A stretch of 64,000 bases of DNA from Nitrospirota bacterium (lineage in GTDB: Bacteria; Nitrospirota; UBA9217). Within the stretch, counting starts at the first letter, position 1. The number at the start of each line of letters is the position of its first letter. Shown here one piece after another: positions 1-64,000 of the stretch. The position numbers were made by a program, and so were the translations under genes. Under the pieces are notes generated by a model that worked only from the letters and a program-made list of their open reading frames with translations, made no database searches and was not told the origin of the DNA. The stretch is from NCBI GenBank assembly GCA_963751455.1, contig CAVVUN010000015.1, positions 1,504,001 to 1,568,000 on the forward strand, written 5' to 3'.

Positions 1-1077
1 GGGGTTTGGGGCGGACCGAACCGGCTGTATGCGGCAATCAAGTTCTTTCTCTATACGCTGGTGGGAAGCGTGCTCATGCTGATCGCGATCATAGCGGTTT
101 ATATTTCCGCCGGCCACACTTTTGACGTGATTGCGCTTATGAACACCAAATTCGGCCACACGTTCCAGATGTGGGCCTTTGCCGCATTCTTTACCGCCTT
201 CGCCGTAAAGGTTCCGATGTTCCCGGTCCATACCTGGCTGCCGGATGCGCACGTGGAAGCTCCGACGGCGGGCAGTATCATCCTTGCCGGGATCCTGATC
301 AAGATGGGGGCCTACGGCTTCCTCAGGTTCTCACTGCCCTTTTTCCCGGATGCCGCGATTGCCTGGACCCCGGCCATCATGGTCCTGTCGGTCATCGCGA
401 TAATTTATGGCGCATACATGGCGTTTGCGCAGACGGACTTCAAAAAACTGATCGCGTATTCGAGCGTGAGCCACATGGGGTTCGTGACCCTTGGTATTTT
501 CGCCTTGAACAGCCAGGGGCTGGAGGGCGGAATTCTCCAGATGCTGAACCACGGGGTATCGACCGGCGCATTGTTCCTTGCTGTCGGCGTGATTTACGAG
601 CGCACGCATACCAGAATGATCGCCGATTACGGCGGGATTGCCGCAAAGGTGCCGATCTACGCGACGTTCCTGCTGGTCATAACGCTGTCGTCCATAGGTC
701 TTCCTGGAACGAACGGCTTTATCGGGGAGTTTACGATCCTGCTGGGCGCTTTCCTGCACTATAAACCGTACGCCGTAATCGCGTCCCTCGGCATCATTTT
801 GGGCGCGGGCTATATGCTCTGGCTCTACCAGCGGGTGGCCTTCGGCAAGATAACGAACGAGCATAACGAGCATCTTGCGGACATGAATCTCAGGGAGATT
901 GCGGCTGCGCTGCCGCTCGTAGTTCTCGTGTTTTTCGTCGGGTTGTATCCTAACGCGGCTTTCGGTGTGATGCATGCGTCCGTATCGAACCTGATCCAGC
1001 ACGTGAATGCCAAAGTCGGGACAGTTGCGCCGGTTGCGACGCAGGTCGCGACAGATGTAGTGAAGATGGTACAGTGA
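1..1077 (+). CDS. nuoM: NADH-quinone oxidoreductase subunit M (5' end lies before the window)
   Basis: AVKVPMFPVHTWLPDAHVEAPT, LIAYSSVSHMG and GLPGTNGFIGEF motifs; the frame is open upstream of 61 (NRLYAAIKFFLYT). Confidence 0.95.
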   Translation, partial: GVWGGPNRLYAAIKFFLYTLVGSVLMLIAIIAVYISAGHTFDVIALMNTKFGHTFQMWAFAAFFTAFAVKVPMFPVHTWLPDAHVEAPTAGSIILAGILIKMGAYGFLRFSLPFFPDAAIAWTPAIMVLSVIAIIYGAYMAFAQTDFKKLIAYSSVSHMGFVTLGIFALNSQGLEGGILQMLNHGVSTGALFLAVGVIYERTHTRMIADYGGIAAKVPIYATFLLVITLSSIGLPGTNGFIGEFTILLGAFLHYKPYAVIASLGIILGAGYMLWLYQRVAFGKITNEHNEHLADMNLREIAAALPLVVLVFFVGLYPNAAFGVMHASVSNLIQHVNAKVGTVAPVATQVATDVVKMVQ

Positions 1078-1086
1078 CCATTTTTG

Positions 1087-1163
1087 TCCGCAGATTTCGC
1101 AGATTTTAGGATTAAATCGCTTTAATCTTTTAACAATCTGCGCAGATCTGTGTAATCTGCGGA
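1087..1163. repeat. Imperfect palindromic intergenic repeat (CGCAGAT/ATCTGCG units)
   Basis: tccgcagatt at 1087 is complementary to aatctgcgga ending at 1163; units resemble the repeats at 7960-8200 and 18080-18190. Confidence 0.65.
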
Positions 1164-1191
1164 TATATGTCTTCGAATCTAAGGAGTTTTT

Positions 1192-2646
1192 ATGTCAAGC
1201 ATGTTTACGCAGTTCTTACAATCCATAACGCCGATTTATCCCGAGGTCGTCATGATCACCGTGGCGCTTACGGTGCTCATCTTCGATTTTTTCATTGAAA
1301 AGGACCGGAAAGCGTACCTTGGATGGTACAGCCTGCTCGGCGTGCTGATTGCCGCCTTTGCCACGTACCGCCTGATGGGCTCGAGCGGCGTGTTCTTCGG
1401 CGGTACCTTCCAACTCGACGCGTTTTCAACGTTTTTCAAGTTCGTTTTTTATATTACCTGCGGTCTGGGTATCCTTGTCTCGATCAATTACCTGAAGATA
1501 GAGGACATTCACCGCGGCGAGTACTACGCGCTGATCCTGTTCGCGACAACAGGCATGATGCTGATGGCGTCGGCGGCGGACCTTATTACGCTTTATCTCG
1601 GGTTGGAACTGATGGCGCTCTCGGTCTACATTCTTGCCGGCTTTATGCAGAGCGACAACCGGTCGAACGAGGCCGCTATTAAATATCTCCTGCTCGGCGC
1701 CTTCTCGTCGGGCATCATGATCTACGGCATGTCCTTGCTGTACGGGTTGACCGGCACTACGAACCTCAGCGGCATACTTGCGTTTTTGAAGGGAGCGGAC
1801 ATTACCAATCCGGCGCTTTTCCTTGCGATGATCATGCTCGTGGTCAGTTTCGGTTTCAAGGTCGCGGCAGTCCCGTTCCATATGTGGGTGCCGGACGTAT
1901 ATGAAGGCGCCCCGACGTCGGTCACAGCTTTCATGTCCGCAGGTCCCAAGGTTGCGGGTTTTGCAGTGCTGCTTCGGGTTTTCCTGTACTCGCTGGAGCC
2001 GCTGCATGCGCATTCGACCGCCATTCTCGCGGGTCTTGCCGTTCTTACCATGGCGGTCGGAAATGTCATGGCCCTGTCGCAGATGAACATTAAGCGCATG
2101 CTTGCGTATTCCTCGATCGCACATGCGGGCTACGCACTGGTCGGGCTTGCAGCAGGCGGACCCGAAGGCGCGGCAAGCGTCATGCTTTATGTCTGCATTT
2201 ACGCCCTGATGAACATGGGTGCCTTTGGTGTTGTCATAATGCTGAGAAAAGCGGGGGAGCGCGGCGAAGATATCATGGACTTCGCGGGCCTTGGAAAAAC
2301 GAACAAGACGGCCGCCTTCCTTATGCTCATCTTCATGTTTTCGCTTACAGGCATTCCTCCGACGGCCGGCTTCATCGGGAAGTTCTACATCTTTAAGTCC
2401 GCGGTCGAGGCCGGCTTTACCTGGCTCGCCGTTGTCGGTGTCCTGTTTTCTTCGATCAGCGCCTTTTTCTACCTTCGGGTCATCATGGTTATGTACATGA
2501 AAGAACCGAGGGCTGCGATCGAAATGAGCACGTCGCCGTCCCTGGCCCTTGCTCTTGCAATTTCGGTTACCGCGGTAGTCTACATAGGCATTCTTCCGCA
2601 GGAGCTTCTGAATTACGCGCGGGCTTCGATTGCAGGGCTGATGTAA
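1192..2646 (+). CDS. nuoN: NADH-quinone oxidoreductase subunit N
   Basis: FKVAAVPFHMWVPDVYEGAP, EAAIKY and KRMLAYSSIAHAGY motifs; follows nuoM; RBS aaggag. Confidence 0.96.
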   Translation: MSSMFTQFLQSITPIYPEVVMITVALTVLIFDFFIEKDRKAYLGWYSLLGVLIAAFATYRLMGSSGVFFGGTFQLDAFSTFFKFVFYITCGLGILVSINYLKIEDIHRGEYYALILFATTGMMLMASAADLITLYLGLELMALSVYILAGFMQSDNRSNEAAIKYLLLGAFSSGIMIYGMSLLYGLTGTTNLSGILAFLKGADITNPALFLAMIMLVVSFGFKVAAVPFHMWVPDVYEGAPTSVTAFMSAGPKVAGFAVLLRVFLYSLEPLHAHSTAILAGLAVLTMAVGNVMALSQMNIKRMLAYSSIAHAGYALVGLAAGGPEGAASVMLYVCIYALMNMGAFGVVIMLRKAGERGEDIMDFAGLGKTNKTAAFLMLIFMFSLTGIPPTAGFIGKFYIFKSAVEAGFTWLAVVGVLFSSISAFFYLRVIMVMYMKEPRAAIEMSTSPSLALALAISVTAVVYIGILPQELLNYARASIAGLM

Positions 2647-2665
2647 TCATCTTGATACGGTTAAC

Positions 2666-2703
2666 GCCCGACCTTCTGTAACAGGAAGATCGGGCATTTT
2701 TTT
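2666..2703 (+). terminator. Intrinsic terminator of the nuo operon
   Basis: gcccgaccttc...gaagatcgggc stem followed by a T run. Confidence 0.75.
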
Positions 2704-2726
2704 GGCCTTTTGACAGAAAACGGAAT

Positions 2727-3623
2727 ATGAAACGATTCTCTATCAGAATTATCCTGCATGGCTTCCTCTTGACAGGATTGGTATCCTCCGTCTCTGCACA
2801 GGAAGCGGTAGCGAGCACGGGCCTTGACGCGAATTCCGGCATAAAGCAGCCTGTCGTGGAAACCGTGTTTCTCCCGGACCGCGAGCTGTTTAAGCCTCTC
2901 CTCGCTGACCTGAAAGAACCCAGGTTCTATCTGAGCTACCGGAGATATTCTTATCAGTCGGACCGCATAAATGCCGCAGCGGGCGGATATGGTCAAATAA
3001 TAGGATTGTACCGGAACATCGATCACGAACGGGGAAGTGCCTGGCAGGCGAGCTTCGGAGGAGGCATTCATTCTCAGTTCAACCTGGATGCGCGCTCTTT
3101 TGCACTTGTGAACACCGACTATACCATTGGTTTCCCGCTTACCTTTCGGAAGGGACAGGACTCGCTTCGTCTGGCCCTGTATCACCAGAGCTCCCACCTC
3201 GGAGACGAGTTCCTCCTTCAGACAAAAGCTGACCGCATGGAGCTCTCGTACGAGGCCATCAATTGTATAGCATCACGTGAACGGAGCGAATGGCGCGCAT
3301 ATGCAGGCGGAGAATACCTGGTGCATAAAGTCCCCTCGGATTTGAAACCGCTGGGCCTGCAGGCAGGGATCGAATACTACAGTTCCTCTGCTCTCATTGG
3401 AAGGGGACGATTGGTCGGAGGACTGGATTTGAAGACCGACCAGGAACACAATTGGGCGCTGAACGCTTCTGTTAAGGCAGGACTGCAGTACGACAGCACT
3501 GAATCCAACGGCAATTACGTTCGGGTTCTCCTGGAAGGGTACAATGGTTATGCGCCGCACGGTCAGTTTTATACCTCGCGGCTCGGTTTTTACGGTTTGG
3601 GTGTAGCTCTCGGCTTCGATTAA
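2727..3623 (+). CDS. DUF1207-like outer-membrane protein
   Basis: Signal peptide; FKPLLADLKEPR, LVNTDY, YHQSSHLGDE and GYAPHGQF motifs; aromatic residue near the C-terminus. Confidence 0.75.
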   Translation: MKRFSIRIILHGFLLTGLVSSVSAQEAVASTGLDANSGIKQPVVETVFLPDRELFKPLLADLKEPRFYLSYRRYSYQSDRINAAAGGYGQIIGLYRNIDHERGSAWQASFGGGIHSQFNLDARSFALVNTDYTIGFPLTFRKGQDSLRLALYHQSSHLGDEFLLQTKADRMELSYEAINCIASRERSEWRAYAGGEYLVHKVPSDLKPLGLQAGIEYYSSSALIGRGRLVGGLDLKTDQEHNWALNASVKAGLQYDSTESNGNYVRVLLEGYNGYAPHGQFYTSRLGFYGLGVALGFD

Positions 3624-3900
3624 ATTGTTGCTGAAAATTCGGGAGGAAGTTCAAGATCCTTTTCTTTTTTCTGCACCGCCGTTCTCATCGCCGCGCAGAC
3701 ATGCCATAGTGTCTTCTTTTTTACTTCTCAACACAGCAGTCCATTGCGCTGAGCTTCGCACGCGCATGCACGATTTGTGGTTTACCGGCTCGCGTCCCGG
3801 TCATGTAAAGCGCGGACGCTGCTCACGGGATGCAGGGGGTTCTGGAAAAGCAACAGCATTTAAGCTATCGCAATCCGCGATGATTTGATATACTTTCCTC

Positions 3901-4605
3901 ATGAGAAAAGAAGCCGGCGGATACATATTAAAAGAATATGGTTCCTGGAGCGTGCTGATTATCGCGTTCATGACGGGTCTTGCGGTCAGCCGCGCAGCGT
4001 TGACCTGGAAGGTTGTTCCGCTATTTCTTGCCCTCGGCCTGCTTATCAACTCAAAGCAGGCGTTCACGAAATGGCTGCGTAAAAGAGACGACAGGCAAGC
4101 GCTTCTCTTTTTCCTGGGCCATATTGCCGCCGCGACCGTCCTTCTTCTTGCAATATTCGGGGGCGATATTCCGCTGCTGCTCCCGCTTCTGATTTTTCCT
4201 GCTGCTTATCTCCTCTCGAACAGACTTGCCGGAGAGCACAATTTGCTGACCGAGGTGCTGGGTTTCATCCTTATCAGCCTGGCTGCCGTACTTGCCAAGT
4301 TTGCGCTTACAGGCGGCATCGATGTCCGCCTTTTTGTCGCTGTGGCTGTCTATTTCTCGGCAGGCGTATTCAAAGTAAAGGCGCTTCTTCGCAAAAGACT
4401 GCAAGACCGCATACTGACGGCCTTATACGTATTTTTTGCGGTTTATGCATATCGCGGCTTTCATGTTTCTCTCATCATTCTTTTACCCCTCATCGACAAC
4501 CTCGTTGTAGCCGCTGCTCTGTACCGCGTGAAACTCAAAACCACAGGCTGGATAGAAGTCGCGAAAAGCGTGCTTTTCCTCGGCCTCATGGCAGCGTATT
4601 ATTAA
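3901..4605 (+). CDS. YwiC-like membrane protein
   Basis: N-terminal KEYGSW motif, multiple TM helices and C-terminal GWIE. Confidence 0.7.
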   Translation: MRKEAGGYILKEYGSWSVLIIAFMTGLAVSRAALTWKVVPLFLALGLLINSKQAFTKWLRKRDDRQALLFFLGHIAAATVLLLAIFGGDIPLLLPLLIFPAAYLLSNRLAGEHNLLTEVLGFILISLAAVLAKFALTGGIDVRLFVAVAVYFSAGVFKVKALLRKRLQDRILTALYVFFAVYAYRGFHVSLIILLPLIDNLVVAAALYRVKLKTTGWIEVAKSVLFLGLMAAYY

Positions 4606-4704
4606 ATTCTCACTCGGTTCATTGAGCCTACAGTCCGCCTACATATTGCCCTTCAATGAATCATCATTGACAATAAAGCGTGACTTAATGCATACTGTAT
4701 CAGC

Positions 4705-7149
4705 ATGAAAAAGTTCCTGATACCATTGGCGTTTGTCGTTAACATCAGTCTGACCGTCTTCGGTTTCGGGGTCCTGCTCGAATCGCCATACACCGGCTTG
4801 CGGATGAGCGTGTGCGGGGACCACGCCTGCGTCAAGAGCGTGGACAAGAACAGCCCGGCTTACGGCAAGATTCAACCCGGCGACAGGGTCTACGATGTAA
4901 GCGGTTTAAATATTTCCTATCTGATTTTCCATGAAGACCCGGACTACATTCGATTAGAGCGTGACTTCGATAAATTCTGGGAAGCTGAATATGCGTTACA
5001 TGACGCGGTCGTCAGGGGACGGCCGCTGGAGATTTCCGTAGAGAAAGTCGACAGCGTATCCACCGTTTCACTGATACCTGTGGAATTTCCATTCTCTCAG
5101 GCATTTCTTCGAACAGCCCCCATTTATATGGTAGGTTGGACGTTCCTGATTGTCGCGTATCTGGTTTACAGGAAGAAGGCAAACGAAGCATCCAGGATAT
5201 TTTTGCTTGTTGGCGCTTTTGTCTGCATTGACTGGGCCGCAGGCGCTCCCTTTACCGTACGTGACGTTTCCTTTCCCTATATTCCGTTCAGAATATTAAA
5301 CAGGATTGACTTTTTATCCGCATTGATACTGATCTGTTCTTTTCTCCACATGGCGCTCGTTTTTCCAAAAAGGCTCCTGCGTTCGAACCTTCACTCCTGG
5401 ACAGTAGGCGGTCTTTATTCTCTTGCCGTCCTGCTCATTATCTTGCGGTTGATGCATTTTTTCGATAATACGTATCTTACGACCTACACCGCTTTTTCCG
5501 TGGTTCTCACAGCCGTGGTCATCGTGTATACGGTCCAGTATTTTGCCGAGAAAAACCCCATCGTACGGCGGCAGATCAAATGGGTTGTTCTCAGCATCCT
5601 GATCAGCTCGATCATATACGGCGGATTGAGCTCAATTCCGGTACTGCTCGGATCGGAGTTTGTTTCAGTCGCGCTTTCGGGCCTGGGGTTCATCCTAATC
5701 CCGCTCTCCTTTGCGTTCGCCATCACCAGATACCGCCTCATGGAGATCGAGAATATTCTTGACGCCGCCGTCATATACGGCTTCACGGTACTCGTGCTCG
5801 CGGGCGTGGAGGCCGTGTTCCTCAGCTTCGCTTCGCCCTACGTCCTGGCCGGCGGCAAGGGCCTGCCTTACTTCTCCGTGATCGCCGTGCTCCTGATCGT
5901 GTTCATCTACGTCCCGGTCCGCAATTTCATAAAAGGCCTGGTGGAGCGGCTGTTCAAGCGCGGCAGGTATGACGTAGAGAAGGAGCTTCAGCAGTTCACG
6001 ATGAGCCTCGGCCAGTGCGACGAGAGCGAACCTCTCGAAAAATTTACCTTATTCGTAAAGGGCCTGCTCAGGCCATCGGGCGTCATCGTCATGAAAATAG
6101 CGGGCGGGACGGTATCTCTTCTCCACGCCGACAACGAGCATGTGCGTAGTCAGGGTAATGCCGTCCTGGCGAAAGCAGAAGCCGTGTGGGAGCGCGTCCG
6201 GAACAGGGGAACATGTGTCGGCTACGAGATTTCGGAAACGTTCGCCGTTGACGGGTCATTGTTCGCACCCGATCTTGAGAATGCCCTGTTCGTACCCTTC
6301 TTCAGCAATTCCGCCGATGTACGGAGTGGTTATTTGGCAGTGCTGCTCAAGAAGTGGAATGAGACCGCTTATTCCGTCAAGGACGTGACCCTTCTGAACG
6401 CGATCTCGGTCAATATCGCCGGCATTATCGAAGCCGGGGAACTTCGCAGGGAACGCGCAGAGATCGAAGAGAAATTCAGGAAAGAGAAAGACTATGTCAT
6501 GAGAGAGAAAGACTATGTCATGAGAGAGCTTCACGATGGGCTCGGGAATATCCTGACCAGCGTCACGGTCACCTCCCAGGCGGCAGAGAGAATGCTCAAG
6601 AGAGATACCAGCAACGCGAAAGAGCTCGTTGCCCGCATTAGTGAATATTCCTCCGACGCAATGGACTTCATGCGCACAGGCTTGACCATCCTTGACAATC
6701 CCGGCGGCGACGTTGCAACGATCATGGAAACCGTGAAGGACAGATTCGACGCTGCGTTCGAATCGTCCGGGACCGAGCTTCGCATCGATTGCAGTGAAGA
6801 CGCCGGCAGGCAGAGGCCCGGCGCGGTTCTTGCCCTGAATCTTGCCAGGATCATCCAGGAGGCATTTGGCAACATTATGAAACATGCGGGCGCAAAGCAT
6901 GCGTGCGTTCGGGTGGATTGGTCAGGAGGCCGGCTCTCGATGACAATCTCAGACGATGGGAAGGGGTTTTTAGTGGAAGAAAAAAAGACGGGGTTCGGGC
7001 TTAAGAACCTGCTGAAGCGCATAGAAGACATGAGGGGCTCAATGGACGTCTCCTCGTCGCCGGGAAAGGGTACGGAGCTTCGGTTTACGATGCCGCTTGC
7101 GGCCAATGGAGAGGAGGCGGTGGAGACACATGCGCCTGGCAATCGTTGA
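4705..7149 (+). CDS. Membrane sensor histidine kinase (periplasmic PDZ, multi-TM, GAF-like, HisKA_3, HATPase)
   Basis: PDZ-like SVDKNSPAYGKIQPGDRV; H-box ELHDGLGNIL; N-box EAFGNIMKHA; G boxes DDGKGF and GFGLKNL. Confidence 0.9.
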   Translation: MKKFLIPLAFVVNISLTVFGFGVLLESPYTGLRMSVCGDHACVKSVDKNSPAYGKIQPGDRVYDVSGLNISYLIFHEDPDYIRLERDFDKFWEAEYALHDAVVRGRPLEISVEKVDSVSTVSLIPVEFPFSQAFLRTAPIYMVGWTFLIVAYLVYRKKANEASRIFLLVGAFVCIDWAAGAPFTVRDVSFPYIPFRILNRIDFLSALILICSFLHMALVFPKRLLRSNLHSWTVGGLYSLAVLLIILRLMHFFDNTYLTTYTAFSVVLTAVVIVYTVQYFAEKNPIVRRQIKWVVLSILISSIIYGGLSSIPVLLGSEFVSVALSGLGFILIPLSFAFAITRYRLMEIENILDAAVIYGFTVLVLAGVEAVFLSFASPYVLAGGKGLPYFSVIAVLLIVFIYVPVRNFIKGLVERLFKRGRYDVEKELQQFTMSLGQCDESEPLEKFTLFVKGLLRPSGVIVMKIAGGTVSLLHADNEHVRSQGNAVLAKAEAVWERVRNRGTCVGYEISETFAVDGSLFAPDLENALFVPFFSNSADVRSGYLAVLLKKWNETAYSVKDVTLLNAISVNIAGIIEAGELRRERAEIEEKFRKEKDYVMREKDYVMRELHDGLGNILTSVTVTSQAAERMLKRDTSNAKELVARISEYSSDAMDFMRTGLTILDNPGGDVATIMETVKDRFDAAFESSGTELRIDCSEDAGRQRPGAVLALNLARIIQEAFGNIMKHAGAKHACVRVDWSGGRLSMTISDDGKGFLVEEKKTGFGLKNLLKRIEDMRGSMDVSSSPGKGTELRFTMPLAANGEEAVETHAPGNR
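6484..6525 (+). repeat. Perfect 21-nt tandem duplication (EKDYVMR x2)
   Basis: gagaaagactatgtcatgaga occurs twice directly before the H-box codons. Confidence 0.95.
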
Positions 7150-7753
7150 AGACGCCCCGGCACTTCTTGAGAATCTCAAAATCATCCTGAGCGGCGAGGC
7201 GGACATATCGGTCGTGGGCGCATATGATTGCGCTGAAGATGCGCTTGCCGACCTTGGGCGAGCCGCTCCCGAGGTCATGCTCGTTGATCTCGGACTGCCC
7301 CGGATGTCGGGCCTCGAGCTGATCGCACGAGCGAAAGCGCGTATTCCCAAACTTGACATCCTCGTTTATACCGTGTTCGACGACTGGAAAAACGTGTTTG
7401 CTGCGCTGAAGGCCGGGGCAGCGGGCTACATTCTCAAGGGAACCAAACCGCGGGAACTCATCGAGGCGGTCATCGGCCTGTACGAAGGGGGCGCGCCCAT
7501 GAGCCCGAGGATCGCCAGGATGGTTATCTCCGAGTATCACAGCGAGAGTGCGGGCGACCGGTACGCGCTGACCTCGCGGGAAAAGGAAATTCTCAGCGCC
7601 ATGGACAAGCGCATGTCCTATAAGGAGATAGCGGCCATGATGCACATAAGCCCCCATACGGTCCGCACGCATATTCGGAACATCTATGAAAAACTCCAGG
7701 CCAAGAACAGGGAAGAAGCCTTGATGAAGGCGAAAAAAGACAGCGCTATCTGA
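7130..7753 (+). CDS. NarL/LuxR-family response regulator
   Basis: REC domain (IVED, VDLGLP, YILKG) plus LuxR HTH (LTSREKEIL, ISPHTVRTHIRNIYEKL); overlaps the kinase stop. Confidence 0.93.
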   Translation: MRLAIVEDAPALLENLKIILSGEADISVVGAYDCAEDALADLGRAAPEVMLVDLGLPRMSGLELIARAKARIPKLDILVYTVFDDWKNVFAALKAGAAGYILKGTKPRELIEAVIGLYEGGAPMSPRIARMVISEYHSESAGDRYALTSREKEILSAMDKRMSYKEIAAMMHISPHTVRTHIRNIYEKLQAKNREEALMKAKKDSAI

Positions 7754-7940
7754 ACATCCTTCGGTGAAATGCCAGTGCCCGCCATATATTTACGCTCCAC
7801 TCACCTTCCCGTCGATTTCTCCATAGAGACCGTTCCAGCGGCTTACCGCTAACTGTTGGCCGTCACTTATTGTAGCGTCTCGCTGTTTAGCGGGCTGTTG
7901 AAAAAGTCTTAAAGCAGTCTTTGCGAGCGTGGTCCCTCAT

Positions 7941-8223
7941 CCTAAAAACGGCATTTGAACACGGATGAACACGGAAACAGCGGATCAAAACAATGTGATA
8001 GAGCAAAAAGCCATCTCGCCTTTTGGGTGAATCCATTACTGTTCGTAACTTCCTATAAACCTAAAAACGGCATTTGGACACGGATGAACACGGAAATAAC
8101 GGATAAAAACAGTGCGATAGAACAAAATAACATCTCGCCCTTTTGGAGAATTATGAAAGAGTTGTATATCTTTGTAAATACGTGTTAATCAGATTTTATC
8201 CGTGTCCAACTGCTTTTTTCAGG
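7941..8223. mobile_element. MITE with IS1380-type ends and a duplicated left part
   Basis: Starts cctaaaaacggcatttg (repeated at 8060), ends caactgcttttttcagg, and is flanked by the direct repeat CTCAT (7936-7940, 8224-8228). Confidence 0.8.
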
Positions 8224-8229
8224 CTCATT

Positions 8230-8354
8230 TGTCATTGCGAGCCGAAGGCGAAGCAATCTCGCTTTGACACTCGGGATAAACTCCGCAATCTTGCCGCTCA
8301 CACGCCTTAAAAATCGAGATTGCCACGTCGCAAAAATCGCTCCTCGCAATGACA
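8230..8354. repeat. REP-like palindromic element (TGTCATTGCGAG...CTCGCAATGACA)
   Basis: Perfect 12-bp terminal inverted repeat with an inner gcaatctc/gagattgc pair. Confidence 0.75.
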
Positions 8355-8387
8355 GCGAGTTTTTATTCAATAACCAATTCGGAGAGC

Positions 8388-8417
8388 ATACCCCAAAAAT
8401 ACCTCACGTGAGGTATT
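8388..8417. promoter_or_regulatory. NarL-type 7-2-7 binding site plus an extra heptamer
   Basis: Perfect palindrome aaTACCTCAcgTGAGGTAtt (8398-8417) preceded by TACCCCA, upstream of the second response regulator. Confidence 0.7.
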
Positions 8418-8504
8418 GTTTCTTTCCAGCATTAAATTTATTCTAACAGCGCACTCCATCAACATACTGCAATTATCGCAGGAAATATGCGACAAATCCC
8501 ACTT

Positions 8505-9128
8505 ATGCGTTTAGCGATCCTTGAAGACAACGTAACTCTCCTGGATAACCTCAGAGTCGTCCTCGGCGGCGAGGGAGGGATAACGGTTGTGGGCGCCTTC
8601 AGTACAGCCGAGGATGCGCTTGCAAACCTGAAGCGGACTTCTCCGGAAATCATGCTCGTAGACATAGGTCTCCCGGGCATCTCGGGAATAGACTTTATCA
8701 AGCTGGCAAAAGCGGAAGATCCAAACCTTGAAATGCTCGTGTATTCGGCCTATGACGACTGGAAAACAGTTTCTTTGGCGTTCAGCGCAGGGGCCATGGG
8801 GTATATCCTCAAAAGCGCCAAGCCGAGGCAACTCGTGGAGGCGATCATGGATCTGTACGAGGGCGGCGCGCCGATGAGCCCCAGGATCGCCAGGATGATA
8901 GTCACGGAATTTCACGCCAAGATCGACAGCGGCGCGGACGTTCTGTCGCAGAGGGAAAGGGAGATCCTCGGCGGGATGGACAAGGGCATGACGTACCGGG
9001 AAATAGCAAAGACCCTTTTGGTGAGTCCGCATACGGTACGTACACATATCAGGAACATTTACGAAAAACTGCCGGCGACAAGCAAATCAGAGGCCCTGCG
9101 GAAAGCGAAGAAAAGCGGATGGCTCTGA
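8505..9128 (+). CDS. NarL/LuxR-family response regulator (paralog of 7130-7753)
   Basis: REC plus LuxR HTH; shares LYEGGAPMSPRIARM and SPHTVRTHIRNIYEKL with the first copy; alternative start at 8487. Confidence 0.93.
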   Translation: MRLAILEDNVTLLDNLRVVLGGEGGITVVGAFSTAEDALANLKRTSPEIMLVDIGLPGISGIDFIKLAKAEDPNLEMLVYSAYDDWKTVSLAFSAGAMGYILKSAKPRQLVEAIMDLYEGGAPMSPRIARMIVTEFHAKIDSGADVLSQREREILGGMDKGMTYREIAKTLLVSPHTVRTHIRNIYEKLPATSKSEALRKAKKSGWL

Positions 9129-9179
9129 CGGGGACGACACTCAAAAAATCGTAAGGACAGCATGTCCGAGGAGGGGATT

Positions 9180-10952
9180 ATGACAAGATCGTGGAAATTA
9201 TCAGTTATGGCTCTTTTAGTCGCGTTGGTATCAGTGTTTGTTGCAGGATGCAGCAAAAGCAGCAGCAGCGGCGCGCCGGCGCAAACGAATTCACTGTCCG
9301 GGATCGTGGCCGCAGGTTCGCCCGTGGCCGGGATCGTGAATATCAAGGGTGCGAACGGAGCGGAAGCGTCATCAACGATCGCATCGAACGGAACCTTTAA
9401 CATCGATGTGAGCGGCCTGACCGCGCCCTATGTCCTGTATGCGGAGGGCACGGTGAACGGCCGGAGCGTGAGCATGTACTCGGCTGCGGTTGCGACCGGG
9501 ACCATCAATATCACGCCGATCACCGATTTTATACTCCGGTACGCCCTCGCAGGGACCGATCCGGCGGCTGCGTACGCGGGTTGGAGCACGACGCAGGTCA
9601 CTGCCGATGCGCTTTCCACCGCGGAAACGAGCGTTCAGAACCAGCTCGAGCCCGTACTGGCTGCCGCGAGCGTGCCTGGAACGGCAAACCTGATGACGGA
9701 TGCTTTTACCGCTGATCACACGGGCATGGACCTGGTGCTCGATACCACGGCCATTTCATACAGCGGAGCCGATGCAACCGTGACGAACCTTGTGACCGGG
9801 TCCACCTACACCGACAGCGTCGCAAGCCCGTCCGGTGCAGCCGGTCTGCCTCCTTCGGACCAGGCGGCGACTGCGGCCTCGTTGACGGACGCTGAAACGA
9901 TCGCCGCGTTCTGGCAGGCGGTCACGACGCTGTTCGCCGCGCAGCCGTCGCAGGCGCAGATCGATGCCACGCTCGCCCCGATGATCGCCGCCGATTACCT
10001 GGAAGACGGCCGGGACAAGGCCTCGCAACTCGTCAACTTTGAGATCCCCGCGGGCATGACGTTCGCCCCGACGATCGTGAAGGCGATCATTCCGGCGCCT
10101 GCCGGATATACCAAGGCGTATGAGATCCGGGTCGTCGCCGCCCTGGGCAGTGTATCAATGACCGTTGAGACAATAATGTCGTATAACGGCGCGAACTGGT
10201 TTTGGTACGGAAACAGGGCCTGGACCAGCTATCTCCTCAGGCCCCTTGCCGAAATGAAAGTGTCCAGCGCGGGCACAGCATCGTTCACAACCAGTCTCGG
10301 CCTGGTCATGAACGACGAAACGTACGACAATCCGGCCTGTACGGTCAAGATGTACGCCTATTGCAACGGCGTGCGTTCGGCCATTATCACCGGCCCCGGC
10401 TTGCCTGCGGGCGGCCTGATATTGACGCATACATATCCTAAGAATGAATTTAGAATTTACAACCAGATGAATAACGCCGACCGGTACGTATTGAGCGACG
10501 ATGCGGCTATCCAAGCCATCCCCGATAATGCCGTGTACACCTTCAACCTCTATGCGGAAACCGCGGATGTCGTGAGCCTGAACAACACGCCGCTTACGAG
10601 CGGAACGTCGCTGAACGCAAAGAGGCCGCTCTTGAACTCGGAACTTTCCGCCGCCCGGTTCCCGAGCCTCTCAACGCCGAGCACTCATGCCCTGGTCGAT
10701 GCCGCGATCCCCGGCATCCAGACCGTAAGCTGGACCGCGCCAACAGGTATGACAGTCTATCACGTATACTGGAACTGGACAGGCGGAGGAAATTTCAACT
10801 ATGCAAGCACCGACGTCGATGATGGCGAGACCACAACGACGATCGATACTACGGGCTTTTCGGCGCCCGATGTGAACACGCAGACCTGGCTTTATGTTTC
10901 ATCAAGAGACGCGTATGAAAGGGAGTACCGGATCGACTGGCAGTTCCAGTAG
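9180..10952 (+). CDS. Secreted lipoprotein of unknown function
   Basis: Lipobox VAGC, Ser linker, NITPITD motif, Ala/Thr-rich beta-type sequence; RBS gagggg. Confidence 0.75.
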   Translation: MTRSWKLSVMALLVALVSVFVAGCSKSSSSGAPAQTNSLSGIVAAGSPVAGIVNIKGANGAEASSTIASNGTFNIDVSGLTAPYVLYAEGTVNGRSVSMYSAAVATGTINITPITDFILRYALAGTDPAAAYAGWSTTQVTADALSTAETSVQNQLEPVLAAASVPGTANLMTDAFTADHTGMDLVLDTTAISYSGADATVTNLVTGSTYTDSVASPSGAAGLPPSDQAATAASLTDAETIAAFWQAVTTLFAAQPSQAQIDATLAPMIAADYLEDGRDKASQLVNFEIPAGMTFAPTIVKAIIPAPAGYTKAYEIRVVAALGSVSMTVETIMSYNGANWFWYGNRAWTSYLLRPLAEMKVSSAGTASFTTSLGLVMNDETYDNPACTVKMYAYCNGVRSAIITGPGLPAGGLILTHTYPKNEFRIYNQMNNADRYVLSDDAAIQAIPDNAVYTFNLYAETADVVSLNNTPLTSGTSLNAKRPLLNSELSAARFPSLSTPSTHALVDAAIPGIQTVSWTAPTGMTVYHVYWNWTGGGNFNYASTDVDDGETTTTIDTTGFSAPDVNTQTWLYVSSRDAYEREYRIDWQFQ

Positions 10953-11083
10953 GTCGGTCCCCTTAAGACGACCGCTCTGCGTTGAAATACGGCGGCCCTG
11001 GAGTCATGGTGCACAGGGTTTTGATTTAGAAGGCGACTTGGATTCTTAATTTTTAGTCGGATCTTTCGCACTCAGAGGAGAAC

Positions 11084-11511
11084 ATGACATATGATCACGG
11101 CCACCATGCTCAATTCAAAGTCGAGCAAGCCTTATGTGCAGCACGGCAAGTTGTGCGCGGACCTGAATGTGGACGCCGTGGTTGTTATCCGGTTCGACCT
11201 GGCTACGCGCCCTACACGGCGGTCATAGGGAGCGGACCGGCAAAGGCCTCTGTGTGGCTGCTGACGTCAAGCTGATCAACCGTGATTGCAAGTTCGTGGC
11301 CATGACCCCGGACATCGTGAAGGGTAAGGGCATGAGGATGATTTCGGACAAGAAGGCCGGCATGGTGTCGGATGAGCTCGTGTACAGCGGCTCGGCTGAA
11401 GAGATGTTTCTTGAGGCCATTTCCAGGAATGCGGCGTATTACTTATTGATGAATATCCCAGAAATAAATTCTGATTTTAAATCTTACACGATGACGCTGA
11501 ATTGTATTTAA
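11084..11511 (+). pseudogene. Probable frameshifted gene remnant
   Basis: RBS gaggag before ATG 11084; protein-like text continues across overlapping frames (GYAPYTAVIGSGPAKASV then AADVKLINRDCKF). Confidence 0.35.
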
Positions 11512-11534
11512 AGAACGCCGAATGGGGAGCGAAT

Positions 11535-12593
11535 ATGCACGACAATAAACCGAAAAAAGGGGAATTTGTCAAAGTAGTCTTGGTTTTCGCGCTGCTGGCG
11601 TCGACCGGTTGCGCAACGACCGTTAAGACGAATGTGCTCATGCCGGGCCGAATCGACCAGGCAGCGCAATTCAAGAGTATCGCGGTCATGCCGTTCGAAG
11701 GGACCGATGGAAAAGCGTTTACGTCGGCCGTGGAGAGTGCGCTCGCGGGCGTTATCATCGACGACAAGCAGTATTTTCAGATCGTGGACAGGGGAAGCCT
11801 CGACAAGGCCATGAACGAGATGAAGCTCTCGCTGAGCGGCGTCGTGGACGCGAACACAGCGGCCCAGGTGGGCAGGATGGTAGGGGCCAGGGGCATTTAT
11901 ACGGGCATCGTCACGGCATCCACCTTGAACGACGACCCTTATACCGAAAAGAGGAGAAAGTGTTCGTCCTATAAGACAGTGACCGACAGCAAGGGGAGAA
12001 AGTCCGAGGAATGCACGCGCTGGTACGATAGCGAAGTGTCGTGCACCAAGCGGACGACGTCATTCGCGTTTGCGCCCAAGCTGGTGGAGGTCGAGACCAG
12101 CCGGCTCGTCTACTCGAACACTTACGACAGCGCTCTGGAGTCGAAGGGCTGCTCTGACGAGAGCAAGGGGCTGGAGGACGGACAGATAATGAAAAAGAAA
12201 GCGCAGGAAAGCGCCGTGCAGAAGTTCCGCATGGACGTGGCCCCGTACTACGCGGCCATGGAGTTCACCCTGAAGGACTCCACCGGCGATATCTCTGCGG
12301 ATGCTGCAAAACAGAAGCTCAAGGACGGATTGAAATTCGCGAAAGGCAACAGAATGGACCGGGCCTGCTCGCTCTGGAGCGATGCAAAGGAATCCGCGCA
12401 GGACTCGATCACCATTCTGTTCAACCTGGGCGTGTGCGCGGAAACCCAGGGCAGGCCCGAAGAGGCCCTTGTCCTGTACCGGCAGATCGACAAGACGCTT
12501 ACCAAGCCTGACGACCTGGTAAACAAGGCCCTCGCCCGGGTAACCGACATGGTCGAAAAACGTAAAAAGCTCGGGCAGCAGGTGGCGAAGTAG
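11535..12593 (+). CDS. CsgG/HfaB-like lipoprotein with C-terminal TPR
   Basis: Lipobox STGC; IAVMPF, FQIVDRGSLDKAMNEMKL and AAQVGRMVGA motifs; TPR-like FNLGVCAETQG. Confidence 0.75.
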   Translation: MHDNKPKKGEFVKVVLVFALLASTGCATTVKTNVLMPGRIDQAAQFKSIAVMPFEGTDGKAFTSAVESALAGVIIDDKQYFQIVDRGSLDKAMNEMKLSLSGVVDANTAAQVGRMVGARGIYTGIVTASTLNDDPYTEKRRKCSSYKTVTDSKGRKSEECTRWYDSEVSCTKRTTSFAFAPKLVEVETSRLVYSNTYDSALESKGCSDESKGLEDGQIMKKKAQESAVQKFRMDVAPYYAAMEFTLKDSTGDISADAAKQKLKDGLKFAKGNRMDRACSLWSDAKESAQDSITILFNLGVCAETQGRPEEALVLYRQIDKTLTKPDDLVNKALARVTDMVEKRKKLGQQVAK

Positions 12594-12920
12594 CGGGATC
12601 GGCAAGAATATTAGCGGGGAGTAGCGGGGACTTCCTTGAGCGGCGACTTGCTTGCAAAAGAACCGGCGGACAAGGCGCTCGAAGAAATTGCCAGCGACCC
12701 GGCAAAAGGACCGGCGAAGGAAGTTGAAAGGCTTACCGGCCTGTTCAAGGAGGCCGTTTATATATCGGCCGTCAAATACAGCGATCTTTTGAATGAGGAA
12801 AAAATTAAATTTGCGGAAAAGGCCAAGCGGTAAATGGAAGACCTGTGACACATAGGTATGGAGTGTATGAAGAAGGCACAATATCGCCGAAGTATCTTGA
12901 AGAGGCATAAGGAGGAAACC

Positions 12921-13700
12921 ATGGACGGATTGAAGGTTCGATCAAAGAAGGAAAGCAATGGTTTGGCTGTGACATTGGCGGTCGTTGTTATCATGACCAT
13001 TTCGGGATGCGGCGGGGGCATGCTGAACGTTAAACAGGCCTTCGACGCGTCGACGAAAATGACCGTTATGGAGTTTTTGGTTAAGACGGAATATTTCGGT
13101 GATTCGACCGTCGACTTGAGGGTCCCCGCGCGGTCGACCTTCAATCCCGACACACGCGCGCCGAAGACGTGCCAGGGAAGCTGCGTCATCGAGACGGCGC
13201 CCCTGTCCGCAGGATACCGCGAAATCGCGGAAGGCATCTATAACGAAATGCGGTCGGGGCTTGGGAAGCCGGAGCTGCAATTCGGCAGATGGAGCGAGGT
13301 GCCGTCTAAGAAAGCGGCCTTTGGCATAACCGCACCTGATTGGGGCAAGACGGATCACAAGCTCATCATCTGGCCATATGTCTCCGTGTATTATGACGAA
13401 TCGATCAAGCCGCCCATGAGCAACAAGGGAGCGGAATATTCGTATAATCTGAAGGGAAGCGTGAGCTTCACGATTTGGAGGAAAAACGACAAAGGCAACC
13501 TGGAAGTGGTCAGGCCGAACATGACGGGCCACTATGACTTGGCCAGCGTTTCGCGAAGCGTCGGAAAGCCATCCGCAACGCCTCTTACAATAGCCGAGCT
13601 CGAGAAGCTTATGCCTTCATCTACGATTTTTAATGAACTTCGGGAAAAGAGCCTGGAAGGGGTGAAGCGGTTCGTCAAGGAGCTGAAAGAGGCGAAGTGA
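12921..13700 (+). CDS. Hypothetical lipoprotein
   Basis: Strong RBS aaggagg; lipobox ISGC. Confidence 0.7.
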   Translation: MDGLKVRSKKESNGLAVTLAVVVIMTISGCGGGMLNVKQAFDASTKMTVMEFLVKTEYFGDSTVDLRVPARSTFNPDTRAPKTCQGSCVIETAPLSAGYREIAEGIYNEMRSGLGKPELQFGRWSEVPSKKAAFGITAPDWGKTDHKLIIWPYVSVYYDESIKPPMSNKGAEYSYNLKGSVSFTIWRKNDKGNLEVVRPNMTGHYDLASVSRSVGKPSATPLTIAELEKLMPSSTIFNELREKSLEGVKRFVKELKEAK

Positions 13701-13762
13701 CGCTCAGTGCGGGGCTTGATCGGCAAGCCCCGTATTTCTGCTCTCAGGAGGGGAGGGAAGCC

Positions 13763-15715
13763 ATGATACATAGTGTGATTTATAAAACAGCCGGTGTGAT
13801 TTTGACGGTTCTATTACTGATAGTCGGCGGTTGCGGAGAGGATAAAAAATCAGACCAACTAAGCATCAGTCCGCAGAATCACACGATGAACGTGGGAGAT
13901 TCGCTGCAATTTTCCGTCTCAAAAGGCGGCACGGACGTTACGTCCTCTGTTTCTTGGGTCATGTCCAATACCGGCATAATCTCCATGAGTTCGACCGGTC
14001 TGGCGGTTGCTCTGCGCGAGGGAACTACGAAGATAACCGCGACTTACAATAACGAATCAGTCTGGACGAACATCACGGTCCAGTCGCAGGGCGGCGGCGC
14101 TGCAACGCTGCAATCCATCACGATAGGGCCGGATACGGCCTCGATAGCCGTGAGCGGTACACAGCAGTTTACCGCAACTGGGCATTATTCCGACAGCAGT
14201 ACCCAGAATCTGACTTCTGTTGCCACCTGGGCTTCCGACAACAATGGGGTAGCCACGATCAGCTCCACAGGGCTGGCCGCAGGCGTGAGCGCGGGAACGT
14301 CTTACATCACCGCTTCGTATAGCGGGAAAACAAGCAATAGCGCCACCCTGACGGTCACGACGAGCGGCGGGGGTGGAGGAGGCGGCGGAGGCAGCGGTTC
14401 CAATACGATTTCTACTAATATCAACGCGGCCAGCGTAGTGTCTCTCGGAACGACCACGAATACCTCGATCGCTGCGTCAGCCCTTGGCGGGTATATCGAT
14501 TTTCCCACCACGGACGGCAAGGGCTACGGCATCTACGTTACGGCCGACTCGGCTTCGCTCTCATTGGACGCGGGGTACAACAACGGAGGCAACTGGGTTT
14601 CGATCGGAGTCGGTTCGGTCAATCCCTCAAGCACGAGCGACTACCTGCTCGGTTTCAAGGCCGGTGCCGCGGATTACATGGCGAAGATATCCAACTCGGC
14701 GAACAGCGCGGTCACGTTCGCCTTCACTGTCCGTGAGGCGGATATGGGAGGCTCTCCGTTCGGGACCCCGCTTTCCGTAAGCCCAGGCACGCCCGCCTGG
14801 ATCGGAGCAGCCTGGCTGGCCGGAGATTTTTCGTTCGTAGCGGGAGGTTCCACGGCAACTTTGCAGCTCGACTCCCTGACAGCCGGCGTTGACGTCGCTG
14901 TCTACGAAGCGGACAAAACCACAGTTGTTCTTCCCAAGACCACTGACGGCACGGAGATGCAGCTCACCAAAACGGTCAATCTGGCGGGTCTGACGCACGG
15001 GAACACCTACGTTGTAAGAGTGTCATCTCTTGTCGGGGGCACGAGCGGCGCGAGCATAGGCAGGCTGACCATAACTTCCTCGGGCGGTGCATACGATCTT
15101 TCCTCACTGTCGGGTGCATGGCTATTAGACACTACAGCGGACAGAAGCGCGGGATACGATTTTATCATTACCGACGGCAGCGGCTCGATCACATCGAGCA
15201 GTCTCTACAGCGCGTCCACGCCCACGTACTCTGTTCAGAGCAACGGCGCTTTCACCATTTATACTCCCAGCTCCGATGGCACTACGTTGATTATTTCGGG
15301 GACCCTCGCTTCGTCCACGACAGGGACCCTGAGCGGAGTCGGCCCGAACAGCACGATATCCAAAATCTCCGATCGCGCGCTTTGTCAGGGGGCATGGACC
15401 GGCGCGCTGTTGGTGAGCAGTTCGCCCGTGCACGATCTTGCTTTTGAGATCAAAGCTGATGGCACGCTCGATACCGCGCAGACAAGGACCATCACTCCGT
15501 CGGGCGGCGGCGCGGCCGGGACCATATCGAGCGGCGCGATGGTGGGTCAGGGAAACCTCTGCGTCGGATATTTCACTACTTCTGCGGCAGAGCCCTATAA
15601 TAAGTTTCGGATAAACGGCACGCTAACAACCGGCGCGACGACAACGCTGAGTGGGAATTTCGACAATGATTCCGGAAGCGCCTGGCCCGTGGGCACGGTC
15701 AGCCTGACAAAATAG
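13763..15715 (+). CDS. Lipoprotein with Ig-like (Big_2) domains
   Basis: Lipobox VGGC; Big_2 signature TQQFTATGHYSDSSTQNLTSVATWAS; poly-Gly linker. Confidence 0.85.
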   Translation: MIHSVIYKTAGVILTVLLLIVGGCGEDKKSDQLSISPQNHTMNVGDSLQFSVSKGGTDVTSSVSWVMSNTGIISMSSTGLAVALREGTTKITATYNNESVWTNITVQSQGGGAATLQSITIGPDTASIAVSGTQQFTATGHYSDSSTQNLTSVATWASDNNGVATISSTGLAAGVSAGTSYITASYSGKTSNSATLTVTTSGGGGGGGGGSGSNTISTNINAASVVSLGTTTNTSIAASALGGYIDFPTTDGKGYGIYVTADSASLSLDAGYNNGGNWVSIGVGSVNPSSTSDYLLGFKAGAADYMAKISNSANSAVTFAFTVREADMGGSPFGTPLSVSPGTPAWIGAAWLAGDFSFVAGGSTATLQLDSLTAGVDVAVYEADKTTVVLPKTTDGTEMQLTKTVNLAGLTHGNTYVVRVSSLVGGTSGASIGRLTITSSGGAYDLSSLSGAWLLDTTADRSAGYDFIITDGSGSITSSSLYSASTPTYSVQSNGAFTIYTPSSDGTTLIISGTLASSTTGTLSGVGPNSTISKISDRALCQGAWTGALLVSSSPVHDLAFEIKADGTLDTAQTRTITPSGGGAAGTISSGAMVGQGNLCVGYFTTSAAEPYNKFRINGTLTTGATTTLSGNFDNDSGSAWPVGTVSLTK

Positions 15716-15860
15716 GTGCTGGCTTCCGGCATGACGTTGTACCGTATGTAAATAAGAGCGGGAAGAGAGCAAGCGAGAATTTTTGTAGTTTACAGCAACG
15801 CAGGTTGAGTCTTTCCACGAGTCTCATAGGCAGGCTTACCGAGTTCAGGAAAAAGGCTGG

Positions 15861-15897
15861 AGAGAGGGGTCGTGAAATAGTACGCCCCCTCTTTTTT
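15861..15897 (+). terminator. Intrinsic terminator
   Basis: agaggggtcgt...acgccccctc stem plus T run. Confidence 0.6.
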
Positions 15898-16253
15898 ATT
15901 GATGCCCTGGACGATACGAGCTCGCGGCGCGCCGTCAGTCAAAAACTAAAGTTTCTAAGAGCGATTTTTAAGAATAATTTGTTGCTTGTCATAATGCGGC
16001 CTGTCCACCATTCTCAATATATTTTTCTTCATTAAAGTATTGGGTGTTTGATCCGCCTCGAGATTATCGGTCAATTTTAGACAACAGCCTGCATCGAAAA
16101 GCACCCTCTTTTTAACCCTGTCTTTCTTTGTGTCTTTGTGCCTTTGCGCGAAAACTGTTTAATCCGCCTTTAGACTTGCATACAAGCGCGCTCCGTACAT
16201 GTATGCCCCCGGTTGATAGTGGTAAAATATATGTATATTGAAGGGCTGGAAAA

Positions 16254-18008
16254 ATGGCAATAAAACTACCTGATATAAAGAACGGTCTTACCCCGAATGC
16301 GCTCACGGTTCTCGAGAGCAGGTACCTGAAGAAGGACGAGCAGGGGGATGTGGTCGAAACGCCGGAGGAAATGTTCCTGCGGGTCGCGAGCAACATCGCC
16401 CAGGCGGACCTGCCTTATGACGGTCAGGCTGATATCAAGAAAACCGAGGAGGAATTCTTCAGAATATTATCCGAGTTGGAATTCCTTCCCAATTCTCCGA
16501 CTCTTATGAACGCGGGGCGGTCGCTTCAGCAGCTTGCGGCCTGCTTTGTCCTGCCCATTGAGGATTCGCTCGAGTCCATTTTCGACAGCGTAAAGAGCAC
16601 CGCGCTGATCCACCAGAGCGGCGGCGGCACCGGCTTTTCCTTCAGCCGGCTCCGGCCGAAGGACGACAGGGTGCGGACTACGGGGGGGGCTGCCAGCGGT
16701 CCTGTCTCGTTCATGCGCGTGTTCAATATGGCAACTGAGGTGATCAAGCAAGGAGGCACCCGGCGGGGGGCTAATATGGGAATCCTCCGGGTGGATCATC
16801 CCGATATCCTCGAGTTCATCACGGCAAAGGAGAAAAACAAGGATCTCTCGAATTTCAACCTCTCAGTAGCCGTGACCGAGGAGTTCATGGCAGCGGTCCG
16901 GAGCGACCGTGATGTCCCGCTTATAAATCCCTCAACAGGAAAGATAGTTAAAATCGTGAAGGCACGGATGATATTCGATAAGATCGTGGAGATGGCATGG
17001 AAGACCGGCGATCCGGGTGTTGTATTTCTCGATCGGATCAACCGTGATAATCCCACGCCGCACCTGGGAGATATGGAGAGTACAAACCCGTGCGGGGAGC
17101 AGCCGCTGCTTCCGTTCGAGCCGTGTAATCTCGGCTCGATCAATCTTGCCCGCATGCTCAAGGAGCATGACGACGGCCAGTACGAGCCGGACTGGGGCAA
17201 AATAGAGCGCTCCGTCCGCACGGGCGTCCATTTCCTCGACAATGTTATAGATATGAGCCGATACCCTCTGGACCAGATAGACAGGATGGCCAAGGGGAAC
17301 CGGAAGATAGGGTTAGGCGTAATGGGTCTTGCTGACATGCTGATACGGCTTAATATTCCGTACAATTCGCAAGACGCGATCGAAATGGGCCAGAGAATCA
17401 TGGCATTCGTCGAAGAGAAAGCGTGGGAAGCATCCGAAGAGCTTGCAGCCATCCGCGGTGTGTTTCCGAATTATTCGGGAAGCAGGTACGAACGCGAAAA
17501 GGGGCCCCGGCTCAGAAATGCCACGGTGACAACAATCGCGCCGACCGGAACCCTGTCGATCATTGCAGGCTGCTCGAGCGGGATCGAACCGCTCTTTGCC
17601 CTGTCCTATATCCGCCACATCCTCGGCAATGTCGATTTACCAGAGGTAAATAACTACTTTCTGGAGATTGCGAAGAAACGGGGTTTTTTGACGCAGCAGC
17701 TTCTTATCCATGCGACAGCAGGGAACTCGATCCAAAAACGCGACGACGTTCCGGATGACATCAAGCGCGTGTTCGTCACCGCATTCGATATTGCGCCTGA
17801 ATGGCATGTGCGCATGCAGGCGGCCTTCCAGCGCTACACGGACAATGCCGTTTCAAAGACGATCAACTTTCCGCAGAAAGCAACGAAAGAGGAGGTTCAG
17901 CGGGCTTTTTTACTTGCGCATGATGAAGGCGTCAAGGGCATCACGATCTTCCGGAGCGGCAGCAAAAGCGAGCAGGTGCTCACTTGTGCTGACCCGCTGT
18001 ACTGCTGA
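16254..18008 (+). CDS. nrdJ: Class II (adenosylcobalamin-dependent) ribonucleotide reductase
   Basis: PNSPTLMNAG, LAACFV, QGGTRRGANM, TNPCGEQPL, CNLGSINL, TIAPTGT and DNAVSKTINF motifs. Confidence 0.93.
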   Translation: MAIKLPDIKNGLTPNALTVLESRYLKKDEQGDVVETPEEMFLRVASNIAQADLPYDGQADIKKTEEEFFRILSELEFLPNSPTLMNAGRSLQQLAACFVLPIEDSLESIFDSVKSTALIHQSGGGTGFSFSRLRPKDDRVRTTGGAASGPVSFMRVFNMATEVIKQGGTRRGANMGILRVDHPDILEFITAKEKNKDLSNFNLSVAVTEEFMAAVRSDRDVPLINPSTGKIVKIVKARMIFDKIVEMAWKTGDPGVVFLDRINRDNPTPHLGDMESTNPCGEQPLLPFEPCNLGSINLARMLKEHDDGQYEPDWGKIERSVRTGVHFLDNVIDMSRYPLDQIDRMAKGNRKIGLGVMGLADMLIRLNIPYNSQDAIEMGQRIMAFVEEKAWEASEELAAIRGVFPNYSGSRYEREKGPRLRNATVTTIAPTGTLSIIAGCSSGIEPLFALSYIRHILGNVDLPEVNNYFLEIAKKRGFLTQQLLIHATAGNSIQKRDDVPDDIKRVFVTAFDIAPEWHVRMQAAFQRYTDNAVSKTINFPQKATKEEVQRAFLLAHDEGVKGITIFRSGSKSEQVLTCADPLYC

Positions 18009-18061
18009 AATTATGGACGGCCCGTAGTAGGAACCAATAGGACCCGTGGCACCTTTTTTAA

Positions 18062-18203
18062 ACTGCAAACGGCAGTTGGACGCGGATGAACTCGGATTTA
18101 CGCAGATTAAAACCAGATAAAATATGACCGAATATCCATTCGCCATCCGTGAATCATTTAATCCGCGTTTATCCGATTTTATCTGTGTCCAAATGCTTTA
18201 AGA
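18062..18203. mobile_element. Degenerate MITE of the same family as 7941-8223
   Basis: actgcaaacggcagttggacgcggatgaac at the left and atctgtgtccaaatgc at the right. Confidence 0.6.
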
Positions 18204-18281
18204 AATGCCTTTCGACCTGTCTGCACTGAGCCCATTTCCGTATCGATTCGTGAAAATCCGTGGCTGAATTCTTCTTCACTA

Positions 18282-18326
18282 TGCCCCGCGTCGGGTATTG
18301 ACAATACCCCGCATTTCTCATACCAT
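18282..18326 (+). promoter_or_regulatory. Sigma70 promoter overlapped by NarL-like heptamers
   Basis: TTGACA (18298)-17 nt-TACCAT (18321); TGCCCCGcgTCGGGTA 7-2-7 site and TACCCCG at 18305. Confidence 0.55.
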
Positions 18327-18332
18327 AGCCGT

Positions 18333-19166
18333 ATGATCCTGCAAGAGCGCCACGTGAACTTCGCGGAACGTCGCAAGAGAAAAGTGCTTGTCGTCGAGGA
18401 CGATCCTGAGATCAATGAGGCTTACCGGGAAAATCTTTCCGAGCACTTCCATGTCATTGCGGTCAGGTCGGGCTCGGGCGCCATCGGTATGGCTAAAGCG
18501 ATGAAAAGTATTGAACTCGTGCTGCTGGACTATATGCTGCCTGATATGTCAGGCATGGATGTTTTGAAGGAAATAAGAAAGGCGCTTACGGCGGTTCCCG
18601 TAATACTCGTAACTGGGCACGGGACCGAGGAGCTTGCCGTGCGGTCTTTTCGCTGCGGTGTGACGGACTATATCAAGAAGCCTTTCGACTATGCCTACCT
18701 TATTTCGAGAATGAACTCACTATTATCCAGCGGCGGCCAATGTCGGGATGCCGAAACAACGCAGGAATTGAATGAACCAGCCGGAACCGCGGACGCTGCA
18801 TCCTCTACGTTTTCTCCTCAGCACCTCGTAAATATCCAGAAGGTCATCCGTCATATCGATAATAATTATATGACCGGCATCGATCTAGAGGAGGCAGCCC
18901 GAATAGCCTGCATGTCTCCCTGTCATTTCTCGAGGATTTTCAGGAAAGCGCACGGGACAGGGTTCAAGGAACATCTGCACAGCAAGCGGATCGAAAAAGC
19001 AACGGAACTGCTTCAGAATCCCGCTCTATCAGTGGCCGAGATAGCCTTTGCAGTCGGATACGGCGACCTTACCCACTTCGAGAGGATTTTCAAGAAAGCA
19101 AAATGTTCGACCCCCAGCGCATACAGGAACACCCTTCCGAAAGAGCAGTTCTCCCTCTTAAAATAA
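18333..19166 (+). CDS. Response regulator with AraC-family HTH
   Basis: REC domain (VEDD, LDYMLP, IKKPF) plus AraC HTH (CMSPCHFSRIF, EIAFAVGYGDLTHFERIFKK). Confidence 0.92.
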   Translation: MILQERHVNFAERRKRKVLVVEDDPEINEAYRENLSEHFHVIAVRSGSGAIGMAKAMKSIELVLLDYMLPDMSGMDVLKEIRKALTAVPVILVTGHGTEELAVRSFRCGVTDYIKKPFDYAYLISRMNSLLSSGGQCRDAETTQELNEPAGTADAASSTFSPQHLVNIQKVIRHIDNNYMTGIDLEEAARIACMSPCHFSRIFRKAHGTGFKEHLHSKRIEKATELLQNPALSVAEIAFAVGYGDLTHFERIFKKAKCSTPSAYRNTLPKEQFSLLK

Positions 19167-19214
19167 AATTCTCACCATTGCCACGCTGCAGAATTCGTCG
19201 TGAGCCCTCAGTCG

Positions 19215-19349
19215 AACGATGAACGCTGATTATCGGATAAAACCAGATATTTGGGTGGCAACAAACTTCACAAAAGTTAAATTATAATTAAAATCAAAGA
19301 GTTATCCGCGTTTACCCCATTTTTATCTGCATCCAAATTTCGCTTCAGT
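19215..19349. repeat. Degenerate copy of the MITE/palindromic repeat family
   Basis: gatgaacgctgat...taaaaccagat...atccgcgttta...ttttatctgcatccaaat matches 18085-18195. Confidence 0.55.
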
Positions 19350-19390
19350 CCTTTTTTCCGTTTTCAGGTAACATAGTATGTCACAAAAAA

Positions 19391-19428
19391 TCGCAAAAAA
19401 TGCCGAATAAATTCACAAAAATTGCCGA
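19391..19428 (+). promoter_or_regulatory. Direct repeat, candidate AraC-family binding site
   Basis: cgcaaaaaatgccga and cacaaaaattgccga are 22 nt apart; an inverted copy tcggcagttttt lies near 19564. Confidence 0.5.
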
Positions 19429-19880
19429 GACAAAATATTTAAAATAGTATACGGTAATTACAACTTTTTTCGTATTAGTGGTTATTTTGGGTTGTAAAAG
19501 TGGTCAACTCGCGAATTATCTGTAGCGGTTCGAGGCAGCGCACAGACAGCGAGTTTTCAATTCTCGGCAGTTTTTAGGAAAGAAACCGATGAATTTTTGA
19601 AAACCAGTGCTACAGATTTGAATACCCTAAAAATACCCCGACCCTATAAAAACATGAAACATCAAGATGTTAAAACGATATTTAATCCGTTGGCGCGCTC
19701 AACTTACAATTTGAAGTTGACGACAAATAAAAGAGGGACTATTGTTTGATACCATTCTTATAATAATATAATACTAAAGCTTCAACGCCGGCCAGTACGC
19801 GGTGCACCTGGGCAATTTATTATTTTTTACGATTAACAGCAGGTTTGTTATGCGGTAAGACTTCTTTGAGGAGGTCTGTC

Positions 19881-22800
19881 ATTAGACACCGAACTCTGTC
19901 CATAAGAACAGCATCGAACCCGCTTCCTGCATTACCGGCTACAGAAAAATCTACGGTCTCAACCTATCCTCGTCTTCTCGTCATAATCTCGGTGCTCTTC
20001 TTGGTATTTCTGCTGCCCTGCACCGAAGTATCCGCGGCCACCTATGTCAGCGGGACAATTTCCGCGAATACTACATGGACACTCGCCAATAGCCCCTACA
20101 TCGTCACAGGGGACATCTCCGTAAACGGTTCCACGCTCACGATCCAGGCCGGGGTAACGGTCAAGTTCGATCAATATGCGACACTCTTCATCGACGGGGG
20201 CGTGTTACGGGCAGTGGGGACTTCTTCAGCGCCTATAACCTTTACCTCCAGCGAAGCGAGCCCGACCCCCGGGTACTGGGGCGGCATCTTTTTTTCTGAC
20301 AGCACGGTGGGCACGAACACGTTGCTTCAGTACGTGACGGTTGAGTACGGGGGGGCGAACTACGGCAGCAACCTCTATATCTACTACGCGTCTCCCACGA
20401 TCAAGAACTGCACGATCCGGAAAAGCTCGGGTTACGGGATTTATACTTATGGCGGTTCACCTGTCATCCAGAACAACTCCATAAAGGAGAACTAGACAGC
20501 GGGGATATACGGCAACTCCGCCTCGTTCACGGCAACGGCGAACGCGATCACGAACAACGGCACGAACGGGATCCAGGATAACACGGGTTCTGCACTTTCA
20601 ATATCCGGGAACAGCATCTCGGGCAGCGGATCATACCCTGTGCGGATGTCGATCAAACAAAGCGGAAATGTAAACACCTATGGAACAAACGGCATCAACG
20701 CAGTGTATGTAGTTGGCGATACGGTAAGCCAGAGCCTGACGATGAAGAATACAGGCATTCCCTACATCGTCACGGCCGCCGACATCTACGTAAGCGGTTC
20801 CACGCTCACGATCGAGGCCGGAGTAACGGTCAAGTTCGATCAATACACGACGCTCTGGGTCGGTGAGAGCGGCGTGTTACGGGCAGTGGGGACTTCTTCA
20901 GCGCCTATAACCTTTACCTCCAGCGAAGCGAGCCCGACCCCCGGGTACTGGGGCGGCATCTTTTTTTCTGACAGCACGGTGGGCACGAACACGTTGCTTC
21001 AGTACGTGACGGTTGAGTACGGGGGGGCGAACTACGGCAGCAACCTCTATATCTACTACGCGTCTCCCACGATCAAGAACTGCACGATCCGGAAAAGCTC
21101 GGGTTACGGGATTTATACTTATGGCGGTTCACCTGTCATCCAGAACAACTCCATAAAGGAGAACTAGACAGCGGGGATATACGGCAACTCCGCCTCGTTC
21201 ACGGCAACGGCGAACGCGATCACGAACAACGGCACGAACGGGATTTACGACAGCACGGGTTCCGCACTTTCAATCTCCGGGAACAGCATTTCGGGCAGCG
21301 GATCGTACCCGGTCAGGATACCGATCAAACAGACCGGGAACGTAAACACCTATGGAACGAACGGCATCAACGCTGTATACGTCGTCGGCGGCACAGTAGA
21401 CCAGAGCCTGACGATGAAGAATACAGGCATCCCCTACGTTGTAGCGAGCGATATCAACGTAAGCGGTTCCACGTTCACGATCGAGGCCGGGGTAACAGTC
21501 AAGTTCGATCAATACGTGACACTGTTTGTCACTGACGGGGGCGTGCTGCGGGCAGTGGGAACGTCTTCCTCACTTATTACCTTTACTTCAAGCGAGTCGA
21601 GTCCGACCCCCGGGTACTGGGGCGGCATCTTTTTTTCTAACGCAGGCGCGAGCACGCTGCTTCAATACGCGACTGTGGAGTATGGAGGGGCGAACTACGG
21701 CAGCAACCTCTATATCTACTACGCGTCTCCCACAATCAAGAACTGCACGATCCGGAAAAGCTCGGGACACGGGATATTTGTCAATGGAAGCGGCGCAAAT
21801 CCTAATATATCCTATACCTTATTAACCGCCAACGTCAACGGTCTCTATGCCACAGGTTACGCAAATCCCGTTATTTCAACCAACGACATTATCAGCAATA
21901 CCGATTACGGGGTCTATAATGAGCCGTGGTCCACTGAAGTGAATGCCGAAAACAACTGGTGGGGACATGCCAGCGGTCCATATCATCCCACTTTGAACAG
22001 CGCGGGCCGCGGGAACAAGGTCAGTGATAACGTAGATTTCTCCCCCTGGAGAACGGTAAGCAGCGCGCAGGATGTCACTCCTCCAGCCGACCCGGTCGTT
22101 ACGAGCCAACTTGCCACGAAGAACAATCCGTACACCCTCGCAGGCACGAAGGAGGCCAATTCATCTATCTTCGTCAATAACACCCAGGTCATACCCGTGA
22201 ACTCCAGCACGACCTGGCAGTACCAAGTGACGCTTCAGGAGGGCCCGAACAGTTACTCCGTCAGTTCACGGGACTCCGCGGGCAACCCGAGCAATTCTAT
22301 AGACGTGACTGTCATCCTCGACACAAATGCGCCCACAATAGAAAGCTCTTTGCCTGCCGACAACGCCTGGGTGAAGACCTTGTCCACAGTGACGTTCGAT
22401 CTCAACGATTCCTATTCGACAATCAATTTTTCAACCACGTTCTCCGGCGCAAACATGAAGAACTCCTCCGGACAGGCGGTTGCAGGCTCATGGACCAGTT
22501 CCGGACCAAATAGGGCTGTATTCACTCCTTCCACTGCTTTGGCCAACGGCGCATATACTGTTACCCTATATCCGACCGACGCTCTCGCAAACAAGAGGAC
22601 AGTGACCATTGCTTTTACCCTGGATTCCGTGCCGCCCGCGCGGCCCACGATCGATCCCTTGACAGCGCCCGTTCTCAGCTCCGCAGTCGCTATTAGCGGT
22701 ACGAAGAGCCTTGATTCGACAGCGATTGTCGTCACTATTGATTGTGCCGGAGCAACGGTCTATGACGCATGGTATCCTGATGACCTCACATGGAGCACAG

Positions 22801-25800
22801 TCGTTTACGGACTCTGCGAGGGCAGCAACAAGATTACGGCCTTTGCAGTTGATGCGGCGAACAACTACAGCTCATCGGCGCAGATGACGTTTACCGTGGA
22901 TACCAGGCCTCCGGCTGACCCGGTTGTCAATACTCCCGTTTCACCGACCAAGCAGAGTTCGATAACCTTGACGGGAACAAAGGAAACGGGCTCGTATTTG
23001 TTTGTCAATTATGTAAATACCTCTGCAGCATATGCTGGTACGTCGTGGAGTTATGTCGTCAACCTTGATGAAGGGGAAAACTATATTGTTGTCTATGTCC
23101 AGGACGAAGCGGGGAACCCCAGCCAGTCCGTAATCTTGACCGTGGTCAAGGACACTACGGCACCCGAGATATCGTCTTCGACCCCGGCGGCCGACTCCTT
23201 TATTACCCAGGCGGACAGTATCGATATTTTGCTCTATGATGCGCACTCGTCCGTCAATTTGAATGCCTCGCTCAACGGCGCGTCAGTCAGGAACACAGCA
23301 ACAAATACCGCAGTTGGCGGCGCATGGAGCGTGCAGCAAGGGCGCCTTATTTTCACGAGAAACACGACCGTCGGCATGCCCGACGGAATCTATATGGTCA
23401 CCGTCAACCCCGTGGACGCTCTTGGAAATGCGCGCACTGCAAACTTTACCTTTACCCTTGATACGGCTCCCCCCGTTGTCCAGTCTTTCAGAATGGACCC
23501 GGCGAGCCCGCACAAGGCGGAAAACGTCTGGTTCACGGTCACCTTTAACGAAAATATGATGACGTCGGTGACTCCGACTGTAACATTCACGCGCGGGTTG
23601 TTCTTCAGCACCTATGGTGTTACGGAGGGGATGTGGATAAGCGGCGATACCTGGCAGGGAAATTATACATTAAAACCGGCTAACGGGGACGGCACATATG
23701 GCACATATACAGTAAAGATAATCGACGCCATGGATGCGGCCGGAAATATTATGGCTGACAAGTCCTTCCAGGATGCCTTTGTTCTCGATACCGTTGCCCC
23801 GAATCCTCCTGAACCGGCAGGAGTAGTTACTCCTACGAATGTCCCCAACCAGATTCTTACAGGAACCAAGCCGGCAGGGACCGCAATCTCGATCAACGGC
23901 ATCCAGATGGTGCCGGAGAATGCAAATACAACCTGGAGCTGCGATTATCCTCTTGGCGAGGGTGAGAATACGCTCAGTATCACTGCTCAGGACGCGGCAG
24001 GGAACGATTCTGCCCCCAGAACGGCTGTGATCGTTCTCGACACTACGCCGCCGCTGTTTACCATCAATCCGTATCAGAATCCGTCGCCTGTCGCAACGCA
24101 GACCCTGACCGGGTCCAAGGAGCCTGGTTCCATCGTGAAACTCAACGGAACACAGATTTTCGGCACGACGGACAACAGTACGACATGGTCATATTCCGTG
24201 AGAATGGGATCCGGCGTTACTCACCTGGTCTTCACCGCAGCCGATGCCCTCGGCAACACGCAGACTGAAATACTCGACATCCTCTACGACACTTCTGCGC
24301 CGCCGCCGCTCCTCCCGAATGTCCTCATTGCCGACGGAGCAGGTGATGGCACGGAAGTCAGCCTGTCATGGCCGGACTATCCCGCAACCGAGGACGTAGG
24401 ATATTATGCTGTGTACAAATCATCCGCGACCTTCAACAATGTTGCAGGAATGACGCCCATCGGTACAGTGACCAGTGGTATCGCAATGTATAAGGTTACA
24501 GGCCTGGTAAAAGGGACAACGTATTATTTTGCGGTCGTACCCGTGGACATGGCCGGGAACCAGACCAATACGGTTTATGCAGCGTCCGCAATTCCGATCG
24601 ACACCAAGGCCCCGGAAGAAGTGACTGATGCTGTTGCTCAGGCAGGTTATACCGCAACCCAGGGCAACTTCATCACTATTACGTGGACCCCGAGCATCAA
24701 CTCAACCGGTGATCTCGCCGGGCATATTGTGCGCCTGGACAGCGGGAACGGATATGACTCAGGCACGCCGCTCGGTAAGACCGCTACTACCTACACCAGG
24801 ACCGGGCTCAGCGATGCAACCTGGTATAAGTTTAAGATATCTGTCAAGGACACTGCCGGCTATGAAAGTGACGGCGTTATCATTGAAGCAGTCACGAGAC
24901 TGAATAATCCTTCGAATCTGAAGGCTGTACCGGGCACCGATAAAGTCACGCTTAGCTGGTCCCCGGTTATCTCTGCATACGTCAAGCAGTACAACATTTA
25001 TCGCGCGGACGGCGCCACAGCCCGCACCGACATCAGCGGTATGACCCGCATCGGCACAGCGTCCCCGGCCGATTCCGGCTATATCGACACCGGCGCAGTC
25101 AACGACTCCACCTATCAGTATGCGGTGACTGTTGAAAATATCTCCGGAGCGGAGCGGACCAGCGTCCAGAGCGTGAGCGCAACTCCACGGACCGACTCCT
25201 CGGGCCCGGTGATCGACACGTTCAGCCTTGCCGCCGGCCAAGTCGTTTCATCGCCCATAACGATTACGGCGACTGCTCACGATGCCGACAGCACAATGGG
25301 CTGGATGGAGCTTTCGATAGATGGCACCGTTGTCTCGACACAGGAGGGAGAAAGCGCATCGTACGTCTGGAACGTGGCGGCCGTGAGCGACGGCAACCAC
25401 GTGGTCAAAATCAAGGCCGTTGACGGCAAAGAAAAATTTACTGAAATAGCGCGTACGGTCATCGTGAGCCTGGCCCAACCTGCGATGCCTGCGATAACCG
25501 ACCATGTTGTTTCCCAGACCACCCCGACATATATGGTAAGCGTCTCCGGTACGGCCCCGCTCTTCACAACGGTCATCCTTAAAGTGAACGGTGTCGTGGT
25601 AGGTCAGACGCCTGTTTCTCCCAACGGCGAAGTGGGTGTGTTTACCTTTGATACAATAGCGCTTAAAGAGGGAGACAATGTCTTATCGGTCAAGGCAAGC
25701 CACCGAGGGGGTGACAGTGCATATAGTCCCGCGTACCACGTCCTGGTGGATACCGGCGCTCCGCCCGCGCCCCAGAACCTTGCAGGTCAGGTACAACCGG

Positions 25801-28800
25801 GCGGTCTCATACGCTTCTCCTGGACCAGTCCGGCAGGAGAGATGCCGACAGGCTACAATCTGTACACGAGTTCCTCTTCCTTCAGCTCGAAGAACGATCC
25901 AGGTGTGACAAATACGGACGCATCACCGGTTACGCACCAGTATAAGGAATACAACCCCGGAGACGATGACCTTAGATACTACGCAGTCACGGGTATTGAT
26001 GGGGCTGGAAACGAAAGCCCGATATCGAATGTAATCTCGATTTCTTCGGACAGGACAGCCCCTGCTGTCCTGACAAGCGTACAATATACTTGAATTTTGA
26101 CATCATCACATTTTGAATCCCGTCACCGGTCATCGGAACCGTCAAGGTCTCGATAACTGTCAGCGAGCCTCTCAAAGAAACTCCGTTCTTCAGCCTCGAG
26201 CCGGAGGATGGGTCGGTTATCGTCGTGACCATGACCAGAGAATCTCCTCGCCCCTTGCGGGAGAGGGCGGGGGCGACGGGGAAGTCTACGAAGGCTCCTT
26301 TACGATTACGGCACAGAGCCCGACATGGACCGACAATGTATAAATTCTCGGGCAAGGACATGCTCGGGAATCGCGGCAATGCGGAGGGAACCGGCATTAT
26401 GATCGATGTGAAAGGTCCCGAGGCCTCAATCACGTCGCCCATGACTGCGCTCCGGATTACCACGGCTCCTGTGGCGGTGAGCGCCGTGCTTAGCGAAGCT
26501 TCAATCGGCACACCCTCGCTTACTCTCAAGGCAGAAGACGGTACAACCTCACTCGTAAGCGGCATGACATCAACGGACAACGGCGTTCACTGGACCGGTA
26601 CGATGAACATCTCCGGTATGCCCGAAGGCAAGGCAGAGTTCATCCTGGGCAACACAGCAGACCAGCTAGGGAACATCGGAACAGAGGTATCATCCGGAAG
26701 ATATATACTGGTTTATCAAGATGTCGTGCCGGCGCCCGGCGTTCCTGAAGGGCTTGCGGCAACATCCGAAAAAGCAGGCGCTGTTACGCTCACCTGGTAT
26801 CCGGTCAGCTATGAGTTTTCGTCGGTCGGCGGACAACAGGCAACAGTTACATACAATCTGTATCGTCGGGCAGAAGGAGAATCAAGTGCAACGAGGGTCC
26901 AGACGGGTATAGGTTCTTTAAATCCGCAATCCGGTGGCACCCAGCAGTCAACAATGACGCAGGACATTCCTCCTGCGGACGGCATTTACTATTATCTCCG
27001 TTACGGCTGTGGGCCTCCTGGGAAGCGAGGGCCCTGCATCCCCTGAAATTCGGGCATCCTCTGACAGGACCGGTCCTCCGGCGCCTGCTAACCTGTTGCT
27101 CTCTCTTGGCAGCGACGGCATCACCGCGACCTGGGACGCAGTCGTTGATTATCCATCCGAAATCGGCAATCCGCAATCCGCAATGCCTCTCAAGGGTTAT
27201 CACCTCTACCGGTCGAACGGACCGTTTGCTTCAACTTCGGACCTTACACCAATAGCTCTGGCCGGCAGCAATACCGCTGTGGACACGTCGCCATCTAAAG
27301 AATATCGCTTCTATGCGGTTGCGGCTGTTGACAGCCTCGGTAACGAAAGCACGCTTTCCGCGGTCAAAGACATCGACTTCCCGGTTTCTCCGGTAAGGGA
27401 CCTCGTGCTTCAGTGGATCGATGCCGGAGCGCCGATACTCACCTGGCTGGCGCCGCAGGACGGAACTGTCGCAGGCTACCACATCTACCGGAACAGAAGC
27501 CGCATCACTCAGAACCCGGTATTGGATCTTTCTTATACAGAAACCTATGCCGTCGTCAATACTATTTACGGCGTGTCCGTTGTGGACGACCTCGGGAATG
27601 AAAGCCCGATCAAGGAGGCAACCCTCCCGAACCTGGCGCTGAAGCTTAAGGACGGCACCTCGCTCAGGAGGGCAGTGCTCGAAACATTGTCCGTAATTCT
27701 GACATCAGGCCCGGGTGCAGGATTTACCATAGATTCTCTAGACGTCAAAATCGGCAATGCTCCGGTCAGCTCGTTACAGGGGCCGTTCACGCTTGGTTCT
27801 AATACCACTCTGCAGCTTGAAAAAACAGGAGCCACGGCAGCCAACGCGGTTTCGCCGGTGTCGGTTTACATCCAGGCAAACTGGTCTCCTTCGCCGGGCG
27901 TTACCATCAATCGCGGCAAGACCACATCAGCTACGGTCCTGGGGTCGAGCACGAGCCTTGAAATATTCAATGATCCGATTGTCCGGAGCACGGACGCCAA
28001 AGTACGGCTCAAAATAAATAATATCGGCACCGCGCAGATGGAGGTTGTGACAAGCGAAGCCGGCGGCGTAACCCATAAAGTGAAAGTCAATCTGAAGGAC
28101 CAGGACGGCAATCTCCTGTCAACCGGCTACCTTGATCAGCGTATCGGTGCTTTAATTGTAAACAGCGCGGAATACGCTGTTGCGCGGATCAACCCGAACG
28201 AAACTTTCATGACCGACCCGATTCTTCTGCCCGTGCCTGCTTCAGCCCCGAATAAAGTGATCGTCGAGGCAGTGGTCGAGAATACCTATTATCACTACTC
28301 AAGGCCGGACCAGGTCACTGCCCCGGGAATGAAGGGCTCAGCGGAGGCTTATATCCAGGAGACGGCATACAGGGCCGTTGCAGCGCCGGATAAGACCTTC
28401 TATACCATGGGCCAGCCGGTGGTCATCAGCGGATCAGCCATCAGCAATGAGCCGTCAGACAACAACCGGCTGGTGCCGAACGTGCCTGTGAAACTCGGCA
28501 TTTCAGTCAAGGGTTTCGACCGGTTCTACACTGTCACAACAGACAGCCAGGGACGATTCTCCTACACCTTCAGTCCAGGGAGCAACGAGGCAGGGGATTA
28601 TAGTATCTGGGCAGTGCACCCCGATATTACGGACAGGACCGTGCAAGCTGTTTTCTCATTAGCAGGGCTTTCCATAAATCCGTCTGCGGCCAATGTCAAA
28701 ATGGCCAGGAACCGCACACAAGACATACCGGTTACACTCGAGAACTACGGCGGAGGAACATTGTCGAGCATTACGTTTGAGACGTCATCAAGCGCAGGCG

Positions 28801-30296
28801 TCACTGCCGAGGTTATCGCTCCGTCTGCTCCAGAGGGCGGATTTATGTTGAGCGCAGGAGATAACAATGGAACTTACCTTCCGCATCTCCACTGATTCCA
28901 CGGCTCCTGACACAGTTTGGCCACGATGACGGCGCGGACGGCTCAGGACGTGTCAGTCAGCCTCACTGCAAACATCACTATTGTGAGCGTTATCCCGGTC
29001 ATCAGCACCACGCCGTCCTATATCGACACCGGTATGGTGCGTGGAGAGCAGAAGACCGACAGCTTCACACTTATGAATGTTGGTGAAGAGACGCTCAGGA
29101 ACGCCAGGATCGAAGGCCCGTCCACATCGTGGATGCGTCTTACCCGGGACAAGACGATAGGAGATATTGCTGCGGGTGGATCGGTCTCTGTCGGTTTTAT
29201 GTTCAGTCCACCGGACACACTTGCTCAGGGAGTTTATGAAGATAAAATTATAATTTATTCCGACAACCACATGCCATACAATTGCTTTATCCAGGTCACG
29301 GTGACGTCAACTGCCGTCGGCGACATCCTTTTCGATGTCCTGAACGAACTGATGCAGGACGTATCCGGCGCAACCATCACGTTCCAGAACCAGACCGTGT
29401 ACGAACTTATCTATACCGTCAATACCGAATCGGACGGGACGGTGATGAAGTACGATATTCCCGAGGGAAGGTATCTCTTCAATATCTCGGCTCCAAATCA
29501 CAAGCCAACGTCAGGTACATTTACGATAAGTCCCGGCCTGACTACAATGGTCTCGATCGCCCTTCAGGTGAACCTTGTCGACATCCAGTGGTCGGTCACA
29601 CCGGTAGTTATCGAAGACCGGTATGAGATAACAGTCAGCCAGACATTCGCCACGAATGTACCCGTGCCGGTCCTGGTCACGGAACCGCCGCTTGTGACCC
29701 TGCCTGTTCTTGAACCGGGACAGGTGTTCAATAGCGAATTCACGGTCACCAACAACGGCCTTATTGCGGCGGAGAACGTGATCATGAACTTTCCGACGAG
29801 TTTCAGTGAATATGATCTCGAAATTCTTTCAACCATACCGAAGACCCTTGCGGCACAGCAAAAAGTCGTTGTCTTGTACCGGGTGACGAGAAAGCCGACC
29901 ACAACTGCCATGAACCTCGAGGCAGAAGAGGCGGCTACTTCATATCCTTACGCCTCGCTCTTTACCGAGATCATGGGCTACGGCGGGACCTGCACAATGG
30001 CTACCGTGATCGGCGTTTCCGGCACCTATGAAATGTGCCCGAATACTGCGAACGAGTCCACGGGTTCGGCCGGTACAGGCCATACGATCGTGGCGCAGTA
30101 TGAATGCGGTGACAGTGGGTCGGCCATTGTATCCCTTCCGATTCCGAATATAGGAACCGTAGGCGGCTGGACGCAGAGCGGCGGAGGAGGCGGCGGCAGC
30201 GGACAAGGCGGCGGCATCGGCGGCGCGCCGATAACGCCTCTGGAGGATGACTGCTTCAGCCCGCCTCCACCATGTAGCTCACAATGTTGTAATTAA
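19881..30296 (+). pseudogene. Disrupted giant secreted/surface protein (beta-helix repeats, Ig-like and FN3 domains; ~3470 codons)
   Basis: Signal peptide ending VSA; ORF pieces 19845-20495, 20640-21167, 21414-26093, 26225-27046, 27009-28895 and 28917-30296 read as one protein; two in-frame TAGs, several indels, and ATT at the expected start after aggagg. Confidence 0.8.
20199..21244 (+). repeat. Internal tandem repeat, period 672 nt, with a 374-bp identical core
   Basis: 20199-20572 matches 20871-21244; a third, diverged copy lies at about 21430-21770. Confidence 0.9.
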
Positions 30297-31648
30297 TGTT
30301 TCCGGCGGTGGCGGCGGGCCTTGGTAAAGGTCGTAGAGCCGAATGAATCATGATGAGGAGCAGATAGTGAAAAAGATAAGAAGACGGAGAGAAAGTTGCC
30401 TGTTATCTACAGTATCATTTCTGACGTTTCTCATGATAATATCCGGGACGAGCAAAGCCGCCGAAGTTGTGCCTGTTCCATATAATGAGAGCAGGTCGAC
30501 AACAAAGCCACGCCCAACGGTCGAGACTGGCAGCGAAGTTGAATACTCGTCCGGCACATATCACTTCACCGAAACGGACCTCCGGGTCTCCAGCCGAAGC
30601 ATTCCCATGGTATGGGACCGGAGCTACCGGTCCAGCCGGATCATGAAGAACAGCAACGGATCGTGGGAATGGGCAGCGCTTCCTGACGGCCGCCTGGGAT
30701 ATGGCTGGAATAATATCTGGCTCAGCAGGATCTCGGGCGACGCCTATATTAACGCTGAAGGAAGATATTTCTATTTCACTACGGACGAAAACGGAGAGTA
30801 TCTGTTCAATATGAAGGCAGGGTACACTCTTAAAAAGACAGACTCCGGCTATGAATTGCTTGAAAAAGACGGGAATACCTATACGTTCGATGCAAACGGC
30901 AAACTTACATCGATCAAAGAATGCTCCGTTCACAATTCCAGCCGAAGGGACGCATACGATCAACTATTACAGCAAGGACAATGTAACGAACACAGAGACC
31001 TACAAGACGCTTACCGTGATCGTGGACAACACATCACCAGTATCAACCATAACGGTCGGTACGCCTCAATACCGGTCTGACGGAAAACTTTATGTGGGCG
31101 GTAGCACAGGAATAACGATAGAGGCATCCGATGTGGTCAGCGGAATAAAAAGGACTGAGTACAGTATAGACGGAGGCGACTGGAACGCGTACGTTGCCCC
31201 ATTCACGCTGACATCATATACTGACGGCACTCACACCGTCCAGTACCGTTCGATTGATAATGTGACTAATCGGGAAGACACCCAAGAACTTGTCGTCGTT
31301 CTGGATACGACACCACCGCAGACAGTCATTTCGGCATCAGACGAGCTGATCGACGGCGTTATAAACGTAATTTCTCCGAAAACGTTCTTGACACTTACTG
31401 CCAATGATGTAAATTCAGGAGTAAAATCAATAGCTTATAGTATAAACGGTAGTGCATGGCAGGCGTATACAGGAAGCTTTAATTTTGCTGATGTAAGCGC
31501 TGGACAACACACGGTAGGGTTTAAAGCGACTGATAATGTACTGAATGAAGAGACTGAAAAAACCATAACCGTCCGCCTGGTCATCATCGAGGTGGAAAAG
31601 AAAATTGCGGTTGACTCCGTTGTCCTTGTAGGGTTCGAAAGCGATAAA

Positions 31649-33272
31649 CCTAAAAACGGCAGTTGAGTCTATTTTCACATTGGCTGAGGCAGCAAAGCTG
31701 GCGTCGAGAGGGGTTTCCCCTTCAGGATTTTGTTGAATGCACGGCTTAAGATCAACCTCCAACGTTCCGCCTGCGTCAACTGCTCCGCAGTTTCCCGGAG
31801 TCTTCTCAGAAACAGGGCGATCTCATTGAGCGTGCCCTGTATTTTCTCCGTCTTTGCGTGAGCGCTTGTAATGGTCACGGTAGTCTGGCTCTGGTGATAT
31901 GTTTGTTTGGCGACCGCATGAAGAAGCAACGGCCGGCTCGTAACAGCCTCCAGATGCTTGTCCGGTCGGGCGAGCCGCACAAAGAGGGACCACCAGTTGT
32001 AGATCAACGCCACGATCCGGGCCATATAGCCACAGCGTTTCAGATCTTTGGTCGTATAGCCTCCCCACCCCCACTGATTTTTCAGTTCATCGAAATTGTT
32101 CTCAGCATCGGCCCGATCCCGGTAGTGCTGCGCGATGGTAAGGACTTCGCCCGGAATGGTTGTGGCCAGCACTGCGTATTCATACCGCTTTGCGGTTCCA
32201 TTCGTCTCGACGAAACCAAGCTCCATCTGATCCTTGTCTTTCTCACTGATGACGACATCGCCCTTGAGCGCCCGTCGAAGTACGATGACGCGCCGCTTTA
32301 TCTTCCACCCCATAAGCTGAAGTTCTTCTTCCACACCTTCCCATCCCTGACCGGCTTGCTGCCAACCATTCCGCTGAAATGTCTTTTCGATGAGCTTCCG
32401 CACGTTTTTGGTGAGGCGGAGCTTGACCAGATAGGGCAGGCCTTTTGTTTCCGCCTGGGACATGAAGACGTCATTTCCCCAGCCTGAATCGCCCCGAAAA
32501 AACGCGGGCCAGTGACGTTTTGGAATGGAGCCCAGCAACTCCCACAAGCCCGGCGTGCTATAGCAGGTTGCGGTTTTGTTGCCCGCCTGTACCTCGACAT
32601 CCAGCACGAGCCGGGTGTTGGCCATCAGATAGCTGTGGTAGGTATGAGACGGCCTGCCAGGCTTGTGAGGATTATAGCCGACCACTGCGCCTTCCTGTTT
32701 CCCGTACAGCGGTTTTACCGTGGTGTCGCCATCCATGATCCAGGACACAGAAAGCAGCGCGTCATAACAACGCCTGACATGTTCCTTGAGCCAATGCACC
32801 CCCTGAGTTTCATCTATCTGGCGCAGGGCTTTTCGCACCGAGTCCTCACTCACGACGGCGGTCATGCCGAGCAGGCCGGGATTGACGTTGTCGCACCGAA
32901 CGTTCGTAATATGCGAGTAGCGATGGTGGCCGGCCAGAACAGACAATAACACCGTGCCCAGCACATCTCGCTTTTCCGGTGCATTGGGGCTTGTGTAGTG
33001 AAGCGGACAATCAGCAACCCAGGGATCGTAGAGACCGCCGGTCTTCAGAAAATCGATGAAAAATGCCATCTGTCCCAGTGGCGTAACGGCTGCAGTCGGA
33101 TCCCATTCTACGTGGATACGACCGCTGAACGTATCGACCGCAACTCCCTCTGGTTTCCGTGCAGACAACGATCTATTTGGTTCACCCATTGGGCGAGTCC
33201 TCCTCTTCGGGTTAATTGCTGCAATATCCATCAATTAACTTCGTTTGACAAGGACCAACTGCTCTTTTAAGG
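31649..33272 (-). mobile_element. IS1380-family insertion sequence (1624 bp)
   Basis: TIRs cctaaaaacggcagttg and caactgctcttttaagg; 5-bp target duplication ATAAA (31644-31648, 33273-33277). Confidence 0.9.
31675..33234 (-). CDS. IS1380-family DDE transposase
   Basis: MDGDTTVKPLYGKQEGAVVGYNP, FRGDSG and YRDRADAENNFDELK motifs. Confidence 0.9.
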   Translation of the reverse strand: MMDIAAINPKRRTRPMGEPNRSLSARKPEGVAVDTFSGRIHVEWDPTAAVTPLGQMAFFIDFLKTGGLYDPWVADCPLHYTSPNAPEKRDVLGTVLLSVLAGHHRYSHITNVRCDNVNPGLLGMTAVVSEDSVRKALRQIDETQGVHWLKEHVRRCYDALLSVSWIMDGDTTVKPLYGKQEGAVVGYNPHKPGRPSHTYHSYLMANTRLVLDVEVQAGNKTATCYSTPGLWELLGSIPKRHWPAFFRGDSGWGNDVFMSQAETKGLPYLVKLRLTKNVRKLIEKTFQRNGWQQAGQGWEGVEEELQLMGWKIKRRVIVLRRALKGDVVISEKDKDQMELGFVETNGTAKRYEYAVLATTIPGEVLTIAQHYRDRADAENNFDELKNQWGWGGYTTKDLKRCGYMARIVALIYNWWSLFVRLARPDKHLEAVTSRPLLLHAVAKQTYHQSQTTVTITSAHAKTEKIQGTLNEIALFLRRLRETAEQLTQAERWRLILSRAFNKILKGKPLSTPALLPQPM

Positions 33273-34881
33273 ATAAATCGGACAGCGAGCAGAAGCAAGC
33301 TGATATCCAAAGGTTGAACGCGCTCCTGACGTCGCTCAATATAACATATACTATGGCGCAGGACATGGACGAATTTACGTCGGCACTGCGATCAGGAAGA
33401 TACAACACCTACATCCTGGTTGACGTCAAGCAGCCCGTCATCGGGCAGGAAGTCCGGGAAGCGATCCACTCCGGCGACGGACTAATCTTCATCAAAACAA
33501 AACCGAACGCAGATCCCTTCCTGGATGATGTGTTTGGCGTTACATTCTCCGGCAAGACGACGAATGAAAATCTTAGTGTTGACCTGCTGTCTAGCCCGAT
33601 CAGCAGTGAGGGAACGCTCCAGACATCCGGAAAGAGTGTCGTATCGACGATAACTTCTACGACGACTCAGATATTCGGCTCGGTTCTTGATAAAAAGAAT
33701 TTGTATCCTTCCGTTATTTTCAACCGTTATGAACAGGGTAAGATGCTTCTTTACACCTTCGATCTTCTGAGGGCATCCGATCAGTCGCTTGCTTCGGCAC
33801 TGCTGATCGAAAGCCTTAACCTCGTACGACCTGCAGCGGAAATACCGAGGGCACTGGCCAGTGTGCCGCTCAGAATAACACTTTCAAATTCGAACGAGTC
33901 TGTGGAAGTGAAGGTAACGGAAACCTTCCCATCCGTCGCCACGGTTGACACCGTCATTCCGAATGTAACGCCTGCAGATAACACGCTAACCTGGCGGAAA
34001 TCGATTGCCGCTGATGAGAAAACCAGGTTCGGGTATTATCTTAATTTGCCCGACCTGCCCGGGAATTACCTTACGAAGACTGAGGTATCATACAACAATA
34101 ACGGTTTATTCAGACCGTACGGTCAGTATGAACTCATGCTGACCGTGATAAATGGTTCCGATGAGCTGCACGATAAAATCATCTCAGATTTGAGAAATAT
34201 AAAGGTAGACAAAGCTGCTGACAATGATCTCGTCGTTGCAGTTATCGACCGGTTATTGTTGATAGATGTGAGCGCTGCAAACAGGAAGCAGTCGGAAGAC
34301 AACATCAGGCACATCATAGAGGCAATTGATGAGCTGCGAAAGATATCGACTGATGTATCTGGTATACGAATCGAGCTGGATCAGCTGCTCAAGATATGGG
34401 AAAAGAAATGGTATTTGATGTAATAAAATGAGCCCACGAGATGCTTGAGCTAGCTGGTCAAAAAATTCTCGAATTTGGGATAGGCGTGTTGCATAAATGT
34501 TCCCTGCGGTTTACGCAGCAAGCCTCGAAAGAGGACGTTGACCGCGCTTTATTACTCCTGATGAAGGCGTTTGGGCATCACGATCTTCCAAAGCCGCAGC
34601 AAAAGCGAGCAGGTTTACCTGCGCAGATGCGCTGTATTGCCCAAAAATAAATACTCCCCTAAGATTTTTATCCCGCTTGATTTTCGTCCCGTTTGGTTAA
34701 GCAGTACAGGATTATTTTGTTCGTACAGCGGGTTTGCAGGTGTGTTCTACGAGGTCTTGATGACCCGAAACCAGGCCTGTCTCTAAATCTGTGCCCCGGG
34801 AAGAACAGCCTCAAAGAAGGGAACAGGGACTGAATTATTAATAAAGTATTTGCGCGGAGGCGTAAACCTTCTCCTGAACTC

Positions 34882-35112
34882 TCATTTAGCACCAGCGCAC
34901 CTCTGCAACTCCAGTGTTCTGTCCAGGTCATCGGGCTCGAGGGCGCCGAACCGCACAAGGATTTCTCCCAGGCGCTGATTCGTGTACTTCTGATGTTCAA
35001 GAGCCAGTTCAAGATCCTGCTGCAGGATTATTTCGTCCGCGAGCAAAAGAGAGCCGATCGGGACCTTTACTTTGCTGTTCATGGCCGTCATCTCCGCTAT
35101 GGTTTTTTTCAT
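34882..35112 (-). CDS. Small stand-alone MshEN-like (c-di-GMP-binding) protein
   Basis: Tandem motifs PIGSLLLADEIILQQDLELALEHQ and RLGEILVRFGALEPDDLDRTLELQ; RBS gggagg before MKKT. Confidence 0.7.
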   Translation of the reverse strand: MKKTIAEMTAMNSKVKVPIGSLLLADEIILQQDLELALEHQKYTNQRLGEILVRFGALEPDDLDRTLELQRCAGAK

Positions 35113-35593
35113 CGATGTTGCCCTCCCTTGAGATATATCAAGTTTTAACTTCAAAATATGGATAAACATTAAATTTTGATATAACCAAATTACACTGTAT
35201 AAGATTTTATTTGTCTGACAATTTGTAAAAAACTTAAAAAATGGTTACGAGGGCTATGGTATATAACTTATTGATAATAAATGATAATTATCTGAATAAC
35301 GAAGTTCATGGGCAGATTTATTTTTATTAGCAGGGATAGTTGTAGAGAGCGGACAGACCGACGAGATTGACAAAAAACCATGTGACTATATAATCAATAT
35401 TAGATGAGTACGAATAATTCCTCACTTAAACACGAACCATTTCGTTTTATAGCAATGTTTTGCAGACAGTATTGCGAATGGTCACGCGCTTAGTCTAAGG
35501 AAATGTTTTCCATAAGGTCACCGGTCACCTGGTCGCTTAAGGTTGATTCTACGCCTGCACCCCAGCTGATGGAATTAATCCTCGCCCAATCAG

Positions 35594-35629
35594 CCCATCT
35601 CCCTTTAGGAGAGGGACCGGGTGAGGGGG
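35594..35629. repeat. REP-like element (CTCCC...GGAGAGGG...GGTGAGGGG)
   Basis: cccatctccctttaggagagggaccgggtgagggg; similar to 26243-26281. Confidence 0.6.
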
Positions 35630-35717
35630 CCAGTTGGAGTAATACCCTGCTCTTATGGCTGCGTCAAAATGTTTGATCTTAATCAGAAAGGCTCGGCCGG
35701 CAATGACATTCCATGCA

Positions 35718-36167
35718 ATGAAAAGACTTATATTATTCATAATGCTGGTGCAGGTTTCAGTATACGAAGTTGAAGCCAGTGAAAACGTGTGCAGTATGTT
35801 CTATCAGGGTTTAAAAGGCGTTCCCCATGACAGTCTTGTAATCAAGGAACGAATTATTCAATCGCAATTCTACAAGTTTAAAGGGTGTGAAGTCATTTTT
35901 ACGAGCAATGAGCGTCTAATGCACGATTCTAAACTTCCGTCTTTTGAGGCTGAGAAAGGCTCGAAGCTGTATGATACAGGATGGAGGATTGATGAACAAC
36001 ATAGAGCAGACGGTCCCGGAACCGGTTCCTATCGAATCGTGAAGGATAAGATAGAATGCAATATCGATTGGGACCATCATGCCTGGCTTGCGGAACCGGC
36101 TATATTAGAACAAAGTGAATTCATTAATATGACAGTTCAGTGTACGGACGATTCATTATCGAACTGA
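35718..36167 (+). CDS. Hypothetical exported protein
   Basis: Signal peptide-like MKRLILFIMLVQ; four Cys; ADGPG motif. Confidence 0.55.
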   Translation: MKRLILFIMLVQVSVYEVEASENVCSMFYQGLKGVPHDSLVIKERIIQSQFYKFKGCEVIFTSNERLMHDSKLPSFEAEKGSKLYDTGWRIDEQHRADGPGTGSYRIVKDKIECNIDWDHHAWLAEPAILEQSEFINMTVQCTDDSLSN

Positions 36168-36389
36168 ATTATAAAAATTGAAAGTTTACCGCTGGTACGC
36201 TGCCCTCACCGCACATTCAATACCCTGTTCCTTCCCCCAAATCCGCAACAAATAATTACGTTCGCGGTTCCCTCGCGTAACGACGCAAAGATGCACCGGC
36301 CACAGGCGAGAGCAAGCATGTCTTGGCCTGAGACAAGCTTTTTATTGCATCTTTAAGTAAGCATTGCTATTATTACAAGCAAAAATATT

Positions 36390-36665
36390 ATGAAGAAACC
36401 TATTGGATCTGAAAAATCATGTATCCGTTTCCCGTGCTCTTTTCCTTTGAAAGTCATGGGACTGAACAACGAATTGTTTGAACCCGCGATGAAGAAGGTC
36501 TTCGAAGCGTTTGTCCGGACAGGACCGATCTTCTACGAAAAACAGCTCAGCAGCGGCGGCAAGTACGTATCGATAACCGCTACGTTTACAGCTGTAAGCC
36601 GGGAAAAGTTGGACGCTCTTTACCTCGCACTGAACAGTCATGAACTGGTTGCAATGACGCTTTAA
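36390..36665 (+). CDS. DUF493/YbeD-family protein
   Basis: FPCSFPLKVMG, SSGGKYVSIT and LDALYLAL motifs. Confidence 0.85.
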   Translation: MKKPIGSEKSCIRFPCSFPLKVMGLNNELFEPAMKKVFEAFVRTGPIFYEKQLSSGGKYVSITATFTAVSREKLDALYLALNSHELVAMTL

Positions 36666-36810
36666 GACAGTGCAAATTTCAAATTGTAAGTTATGGTGTG
36701 TGGCCTGGGGCCACGCATTGAATAAAAGCATTTGCACCTTGCACTAGCTGCGGCCTTTAAGCCCCGCTATTCAAGCCAGCGCAATATAAACGGAAAGAGA
36801 GCGTAAAGAC

Positions 36811-38340
36811 ATGGAACACAATTCCGAAGAAATTGATAAATGCATTGCAATGCTTGACGCTCTCGCAAGGGATCCGGAACGCTTTGCGACTCTTCCGGAA
36901 GTGCAGAGGATACCTCTTTTAAAGGCGGCCGGAGAGATATCCCGGCCCGGCAGAGCTGAAGCGAAAAAAAGAAGTAAAGCCGCAAAAAAAGCCCTGAGCC
37001 TGACGCTGCTTGAAAAAGATCGGCGCGCCAGAAATACTACGGGCATCCGCAACGCGCGCATGGGTGTGACTTTCAATGCGCCTCCCCGGATAGAGATTGG
37101 TCCGTCCGGCACGGAGCAGCGCAGGGAAACAATCCACGCGCCGCGCAACTGCTACGTATGCAAGAAAGAATATACCGAGCTGCACTTTTTCTATGATGCC
37201 ATGTGCAAAAAATGCGGCGACCTCAATTACCGCAAGCGTTTTCAAACAGCGCCTCTCCACGGGCAGGTTGCTTTGATCACCGGCGCACGCGTTAAAATCG
37301 GTTTTCAGGCCGCGCTCCTGATGCTGCGGGCCGGCGCCACGGTCATTGCGACGACCCGGTTTCCGGTTGACGCAGCCCTGCGGTATTCACGGGAAGAGGG
37401 GTATGCAGTCTGGGGAGACAGGCTTCATATTCACGGTCTTGATCTGCGGCATATTCCGAGTGTGGAGCTGTTTACCCGCTACCTGGAACAGCGGCACGGG
37501 CGCCTTGACCTCTTGATCAATAACGCGGCGCAAACCGTGCGGCGGCCCCCGGGATTTTATGCGCATCTCCTTGAAAACGAAAAGAACGGTTTGAACGCTT
37601 TGTCCGAGGAGGCGCACAAGCTTCTTAGCGACCATGATACATGCAAAAAACAGCTTGTTTCCGTGTCCAATATTAACGGCAATCAGGATATTGCCCTTGC
37701 TCCAGTATGGCAGGACCATAGCCCGGGCATCGGTCTTCGCGAATCCGCGCATCTGTCGCAGATTTCCTATGGCCACGATGATTTGCAGGTTTCGGAAGAA
37801 CTGTTTCCAAAAGGGAAGCTTGACTCCGATCTCCAGCAGGTGGATCTGCGGAAGACGAACAGCTGGCGCTTGCGGCTCGGTGAGATACCCGCCATGGAAA
37901 TGCTCGAAGTGCAAATGGTGAATGCCGTGGCGCCCTTTGTGCTGTGCAACAGGCTGGTGTCGCTTATGCGGAGTGACTACACCGGGCAAAAGCATATCGT
38001 AAATGTGACGGCCATGGAAGGCAAGTTCTTCAGATTCCGGAAGGACGACAGGCATCCGCATACGAACATGGCGAAAGCAGCCCTGAACATGATGACGCAT
38101 ACCTCAGCCGAGGACCTTGCCAGAGACGGCATCTATATGAATGCGGTGGATACCGGCTGGGTCACAGATGAAGACCCCGCCGATCTTTCCCAATTCAAGC
38201 AGAAAGTGCATGATTTCCAGCCCCCGCTTGATATTGTCGACGGAGCCGCCAGGGTCTGCGATCCTTTCTTCGACGGCATCCTGACCGGCAAGCACTGGTG
38301 CGGAAAATTTCTCAAGGATTATTTCCCGATCGACTGGTAG
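36811..38340 (+). CDS. SDR-family oxidoreductase with N-terminal Cys motif
   Basis: CYVCK...CKKC; TGARVKIG; LINNAAQT; [13 protein letters not shown]; [10 protein letters not shown]. Confidence 0.85.
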
Positions 38341-38816
38341 GGTGAGAAAGACTTAAAGGCGACATGAAAGCGACGAAATGACAGGCCGACGTAAAAGGGA
38401 TTTCGGATGTGCGAGAGCCTTCCTTTTTTTCTGTACCACCGTTCATATATGATGCGCGTATCAACTGCGACAAGATCATTTATTCCTCCTGCTCGGAGAT
38501 ATATACAGAACTATCGTACGCAATTCTGTTTTAAAAAGCGATGTTTTTTTCGATCGTGTAGCTTGCATCCTGCATCTTTTCTTTTGCCCCAGTCGCCCCG
38601 CCGCCTCTACCCACTCCGCTCGCCGCAATCGCAACTCAGAACTCAGTTTTCGGCGATGTTTTTGTGGGTGCCTTGACAGCTCATTCTTTATATGCAGCAT
38701 GCTCTTATTATCACCGATTTCCTGTATGATAAAATATAACTAGAATGTCTTTTGTATTGACTCATTATAGGGGCCGATAAGAAAGGCATTGAACGTCACA
38801 CGAAGGAGATTATGTT

Positions 38817-39203
38817 ATGGCTACTGTAGCTACGCAAGTTAACCCAGTAATCTGGTTTGAGATCCCGGTGATAGAAATCAAGAGAGCGCAAAAATTCTAT
38901 CAAGCCGTGTTCGGCTACGAACTATCCGCCACTCAAATGGGTCCCATGGCGATGGCAATGTTCCCCATGAACCAGGGTGCGGTCGGAGCAGCAGGTTCGC
39001 TTGTACAGGGAGATTCGTACATCCCGTCGCATGCAGGTCCGATTCTCTATTTCAGCGTTGAAGACATCGAAGCAACATTAAAAACGATAAACGCAAACGG
39101 AGGAAAGACGCTAACACCGAAATCAGGCATCGGAGAATACGGATTTATTGCGCATTTTGAGGACACCGAGGGAAACAGGCTGGCTTTGCATTCTATGAAA
39201 TAA
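38817..39203 (+). CDS. VOC/glyoxalase-family protein
   Basis: NPVIWFEIPV...FYQAVFG and FEDTEGNRLALH motifs. Confidence 0.9.
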   Translation: MATVATQVNPVIWFEIPVIEIKRAQKFYQAVFGYELSATQMGPMAMAMFPMNQGAVGAAGSLVQGDSYIPSHAGPILYFSVEDIEATLKTINANGGKTLTPKSGIGEYGFIAHFEDTEGNRLALHSMK

Positions 39204-39224
39204 AGGAACCGGACACGAAAAAAA

Positions 39225-39253
39225 GACCGGGAAGAAGTTCCCTCTTCCCGGTT
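39225..39253 (+). terminator. Hairpin terminator
   Basis: accgggaaga...tcttcccggt stem. Confidence 0.55.
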
Positions 39254-39500
39254 TCAATATCTGAGCGCGGCAGTATCCTGCCAATAACTTGCGCCGTCAC
39301 CCCGACAGCTCCGCAATTGAATGTCTTTCTTGACAAAAAGCTCCATCTCACTATAATCGATCTAACCCAAGTGCCTGACTGAGATCCGGGATATGATATG
39401 ACTGATAGAGTAGCCGGTATATTGTCATAGTTGGCCTACAGCGTCCGATCGATGTCCTCGGAACGGGATGCAACCTCATTCTACTACGCGGGAGAAAATC

Positions 39501-40388
39501 ATGATTAAACCTGCTTCCACTGCAGAAACCTACGGCTTGTTGATTAACCGGGAAACAGCTTTTTCCGACAAGAAGGGGAGGTTCAAAGAGCGCATCAGGA
39601 AGCAGCAGCTCGAGATGCTGAAAAACTATGTGCCGCTGCTGAAGCAGTTCCTCGAACCGGGCGAAATTATACTGCTTGCCATGCGCGGGTGCTCCCCCAT
39701 GACGACCATGGAGCGGATCACCACTGGCTCGACGATCTACTACCTCAAGCGCTGCACCCTGGTCGTGACGGAAAGGCGGATACTGCACTTCCCGGCAAAG
39801 AGGGACTTCTCTCCCCGGCACTCCATCTCGCAGATCCGCTACGGCGACGTGGAGAAGATTAAACCATCTGTCCTCTTGGGCAGGTTTACGGTGAAATACA
39901 AGAGCGCAGCCAAGGAGACCTTCCTCTCTGTGAAGCAGAGCGCGAAGCTCAAGTCCATTCTGCCGGCCCTCAAGTCAGCCGGCCAGCGGCCCACCGCGAT
40001 CGGCGTACGCCAACATCTTTGCCCAAAGTGCAGGGCAGCGCTGACTCCGGGCGTTTATGTCTGTTCCTCATGCAAGCTGGAATTCAAGAACGAGCGGCGG
40101 GCGAGAAATATATCGATCCTTTATCCCGGAGGAGGGTACTTTTACACCAACCACCCATTCATGGGCACAGTTGACGCAATCGTGGAGACGGGCCTGATTG
40201 CCATGGTAATCCTTGGGTTTGTGAACATGCGCTCAGGCGCTCCTGATCAAGCGGACGGGTGGTTACAGGTCATCTTCTTCGGTTTCATGATTATCCTGGA
40301 AAAGCTCTATTCCCTGTATCATGCAAAACACTATGTGAAGGAATACCTGCCCGTGGAAAAGGACATTAGACCGCTGAAGACCGGATAG
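39501..40388 (+). CDS. Hypothetical membrane protein (PH-like region plus zinc ribbon)
   Basis: LVVTERRIL; CPKC...CSSC; PGGGYFY followed by TM helices. Confidence 0.7.
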   Translation: MIKPASTAETYGLLINRETAFSDKKGRFKERIRKQQLEMLKNYVPLLKQFLEPGEIILLAMRGCSPMTTMERITTGSTIYYLKRCTLVVTERRILHFPAKRDFSPRHSISQIRYGDVEKIKPSVLLGRFTVKYKSAAKETFLSVKQSAKLKSILPALKSAGQRPTAIGVRQHLCPKCRAALTPGVYVCSSCKLEFKNERRARNISILYPGGGYFYTNHPFMGTVDAIVETGLIAMVILGFVNMRSGAPDQADGWLQVIFFGFMIILEKLYSLYHAKHYVKEYLPVEKDIRPLKTG

Positions 40389-40495
40389 CGGTTTTATTAT
40401 TCTGATTGGTGTGTACGGATCTTTTGGCAACGGATTACAGAGGCGACGAGCAGAAGCGGACAGCGAAATCCTACGGAAACATGTGTGTGATAATA

Positions 40496-40774
40496 ATGAA
40501 CAATCAAGAGATTGACGAGATATTGGGCGTGGTCAGATGCGAACAGTGCGGACACCGGCTCGAAGGCGAGATCGAATGCCCTTTTTGCCCACCCTTCGAG
40601 AAGCCTGTTAGTACGAGATATTTCGCGAAATGGATCTACTTGACAGCCTGCTTTCTTACTTCTCCATTCAGCATTTATTTTATCATCAAAAACAGCCGTC
40701 TGAGCATCATTGAAAAAATATCTGCTTTATCAGGCTGCTGTTTGTGGCTTATTTTGTACCTATCGCAGCTTTAA
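40496..40774 (+). CDS. Small zinc-ribbon membrane protein
   Basis: CEQCG...CPFC followed by two hydrophobic segments. Confidence 0.55.
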   Translation: MNNQEIDEILGVVRCEQCGHRLEGEIECPFCPPFEKPVSTRYFAKWIYLTACFLTSPFSIYFIIKNSRLSIIEKISALSGCCLWLILYLSQL

Positions 40775-41300
40775 AGACAAGGCGCCGGGAATGCGTATAT
40801 TGAAAGGGCGCCTGTTCCGCCGCACCCACATGTCGCTGATTTTCAGGTTTCTTTCGCACTTATAACCTTCAAGGAAAAAGATAATAATAAATATTGAGGC
40901 TTCAGCGGGCATTTAAGACGATTCCACCATAACGCTCAATAGTTTATATCTCGCCTTCGCTTTAGCGTCACTACCTTAACCCTCCTTGCGACATTGTGTT
41001 ACAAAAAGTTTTATCAACAAAACCTGCGAAATCATGCTGATTCTTCCTGCATATTTACTTGATAACTGCCTATCTGTATGATACATATTCAAGCTATGCG
41101 GGAAAAGTATCAGTTTCGGCAAAAAGATGCCATGAGAATCGCTAGTTTGAGGACCTTTCATCGGGAGCTTATCGAATAAGAAACTGCATTCATGTAAAAA
41201 AAACATGGCATATGTTTTACCCTGAACTCGGGACCAGGAATCAATACCGGATGTTTCCAAGACTGAGCAGAGCAGTTCCTGCATTTGTCGGGAGGTTCGC

Positions 41301-43715
41301 ATGGCAGACAAAAAAAGACCGCGTGGCAAAAAGAACGGGAAGGCAGATCGATCCTTAAAGATGACTGCACCCGCAATACGGCCTGTAAAACCGCGCAAAC
41401 AGGCATCGCATGGGGACCAAAAAAGTGCCGAGGCTAAACTGCGGGAAAGCGAAGACAAGTTCCGGTCTATATTTGAAGAGGTGATCGACGGGATCATGAT
41501 GGCCGACGCGGAGACCAACAGGCAGATTGAGGCAAATAAAGCCATGTGCACCATGCTCGGCTATACCCATGACGAGATTGTCGGCCTGACTATGGATGAT
41601 ATTCACCCGAAAGAGCATCTGCCCGCCATCCGTCGTCTCTTTGATAAACAGCTGCGCGGCGAGATCTCTCTCGCGCCTGAGGTCCCGATGTTGAGAAAGG
41701 ACTGCTCCGTTTTTTACGCGGACATCAATGCCACCCGGGTGACATTAGGCGGAAAGCAGTGCCTCGTCGGCATCTTTCGCGATATCACAGAGCGCAAACG
41801 AGCCGATGCCGCATTGCGAGAGCGAGAGAAGCAGCTTGCCGAGTCCCAGCGCATCGCGCACATCGGATCCTGGGAGCACAACCTGGCAACCGGCAAAGTA
41901 GTCTGGTCCGACGAGCTGTTCCGCCTGCTCGGGCTTGACCCGGGGAAGGACCCGGCTGACTTCAAGATGTTCTTCGACGGTATCCATCCCGACGACCGGC
42001 CTGCCCTGAAAAAGGCGATCGAAGAGACCGTGGAGACCGGCAAGCATTTCAGCATCGACTACCGGTTCAACCTGCGTGACGGAAGAATCAGGATACTGCA
42101 CGCCCAGGCGGAGCTCATACCTGACGCTTCCGGTAACCGGGTGATCTTGAGCGGAACCGGGCAGGACATCACCGAACAAAAGCTGGCCGAGGAGAAGATC
42201 CGCAAGAATGAGGAGTTTATACGAAGCATTCTCGACACCGTTGACGAGGGCTTCATCGTCATTGACCGGGATTACCGCATCCTGACAACCAACAAGGCCT
42301 ACTGCGCCCAGGTAGGCCTGACCTGTGATGAGGTCATCGGCAAGCACTGCTTCGAGGTATCGCACAAGATCAACCGCCCCTGCTACGAAGAGGGCGAAGA
42401 GTGCTCTGTCCGTGGTGTCTTTGCGACCGGGGAGCCGTACGGGGTATTGCATAAGCATGAGGGTCGCGACGGGCACATTCTCTTCGTGGAAACAAAAGGA
42501 TTTCCCATCAAAGACGCATCAGGAAACATCATCTCCGTGATCGAGACCATCAACAATATCACGGAAAAGCATCTCCTTGAAGAAGAACGGCTCAAGACGC
42601 AGAAACTAGAATCGATCGGCACCCTTGCAGGCGGTATTGCCCATGACTTCAATAATCTTTTACAAGGCATTTTCGGGTATATCTCGATGGCCAAAATGAC
42701 CATCAACGCGCAAGAAAAGTCACTGGCTATGCTCCAACAAGCCGAGAAGGCCCTTCATCAGTCGGTCCATCTCACGACCCAGCTCTTGACCTTTTCCAAA
42801 GGCGGCAAGCCGGTAAAGAAATTGATCGACCTGAGACCGGTAATCGAGAACTCTGCAAGATTTACGTTGAGCGGCTCCCGCTCCGATTTCCGCCTGAACA
42901 TTCCGGAGGACCTGTGGCAGGCTGAGGTCGATGAGGGCCAGCTGGGGCAGGTCATCCAGAACATCGTGCTGAACGCGGACCAGGCAATGCCGGTCGGCGG
43001 CACAATCATAATCAGCGCAGCAAACAGGGCGGAGGGCGATGCAGCGTTGCCCCTTGGACTTGCAAAGGGGAACTATATCCTGATAGCGATCCAGGACACC
43101 GGTGTCGGTATACCGGAACAGTATTTGGGCAAGATCTTCGACCCCTATTTCACGACAAAAGAAAAGGGAAGCGGTCTTGGGCTGGCTACCTCATATTCGA
43201 TTGTCAGAAATCACGGCGGCTTGATCGATGTCAATACGAAATCGGGCGAAGGCTGCACGTTTATGATCTATCTTTCTGCAATCGCCGGGTGCGGCCGGAT
43301 AGAAGCACCAGTGAAGCCGCAAGAGCTTTCCGCGAGGCGCAGAGCAAGGATCCTGGTAATGGATGATGAGGAGCTTGTCAGGGATCTGGGCAGGGAACTG
43401 CTTGGCATGCTGGGCCATGACGTGGAGATCGCTAAACACGGACAGGAGGCTCTGGAAAAATATAAGGATGCGATGGCAGAGGGGCGACCCTTTGACCTCG
43501 TTATCCTGGACCTCACCGTACGGGGAGGCATGGGAGGATCTGAGACGATACAAAAGCTTGTCAAGATCGATCCTGCAGTCAAGGCGATGGTTACGAGCGG
43601 GTATTCCGATGATGCCATAATAGCGAATCATCTGGAGCACGGCTTTAAGGCGTATCTCAAGAAACCATATGATATAGATGAATTGGGCGATATTGTGAAT
43701 TCTCTGTTATCATGA
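41301..43715 (+). CDS. Cytoplasmic hybrid histidine kinase (3 PAS, HisKA, HATPase, REC)
   Basis: DITE motifs; GGIAHDFNNLL; FDPYFTTK; GSGLGL; VMDDE...LDLT...KPY. Confidence 0.93.
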   Translation: MADKKRPRGKKNGKADRSLKMTAPAIRPVKPRKQASHGDQKSAEAKLRESEDKFRSIFEEVIDGIMMADAETNRQIEANKAMCTMLGYTHDEIVGLTMDDIHPKEHLPAIRRLFDKQLRGEISLAPEVPMLRKDCSVFYADINATRVTLGGKQCLVGIFRDITERKRADAALREREKQLAESQRIAHIGSWEHNLATGKVVWSDELFRLLGLDPGKDPADFKMFFDGIHPDDRPALKKAIEETVETGKHFSIDYRFNLRDGRIRILHAQAELIPDASGNRVILSGTGQDITEQKLAEEKIRKNEEFIRSILDTVDEGFIVIDRDYRILTTNKAYCAQVGLTCDEVIGKHCFEVSHKINRPCYEEGEECSVRGVFATGEPYGVLHKHEGRDGHILFVETKGFPIKDASGNIISVIETINNITEKHLLEEERLKTQKLESIGTLAGGIAHDFNNLLQGIFGYISMAKMTINAQEKSLAMLQQAEKALHQSVHLTTQLLTFSKGGKPVKKLIDLRPVIENSARFTLSGSRSDFRLNIPEDLWQAEVDEGQLGQVIQNIVLNADQAMPVGGTIIISAANRAEGDAALPLGLAKGNYILIAIQDTGVGIPEQYLGKIFDPYFTTKEKGSGLGLATSYSIVRNHGGLIDVNTKSGEGCTFMIYLSAIAGCGRIEAPVKPQELSARRRARILVMDDEELVRDLGRELLGMLGHDVEIAKHGQEALEKYKDAMAEGRPFDLVILDLTVRGGMGGSETIQKLVKIDPAVKAMVTSGYSDDAIIANHLEHGFKAYLKKPYDIDELGDIVNSLLS

Positions 43716-44187
43716 CCCGACGGCGGGAAGGAATAACGGAAACGAACGCTCACGTTCACTTAAATTGATTTAGAATCTTCATACGGCAGATGCTTTAAAT
43801 GACCATGGAAGGTTCGGCAAAAGAAAACATGACTGGAGATCTGTTCAGTTCAGCCGGTCCTTACCATCCCGCTCACCATGCGTAACGCTCATCATTACGG
43901 TTCCTGCAGTTCATTTTGTTTGATCGCTAGCCATCTACTTTTTATCCCGATAATGTCGTTCGAAACGATGCAGACCCGCAAGTCGGCTATTTGCAACATA
44001 ATGAAGTATTCTGCATGCATTTTCATGAAATTGCAGAAACAGTTCTTTTTTCGTTTGACAATACGACATTAGTTTGATACTTATCCGTATAGAGTGATTA
44101 CAGGGTTTCATAGTCTTTAAACTCAACATCGGCGGGAAGAAGCCGGGTCATTATGAATGAAAATATCCACATTGAATGAGGAGGCGT

Positions 44188-45540
44188 ATGAAAAAGAACC
44201 AATCGCGGCTTTGGGCAATTATGGCATCTTTCGCACTACTCGTAGTTATGTCCTGCAGCAGCAGCGGAGACGGCGGCGGCAGCCAGCAGATAACGGAAAA
44301 AGAGGCAGTCGGAACCTTGGACGAGACCTTCGGAAATCACGGGTTTGTGGTTACCGATATCGCCAATGTCGAAATCAAGGGCATGGTCATTCAGGCGGAT
44401 GGCAAGACTGTGGTCGTAGGCAGAACCAATTCGACTTCAACGAATTATGCTTTCATCGCTGTTCGTTACGACACAAACGGTAATCTCGATACCACGTTCG
44501 GTTCATCATTGAGCGGAATTGCCACAGCGTCCAGCGGAACGAGGTACCACTACGCCAAGGCGGCAGCTATACAGTCGGACGGCAAAATTCTGGTCGCCGG
44601 GTACTCGAGTGCCGGGTATTCTAATGATGCCAATGATTTCACCGTTGCGCGATTCAATACAAACGGGACGCTCGATACATCATTCGGACCTAATAACGAA
44701 GGCATAATAACAACACCTACAAGCACACTTGCCGATTATGCCTATGCAATAGCCGTTCAGCCGGACGGGAAAATCGTCGTCGGGGGTTTTTGCGACACGA
44801 ATGCCACGATGTCTTCGAATTACGATTACGTTCTTGTCCGGTATAACAGCAACGGCACCCTGGATAGTACATTCGGCCCAAACCACGATGGCATCGTCGT
44901 CACTTCGAATGGCAGCAATTACGAATACGGATATGCTCTTGCGATACAGCCGGACGGAAAAATCCTGCTGGCCGGAAGCGAAGTGCTTCGTTACAATTCC
45001 GACGGCACCCTGGACACGAATACCGACGCGGACCCCTCCACATGGTTCGGGTCCTTGAAAGGCGGAATCGCTGACCCCAGTCTGGGGGGAAATGCGAATG
45101 CTATTGCGGTCCAGAACGACGGAAAGATCGTGCTCGCGAGCTCGGCATATGTGGGCACGAACAATTACGATATTGTTGTTGCGCGCCTCAATACGGATGG
45201 CACAATGGATACGTCCTTCGGGACCGGCTACGGCCAGGTTAAAACAGCGGTATCTTCTTCTTACGACTACGCCACCGACATAGTAATTCAATCGAATGGA
45301 AGGATAGTGGTAGGAGGGTATTCAATAATAGCCACGGCCCTTAACGGAGATTACGGCGTTCTTCTCCGGTACAATGACGACGGCACCCTCGATACTTCGT
45401 TCAACGACGATGGGTTAATGCTTGTCGGCGGCACAGCGTGGAACGAGCATATGTTCGGCGTTGGAATCCAGCAGGACGGAAAGATTGTGCTGGCAGGCGA
45501 ACGGGATGGGGATGCAGTTTTTGTAGCGAGAATTGAATAA
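44188..45540 (+). CDS. Delta-60 repeat beta-propeller lipoprotein
   Basis: Repeated QxDGKIvv...RYNxDGTLDTxF; lipobox VMSC. Confidence 0.88.
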   Translation: MKKNQSRLWAIMASFALLVVMSCSSSGDGGGSQQITEKEAVGTLDETFGNHGFVVTDIANVEIKGMVIQADGKTVVVGRTNSTSTNYAFIAVRYDTNGNLDTTFGSSLSGIATASSGTRYHYAKAAAIQSDGKILVAGYSSAGYSNDANDFTVARFNTNGTLDTSFGPNNEGIITTPTSTLADYAYAIAVQPDGKIVVGGFCDTNATMSSNYDYVLVRYNSNGTLDSTFGPNHDGIVVTSNGSNYEYGYALAIQPDGKILLAGSEVLRYNSDGTLDTNTDADPSTWFGSLKGGIADPSLGGNANAIAVQNDGKIVLASSAYVGTNNYDIVVARLNTDGTMDTSFGTGYGQVKTAVSSSYDYATDIVIQSNGRIVVGGYSIIATALNGDYGVLLRYNDDGTLDTSFNDDGLMLVGGTAWNEHMFGVGIQQDGKIVLAGERDGDAVFVARIE

Positions 45541-45584
45541 ACATTCTTTCGACAAAATCATTATTCCGGGTCATGGTCATATTT

Positions 45585-45716
45585 GATGCATTCGTAAGAA
45601 GTCAGAAAACACCCAATTTCGTCATACCGGCGAACGCCGGTATCAGTCTTTTCAATAAGTTCGATAACCACTGGACCCCGGTTTTCACCGGGGAGACGAC
45701 TTTTTACGAGATCATC
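45585..45716. mobile_element. MITE with 19-bp imperfect TIRs enclosing a REP-like palindrome
   Basis: gatgcattcgtaagaagtc and gactttttacgagatcatc ends; flanking direct repeat ATATTT; inner ataccggcgaacgccggtat hairpin. Confidence 0.75.
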
Positions 45717-45751
45717 ATATTTGACATAACGCAAAACGTCAAGGGAGGATT

Positions 45752-46724
45752 ATGAGAAAGATCAGCCTGGAGATTGTTATTTCACTATCGTTTATTGCAG
45801 CCATGTTGCTTTCAGCCTGCGGTGGAAGCGGAGGCAGCGGTGGCGGCGCAGCAGCCGTAACATGGAAATCAGTGGCAATAGGATCTTCCCATACCGCAGC
45901 GATTGACAGCAACGGCAACCTGTGGACATGGGGGCTCAATATATACGGCCAACTCGGCGACGGGACTAATAACCAGAATAACACGCCTGCCAAAGCAGGC
46001 TCTGCCGCCGATTGGAAGACAATTGCGGCGTCCGGCGATAATGTCGCGATAAAAACGGATGGTACCTTGTGGGCATAGGGAATACTCAGGACAAGACCAT
46101 GCCGGGACTGCTGCTGACTGGAAAAGCGGAGCAATCACTGACCAAAATTCGTTTGCAATAAAGACTGATGGCACCCTCTGGGCATGGGGGGATAATTATT
46201 ATTATCAGCTCGGCATCGGCGATGACTGGAACGACAAATGGTCGCCGACTCAGGTAGGGACGGACACCGATTGGAAGGCGGTGTCGGCACGCTACCGTCA
46301 CGTTCTTGCCATAAAGACGGACGGTACGCTTTATACCTGGGGGGACAATGAGTACGGCCAGCTCGGGAACGGGGACAGCGGCAAATATAAGCAAGTAAAG
46401 GCCCCTGCCCGAATCGGCACAGATAGTGACTGGGCATCCGTATACGCCGGAAGCTACCATTCGTTCGCGTTGAAGACTGATGACACACTCTGGGCGTGGG
46501 GGTTAAACGGGGGCACGCTCGGAGACGGAACCACCGATCTCAAAAGTACGCCGACGATGATCGGCGCGGATACCGACTGGGCGTTCATCGCCACTCAGCA
46601 TGATATTACGTTCGCAATAAAAAATGACGGTTCGCTCTGGGCATGGGGGGAGAACATGTGGGGCCAGATCGGCGACGGAACCACGGACGACAAACTGATG
46701 CCGACCAGAATATCTGTCGAGTAA
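45752..46724 (+). pseudogene. RCC1-repeat lipoprotein, disrupted
   Basis: [12 protein letters not shown] repeats; TAG at 46076-46078 in a conserved Trp position, followed by a deletion/frameshift. Confidence 0.8.
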
Positions 46725-47131
46725 TTGTGATCCCATGAGGATCAAGGTTCGCAACAGGGGCTGTCTCTGCGCGGGCAATCACGTGCTGCGCCTGAGACGC
46801 CCCTGAAACTTCCTTAAGGGCACTGTCAATTTGAACGGTTTCTGTTTTTTAATTCTAGTTTTAGTTAATATCGAATCAACTTTCACTTCAGTTATCGTAA
46901 TTATCACCCGCGGTTTCATTTCGTTTCAGAGGCAAACCATCTTTAATCCCTGATAATGCCCCCGGGACAATGACTTCATCTTCTCCTTCGGCTCGAGGTT
47001 CCATATCCCCGTTGAGCCCACTCGCACCATCCAGGGAACTACGGTTTCTTCGGGTTTTCACTCGGTTAAATTCCCAACCAAAGAACGGTTATTTTACCGG
47101 TAAGTCATGGGCTGCGAGCTCAATAGTTTTT

Positions 47132-47177
47132 CAATCGCTTGATTTATCATGAAGTTTGGATTGGCATAGCGGTTGCA
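47132..47177 (+). promoter_or_regulatory. Sigma54 promoter with upstream IHF site
   Basis: TGGCATagcggTTGCA (47162-47177) fits the -24/-12 consensus; AATCAAgcgaTTG on the minus strand (47132-47144). Confidence 0.7.
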
Positions 47178-47301
47178 AATATTTGCAAATAACGGCGATC
47201 CGGGGAAGCGGATAAATGACAAGGAACGTGGAGAGGTGATCTTAAAGTATATGCGGGAAGGGGTTAAATTGTTCTGATAGCCAAATCAGGAGGAAGAACC
47301 C

Positions 47302-47562
47302 ATGGTGAGCAAAATTGGATTGAGGCGTCCTTGCAGCAGAGCTTCTCAGAGGTTTGACCTGCCGAGTATTCCCATACGGCTGCCTCGTCTGTGGATGATC
47401 CTGCTGGTCCTTGCCGTCCCTTTTATTGGTATATGCGCTATTTTTTTTGAAACATTAGAAAGATCGGGAACAGCCGGAGCCATTATAGCGGACACGCTGA
47501 TGCCCGCAACATTCATCGGTTATATGGTGTTACTCTACCGGTTAAAACAGCATAGAATATAA
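47302..47562 (+). CDS. Small two-TM hypothetical protein
   Basis: RBS aggagg; two hydrophobic segments; lies downstream of the sigma54 promoter. Confidence 0.55.
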   Translation: MVSKIGLRRPCSRASQRFDLPSIPIRLPRLWMILLVLAVPFIGICAIFFETLERSGTAGAIIADTLMPATFIGYMVLLYRLKQHRI

Positions 47563-47685
47563 TGTTATTTTTTGTGCATGATTCAACTAGACATTCGTGA
47601 ATAAATGAGAGCTGAAAACGGGCTTGCATGTTCTTACAAAAAACAGTAATATCTATTCCGTCATATTTACACACTAAGGAGATTG

Positions 47686-48042
47686 ATGATGAAACGGTCT
47701 AAATTGGTTTTTGCAGTATGTGTTGTGGTTTTAGTCAGCGCCAGTGGCTGTAAGAAAGAAGCCCCCGCACCTGCGTCTCAGGCACAGCCCGCAGCTGCAA
47801 ACATGGCAGCACAGCCTGGAATCGCTCTTTCCGGTAAAGTAGCGGAAACAATGAATGCCGGCGGCTATACCTATATTTCCCTTGAGTATAGCGGGAAGAA
47901 GACCTGGGTCGCCATACCCGCTACGAAGGTGAAGGTGGGACAGCAGGTGACCTGTCAGCCCGGCTCGGAGATGGTAAATTTCACAAGCAAGACTTTGAAT
48001 CGTACGTTCGAAAGCATCATCTTCTCCGCTGGTATCCGCTGA
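47686..48042 (+). CDS. NrfJ-related OB-fold lipoprotein
   Basis: Lipobox ASGC; GKVAETMNAGGYTY...TWVA...NFTSKTLNRTFESIIFS. Confidence 0.75.
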   Translation: MMKRSKLVFAVCVVVLVSASGCKKEAPAPASQAQPAAANMAAQPGIALSGKVAETMNAGGYTYISLEYSGKKTWVAIPATKVKVGQQVTCQPGSEMVNFTSKTLNRTFESIIFSAGIR

Positions 48043-48069
48043 TACCGGGCACCCGGGACATTACAAGCC

Positions 48070-48099
48070 AAGGCCGCTGAGTTGATCAGCGGCCTTTTT
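48070..48099 (+). terminator. Intrinsic terminator
   Basis: aaggccgctga...tcagcggcc stem plus T run. Confidence 0.8.
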
Positions 48100-48436
48100 A
48101 TTTAAAAACCTGACTTTTTTCTTTTCTATCCGATATTCTTACTGATGAAAAGAAAGTTGCGGCGGTTTTATTCACGAACGAACATCCTTTTCGGTAGCTT
48201 CAGCATGGTGGTGTGAGCGAACCCGTGCCTTGAACGTTATAAAGCACCCCGAATAGACAAATTGAGATTCATTAAACAAGCCAGCTTCAAAAGCCGCCAT
48301 TTTTTTCGGCTTTAAAAGCAAAGGTTCCTGCGTCCGGCAAGCCAGCGTTTTATCGCGATAAAATCCCTTGACAGGATTCCCGGAAAAAAGCAAAAATAGG
48401 CTAAGAGTATCGGCAATACCTTGCCTACAAGGGCGC

Positions 48437-49729
48437 ATGACGAACGGCAATCAATTACCGAAGAATACAATATCATCAGGTGTCGAAAGTCTGGACACCC
48501 TTATCGACGGTTTTTCCATTGGGGACAATGTAGTCTGGGAAGTCGAATCCGGAACCGCCTACAGCACGTTCACCAGGAACTTCATTTCCCGGTCTTTCCA
48601 GGACGATCAAAAGGTCATTTACGTGAGTTTCAACCGGTCGCCGCAGACCGTGTTGAACGATCTGAACGCGATCATATCCCCCGATCACTTCACGCTGATT
48701 GATTGTTTCACTTCCGGGAAGGGGAAAAACGACAACACCTTTCTGAAATTTTACGAAAAAGCGGACGCGGGCGTCGTCAGGATAGAGGCTCCGCGCGACA
48801 TAGAACGGTTTACCTCGACCTTGAACGCAATCGAGGACCGGCTGCCGCCGGGCGCGCGCTACGTGTTTGACAGCCTTACCGGTATGCAGGACCTCTGGGG
48901 CGACGAAAACGATACACACCGGTTCTTTACCTATATGTGCCCGCGTCTCTACGATCTCGGCACCGTGGCCTACTGGATCCTCGAGAAAGAGGCGCACAGT
49001 CCGCGGTTCAAGGCGAACCTGCGGCACATTACGCAGGTCGTGTTCGATCTCGCAAAGCGCAAGAACAGCCTGTTCCTGAAGGCCCTGAAGCTGGAAGGAA
49101 GACAGGACCGGGAACTGTTCAAACCGCATCAATTCCACATCCGCGGCGACACTGTGGCGATTACTTCGCTCAAGCGCGAGCCGGCAACGGACATCGGCGA
49201 AAAACTGCGGGAGGAGCGGATCAGGGTCGGCATGAGCCAGAAAGAGCTTGCGGATAAGGTAGGTTTGACCGCAAGCTTTCTGTCGCAACTCGAAAACAAC
49301 CAGGTCAGTCCTTCCCTGAATACGTATATGCAGCTCTGCAGGGCGCTTGGCATCAACCCCGGGCACTTTCTCGGACCGATTGAGAAAAAGAACGAAACCA
49401 CGTGGCTGGTGCGAAGGGATGCCATATTTTCGAGAGTTCCGATCAAGGAGGACTACGCAAGGGTCTATGAAGCCGCATCCGGCAGAAAACTTGCGGCAAG
49501 GCTCGTTGTTCTGCCCGTAGGCGCTGCCATGAACCGGCACTTTTTTTATCATAAGGACGAAGAGTTTGTTTGCGTGCTTAACGGCACAGTATCAGTCACG
49601 GTCGAGGGCAGGGAAGAGATGGTCAAGGCAGGAGACATGCTCCATTTGCGCGATTCTTTTCCATCGCATTGGAAGAATGAAGGAGATAGGGAGGCTGAAT
49701 TACTTGTGCTATGGTCTGAAACTCTCTAA
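48437..49729 (+). CDS. Transcriptional regulator: KaiC/RecA-like domain, XRE HTH and cupin
   Basis: SSGVESLDTLIDG and YVFDSL; GMSQKELADKVGLTASFLSQLENN; HKDEEFVCVLNG. Confidence 0.85.
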   Translation: MTNGNQLPKNTISSGVESLDTLIDGFSIGDNVVWEVESGTAYSTFTRNFISRSFQDDQKVIYVSFNRSPQTVLNDLNAIISPDHFTLIDCFTSGKGKNDNTFLKFYEKADAGVVRIEAPRDIERFTSTLNAIEDRLPPGARYVFDSLTGMQDLWGDENDTHRFFTYMCPRLYDLGTVAYWILEKEAHSPRFKANLRHITQVVFDLAKRKNSLFLKALKLEGRQDRELFKPHQFHIRGDTVAITSLKREPATDIGEKLREERIRVGMSQKELADKVGLTASFLSQLENNQVSPSLNTYMQLCRALGINPGHFLGPIEKKNETTWLVRRDAIFSRVPIKEDYARVYEAASGRKLAARLVVLPVGAAMNRHFFYHKDEEFVCVLNGTVSVTVEGREEMVKAGDMLHLRDSFPSHWKNEGDREAELLVLWSETL

Positions 49730-49768
49730 TTAGTAAATTTTACAGGCGAAAATTTTTTATGTTCTTTA

Positions 49769-49787
49769 TCAAGTATTGCTTAATTTA
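49769..49787. promoter_or_regulatory. Operator-like site 1 (TCAAGTATTGCTTAATTTA)
   Basis: 17/19 identical to 49972-49990; dyad symmetry. Confidence 0.6.
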
Positions 49788-49971
49788 ATTATTAAAAATT
49801 AATAAATACTAAGTCTTTATTTGGATCGAAGGGAATGTGGGCCTTCATCATCAGGACGCAGTTTTTAGAATTCCTTTCTATGACAAGAAGAAGGAGGTGG
49901 TTAAAGCTAGCTGCTTGTTCACTGGAAGGTTTTATTAATGTGGATTGCCTGGCTTTTTTTTGCCTTCCCTG

Positions 49972-49990
49972 TCAAGTAACGCTTAATTTA
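49972..49990. promoter_or_regulatory. Operator-like site 2 (TCAAGTAACGCTTAATTTA)
   Basis: 17/19 identical to 49769-49787. Confidence 0.6.
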
Positions 49991-50076
49991 TCTCAAAAAA
50001 CTTAATAGTAGCTAATGTATTTTAGTAATGATATTGACCCATCGCCAGGCAAAAACTAATTTAAAAGGAGAGAACC

Positions 50077-51669
50077 ATGAATCTGTCACAACCAAATGCC
50101 AATGAAGCGACCAGAACAGTCAATCGATCCAGAAGTGTTTCGCCCATGAGCGGGCTATGCACCCGCTGCGTGGACGGATGCAAGGGCAGCTGCGAGGTTT
50201 TTAAAGCGACGTACCGGGGACGGGAGTTGCTTTATCCGGGGCCTTTCGGAAGCATCACTGCCGGCGGCGACAAGAACTACCCGGTCGATTATTCTCACCT
50301 CAACATTCACGGATACGCGCTCGGCGCAAAGGGACTTCCTTCCGGTCAGAAAGGGGACCCCGACACTGCCCGCTTCCCGAATGTCAACACCGAGACAAGC
50401 TACGGCTGGGATAAAAAAGTGAAGATGAGGGTTCCGATCTTCACCGGGGCGCTCGGATCCACGGAGATCGCCCGCAAGAACTGGGAACACTTTGCCGTGG
50501 GCGCGGCGATATCAGGCGTCACGATCGTATGCGGTGAAAACGTGTGCGGCATCGATCCGGGACTCGAATTGAACAGCAGCAAAAAAGTGAAGAAGTCGCC
50601 CGACATGGACCGCAGGATCGAGACCTATAAAAAGTACCATCAGGGTTTCGGCGAACTCCTGGTGCAGATGAATGTCGAGGACACCCGGCTGGGCGTCGCG
50701 GAATATATCATTGAAAAGCACAAGCTCGAAACCATAGAGCTGAAGTGGGGCCAGGGCGCCAAGTGCATCGGCGGAGAGATCAAGGTGGACAGTCTGGAGC
50801 GCGCTCTTGAACTGCAGAAACGGGGCTATATCGTTACGCCCGACCCCTCTGATCCCGTGGTGCAGGCTGCTTTTAAAGAGACGGCGATCAAGGAATTTGA
50901 ACGTCACAGCCGCCTCGGGTTCATCGGCGAGCAGGAGTTTTACGCCGAGGTTAACCGGCTGCGGGGCCTGGGCTTCAAGCGTGTCACGCTAAAAACCGGC
51001 GCATACGGCCTGCGCGAGCTCGCCATGGCTATCAAGTGGTGCTCGAAGGCCAAGATCGACCTGTTGACCATCGACGGCGCACCGGGAGGCACAGGCATGA
51101 GCCCCTGGCGCATGATGGAAGAATGGGGCATGCCCTCCCTGTATCTCCATGCCGCAGCGGCTGAGTTCGCAAAGAAGCTGACAGATAAGGGAGAACGTGT
51201 TCCGGACATCGCTTTTGCCGGCGGCTTCAGCAGCGAGGACGGCATATTCAAGGCCCTGTCGCTTGGAGCGCCGTTCGTGAAGGCCATTTGCATGGGCCGC
51301 GCACTGATGATCCCGGGCATGGTCGGCAAGAACATCGCCCAGTGGATAAAGGAGAAGGACATTCCGAAGTCGGTAAGCGAGTATGGTTCCACGGTGGAAG
51401 AGATATTCGTAAACTACGAGGACGTGAAAAAGCTGGTCGGGAGCAAGGAGATCGCCAACATTCCGCTCGGCGCAATCGGCATTTACAGCTACTCAAACAA
51501 GATCAAAGTGGGACTGCAGCAGTTCATGGCGGGCGCCCGTTGCTTCAATCTCGATTCTATTACGAGGAACGAGCTGATGTCCCTCACCGAGGAATGCGCG
51601 AAGGTCACCGGCATACCGTACATCATGAATTCCTATCGCGATGAGGCGATGAAGATAATAAATTCCTGA
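50077..51669 (+). CDS. FMN-binding glutamate synthase family protein
   Basis: IELKWGQGAKCIGGE, TIDGAPGGTG and AFAGGF motifs; N-terminal CTRCVDGCKGSC. Confidence 0.85.
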   Translation: MNLSQPNANEATRTVNRSRSVSPMSGLCTRCVDGCKGSCEVFKATYRGRELLYPGPFGSITAGGDKNYPVDYSHLNIHGYALGAKGLPSGQKGDPDTARFPNVNTETSYGWDKKVKMRVPIFTGALGSTEIARKNWEHFAVGAAISGVTIVCGENVCGIDPGLELNSSKKVKKSPDMDRRIETYKKYHQGFGELLVQMNVEDTRLGVAEYIIEKHKLETIELKWGQGAKCIGGEIKVDSLERALELQKRGYIVTPDPSDPVVQAAFKETAIKEFERHSRLGFIGEQEFYAEVNRLRGLGFKRVTLKTGAYGLRELAMAIKWCSKAKIDLLTIDGAPGGTGMSPWRMMEEWGMPSLYLHAAAAEFAKKLTDKGERVPDIAFAGGFSSEDGIFKALSLGAPFVKAICMGRALMIPGMVGKNIAQWIKEKDIPKSVSEYGSTVEEIFVNYEDVKKLVGSKEIANIPLGAIGIYSYSNKIKVGLQQFMAGARCFNLDSITRNELMSLTEECAKVTGIPYIMNSYRDEAMKIINS

Positions 51670-51824
51670 TCAGAGCGAAGCAATCTCGAAGTTCCAAACT
51701 TGCAGAAAAAGGGAATTGAGCTTCGCGCAATGATGGCAGCGGAGACTTTTGCGAGAACTTCAAAATTGGCATGCACCCGTTCCGTCGGTTCAGCGGCGGA
51801 ACGGGTCATTTCCCGGGAGAGAAA

Positions 51825-52823
51825 ATGATAAATAAAACCCTTCACTCGATTCTTTCCGTACTTGACAAATATCCGATCATTGTCGGATCTCGCGAACTCT
51901 CAAAACAGCTAAAGCAGCACGGCGTGGAGCTGACCGAACGAACCGTGCGGTACTATCTGAAGAGGCTCGATGCGCGGGGCTATACCGAGGTGTTCGGCAA
52001 GGAAGGCAGGAAGATAACTCCGAGAGGAAGAGAGGAACTGAGCAATTCACTCGTTTCGGATAAGGTGGGATTTGTTATCAGCCGGATAGAAACGCTCTCC
52101 TACCTGACTTCGCTTGATATGGCGACGATGGAAGGGGATATTATCCTGAATATATCGTATTTTCCCAAGAATAAATTTAGTAAGGCAATGGATCTGCTGA
52201 AACCTGTCTTTGCTTCTCCGTATGTAATGAGCGATCGTGTTATGGTGGCTTCCAACGGAGATACCATCAACGATATCCCGGTCCCGAGGGGGATGGCTGC
52301 GCTCGGCACTGTCTGCAGCGTCACGATCAACGGCATATTTCTCAAAGCAGGAATCCCGGTAACGTCCCGGTTCGGCGGAGTCGTTGAGACTGCTGATGGG
52401 GCGCCAAAGCGGTTCGTGTCCGTCATCAGTTACGATGGATCGTCGCTGGATCCGCTTGAAATGTTCATTAAGAGTAAAATGACAGCGGTATCAAAAGCGG
52501 TTAATGGACGGTCCGGAAGAATTCTGGCCAGTTTCAGAGAAATTCCGGTTGTCTGCCTGGAAAAGGCAAAAAAACTCGCGAAGAGTATGACGGAAAGGGG
52601 AATCCGGGGCATTCTGATGATCGGAAGTCCGAACAAGCCTCTGCTCGAGATTCCTGTAGGAATTGACAAAGTGGGGGTTGTGATCGTTGGCGGCCTTAAT
52701 CCAATTGCTGTTCTGGAGGAGAACGGTATTGTCACCGACAGTAAAGCCATGTCCACGCTCTACGATTATACACGGCTCGTCTCATTCAGAAATGTTGCCA
52801 GGAACGGCCTTTCCCCAGCTTAA
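51825..52823 (+). CDS. nrpR: NrpR-type nitrogen repressor (winged HTH plus DUF128/NRD domain)
   Basis: LTERTVRYYL...GRKITPRGREEL; TVCSVTINGI, YDGSSLDPLE and GGLNPIA motifs. Confidence 0.85.
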   Translation: MINKTLHSILSVLDKYPIIVGSRELSKQLKQHGVELTERTVRYYLKRLDARGYTEVFGKEGRKITPRGREELSNSLVSDKVGFVISRIETLSYLTSLDMATMEGDIILNISYFPKNKFSKAMDLLKPVFASPYVMSDRVMVASNGDTINDIPVPRGMAALGTVCSVTINGIFLKAGIPVTSRFGGVVETADGAPKRFVSVISYDGSSLDPLEMFIKSKMTAVSKAVNGRSGRILASFREIPVVCLEKAKKLAKSMTERGIRGILMIGSPNKPLLEIPVGIDKVGVVIVGGLNPIAVLEENGIVTDSKAMSTLYDYTRLVSFRNVARNGLSPA

Positions 52824-53022
52824 TATCCTGATCCCGACAACTATTTAGGCTGTGTGGATCTATTCCCTTTTTTGATGGCATTATATTGCCGTGCAAACAC
52901 CGTGGGAGTCAGTCCTGCTGTCCGAACGCCCGCTGCGTCGGGATGGGCTTTTCTGATGTCCCAATAGGTCGAAATTGCGCCCGCGCTAAAAATTTCTTCT
53001 TTCTTCTCCCTGTAATTTTTTC

Positions 53023-53077
53023 TTGACACTCGAGCAGAAACCGGTGTATTGTACTTTTCGACGGCAACGTTTTGCCG
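53023..53077 (+). promoter_or_regulatory. Sigma70 promoter followed by a candidate NrpR operator
   Basis: TTGACA (53023)-18 nt-TATTGT (53047); cGGCAacgtttTGCCg at 53062-53077. Confidence 0.6.
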
Positions 53078-53080
53078 ACG

Positions 53081-53110
53081 AAAAAGCCCCTCAGGGAGGG
53101 GCTTTTTTTT
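53081..53110 (+). terminator. Terminator-like hairpin upstream of mvhD
   Basis: aaaaagcccctc-agg-gaggggc followed by 8 T. Confidence 0.7.
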
Positions 53111-53150
53111 GCCGCATTTTTAGGCAATCGATAGCGAAGAAGAGGCGGGA

Positions 53151-53609
53151 ATGAAGAAAGCGAACGAGTCAGAATACGCGCCCCGAATCGTGGTGGCTTA
53201 TTGTCATAATACGGTATCGCCCACCGAGGAACTGCGTGAGGGACAATATTCGGGAAAAGGGTTCAGCGCTTTTTTTGCCGCGCTGCCCTGTTCGAGCAAA
53301 ATTGAACCCTCCTATCCGGTTAAAATTCTGGCCGACGGGGCGGACGGAGTGGTGATTGTGGCATGTCCGGAGAGCCGCTGCAGGTTTATGGTAGGCAGTG
53401 TTCGGGCAGAGAAAAGGGTCAACTATGTGCGGGCCCTTTTGGATCAAGCGAAAATCGGCGCCGAGCGCGTCACCTTGGAACGCGGTGAAAGCCTTTCGAC
53501 AAAAGATCTTCTGGAGATCGCGCAGCGTCGTGTAAAGCCGTTGAATTTATTGGGACCCAATCCCATGAAAACATCAAAAAGAACCACAGAGCCCATCGAG
53601 AAAAAATAA
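53151..53609 (+). CDS. mvhD: MvhD/FlpD-like [2Fe-2S] subunit
   Basis: YC, LPCSSKI, GADGV and CPESRCRF cysteine pattern; IGAERV. Confidence 0.85.
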   Translation: MKKANESEYAPRIVVAYCHNTVSPTEELREGQYSGKGFSAFFAALPCSSKIEPSYPVKILADGADGVVIVACPESRCRFMVGSVRAEKRVNYVRALLDQAKIGAERVTLERGESLSTKDLLEIAQRRVKPLNLLGPNPMKTSKRTTEPIEKK

Positions 53610-53661
53610 ATAATCAACATCTCTGTGTTATCGAGTAACATCCCATAAGGGGGAATGGAAA

Positions 53662-54333
53662 ATGATCATAGCTGAATGGAAACCCCTGTCCGAACTGGTG
53701 GAAAAGCTGAAGGGGCATTCCAAAGTTCTGGTTGCAGGCTGCGCGACCTGTGTCGCCGAATGCGCCGCCGGCGGTGAACGTGAAGTGGAGACCCTGGCGC
53801 CGCTGCTGCAGATGGCCCTGCAGAAAGAAGGCTGCACCGTTACTGTTCGTACCAAGACGTTGGAGCGTCAGTGCGAATGGGAATTTGTGGAACAACTGGC
53901 CGATGTGGTGCCCGAGGTTGACGCAATCGTGAGTCTTGCCTGCGGCATCGGTGTTCAAGCACTGGCCGAGCGGTTCCCTGATCTATCGGTTTATCCCGGA
54001 GTGAACACAACCTCTCTGGCAATCCGGCAAGAGCCCGGAATCTGGCTTGCACGGTGCGCCGCGTGCGGCGATTGCGTTCTGGGCGAGACCTTCGGCCTGT
54101 GTCCGATCGCCCGCTGCGCAAAAAGCCTGTCGAACGGGCCGTGCGGCGGAACGAGAAAAGACGGGAAGTGCGAAATTGACGAGAACATCGACTGCGTCTG
54201 GTACCAGATCTACCAACGGGCAAAATCCCGGGGCAAGGTAGAGCAGCTCATAAAAGTCCGGAAGCCCAAGAACTGGTCGAACTCAGGCCACGGGGGCCCC
54301 AAACGGATGGTACGGGAGGATTTGCGGTCATGA
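53662..54333 (+). CDS. metV: Methylene-THF reductase Fe-S/Zn subunit (MetV, MTHFR_C)
   Basis: GCATCVAEC, RQCE, SLACGIG, CAACGDC, CPIARCAKSLSNGPCGG and CVW motifs. Confidence 0.88.
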   Translation: MIIAEWKPLSELVEKLKGHSKVLVAGCATCVAECAAGGEREVETLAPLLQMALQKEGCTVTVRTKTLERQCEWEFVEQLADVVPEVDAIVSLACGIGVQALAERFPDLSVYPGVNTTSLAIRQEPGIWLARCAACGDCVLGETFGLCPIARCAKSLSNGPCGGTRKDGKCEIDENIDCVWYQIYQRAKSRGKVEQLIKVRKPKNWSNSGHGGPKRMVREDLRS

Positions 54334-55268
54334 CAAAAGCGGGTACCAGACTGGAAAAAACACTGCGCGCCGGGCATTTTGCCGTGACGGTCGAAGTGGG
54401 GCCGCCGCGCGGCGCTAATCCTGAAGATGTCGTGCGCAAGGCACGGACGCTCAAAGGCATTGCCGACGGATACAACGTCACCGACAACCAGACCGCAGTG
54501 GTGCGCTTGTCGAGCATTGCCGGCGCCCGGCTTCTGCTGGATGCCGGATGCGAGCCCGTCATGCAGATGACCTGCCGCGACCGCAACCGTATTGCCCTGC
54601 AGTCGGACCTGCTGGGCGCCTGGGCATTGGGAATGCGTAACTGCCTCTGCATTTCAGGCGACCATCAGAAAGCGAGCGCATCCGGAAAACTGAAAGGTCA
54701 TCCCGGCGCCAAGAACGTGTTTGACGTTGATTCGATCCAGTTGATCTCAATCATGAAAGATATGCGCGATGCGGGCGTTCTGGAGAGCGGGGACCCTATC
54801 TCCAGCCCCACGCCGTTTTTTATCGGTGCTGCGTGGACGCCGCTTGCACCGCCCGAGGAGTTCCGCGTACTGCGGCTTCAAAAGAAGATCGAGGCAGGTG
54901 CGGATTTTATTCAGACGCAGGCCGTATTCGACATGAAGCGGTTTGCGGCTGCGGTTTCAGCGGCGCGGGAGAGGGGCCTCACTGATAAAGCCGCCATTCT
55001 TGCGGGCATCATCGTTCCGAAATCAGCAAAGATGCTCGAATACATGAACGCCAATGTGCCGGGCGTGGAGGTTCCGGAATCCCTGATCAAGCGAATGGCC
55101 GGGGCCGCGAACCAGCGTGAGGAAGGGTTCAAGATTACAGTTGAGTTGATCCAGGCTGCCCGGGAGATTCCCGGTGTGAAGGGCGTGCATCTGCAGGCCA
55201 TCGAATCCGAAGAGGTACTGCCGGAGATCCTCAAATCTGCCGGACTCCTGCCGCGACCGCAAGTGTAA
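54330..55268 (+). CDS. metF: Methylenetetrahydrofolate reductase
   Basis: EVGPP, NVTDN, QMTCRDRNRIALQSDLLGA and KKIEAGADFIQTQ motifs. Confidence 0.9.
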   Translation: MTKAGTRLEKTLRAGHFAVTVEVGPPRGANPEDVVRKARTLKGIADGYNVTDNQTAVVRLSSIAGARLLLDAGCEPVMQMTCRDRNRIALQSDLLGAWALGMRNCLCISGDHQKASASGKLKGHPGAKNVFDVDSIQLISIMKDMRDAGVLESGDPISSPTPFFIGAAWTPLAPPEEFRVLRLQKKIEAGADFIQTQAVFDMKRFAAAVSAARERGLTDKAAILAGIIVPKSAKMLEYMNANVPGVEVPESLIKRMAGAANQREEGFKITVELIQAAREIPGVKGVHLQAIESEEVLPEILKSAGLLPRPQV

Positions 55269-55351
55269 ACTGACTCGGCCAAGTTTGAGCCAAAAAAGTC
55301 ACGGTATCGGTTACAACGCCCGTTTCGGTGAGCGGTCTATTTTTGGGCCAA

Positions 55352-55365
55352 GGCAACCATGTGCC
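55352..55365. promoter_or_regulatory. Second candidate NrpR operator
   Basis: GGCAaccatgTGCC in the intergenic gap upstream of the glutamate synthase genes. Confidence 0.5.
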
Positions 55366-55429
55366 GTAAAACCCGATAGCAAGAATTTGATCCGTAGCTG
55401 ACTACGTTCCCGGATGGTAATAAAACGAT

Positions 55430-58396
55430 ATGTCGAAGAAATATCACATCAAAGTTGAAAATGCGCCGGCCCGCTTTCCGGCCGTGGCCCGGTATTCCCA
55501 GTTGGAAACCGAGGGGTGTCTGGGCTGCCTTAAGTGCGTAAAACGTACCTCGTGCGTTTACTCCGTTCACGAAAAGCGCTCGTTCGATCCGGCCCAGATC
55601 GTGGATAAGGCCGATGCCGCGTGCGTGGGCTGCATGCAATGCGTCCAGGAATGCAAGAAGAACATTCTCAGCCGCGCAAAAAATCCCCGGTACGAAAAAA
55701 TGGGGAATGAGTACTGGACGCCGGCGCTCATTGCCGGCATCTGGAAGCAGGCAGAAACCGGCAAGATACCCGTATCCGGCGCCGGGTACCGCGGCCCGTT
55801 CAGCGGCCCGGGGTTCGATCGGATGTGGACCGACATGTCGGAAATCGTCAGGCCTACCCGCGATGGAATTCACGGCCGCGAATATATCAGTACGGTCATT
55901 GAACTCGGCCGAAAGCCCTCCAAGCTTGTTTTCGATGCTCAGGGCGGCATGGTGACCGAGCCTCCGCTGTTCATCGAACTGCCTCTTCCGATTGTAGTGG
56001 AAGCTCCGCGGTTCCCGCATGTATCGTCCCAAACAATCGAAGCCCTTGCCCAAGCAACGCATCGGAGCGGGACATTGATGCTTGTCGATGTGAAAGCCGC
56101 GCAGAATATTTCGCCCCGCCTGAGAAGCCGTGTGATGGTTATATTTAATCCGGAGAGGGATGATCCGGCCATTCTTAAAGACGTTCCAGCGGCCCAGATT
56201 GCCTATTCGGCAACCGTGCTGAAAGATATACAGAAACTAAAAAATGCAAAGCCTGATCTTGTTGTTTCCGTGCGCGTTCCCCTTGATGAAAATGCGGTAA
56301 AGCTTGCCAGCAAGCTTGCTCTTGCCGGGGTTGAGATTATCCATCTGTATGCGGATGCAAACGGCAGGGGAGTAAAAAACCGAAAAGCCGATTTTGTGAC
56401 CACGCTGCTGAAGGAAGTGCATTTCAAACTGGTCGATGAAGGCGTGCGCCAACAAGTGACAGTCCTGGTTTCCGGCGGCATTGCCATGGCCGAACATGTT
56501 GCCAAGGCGATACTCTGCGGGGCTGACGGCGTGGGCGCGGACATTGCGGTTTTGATCGCGATGGAATGCCGTTTATGCAAGGAATGCAATTCTGCCATTG
56601 CCTGCCCGGTAGACCTGGGCACGGTCCCGGTGGAATGGGCCGAGAAGCGGATCGTGAACCTGCTCGGTTCGTGGCACTCCCAACTGATCGAACTGATGGG
56701 CGCCATGGGTATCCGCGAGGTACGCCGTTTGCGGGGAGAACTGGGCAGGGCAATGTTTTTTGAAGACCTGGAGCGGGAGAATTTCGGCCCGCTGTTCGGA
56801 GAACGGGTGACGGGAAACCATGCAAAACCGCTGGTACTTCGTGACACCCCGCCGCCGGTTCACGGCAACGGACACGTGGAAACGCCGGGCGGTATTCATC
56901 TGGAAGTCAAAACCACTCCTTCCCGCTATCGCAACAAGTTCGGCAAGTTTAAAGTTGTGCGGACTTCCGCCTGCATTGCATGCGGTAAGTGCGCCGAGGT
57001 GTGCGCTTACGGCGTTCTGGTCAAGGCCGGCAGCCGCATGCTTGCCCCCAAATCTCATTTGTGTGTGGGCCGGGAACATTGCCGAAGCAAAAAACGGTTC
57101 TGCGCCGACAATTGCCCGAAAACTGCCCTGCGTGTAGGCAGAGATCCGGTTTTCGAAACGCTCGGAGATTCGCGGTGGACCCCGGATCTTCTGCTGGCGA
57201 CCTGGCATCAGGCCGAGACCGGCCGTCCGCCGAAAGGCGGACTGGAGTACCGGGTGGGAAATTCGGGCGGCGGGTTCGATTGCATGGACTTCAATTTCCC
57301 CGAGCAGCATCCGGATCCTTCTCTGAAGCCGCAGGACATAGACTTGTCCATTCCGCTTAATCGCAGGAAGGACGGCCGGCCCGAGGTGAAGATCGGGTTC
57401 CCGGTCTACGGCGGCGGAATGAGTTTCGGGTCCGTGAGCCTCACCACTATCGTTTCACGAGCGCGTGCGTACACAGCGATGAATTCATTCACCTGCACCG
57501 GTGAAGGCGGTTATCCGGAGGAGCTCAAACCGTACGATGATCATGTTATTACTCAGGTGGCGACCGGGCTGTTCGGAGTCCGCGAGGAAACCATTCAGCG
57601 GGTGCGCATCGTCGAATTCAAATATGCGCAGGGCGCGAAGCCGGGTCTCGGCGGTCACCTGCTCGGCGACAAGGTAACGCCTTCAGTGGCGAAAATGCGG
57701 GAAGCCGTGGTCGGTTCGGCCCTCTTTTCTCCGTTCCCGTTTCACTCGGTCTATTCGGTGGAGGACCACAAAAAGCATGTCGATTGGATGAAGGTGATCA
57801 ATCCCCGCGCCCTGGTTTCGGTCAAGGTTTCCACGCCTTCGGACGTGGACATGGTGGCCGTCGGTAGTTTTTACGCAGGCGCAAACATCATCCATCTTGA
57901 CGGAAGCTATGGAGGCACCGGCGCCGCACCGGACATCGCTAAAAAGAATATCGCGATGCCGATAGAATACGCCATACCCAAAGTGCACCGTTTTCTGATG
58001 AACGAGGGGATCCGCGACGAGATGACGCTGATCGTCTCGGGCGGCTTGCGTACTGCCTGGGATGTTGCCAAGGCGATTGCGCTTGGCGCCGACGGCGTCG
58101 TGATCGGCACGGCAGACATGGTGGCGCTCGAATGCATCCGGTGCGCAAATTGCGAGAGCGGACGGGGGTGTCCGCGCGGCATAGCCACAACCGATCCTGT
58201 ACTGACCAAGATGTATGACGAGGCGTGGGGCTCGCAGAGGCTCATAAATCTTTACCATTCCTGGATGCTGCAGCTCCAGGACATTCTCTGGCGTTTCGGC
58301 ATGAAGAGCGTGCGGGAACTGGTGGGTCGTTCGGACCTGTTAACGCACCGCGACTACGAGAAACGCACGGAATACCGGCGGGCGGAGTCAGGGTAA
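55430..58396 (+). CDS. Glutamate synthase subunit with two ferredoxin plus FMN-barrel modules
   Basis: CLGCLKC/CVGCMQC and CIACGKC ferredoxin motifs; second barrel has GGMSFGS, TGEGG, QVATG, KYAQGAKPGLGGHL, DGSYGGTGA and CIRCANC. Confidence 0.88.
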   Translation: MSKKYHIKVENAPARFPAVARYSQLETEGCLGCLKCVKRTSCVYSVHEKRSFDPAQIVDKADAACVGCMQCVQECKKNILSRAKNPRYEKMGNEYWTPALIAGIWKQAETGKIPVSGAGYRGPFSGPGFDRMWTDMSEIVRPTRDGIHGREYISTVIELGRKPSKLVFDAQGGMVTEPPLFIELPLPIVVEAPRFPHVSSQTIEALAQATHRSGTLMLVDVKAAQNISPRLRSRVMVIFNPERDDPAILKDVPAAQIAYSATVLKDIQKLKNAKPDLVVSVRVPLDENAVKLASKLALAGVEIIHLYADANGRGVKNRKADFVTTLLKEVHFKLVDEGVRQQVTVLVSGGIAMAEHVAKAILCGADGVGADIAVLIAMECRLCKECNSAIACPVDLGTVPVEWAEKRIVNLLGSWHSQLIELMGAMGIREVRRLRGELGRAMFFEDLERENFGPLFGERVTGNHAKPLVLRDTPPPVHGNGHVETPGGIHLEVKTTPSRYRNKFGKFKVVRTSACIACGKCAEVCAYGVLVKAGSRMLAPKSHLCVGREHCRSKKRFCADNCPKTALRVGRDPVFETLGDSRWTPDLLLATWHQAETGRPPKGGLEYRVGNSGGGFDCMDFNFPEQHPDPSLKPQDIDLSIPLNRRKDGRPEVKIGFPVYGGGMSFGSVSLTTIVSRARAYTAMNSFTCTGEGGYPEELKPYDDHVITQVATGLFGVREETIQRVRIVEFKYAQGAKPGLGGHLLGDKVTPSVAKMREAVVGSALFSPFPFHSVYSVEDHKKHVDWMKVINPRALVSVKVSTPSDVDMVAVGSFYAGANIIHLDGSYGGTGAAPDIAKKNIAMPIEYAIPKVHRFLMNEGIRDEMTLIVSGGLRTAWDVAKAIALGADGVVIGTADMVALECIRCANCESGRGCPRGIATTDPVLTKMYDEAWGSQRLINLYHSWMLQLQDILWRFGMKSVRELVGRSDLLTHRDYEKRTEYRRAESG

Positions 58397-61047
58397 TGAA
58401 AACTAAGATGAACACTATTTACAATTCGTGGCGCGGTACGGGCCGAGATCCGCGCTTCCCGGAAATTATTGCCGCATCGCGGGCCGGCCTTTTGACCGGC
58501 GCAGAACATGTACGGGAAAAAGACGCTGAGGAAGGCGGCTGCGGCGTGGTCGGGTTTGCAGCCACTGTGCCGGTGCGCGGGCGCCATATTTTCGAGCCGT
58601 CCATCCAGATGCACAACCGGGGTAACGGCAAAGGCGGCGGGATTGCTGCCGCTTCTCTTGAACCCGGGTACCTGGGAGTGGATGACGCGACCCTGCAAAA
58701 CGATTATATCCTCCAGATTGCGCTGATCGATCCGACCGCCGAGAAAGAGGTGGAGAAGTTCGGCATTGCCCCGTGGCTCCAGGTGGACCACAAAACCCGC
58801 ATACAACCCGTTGCGGACCACCGGGATGTCGGCCTGGATGTAAAGCCGCCGGATATCGTGAGATACTTTGTGCGCGTCAAGGACAAGGTGCTCAGCAAAT
58901 TTGCCAAGGAGCACGGATTGGAAAAATCCGACAGACGCCTGGTGGAGGATGAATTCATTTTTCGCAACAGTATTCAGATCAACCGCCGTTTTTACGCCTC
59001 CTTGGGCAACAAACGCGCCTTTGTAATGTCCCATGCGCGTAATCTCGTGATTTTCAAGATCGTGGGGTATGCTGAGCAGGTGGTGCAGTATTATCAGCTC
59101 TCCGATATGCGGGCCAGAATCTGGATCGCGCATCAGCGCTATCCCACCAAAGGCCGGGTATGGCATCCTGCGGGCGCACATCCGTTCATCGGGATGAATG
59201 AAGCGCTCGTCCATAACGGTGACTTTGCCAACTATTTCGGAGTGACCGAATACCTGCGGCAGCATAACCTCGTTCCCAATTTTTTGACCGATACGGAAGT
59301 CTCAGTTCTTCTTTTCGATCTGCTGACCCGCGTATACAATTATCCGCTTGAGTATGTGATCGAGGCAATGGCGCCTACGACAGAGAATGATTTCGATGCA
59401 TTGCCCGAACCGAAGAAGAAGATATACCGGGCCATTCAGGCGCAGCACATGCACGGATCGCCCGACGGCCCGTGGTTCTTCATCATCGCTCGGAGCAACC
59501 CGGACCAGCTTCAGTACCAGCTTCTGGGTATCACCGACACCTCAATGCTCAGACCGCAGGTGTTCGCGATCCAGGAGGGAGACGTATCCATCGGCCTGGT
59601 CGGTTCTGAAAAACAGGCCATCGATGCCACATTGAAATCCCTGGCCGAGGAGGACCCGCGCTTCCGTCATGTTGCCGACCGGTACTGGAATGCGCGCGGC
59701 GGCAGCCACACCGATGGCGGCGCGTTCGGTTTTACGGTAAAGACGGTCAACGGTAATACGATGCTTTCCTGTGCCGACAAATTCGGTAACCCCATCACTG
59801 CGCCGGCCGGTCAGTGGAGAATCGACGAGAAGGGGAGCATTACCATAGCTGAACAATGGCGCACCCGGATCGCAAACGGCCTTTCAAGCGGCAGCGCTGC
59901 CGAATTATTCAAGGATCTGACTACTGAGTTTCGCTCCTGGGGTCTTGACCAGGTTCGCGAAGCAATTGACGAGATTTGCACGGCTGCCGGCGGCGGTGAT
60001 CGGAATTTAGAGGCGGCTCTGGAGGTGCTCTCGCTCCTGCAGGACCGCCGATACGATTGCGGCCCCAATAAAAGAAGCGCGATTCTCCACCTTATTCAGG
60101 GAGGGATTGACCGGCTTCTTGACTCGGTGCCGGCAATAACAAGCAACGGCTCCGGCCGATATCGCCGGGTGGATTTCTCCACACGCAATCAGCTTGCTGC
60201 GCCGCGGAGAGAAGACGCTATTCTGGTGGTCTTCAGCCGGGATTTCCAGCCTGAGGGGGACGATTGCGATGCCTTGCTGATGGTCCAGGCATACCGGCAG
60301 GGCTGGAAGCGGTTCATCGTGTACGGGCTGAAGGGTCAGCGGTTCACCGGATGCAGCTTCGGACCTGCATCCGATGGGGTCCGCATCGACGTATACGGCA
60401 GTTCAGGCGACTATATAGCATCCGGCATCGACGGAATGGAACTCCATATTCACGGCAACGGCCAGGACCAACTCGGTCAGATACTCAAACGCGGTACGCT
60501 CGTGGTTCACGGCGATGTGGGCCAGGCGTTCATGTATGGTGCAAAAGGCGGCGAGATATTCATCATGGGCAATGCAGCCGGCCGTCCGCTGATCAATGCA
60601 GCGGGCCGTCCGCGCGTCATCATCAACGGAACCTGCCTCGATTTTCTCGCGGAGTCTTTTATGGCCGGCGATCCCTTCAACGGCGGCGGGTTCGTTGTGC
60701 TGAACGGAATAGAATTCGACGACCGTGGCACGGTCCGCGACCAGCATTCGCCGTACCCTGGAGCAAACCTTTTTTCGCTTGCCTCGGGCGGGGCAATTTA
60801 CGTACGGGACCCTCATTCCACAATCGGCAAAGATAAGCTGAACGGCGCCGAGTTCGCCGAAATGACCAATGAGGATTGGAACCTGATTGAGCCATATCTT
60901 CGTAAAAACGAGCTGCATTTCGGTATTTCCATCGAACGAGATCTGCTCGTTATTGACGGCAAACCCAGTTCGCCGCTGTCGGTCTACCGGAAAGTGCGTC
61001 CGGTGAAAGTGGCGGCCCTTGCGAAGCAAACTGTTCCTGCTGATTAA
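58396..61047 (+). CDS. Glutamate synthase amidotransferase (Ntn) plus GXGXG subunit
   Basis: CGVVG nucleophile, HNRG, AHQRYPT, AHPF and HNGD motifs; C-terminal GxxGD/GAKGG repeats; translationally coupled (TAATG). Confidence 0.88.
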   Translation: MKTKMNTIYNSWRGTGRDPRFPEIIAASRAGLLTGAEHVREKDAEEGGCGVVGFAATVPVRGRHIFEPSIQMHNRGNGKGGGIAAASLEPGYLGVDDATLQNDYILQIALIDPTAEKEVEKFGIAPWLQVDHKTRIQPVADHRDVGLDVKPPDIVRYFVRVKDKVLSKFAKEHGLEKSDRRLVEDEFIFRNSIQINRRFYASLGNKRAFVMSHARNLVIFKIVGYAEQVVQYYQLSDMRARIWIAHQRYPTKGRVWHPAGAHPFIGMNEALVHNGDFANYFGVTEYLRQHNLVPNFLTDTEVSVLLFDLLTRVYNYPLEYVIEAMAPTTENDFDALPEPKKKIYRAIQAQHMHGSPDGPWFFIIARSNPDQLQYQLLGITDTSMLRPQVFAIQEGDVSIGLVGSEKQAIDATLKSLAEEDPRFRHVADRYWNARGGSHTDGGAFGFTVKTVNGNTMLSCADKFGNPITAPAGQWRIDEKGSITIAEQWRTRIANGLSSGSAAELFKDLTTEFRSWGLDQVREAIDEICTAAGGGDRNLEAALEVLSLLQDRRYDCGPNKRSAILHLIQGGIDRLLDSVPAITSNGSGRYRRVDFSTRNQLAAPRREDAILVVFSRDFQPEGDDCDALLMVQAYRQGWKRFIVYGLKGQRFTGCSFGPASDGVRIDVYGSSGDYIASGIDGMELHIHGNGQDQLGQILKRGTLVVHGDVGQAFMYGAKGGEIFIMGNAAGRPLINAAGRPRVIINGTCLDFLAESFMAGDPFNGGGFVVLNGIEFDDRGTVRDQHSPYPGANLFSLASGGAIYVRDPHSTIGKDKLNGAEFAEMTNEDWNLIEPYLRKNELHFGISIERDLLVIDGKPSSPLSVYRKVRPVKVAALAKQTVPAD

Positions 61048-61100
61048 AACCCTACCCTAACGTGGGCACTCAGGCCCCGAAAAGCCAAACACGAATTAAA

Positions 61101-61134
61101 GCCTGTCAGACTAGGTTATCTGACAGGTTTTTTT
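61101..61134 (+). terminator. Intrinsic terminator
   Basis: cctgtcaga...tctgacagg stem plus T run. Confidence 0.8.
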
Positions 61135-61354
61135 ATTTGATGACGAGTCCAAATGCATTGGTTGCGGCTTTGTGCCGGTGTCAGCCCATGCGCGCGTGGG
61201 AGAAATAGCCCTTTGCCCGGACATGGTGAAGGGCTTTTTATTATTTGAAATTCATATTGATGCAATGGAAAAAATATTATATGCTATATGCGGATGATTC
61301 TGATTGGCAGAACCGTCTTATTATCATTCGGGAAATCGGTATAAGGAGCAAACC

Positions 61355-62099
61355 ATGCCGGAACAGTTCAAGATCACCTATCAATTCAGATTGAGCAGCG
61401 GAATCGAAAAGAAATTTACTCTCGTGCTTGACGGCAAGACGCTCTCTTTGATACAGGAACAGAAAAATGACCGTCCGGAATGGGCCCGCCTGGAGTTTCA
61501 TCAGTGCGCGAACTGTCCGCTTAATACTACCCTTACACCCTATTGTCCGATTGCAGTCAATCTTTCCGGTGTTGCCTGGGAATTCGGGGAAATTACCTCT
61601 GAAGAAAAGGCAGCCATTACCGTCGTTGTAAAAGAACGTGCCTATTTCAAGGCGGCGATCAATACAGGAGGGGCTGAGCCCTCTGCTCGGCATCATCATG
61701 GCATGCAGCGGATGTCCGGTCATGGAACCGCTCAAGCCGATGGTCCGCTACCACCTCCCATTCGCAAGCCTGGATGAGACAGTCTTCAGGATGACTTCAA
61801 TGTTCCTGATGGCGCAATTCTTACGCAGCCAGTCAGGCAAAAAACCTGAATGGAAACTGGATGGTTTGGCAAAAATATATGCAGAGGTCAAAAAATTGAA
61901 CAAGGACTTCGGGAAAAGAATGATAACGGCGGCACGAAATGATGCAAACGTTCATGCACTTGTAAATTTGAACGTTTTCGCGGTCATGGTGCCGATGAAG
62001 GCTGAAAACATGATGAAGGAGATCGCGCCTTACTTCTCAGTCTTACCTGAGGTAGTCGGGTTTATTTGTCAAAGCCCCGGGAGCAAAGGTACTAATTAA
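61355..62099 (+). pseudogene. Cys-rich conserved hypothetical protein (DUF6901-like) with a frameshift near 61657
   Basis: PEWARLEFHQCANCPL...CPIA continues as SIQEGLSPLLGIIMACSGCP...HLPFA in the +1 frame. Confidence 0.7.
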
Positions 62100-62221
62100 G
62101 ATCACTAAATAAGTCGCTTGAGTACGCCTTTTTGACATCAGGAAAAGGCGGTGCTAACCTCTAAATGAGGACCATAAAAGTCCTTGATATGAGTCTCTAT
62201 GAACTTAAGAGGAGGTGCTCT

Positions 62222-62488
62222 ATGTCGTACTTAATTCAAAGCCCGCATACTGACGACGAGTGTTTGAAGGCCCTTGATGAGCAACTGGCGATGGGGCCGG
62301 AGGTGCTTGATAAATTTTACTTCGGGTGCAATGCCGGGGACCATACCGGCTATGCAATCGTGGACGTGAACAGCGAGGGCGAAGCTAGGGATCTGGTTCC
62401 GAGTTTTCTCATCGGTAAAACGCGCATAATAGAAGTCGGACAATTTACTCCGGAAATGATCCGCTCTGCTCACAGCAAAGCCGCATAG
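62222..62488 (+). CDS. Small conserved hypothetical protein
   Basis: RBS aggagg; PHTDDEC...GCNAGDH motif. Confidence 0.7.
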   Translation: MSYLIQSPHTDDECLKALDEQLAMGPEVLDKFYFGCNAGDHTGYAIVDVNSEGEARDLVPSFLIGKTRIIEVGQFTPEMIRSAHSKAA

Positions 62489-62562
62489 TTTATCTCTCGC
62501 TTTGGGGATCCGGCCGGGGGTTACACCCTGTCCGGATCTCGCTTTTCGCCATCACGGATGAG

Positions 62563-63120
62563 TCACAGCGCAGGAACTGAAACAGGAACCTGGTTCCTGA
62601 TCGGTTTCATGCTTTTTAGATATGCAAATACAGCCTTGAGATCCTGATCCGAGAGTTTGGCATATTCTGACCATGGCATGGGTGGAAGAATATCCCGTCC
62701 CGACCCCATGAATTTTCCGGTTCTCAGAATCCTTATGAACAGGTCCTCAGTCCATGTTCCCGTACCGGTTTCCGGATCAGGTGTAAGGTTGGTAGAATAG
62801 CTGGTTCCCCACATTCCGACCCACCCCGTAAAATATCTGCTCGCCAGTGCGCCCCATTGATCAGGACCGATGACTGTTGGAGGAACAGCAGGCAATTTAT
62901 CGCCTGCCGGGTGTCCGGAAAGAAGGCGCCCCTTGTCAGGCAAGGGACCCGTTGGCGTCATTGTTTTCGGCGAATGGCAGTCATTGCATCCCGCAGCCGT
63001 TACCAGGTAAAGTCCTCGTTCTACGGAGCTTTCCGCTTTCCGCTTCGCCGCGGCTCCCTCTTGAGCCGGAAGAAGAATGATCAGCGCTGCAATAAAACAT
63101 CCTGCAAGCAAATTCATCAT
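62563..63120 (-). CDS. Periplasmic c-type cytochrome
   Basis: Signal peptide; CNDCH heme motif; NLTPD...G and PPMPW. Confidence 0.88.
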   Translation of the reverse strand: MMNLLAGCFIAALIILLPAQEGAAAKRKAESSVERGLYLVTAAGCNDCHSPKTMTPTGPLPDKGRLLSGHPAGDKLPAVPPTVIGPDQWGALASRYFTGWVGMWGTSYSTNLTPDPETGTGTWTEDLFIRILRTGKFMGSGRDILPPMPWSEYAKLSDQDLKAVFAYLKSMKPIRNQVPVSVPAL

Positions 63121-63493
63121 GGTATCCTGCTGCTTTGGTAGAAAAATGCGTTCATTGCCTTTATATCGGTTTCGGGAACGACCAAACGGATTAGTTTATA
63201 TCTAACACCCGCTCTGACTCGAGTCAACAGCCACGAAAGTACTTTTGTCGAATGTTGAAGGCGTATTGATGAACTAGTTCAAGGTTAACCTTAGTTTCGC
63301 ACTGATGGCTCACATTACCGGTCGAAGTTATTTAATATTCTAGCGGGGCCGAGCGAATTGCATACTGTCCGTGGACTCCGTTTCGATGCCCTCTGACAGC
63401 CTCATGATTGACATACGTCTTGACTGGAAATACAATTAAGGAAAATCAGCATAGTGCGGTCCATTCTCGGCCAAAATAAAGCGGAGACAATTT

Positions 63494-64000
63494 ATGTTCG
63501 GAAAACGCATCAGCCTCTTTAAAATTCTCGGTTTTGAAGTTCATATGGATCTGAGCTGGCTGATAATTGCGGTGATCGTCTCCTGGTCGCTTGCGGAGGG
63601 AGTGTTCCCCTCTGCATTTCAGGACCTTTCGACAGCAAGCTATTGGTGGATGGGGGTTGGCGGGGCGATCGGACTCTTTTTATCCATCGTTTTTCATGAA
63701 CTTTGCCACTCCCTGGTCGCAAGGCGATACGGGCTTCCCATGAAGGGCATTACGCTTTTTGTTTTCGGAGGTGTGGCTGAAATGACAGACGAACCATCGA
63801 GTCCGAAGGCGGAATTTCTGATGGCCGCAGCAGGGCCTCTTTCCAGTATCTTGTTGGGACTGGTATTGTACCTGGCTGTTGCCGGACTGGAAGGCGGCGT
63901 TTTGCCCCCACAGATTTCGGGCGTAGCTCAGTATCTTGCTTTCATCAACCTGATTCTTGCCGTGTTTAACCTGATGCCGGCATTTCCCCTGGATGGCGGG
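63494..64000 (+). CDS. Site-2 protease (peptidase M50), runs off the window
   Basis: Manual translation: HELCH, LFVFGGVA, AAAGP and FNLMPAFPLDGG. Confidence 0.9.
   Translation, partial: MFGKRISLFKILGFEVHMDLSWLIIAVIVSWSLAEGVFPSAFQDLSTASYWWMGVGGAIGLFLSIVFHELCHSLVARRYGLPMKGITLFVFGGVAEMTDEPSSPKAEFLMAAAGPLSSILLGLVLYLAVAGLEGGVLPPQISGVAQYLAFINLILAVFNLMPAFPLDGG

Follow-up and report, generated by a model that had tools for sequence, protein, structure and literature searches.

Glutamate synthases take their electrons from NADPH, NADH or ferredoxin, as stated in the part of PMC8097209 consulted here, and F420 has been proposed as donor in some archaea (PMC9012536, likewise consulted in part). Among the closest described enzymes are GltBD of Azospirillum brasilense (PDB 1EA0, 2VDC, 6S6S; also 7MFM) and the ferredoxin-GltS of Synechocystis (1LLW, 1OFD). 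The locus studied here shares with them the amidotransferase with N-terminal Cys, the GXGXG helix, the FMN/2-oxoglutarate residues, and two barrels arranged as central and FMN domains (Foldseek TMq about 0.5, about 960 columns). However, the split order differs: both barrels form one chain, amidotransferase and GXGXG domain the other. Both barrels have a four-Cys motif and a ferredoxin-like domain of their own, Fe-S ligands persist in the 'central' one, and mvhD-metV-metF take the place of the missing GltD.

Archaeal-type split synthases, including the putative F420-dependent FGltS with FrhB (in the consulted part of PMC9012536), are also split, carry a ferredoxin domain before the FMN barrel and vary in their input by lineage. 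The window's own family shows the split form and this domain order as well, in its GltB1-GltB2-(GXGXG::GltD) type. Unlike both, the present synthase has a duplicated barrel, and MvhD-MetVF (in a sister family, an FAD oxidoreductase) replaces FrhB or GltD as input.

The same mvhD-metV-metF trio, with Cys and folate-site residues conserved, belongs to HdrABC-MvhD-MetVF of Moorella thermoacetica and Sporomusa ovata, and in S. ovata pulldown with MetF and HdrA identified MvhD as the linker (PMC9430772, PMC8515935). In contrast, hdrABC is absent here, the predicted partner of MvhD is a ferredoxin domain of the synthase, the enzymes form a separate clade and the proposed electron direction is reversed; the genome also retains a canonical hdr-linked copy.

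Gene content and the two-barrel synthase

The window, i.e., the whole stretch of 64,000 nucleotides analysed, stems from a Nitrospirota genome that is 100% complete with 5.4% contamination. Its relevant genes and domains are:

50077-51669, + strand: 530-aa FMN-barrel-only glutamate-synthase-like gene (PF01645, 2e-15)
51825-52823, + strand: nrpR (Pfam PF01995, 5e-84, and PF08461; one tblastn match in the genome)
53151-53609, + strand: mvhD (PF02662), [2Fe-2S] adaptor
53662-54333, + strand: metV (PF12225), Fe-S subunit of MetVF-type methylene-THF reductase
54330-55268, + strand: metF (PF02219), flavin subunit
55430-58396, + strand: 988-aa synthase, 2x(Fer4+Glu_synthase) by Pfam domains
55430..56815, + strand: N-half of the synthase (aa 1-462), 2x[4Fe-4S] ferredoxin domain and degenerate barrel
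56915..58396, + strand: C-half of the synthase (aa 496-988), second ferredoxin-like domain and canonical FMN/2-oxoglutarate barrel
58396-61047, + strand: 883-aa GATase+GXGXG protein, Ntn glutamine amidotransferase fused to a GXGXG beta-helix
61098..61131, + strand: terminator-like hairpin at the 3' end of the operon (terminator scan)

As an earlier, sequence-only reading had described, nrpR, mvhD, metV, metF and two glt genes are co-oriented, all six on the + strand; metV and metF overlap stop to start, as do the two glt genes. The reading was also right that gltD, hdrABC and Wood-Ljungdahl genes are not adjacent: gene calls and Pfam across the window revealed no gltD, hdr or acs genes adjoining this set, and the Pfam search found no NAD(P)H-binding, hydrogenase or Hdr gene in the operon. 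Both of its glutamate synthase genes are present, but it missed the third glt-like gene just upstream (50077-51669) and, in the 988-aa product, the two barrels, the first being degenerate. The barrel-only gene adjoins nrpR in 9 of 10 regions from relatives and is present in 3 of 80 related loci; it travels with nrpR in the window's family, whichever synthase follows, and is not a core part.

The N-half barrel sits in place of the GltB central domain and retains the CxxCxxC..CP motif, while 2-oxoglutarate loops are absent from it. Both halves are 28% identical (E 4e-43). A duplicated barrel with Fe-S ligands bears on the question, raised in the consulted part of PMC8097209, whether the GltB central domain originated by FMN-barrel duplication. 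The C-half barrel carries a four-Cys cluster motif and aligns to A. brasilense GltB 857-1169 (E 1e-51). Residues Q709, K737, R757, K799, T830, R874 and T894, which we take to be the FMN/2-oxoglutarate sites, are invariant in 53/53 sequences. In the amidotransferase, catalytic Cys49 follows a propeptide and occurs in all 77 covered sequences, and H246/R248/T251, H273/N274/G275 and D299, presumably glutamine-site residues as in GltB motifs, in 80/80. Its Pfam matches PF13522, PF00310 and PF01493 were recorded below cut-off, with the PF01493 bit score elsewhere given as above it. Hence an Ntn amidotransferase with its Cys, an FMN barrel, a central-type domain and a GXGXG domain are all present, and we predict that the 988-aa and 883-aa proteins form a glutamate synthase converting glutamine and 2-oxoglutarate to two glutamate. 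It differs in build from ferredoxin-GltS, a single-chain GltB with one [3Fe-4S] that free ferredoxin feeds, being split and carrying extra ferredoxin domains and four-Cys motifs; ferredoxin might still serve it as a donor.

The earlier suggestion of an N-methylglutamate-type enzyme, joining a folate- or amine-derived methyl unit to glutamate, finds no support in these residues and appears very improbable. It would account for a folate enzyme found together with split GltB-like subunits, and N-methylglutamate synthase is likewise a split GltB homologue. However, the glutaminase Cys and the glutamine-site, 2-oxoglutarate and FMN residues are invariant, the operon occupies an ordinary glutamate-synthase slot, and to our knowledge that reaction requires no Fe-S wire. 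Since the genome has a single glutamine-synthetase-family gene (PF00120), located behind glnB, no separate gamma-glutamylmethylamide synthetase was found. A search with PF04268 (N-methylglutamate dehydrogenase) gave no match, the controls being equally silent.

MvhD and a separate clade of MetV and MetF

The trio has intact cofactor ligands, as in the Hdr-type methylene-THF reductases: C18, C47, C72 and C77 of MvhD are invariant in 46/46 sequences, 13 Cys of MetV in 41/41, and the MetF folate-site residues E22, D111, Q197 and H287, placed by alignment to T. thermophilus MTHFR, are kept in 38/38. Trees revealed the distinct clade that the earlier reading had proposed to look for. It unites 39 of 41 glt-linked MetV (FastTree 0.99) and, in a quick tree, 37 of 41 glt-linked MetF plus one contig-end copy (SH-aLRT 99), with 4/41 outside. 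Compared with the Wood-Ljungdahl sister sequences closest to it, the MetF clade differs at nine positions; A198/V199 and L288, for example, adjoin residues of the active site. Around that site, the residues typical of the clade (G119-K120-L121, W169, Q289) also occur in the genome's own Wood-Ljungdahl MetF.

The concern that metFV might be the sole housekeeping copy did not hold. It is additional and falls in a clade of its own, another PF12225 match exists in 34 of 36 genomes having glt-linked metV, and the present genome has a separate hdrCBA-mvhD-metVF set beside Wood-Ljungdahl genes (contig C3), which supplied both the hdrA and the second metF sought. Nor was a GltD seen that could support activity from elsewhere: no TIGR01317 match over cut-off exists anywhere in the genome by profile search, and the best GltD-like match, behind an nfnA-like gene, passes TIGR01316. 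Because a full-length GltB and a GDH-family gene are also encoded, the two-barrel synthase need not be essential.

MvhD co-folds with the synthase on the N-terminal ferredoxin domain with a score of 0.76, against 0.00 for the best of three controls; at least 85% of contacts are shared between runs and partner pLDDT is at least 87. In calibration, 116 of 157 solved pairs reached the mark applied, as did 2 of 215 mismatched ones; this holds only roughly here, because the author's own alignments were used. As MvhD matches the solved structures 5ODC, 7BKB, 8RVU, 9SFI and 9SW2, the score may stem from likeness to solved MvhD-HdrA complexes. On the synthase, the predicted contacts fall in the first ferredoxin domain (2x[4Fe-4S]), the Cys loop of the N-barrel and the ferredoxin-like domain of the C-half.

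E. coli MetF can oxidise NAD(P)H, and MetF here might do the same, rendering MetF-MetV-MvhD a plain GltD substitute. The nine clade-separating positions, including those by the active site, would fit, as would the slot, which a GltD fusion fills in relatives; some members of the FAD oxidoreductase family found in the sister module use NADPH as well. Yet we regard it as improbable: the Glu and Asp of folate catalysis do not vary, Wood-Ljungdahl MetF has the larger clade-typical changes too, and the MetVF-type enzymes tested, that of C. ljungdahlii among them, do not take NAD(P)H (PMC8515935).

Linkage across loci and exchange of the probable input module

The mvhD-metV-metF trio lies upstream of the synthase in 40 of 80 related loci, and 14 more have mvhD without metF (13 without metV and metF, one without metF only). 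A further 25 are too short to judge, and one, with an assembly gap, lacks all three. The linkage is thus conserved across phyla; record titles name Nitrospirota, Planctomycetota, Chloroflexota, Desulfobacterota, Fibrobacterota, Verrucomicrobiota and others. Among the 13 genomes whose mvhD remains beside the synthase without metVF, 12 have MetV elsewhere, in no case from the glt-linked clade, so MetVF is either not obligatory or shared. An acsB match occurs in 40 of 50 genomes with the operon (10/50 have none, completeness of these MAGs not being stated) versus 42 of 220 in a Planctomycetota-centred sample, lineages that differ and were not controlled for. The operon is found in many uncultured anaerobes.

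Within the window's family, gltB1-gltB2-(GXGXG::GltD) usually fills the place behind nrpR and palindrome, and only 2 of 40 relatives carry the mvhD-metVF-type operon; in loci L011 and L012 both synthase types stand one after the other, and a separate nrpR precedes each. A sister family has this two-barrel synthase too; of its 80 loci, 68 carry a gene for an FAD oxidoreductase with 2x[4Fe-4S] directly before it (11 are too short, one shows no such linkage), and none of these 80 contains mvhD, metV or metF. Sister-family synthases keep the ferredoxin Cys (62/62), but the predicted MvhD contact surface is altered and the N-barrel Cys motif is mostly gone (C380 and C392 in 5/62 each), versus 56/59 for either residue in MvhD-type loci. 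The FAD oxidoreductase in the same slot and the Fe-S motif loss at the predicted MvhD contact therefore indicate that MvhD-MetVF is likely the electron-input module of this GltD-less synthase. This agrees with the earlier proposal of a dedicated redox module, which linkage, extra clade copy, absence of GltD, co-fold and sister-family swap together make likely.

The genes could also share one nitrogen-controlled transcript while encoding enzymes that exchange no electrons: a split synthase of the ferredoxin type and, separately, an additional MTHFR. In favour of this, metVF are missing from 13/80 loci and metF from one more, and further genes of nitrogen metabolism and biosynthesis lie nearby, for instance glnA, glnB, amt and purF-like ones (the latter two presumably so, named from motifs). 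We nevertheless rate it as having a small chance, as the synthase keeps mvhD in the 13 metVF-less loci, the MvhD-synthase co-fold passes, the N-barrel Cys motif tracks with MvhD-type loci, and the mutually exclusive FAD oxidoreductase would be left unexplained.

A two-sink complex is unlikely, if less so. Fed by external reduced ferredoxin, or by NADH via an HdrA elsewhere, it would make both glutamate and methyl-THF when nitrogen is short. Reduced ferredoxin is an in vitro electron donor to C. ljungdahlii MetVF (PMC8515935), and this fits the scheme. So do several exposed Fe-S domains on the synthase, the distant homologues L162, L164 and L165 without adjoining input gene, the HdrA and QmoB-type protein encoded in the genome, and the larger driving force with ferredoxin. 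On the other hand, a second methyl-THF-making copy would be redundant with another MetV in 34/36 genomes, hdr genes are absent from the window and from 80 related loci, and FAD oxidoreductase exchange in the same slot is simpler as an input swap than as a side-sink swap.

Regulation and proposed electron path

The nrpR product is a single-unit NrpR-family repressor with winged HTH and NRD1/2, the sole copy in the genome. It adjoins the operon here, as the sequence-only reading saw; as part of a module it did not stand, since only 10 of 80 related loci carry it, and nrpR is accessory rather than fixed. The NrpR of Methanococcus maripaludis, with operator GGAA-N6-TTCC (PMC2723118), has the same Pfam domains, half-site spacing and adjoining nitrogen-assimilation genes; in contrast, the candidate site here, at which NrpR is predicted to bind, is GGCA-N6-TGCC. 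The regulatory features are:

52877..52890, no strand: GGCA-N6-TGCC palindrome (motif match), possible second operator
53023..53052, + strand: sigma-70-type promoter TTGACA-18-TATTGT, best score in the region, 10/12 matches
53063..53076, no strand: GGCAA-N4-TTGCC palindrome, 11 bp after the -10 box, candidate operator
53086..53110, + strand: hairpin in the mvhD leader with a 7-bp G+C stem and a T run behind it (read from the sequence)
55352..55365, no strand: GGCA-N6-TGCC match before the synthase gene, imperfect palindrome

Both promoter boxes are kept in 5/5 aligned sequences, one with a single -10 change. Among the four closest relatives, the palindrome at 53063 is exact in two, has one mismatch in one and is lost in one; it is likely a repressor operator, with NrpR the best candidate. 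The site at 52877 was not seen in the four relatives aligned. The motif does precede both blocks, as the sequence-only reading said, but its conservation holds before mvhD and not before the synthase: the match at 55352 has no predicted promoter, is absent from 4/4 closest relatives aligned and is probably incidental. The leader hairpin, not listed by the terminator scan, appears in 5/5 aligned leaders and is weaker in L012.

GGCA-N6-TGCC has 7 matches in the window versus 1.21 expected (0/100 shuffles reach 7). Of ten family regions, seven have it exactly, just 3' of nrpR, one has the GGAA form and two have neither. The GGCA form precedes mvhD in 4/9 MvhD-type loci with nrpR and 1/36 without. 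Within 500 bp in FAD-type loci, the counts are 0/7 with nrpR and 14/71 without (11 GGCA, 3 GGAA); wider ranges gave exact sites in 2/7 with nrpR. The NrpR-palindrome link thus seems good in the window's family and mixed elsewhere. In this genome, the 400 bp before glnB-glnA and before gltB contain no exact copy of the site, and none lies around the amt genes. Gene context suggests that the operon responds to nitrogen: a repressor, likely NrpR, would sit at the start site and be released under nitrogen shortage.

A GltD-less synthase, an Fe-S adaptor predicted to dock and an extra folate enzyme together suggest an enzyme that likely runs on methyl-folate. The earlier reading named no donor; we infer methyl-THF, with odds near even, and give equal weight to a five-gene synthase in which MvhD relays electrons from the extra, methyl-THF-oxidising MetVF. 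MetF would convert methyl-THF to methylene-THF, electrons passing from its flavin via the MetV clusters to the MvhD [2Fe-2S]. This would reverse the flow proposed for HdrABC-MvhD-MetVF, and the synthase would stand where HdrA does. From MvhD the electrons would cross to the two ferredoxin domains and the N-barrel Cys loop, which it is predicted to contact, and reach FMN. The amidotransferase would hydrolyse glutamine and the C-terminal FMN barrel reduce 2-iminoglutarate, activities expected from GltB and conserved residues. The housekeeping HdrCBA-MvhD-MetVF, whose genes are present, could regenerate methyl-THF.

For glutamate-couple potentials we assumed commonly quoted values. With the methylene-THF couple at -200 mV (PMC9430772), the calculated driving force is about -14 to -28 kJ/mol. 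It is modest, and a path through low-potential [4Fe-4S] clusters must include uphill steps, as in GltS (consulted part of PMC8097209).

More broadly, though somewhat short of an even bet, these may be undescribed, widespread two-barrel glutamate synthases with plug-in flavoprotein inputs and weak carbon donors (about -200 mV): methyl-THF via MetF-MetV-MvhD here, another substrate via the FAD oxidoreductase in the sister branch, for which 2-hydroxyacid is a guess. Our literature search found no paper describing methyl-folate as fuel for glutamate synthase. If true, methyl-folate would be a new donor class, directly wiring the Wood-Ljungdahl methyl branch to ammonium assimilation. Methyl-group electrons that NAD+ is unable to take up would flow straight into nitrogen assimilation, an outlet for -200 mV electrons of methyl-THF oxidation, which pose a known thermodynamic problem for anaerobes; NADPH and ferredoxin would be spared in energy-poor anaerobes. 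MvhD would be a general adaptor, able to dock on a non-HdrA enzyme. The five operon proteins are soluble.

Operon organization and conservation of the linkage

ORF calling and family scans place the six co-oriented genes claimed by the sequence-only reading all on the + strand. They are listed here together with two upstream genes absent from that reading.

Genes of the operon and its upstream region (window coordinates)
48368-49729, HTH/cupin regulator whose N-terminal part is KaiC-like, upstream
50077-51669, 530-aa FMN-barrel-only glt-like gene, upstream of nrpR
51825-52823, + strand, nrpR
53151-53609, + strand, mvhD
53662-54333, + strand, metV
54330-55268, + strand, metF
55430-58396, + strand, 988-aa synthase with two Fer4+Glu_synthase units (N-half and C-half)
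58396-61047, + strand, 883-aa amidotransferase+GXGXG protein

Stop and start codons overlap between metV and metF and between the two synthase genes, and a terminator-like hairpin lies at 61098, 3' of the amidotransferase gene, whose closest matches are Nitrospirota MAGs (83-85% identity). The operon from mvhD to the amidotransferase gene is a real, conserved variant of glutamate synthase, and its product likely works like one, with MvhD-MetVF as input. It belongs neither to NADPH-GltBD nor to ferredoxin-GltS or Hdr-type MTHFR. Apparently it has so far escaped study: literature titles and abstract openings hold no description that we found; supplementary annotation tables could still list the genes.

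Conservation was assessed on the best 80 of 207 GTDB amidotransferase loci, annotated against local references. Among these best 80, mvhD-metV-metF lies directly 5' of the two-barrel gene in 40, mvhD alone in 13 and mvhD-metV in one; 25 loci end too early to judge, and one, with an assembly gap, has no input gene. Hdr genes gave no match in any of the 80. Of the neighbourhood read from the window, the linkage of mvhD-metV-metF to the synthase is thus conserved, and nrpR is present in only 10 of the 80 loci (glnA in 8, glnB in 6). The two barrels are encoded as separate genes in L081, L082, L085-L087, and L089.

Among relatives of the window's genome the distribution is patchy: two of 40 carry the operon, and the remaining ones mostly carry gltB1-gltB2-(GXGXG::GltD). 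In the 10 of 40 relatives with nrpR, this GltD-type operon usually comes next, and in L011 and L012 GltD-type and MvhD-type operons stand in tandem, each preceded by its own nrpR (L099 repeats L012 and was not counted as independent). Therefore, the MvhD-MetVF type occupies the ordinary glutamate synthase slot.

The synthase and predicted docking of MvhD

The C-half aligns to residues 857-1169 of A. brasilense GltB, and the residues that we take to bind FMN and 2-oxoglutarate are kept in 53 of 53 sequences. Cys49 of the amidotransferase is present in all 77 sequences covering the position, and its remaining site residues are kept in 80 of 80. Next to these sites of a glutamate synthase, the N-methylglutamate chemistry that had been offered as a second reading appears very remote.

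The N-half is a duplicate of the C-half (28% identical) which has lost the substrate loops and retained a 2x[4Fe-4S] domain and a CxxCxxC..CP motif. Its barrel is not expected to bind FMN, because Asp366 never varies and the barrel lacks the Gly-Thr phosphate motif seen in the C-half. The AlphaFold model of the synthase (pLDDT 78, pTM 0.82) matches GltS structures over approximately 960 columns (7 GltS matches, TMq 0.40-0.52), and puts the N-barrel at the position of the GltB central domain. Confidence falls below 50 over residues 29-66, 115-130, and 134-152, and hence no cluster distances were taken from the model. The N-terminal ferredoxin domain shares only short, motif-level similarity with HdrA of the same genome.

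Binding of MvhD to the synthase is supported by co-folding of synthase residues 1-600 with MvhD residues 8-142, which scored 0.76 versus 0.00 for the best control; at least 85% of contacts agree between runs, with a partner pLDDT of 87 or more. The mark applied is reached by 116 of 157 solved pairs and 2 of 215 mismatched pairs; since MvhD-HdrA complexes are already solved, this likeness may help the score. The predicted interface comprises residues 23-29, 52-59, and 81-90 of the first ferredoxin domain, the N-barrel Cys loop 384-393, and residues 508-512 and 568-573 of the second ferredoxin domain.

Probable alternative electron inputs and the candidate donor

In a Planctomycetota-centred comparison sample of 220 genomes, distant homologues of the N-half were found in six genomes (40-44% identity), none of them beside mvhD or metVF. 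Three of the six have a protein with FAD_binding_4, FAD-oxidase_C and 2x[4Fe-4S] domains directly upstream; the other three (L162, L164, L165) have no adjoining input gene. In L164 and L165 the N-half frames show no Fer4 by Pfam; these frames are GC-rich and may be miscalled.

FAD-linked oxidoreductase genes with an HdrC-like 2x[4Fe-4S] domain
L160:1927-4275
L161:9613-11565
L163:1239-3074 (- strand)

The nearest solved relatives of this oxidoreductase, all weak matches, are VAO-family flavoproteins (alkyl-DHAP synthase, DprE1, LctD). 2-Hydroxyacid dehydrogenases possess a metal-binding His/Glu motif, which it seems to lack. Among the best 80 of at least 317 metagenome loci for the oxidoreductase (L168-L247), the N-half follows within 400 bp downstream in 68, while 11 loci are too short and one is unlinked; mvhD, metV, and metF are absent from all 80, and recurrent neighbours are glnA (15), nrpR (7), and glnB (5). 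The FAD-type synthases keep the ferredoxin cysteines (62/62), differ at the predicted MvhD contact, and have mostly lost the N-barrel Cys motif (C380 in 5 of 62 versus 56 of 59 MvhD-type sequences). As these loci are related by descent, they represent one or few events, not 62. Two mutually exclusive modules of flavin and Fe-S proteins that share one slot are most readily interpreted as alternative electron inputs. Strict dependence of the whole two-barrel family on the Wood-Ljungdahl pathway is unsupported, with acsB in two of the six genomes of the 220-genome sample that hold distant homologues.

The genome of the window (G000; 5.72 Mb, 15 contigs, 100% complete, 5.4% contamination) was searched for gltD, hdrA and a second metF, as the sequence-only reading had proposed. 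By tblastn, a second mvhD-metV-metF lies on contig C3, preceded by what we take to be hdrC-, hdrB-, and hdrA-like genes and followed by presumed cooC- and acsB-like genes. A third mvhD-like region on C8 presumably resembles qmo/sat, and C15 begins with a partial metF, followed by genes that we assume to be acs-like; all these labels come from N-terminal motifs. A metF occurs in each of two Wood-Ljungdahl-like clusters (C15:1-10000 and C3:1-15000), one of which, given the contamination, could be foreign or misassembled. The GltD model TIGR01317 found nothing over cut-off in G000; its best match passes TIGR01316 and lies behind an nfnA-like gene. These searches make the metVF of the operon an extra copy and revealed no conventional GltD. 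The genome does encode a full-length GltB of 1440 aa (C15:1329131-1333453), which carries a three-Cys cluster motif, has no adjoining gltD and is possibly a ferredoxin-type enzyme; a thioredoxin-reductase-like gene adjoins it. Further nitrogen genes are one glutamine synthetase, two amt, and one GDH-family gene.

MetV was surveyed in the 50 genomes behind the loci (seven further candidates lie outside this sample) and is present in 49. A second MetV occurs in 34 of 36 genomes with glt-linked metV, and the 60 other MetV regions examined are mostly hdrA-mvhD-metV-metF. In a quick IQ-TREE tree of MetF (n=89), 37 of 41 glt-linked copies form one clade with the contig-end copy L128 (SH-aLRT 99); four from split-barrel loci fall outside, as does the C3 copy of G000, which is close. 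A MetV FastTree (101 rows) unites 39 of 41 glt-linked copies (support 0.99), so that a distinct clade was recovered for both proteins. MetV is encoded elsewhere in 12 of 13 mvhD-only genomes, so that VhuAG hydrogenase, considered as a donor for these loci, is not needed. None of their MetVF copies falls inside the glt-linked clade, an argument against MvhD-MetVF being obligatorily paired with the synthase. With the predicted docking on the other side, we consider it improbable that synthase and MetVF are separate enzymes. MetF residues E22, D111, Q197, and H287 are kept in 38 of 38 sequences, and the clade-typical residues are mostly common to the Wood-Ljungdahl sister copies; nothing here suggests that the folate site has been lost. 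A changed MetF substrate, read from these residues, was rejected.

The operon offers two substrate sites, the MetF folate site and the synthase FMN. The 2-oxoglutarate plus ammonium/glutamate couple lies at -126 mV, and glutamine hydrolysis contributes -14 kJ/mol. With these values and the -200 mV stated for the methylene-THF/methyl-THF couple in PMC9430772, electron transfer from methyl-THF to glutamate is calculated at -14 to -28 kJ/mol, and the reverse is uphill; NADPH as donor would give -37 to -51 kJ/mol. We give even odds to methyl-THF as the electron donor. According to PMC8515935, MetVF of C. ljungdahlii accepts electrons from ferredoxin and does not use NAD(P)H. This weakens the proposal that NAD(P)H enters via MetF acting as diaphorase, now hardly probable, and keeps alive an outside donor feeding two sinks, which we regard as unlikely. 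Of 50 operon-bearing genomes, 40 have acsB, versus 42 of 220 in the comparison sample, a contrast that is only suggestive because the samples are different lineages.

Regulation and surroundings

The palindrome GGCA-N6-TGCC occurs seven times in the window versus 1.21 expected. Of the claim that it precedes both gene blocks, the copies themselves stand, and that at 53063 lies 11 bp past a conserved TTGACA-18-TATTGT promoter; the one ahead of the synthase gene lacks conservation. In the ten family regions, the exact site follows nrpR in seven, the form GGAA-N6-TTCC, which is the archaeal operator in PMC2723118, in one, and neither in two. MvhD-type loci have a site before mvhD in 4 of 9 cases with nrpR versus 1 of 36 without; the best 80 of at least 317 FAD-type loci do not confirm this link, as sites within 500 bp are absent from all 7 with nrpR and occur in 14 of the 71 lacking it, and wider ranges reveal exact sites in 2 of 7 with nrpR. 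Control of the operon by NrpR is likely. A genome-wide NrpR regulon was rejected: of 150 matches in G000, 11 lie outside called ORFs, and no exact site precedes glnB-glnA, full-length gltB or the Wood-Ljungdahl hdrC, or surrounds the amt genes. ANTAR hairpins behind the palindromes were likewise dismissed, as the sites, read from the sequence, are not twin hairpins.

A conserved G+C hairpin trailed by a run of Ts (53086-53110), just past promoter and palindrome in the mvhD leader, is terminator-like and sits where it would halt transcription of the operon. Palindromes outside called ORFs at 39269 and 41118 precede a 306-aa protein that matches no Pfam family and a PAS histidine kinase.

Within the family, the regulator and FMN-barrel-only pair (48368-51669) accompanies nrpR, and a second paralogue (55% identical) often stands in tandem. 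Both operon types are adjoined by an approximately 870-aa protein (L020:2971-5592 and 12 other loci of the MvhD set; 13 FAD-type loci), in which, as checked for L020, a domain resembling the N-terminus of the window's regulator is fused to PPDK_N (PEP-synthase-like); its gene is sometimes preceded by a GAF sigma-54 activator. Apparent frameshifts split a DUF6901 gene (61304-62099, two overlapping frames, near 61650) and a repeat-rich lipoprotein-like gene (45752-46724, two frames, near 46070). Elsewhere, the window encodes a 1559-aa surface protein with Ig-like/beta-helix character (21414-26093) and a 584-aa ribonucleotide reductase with barrel and all-alpha domains (16254-18008).
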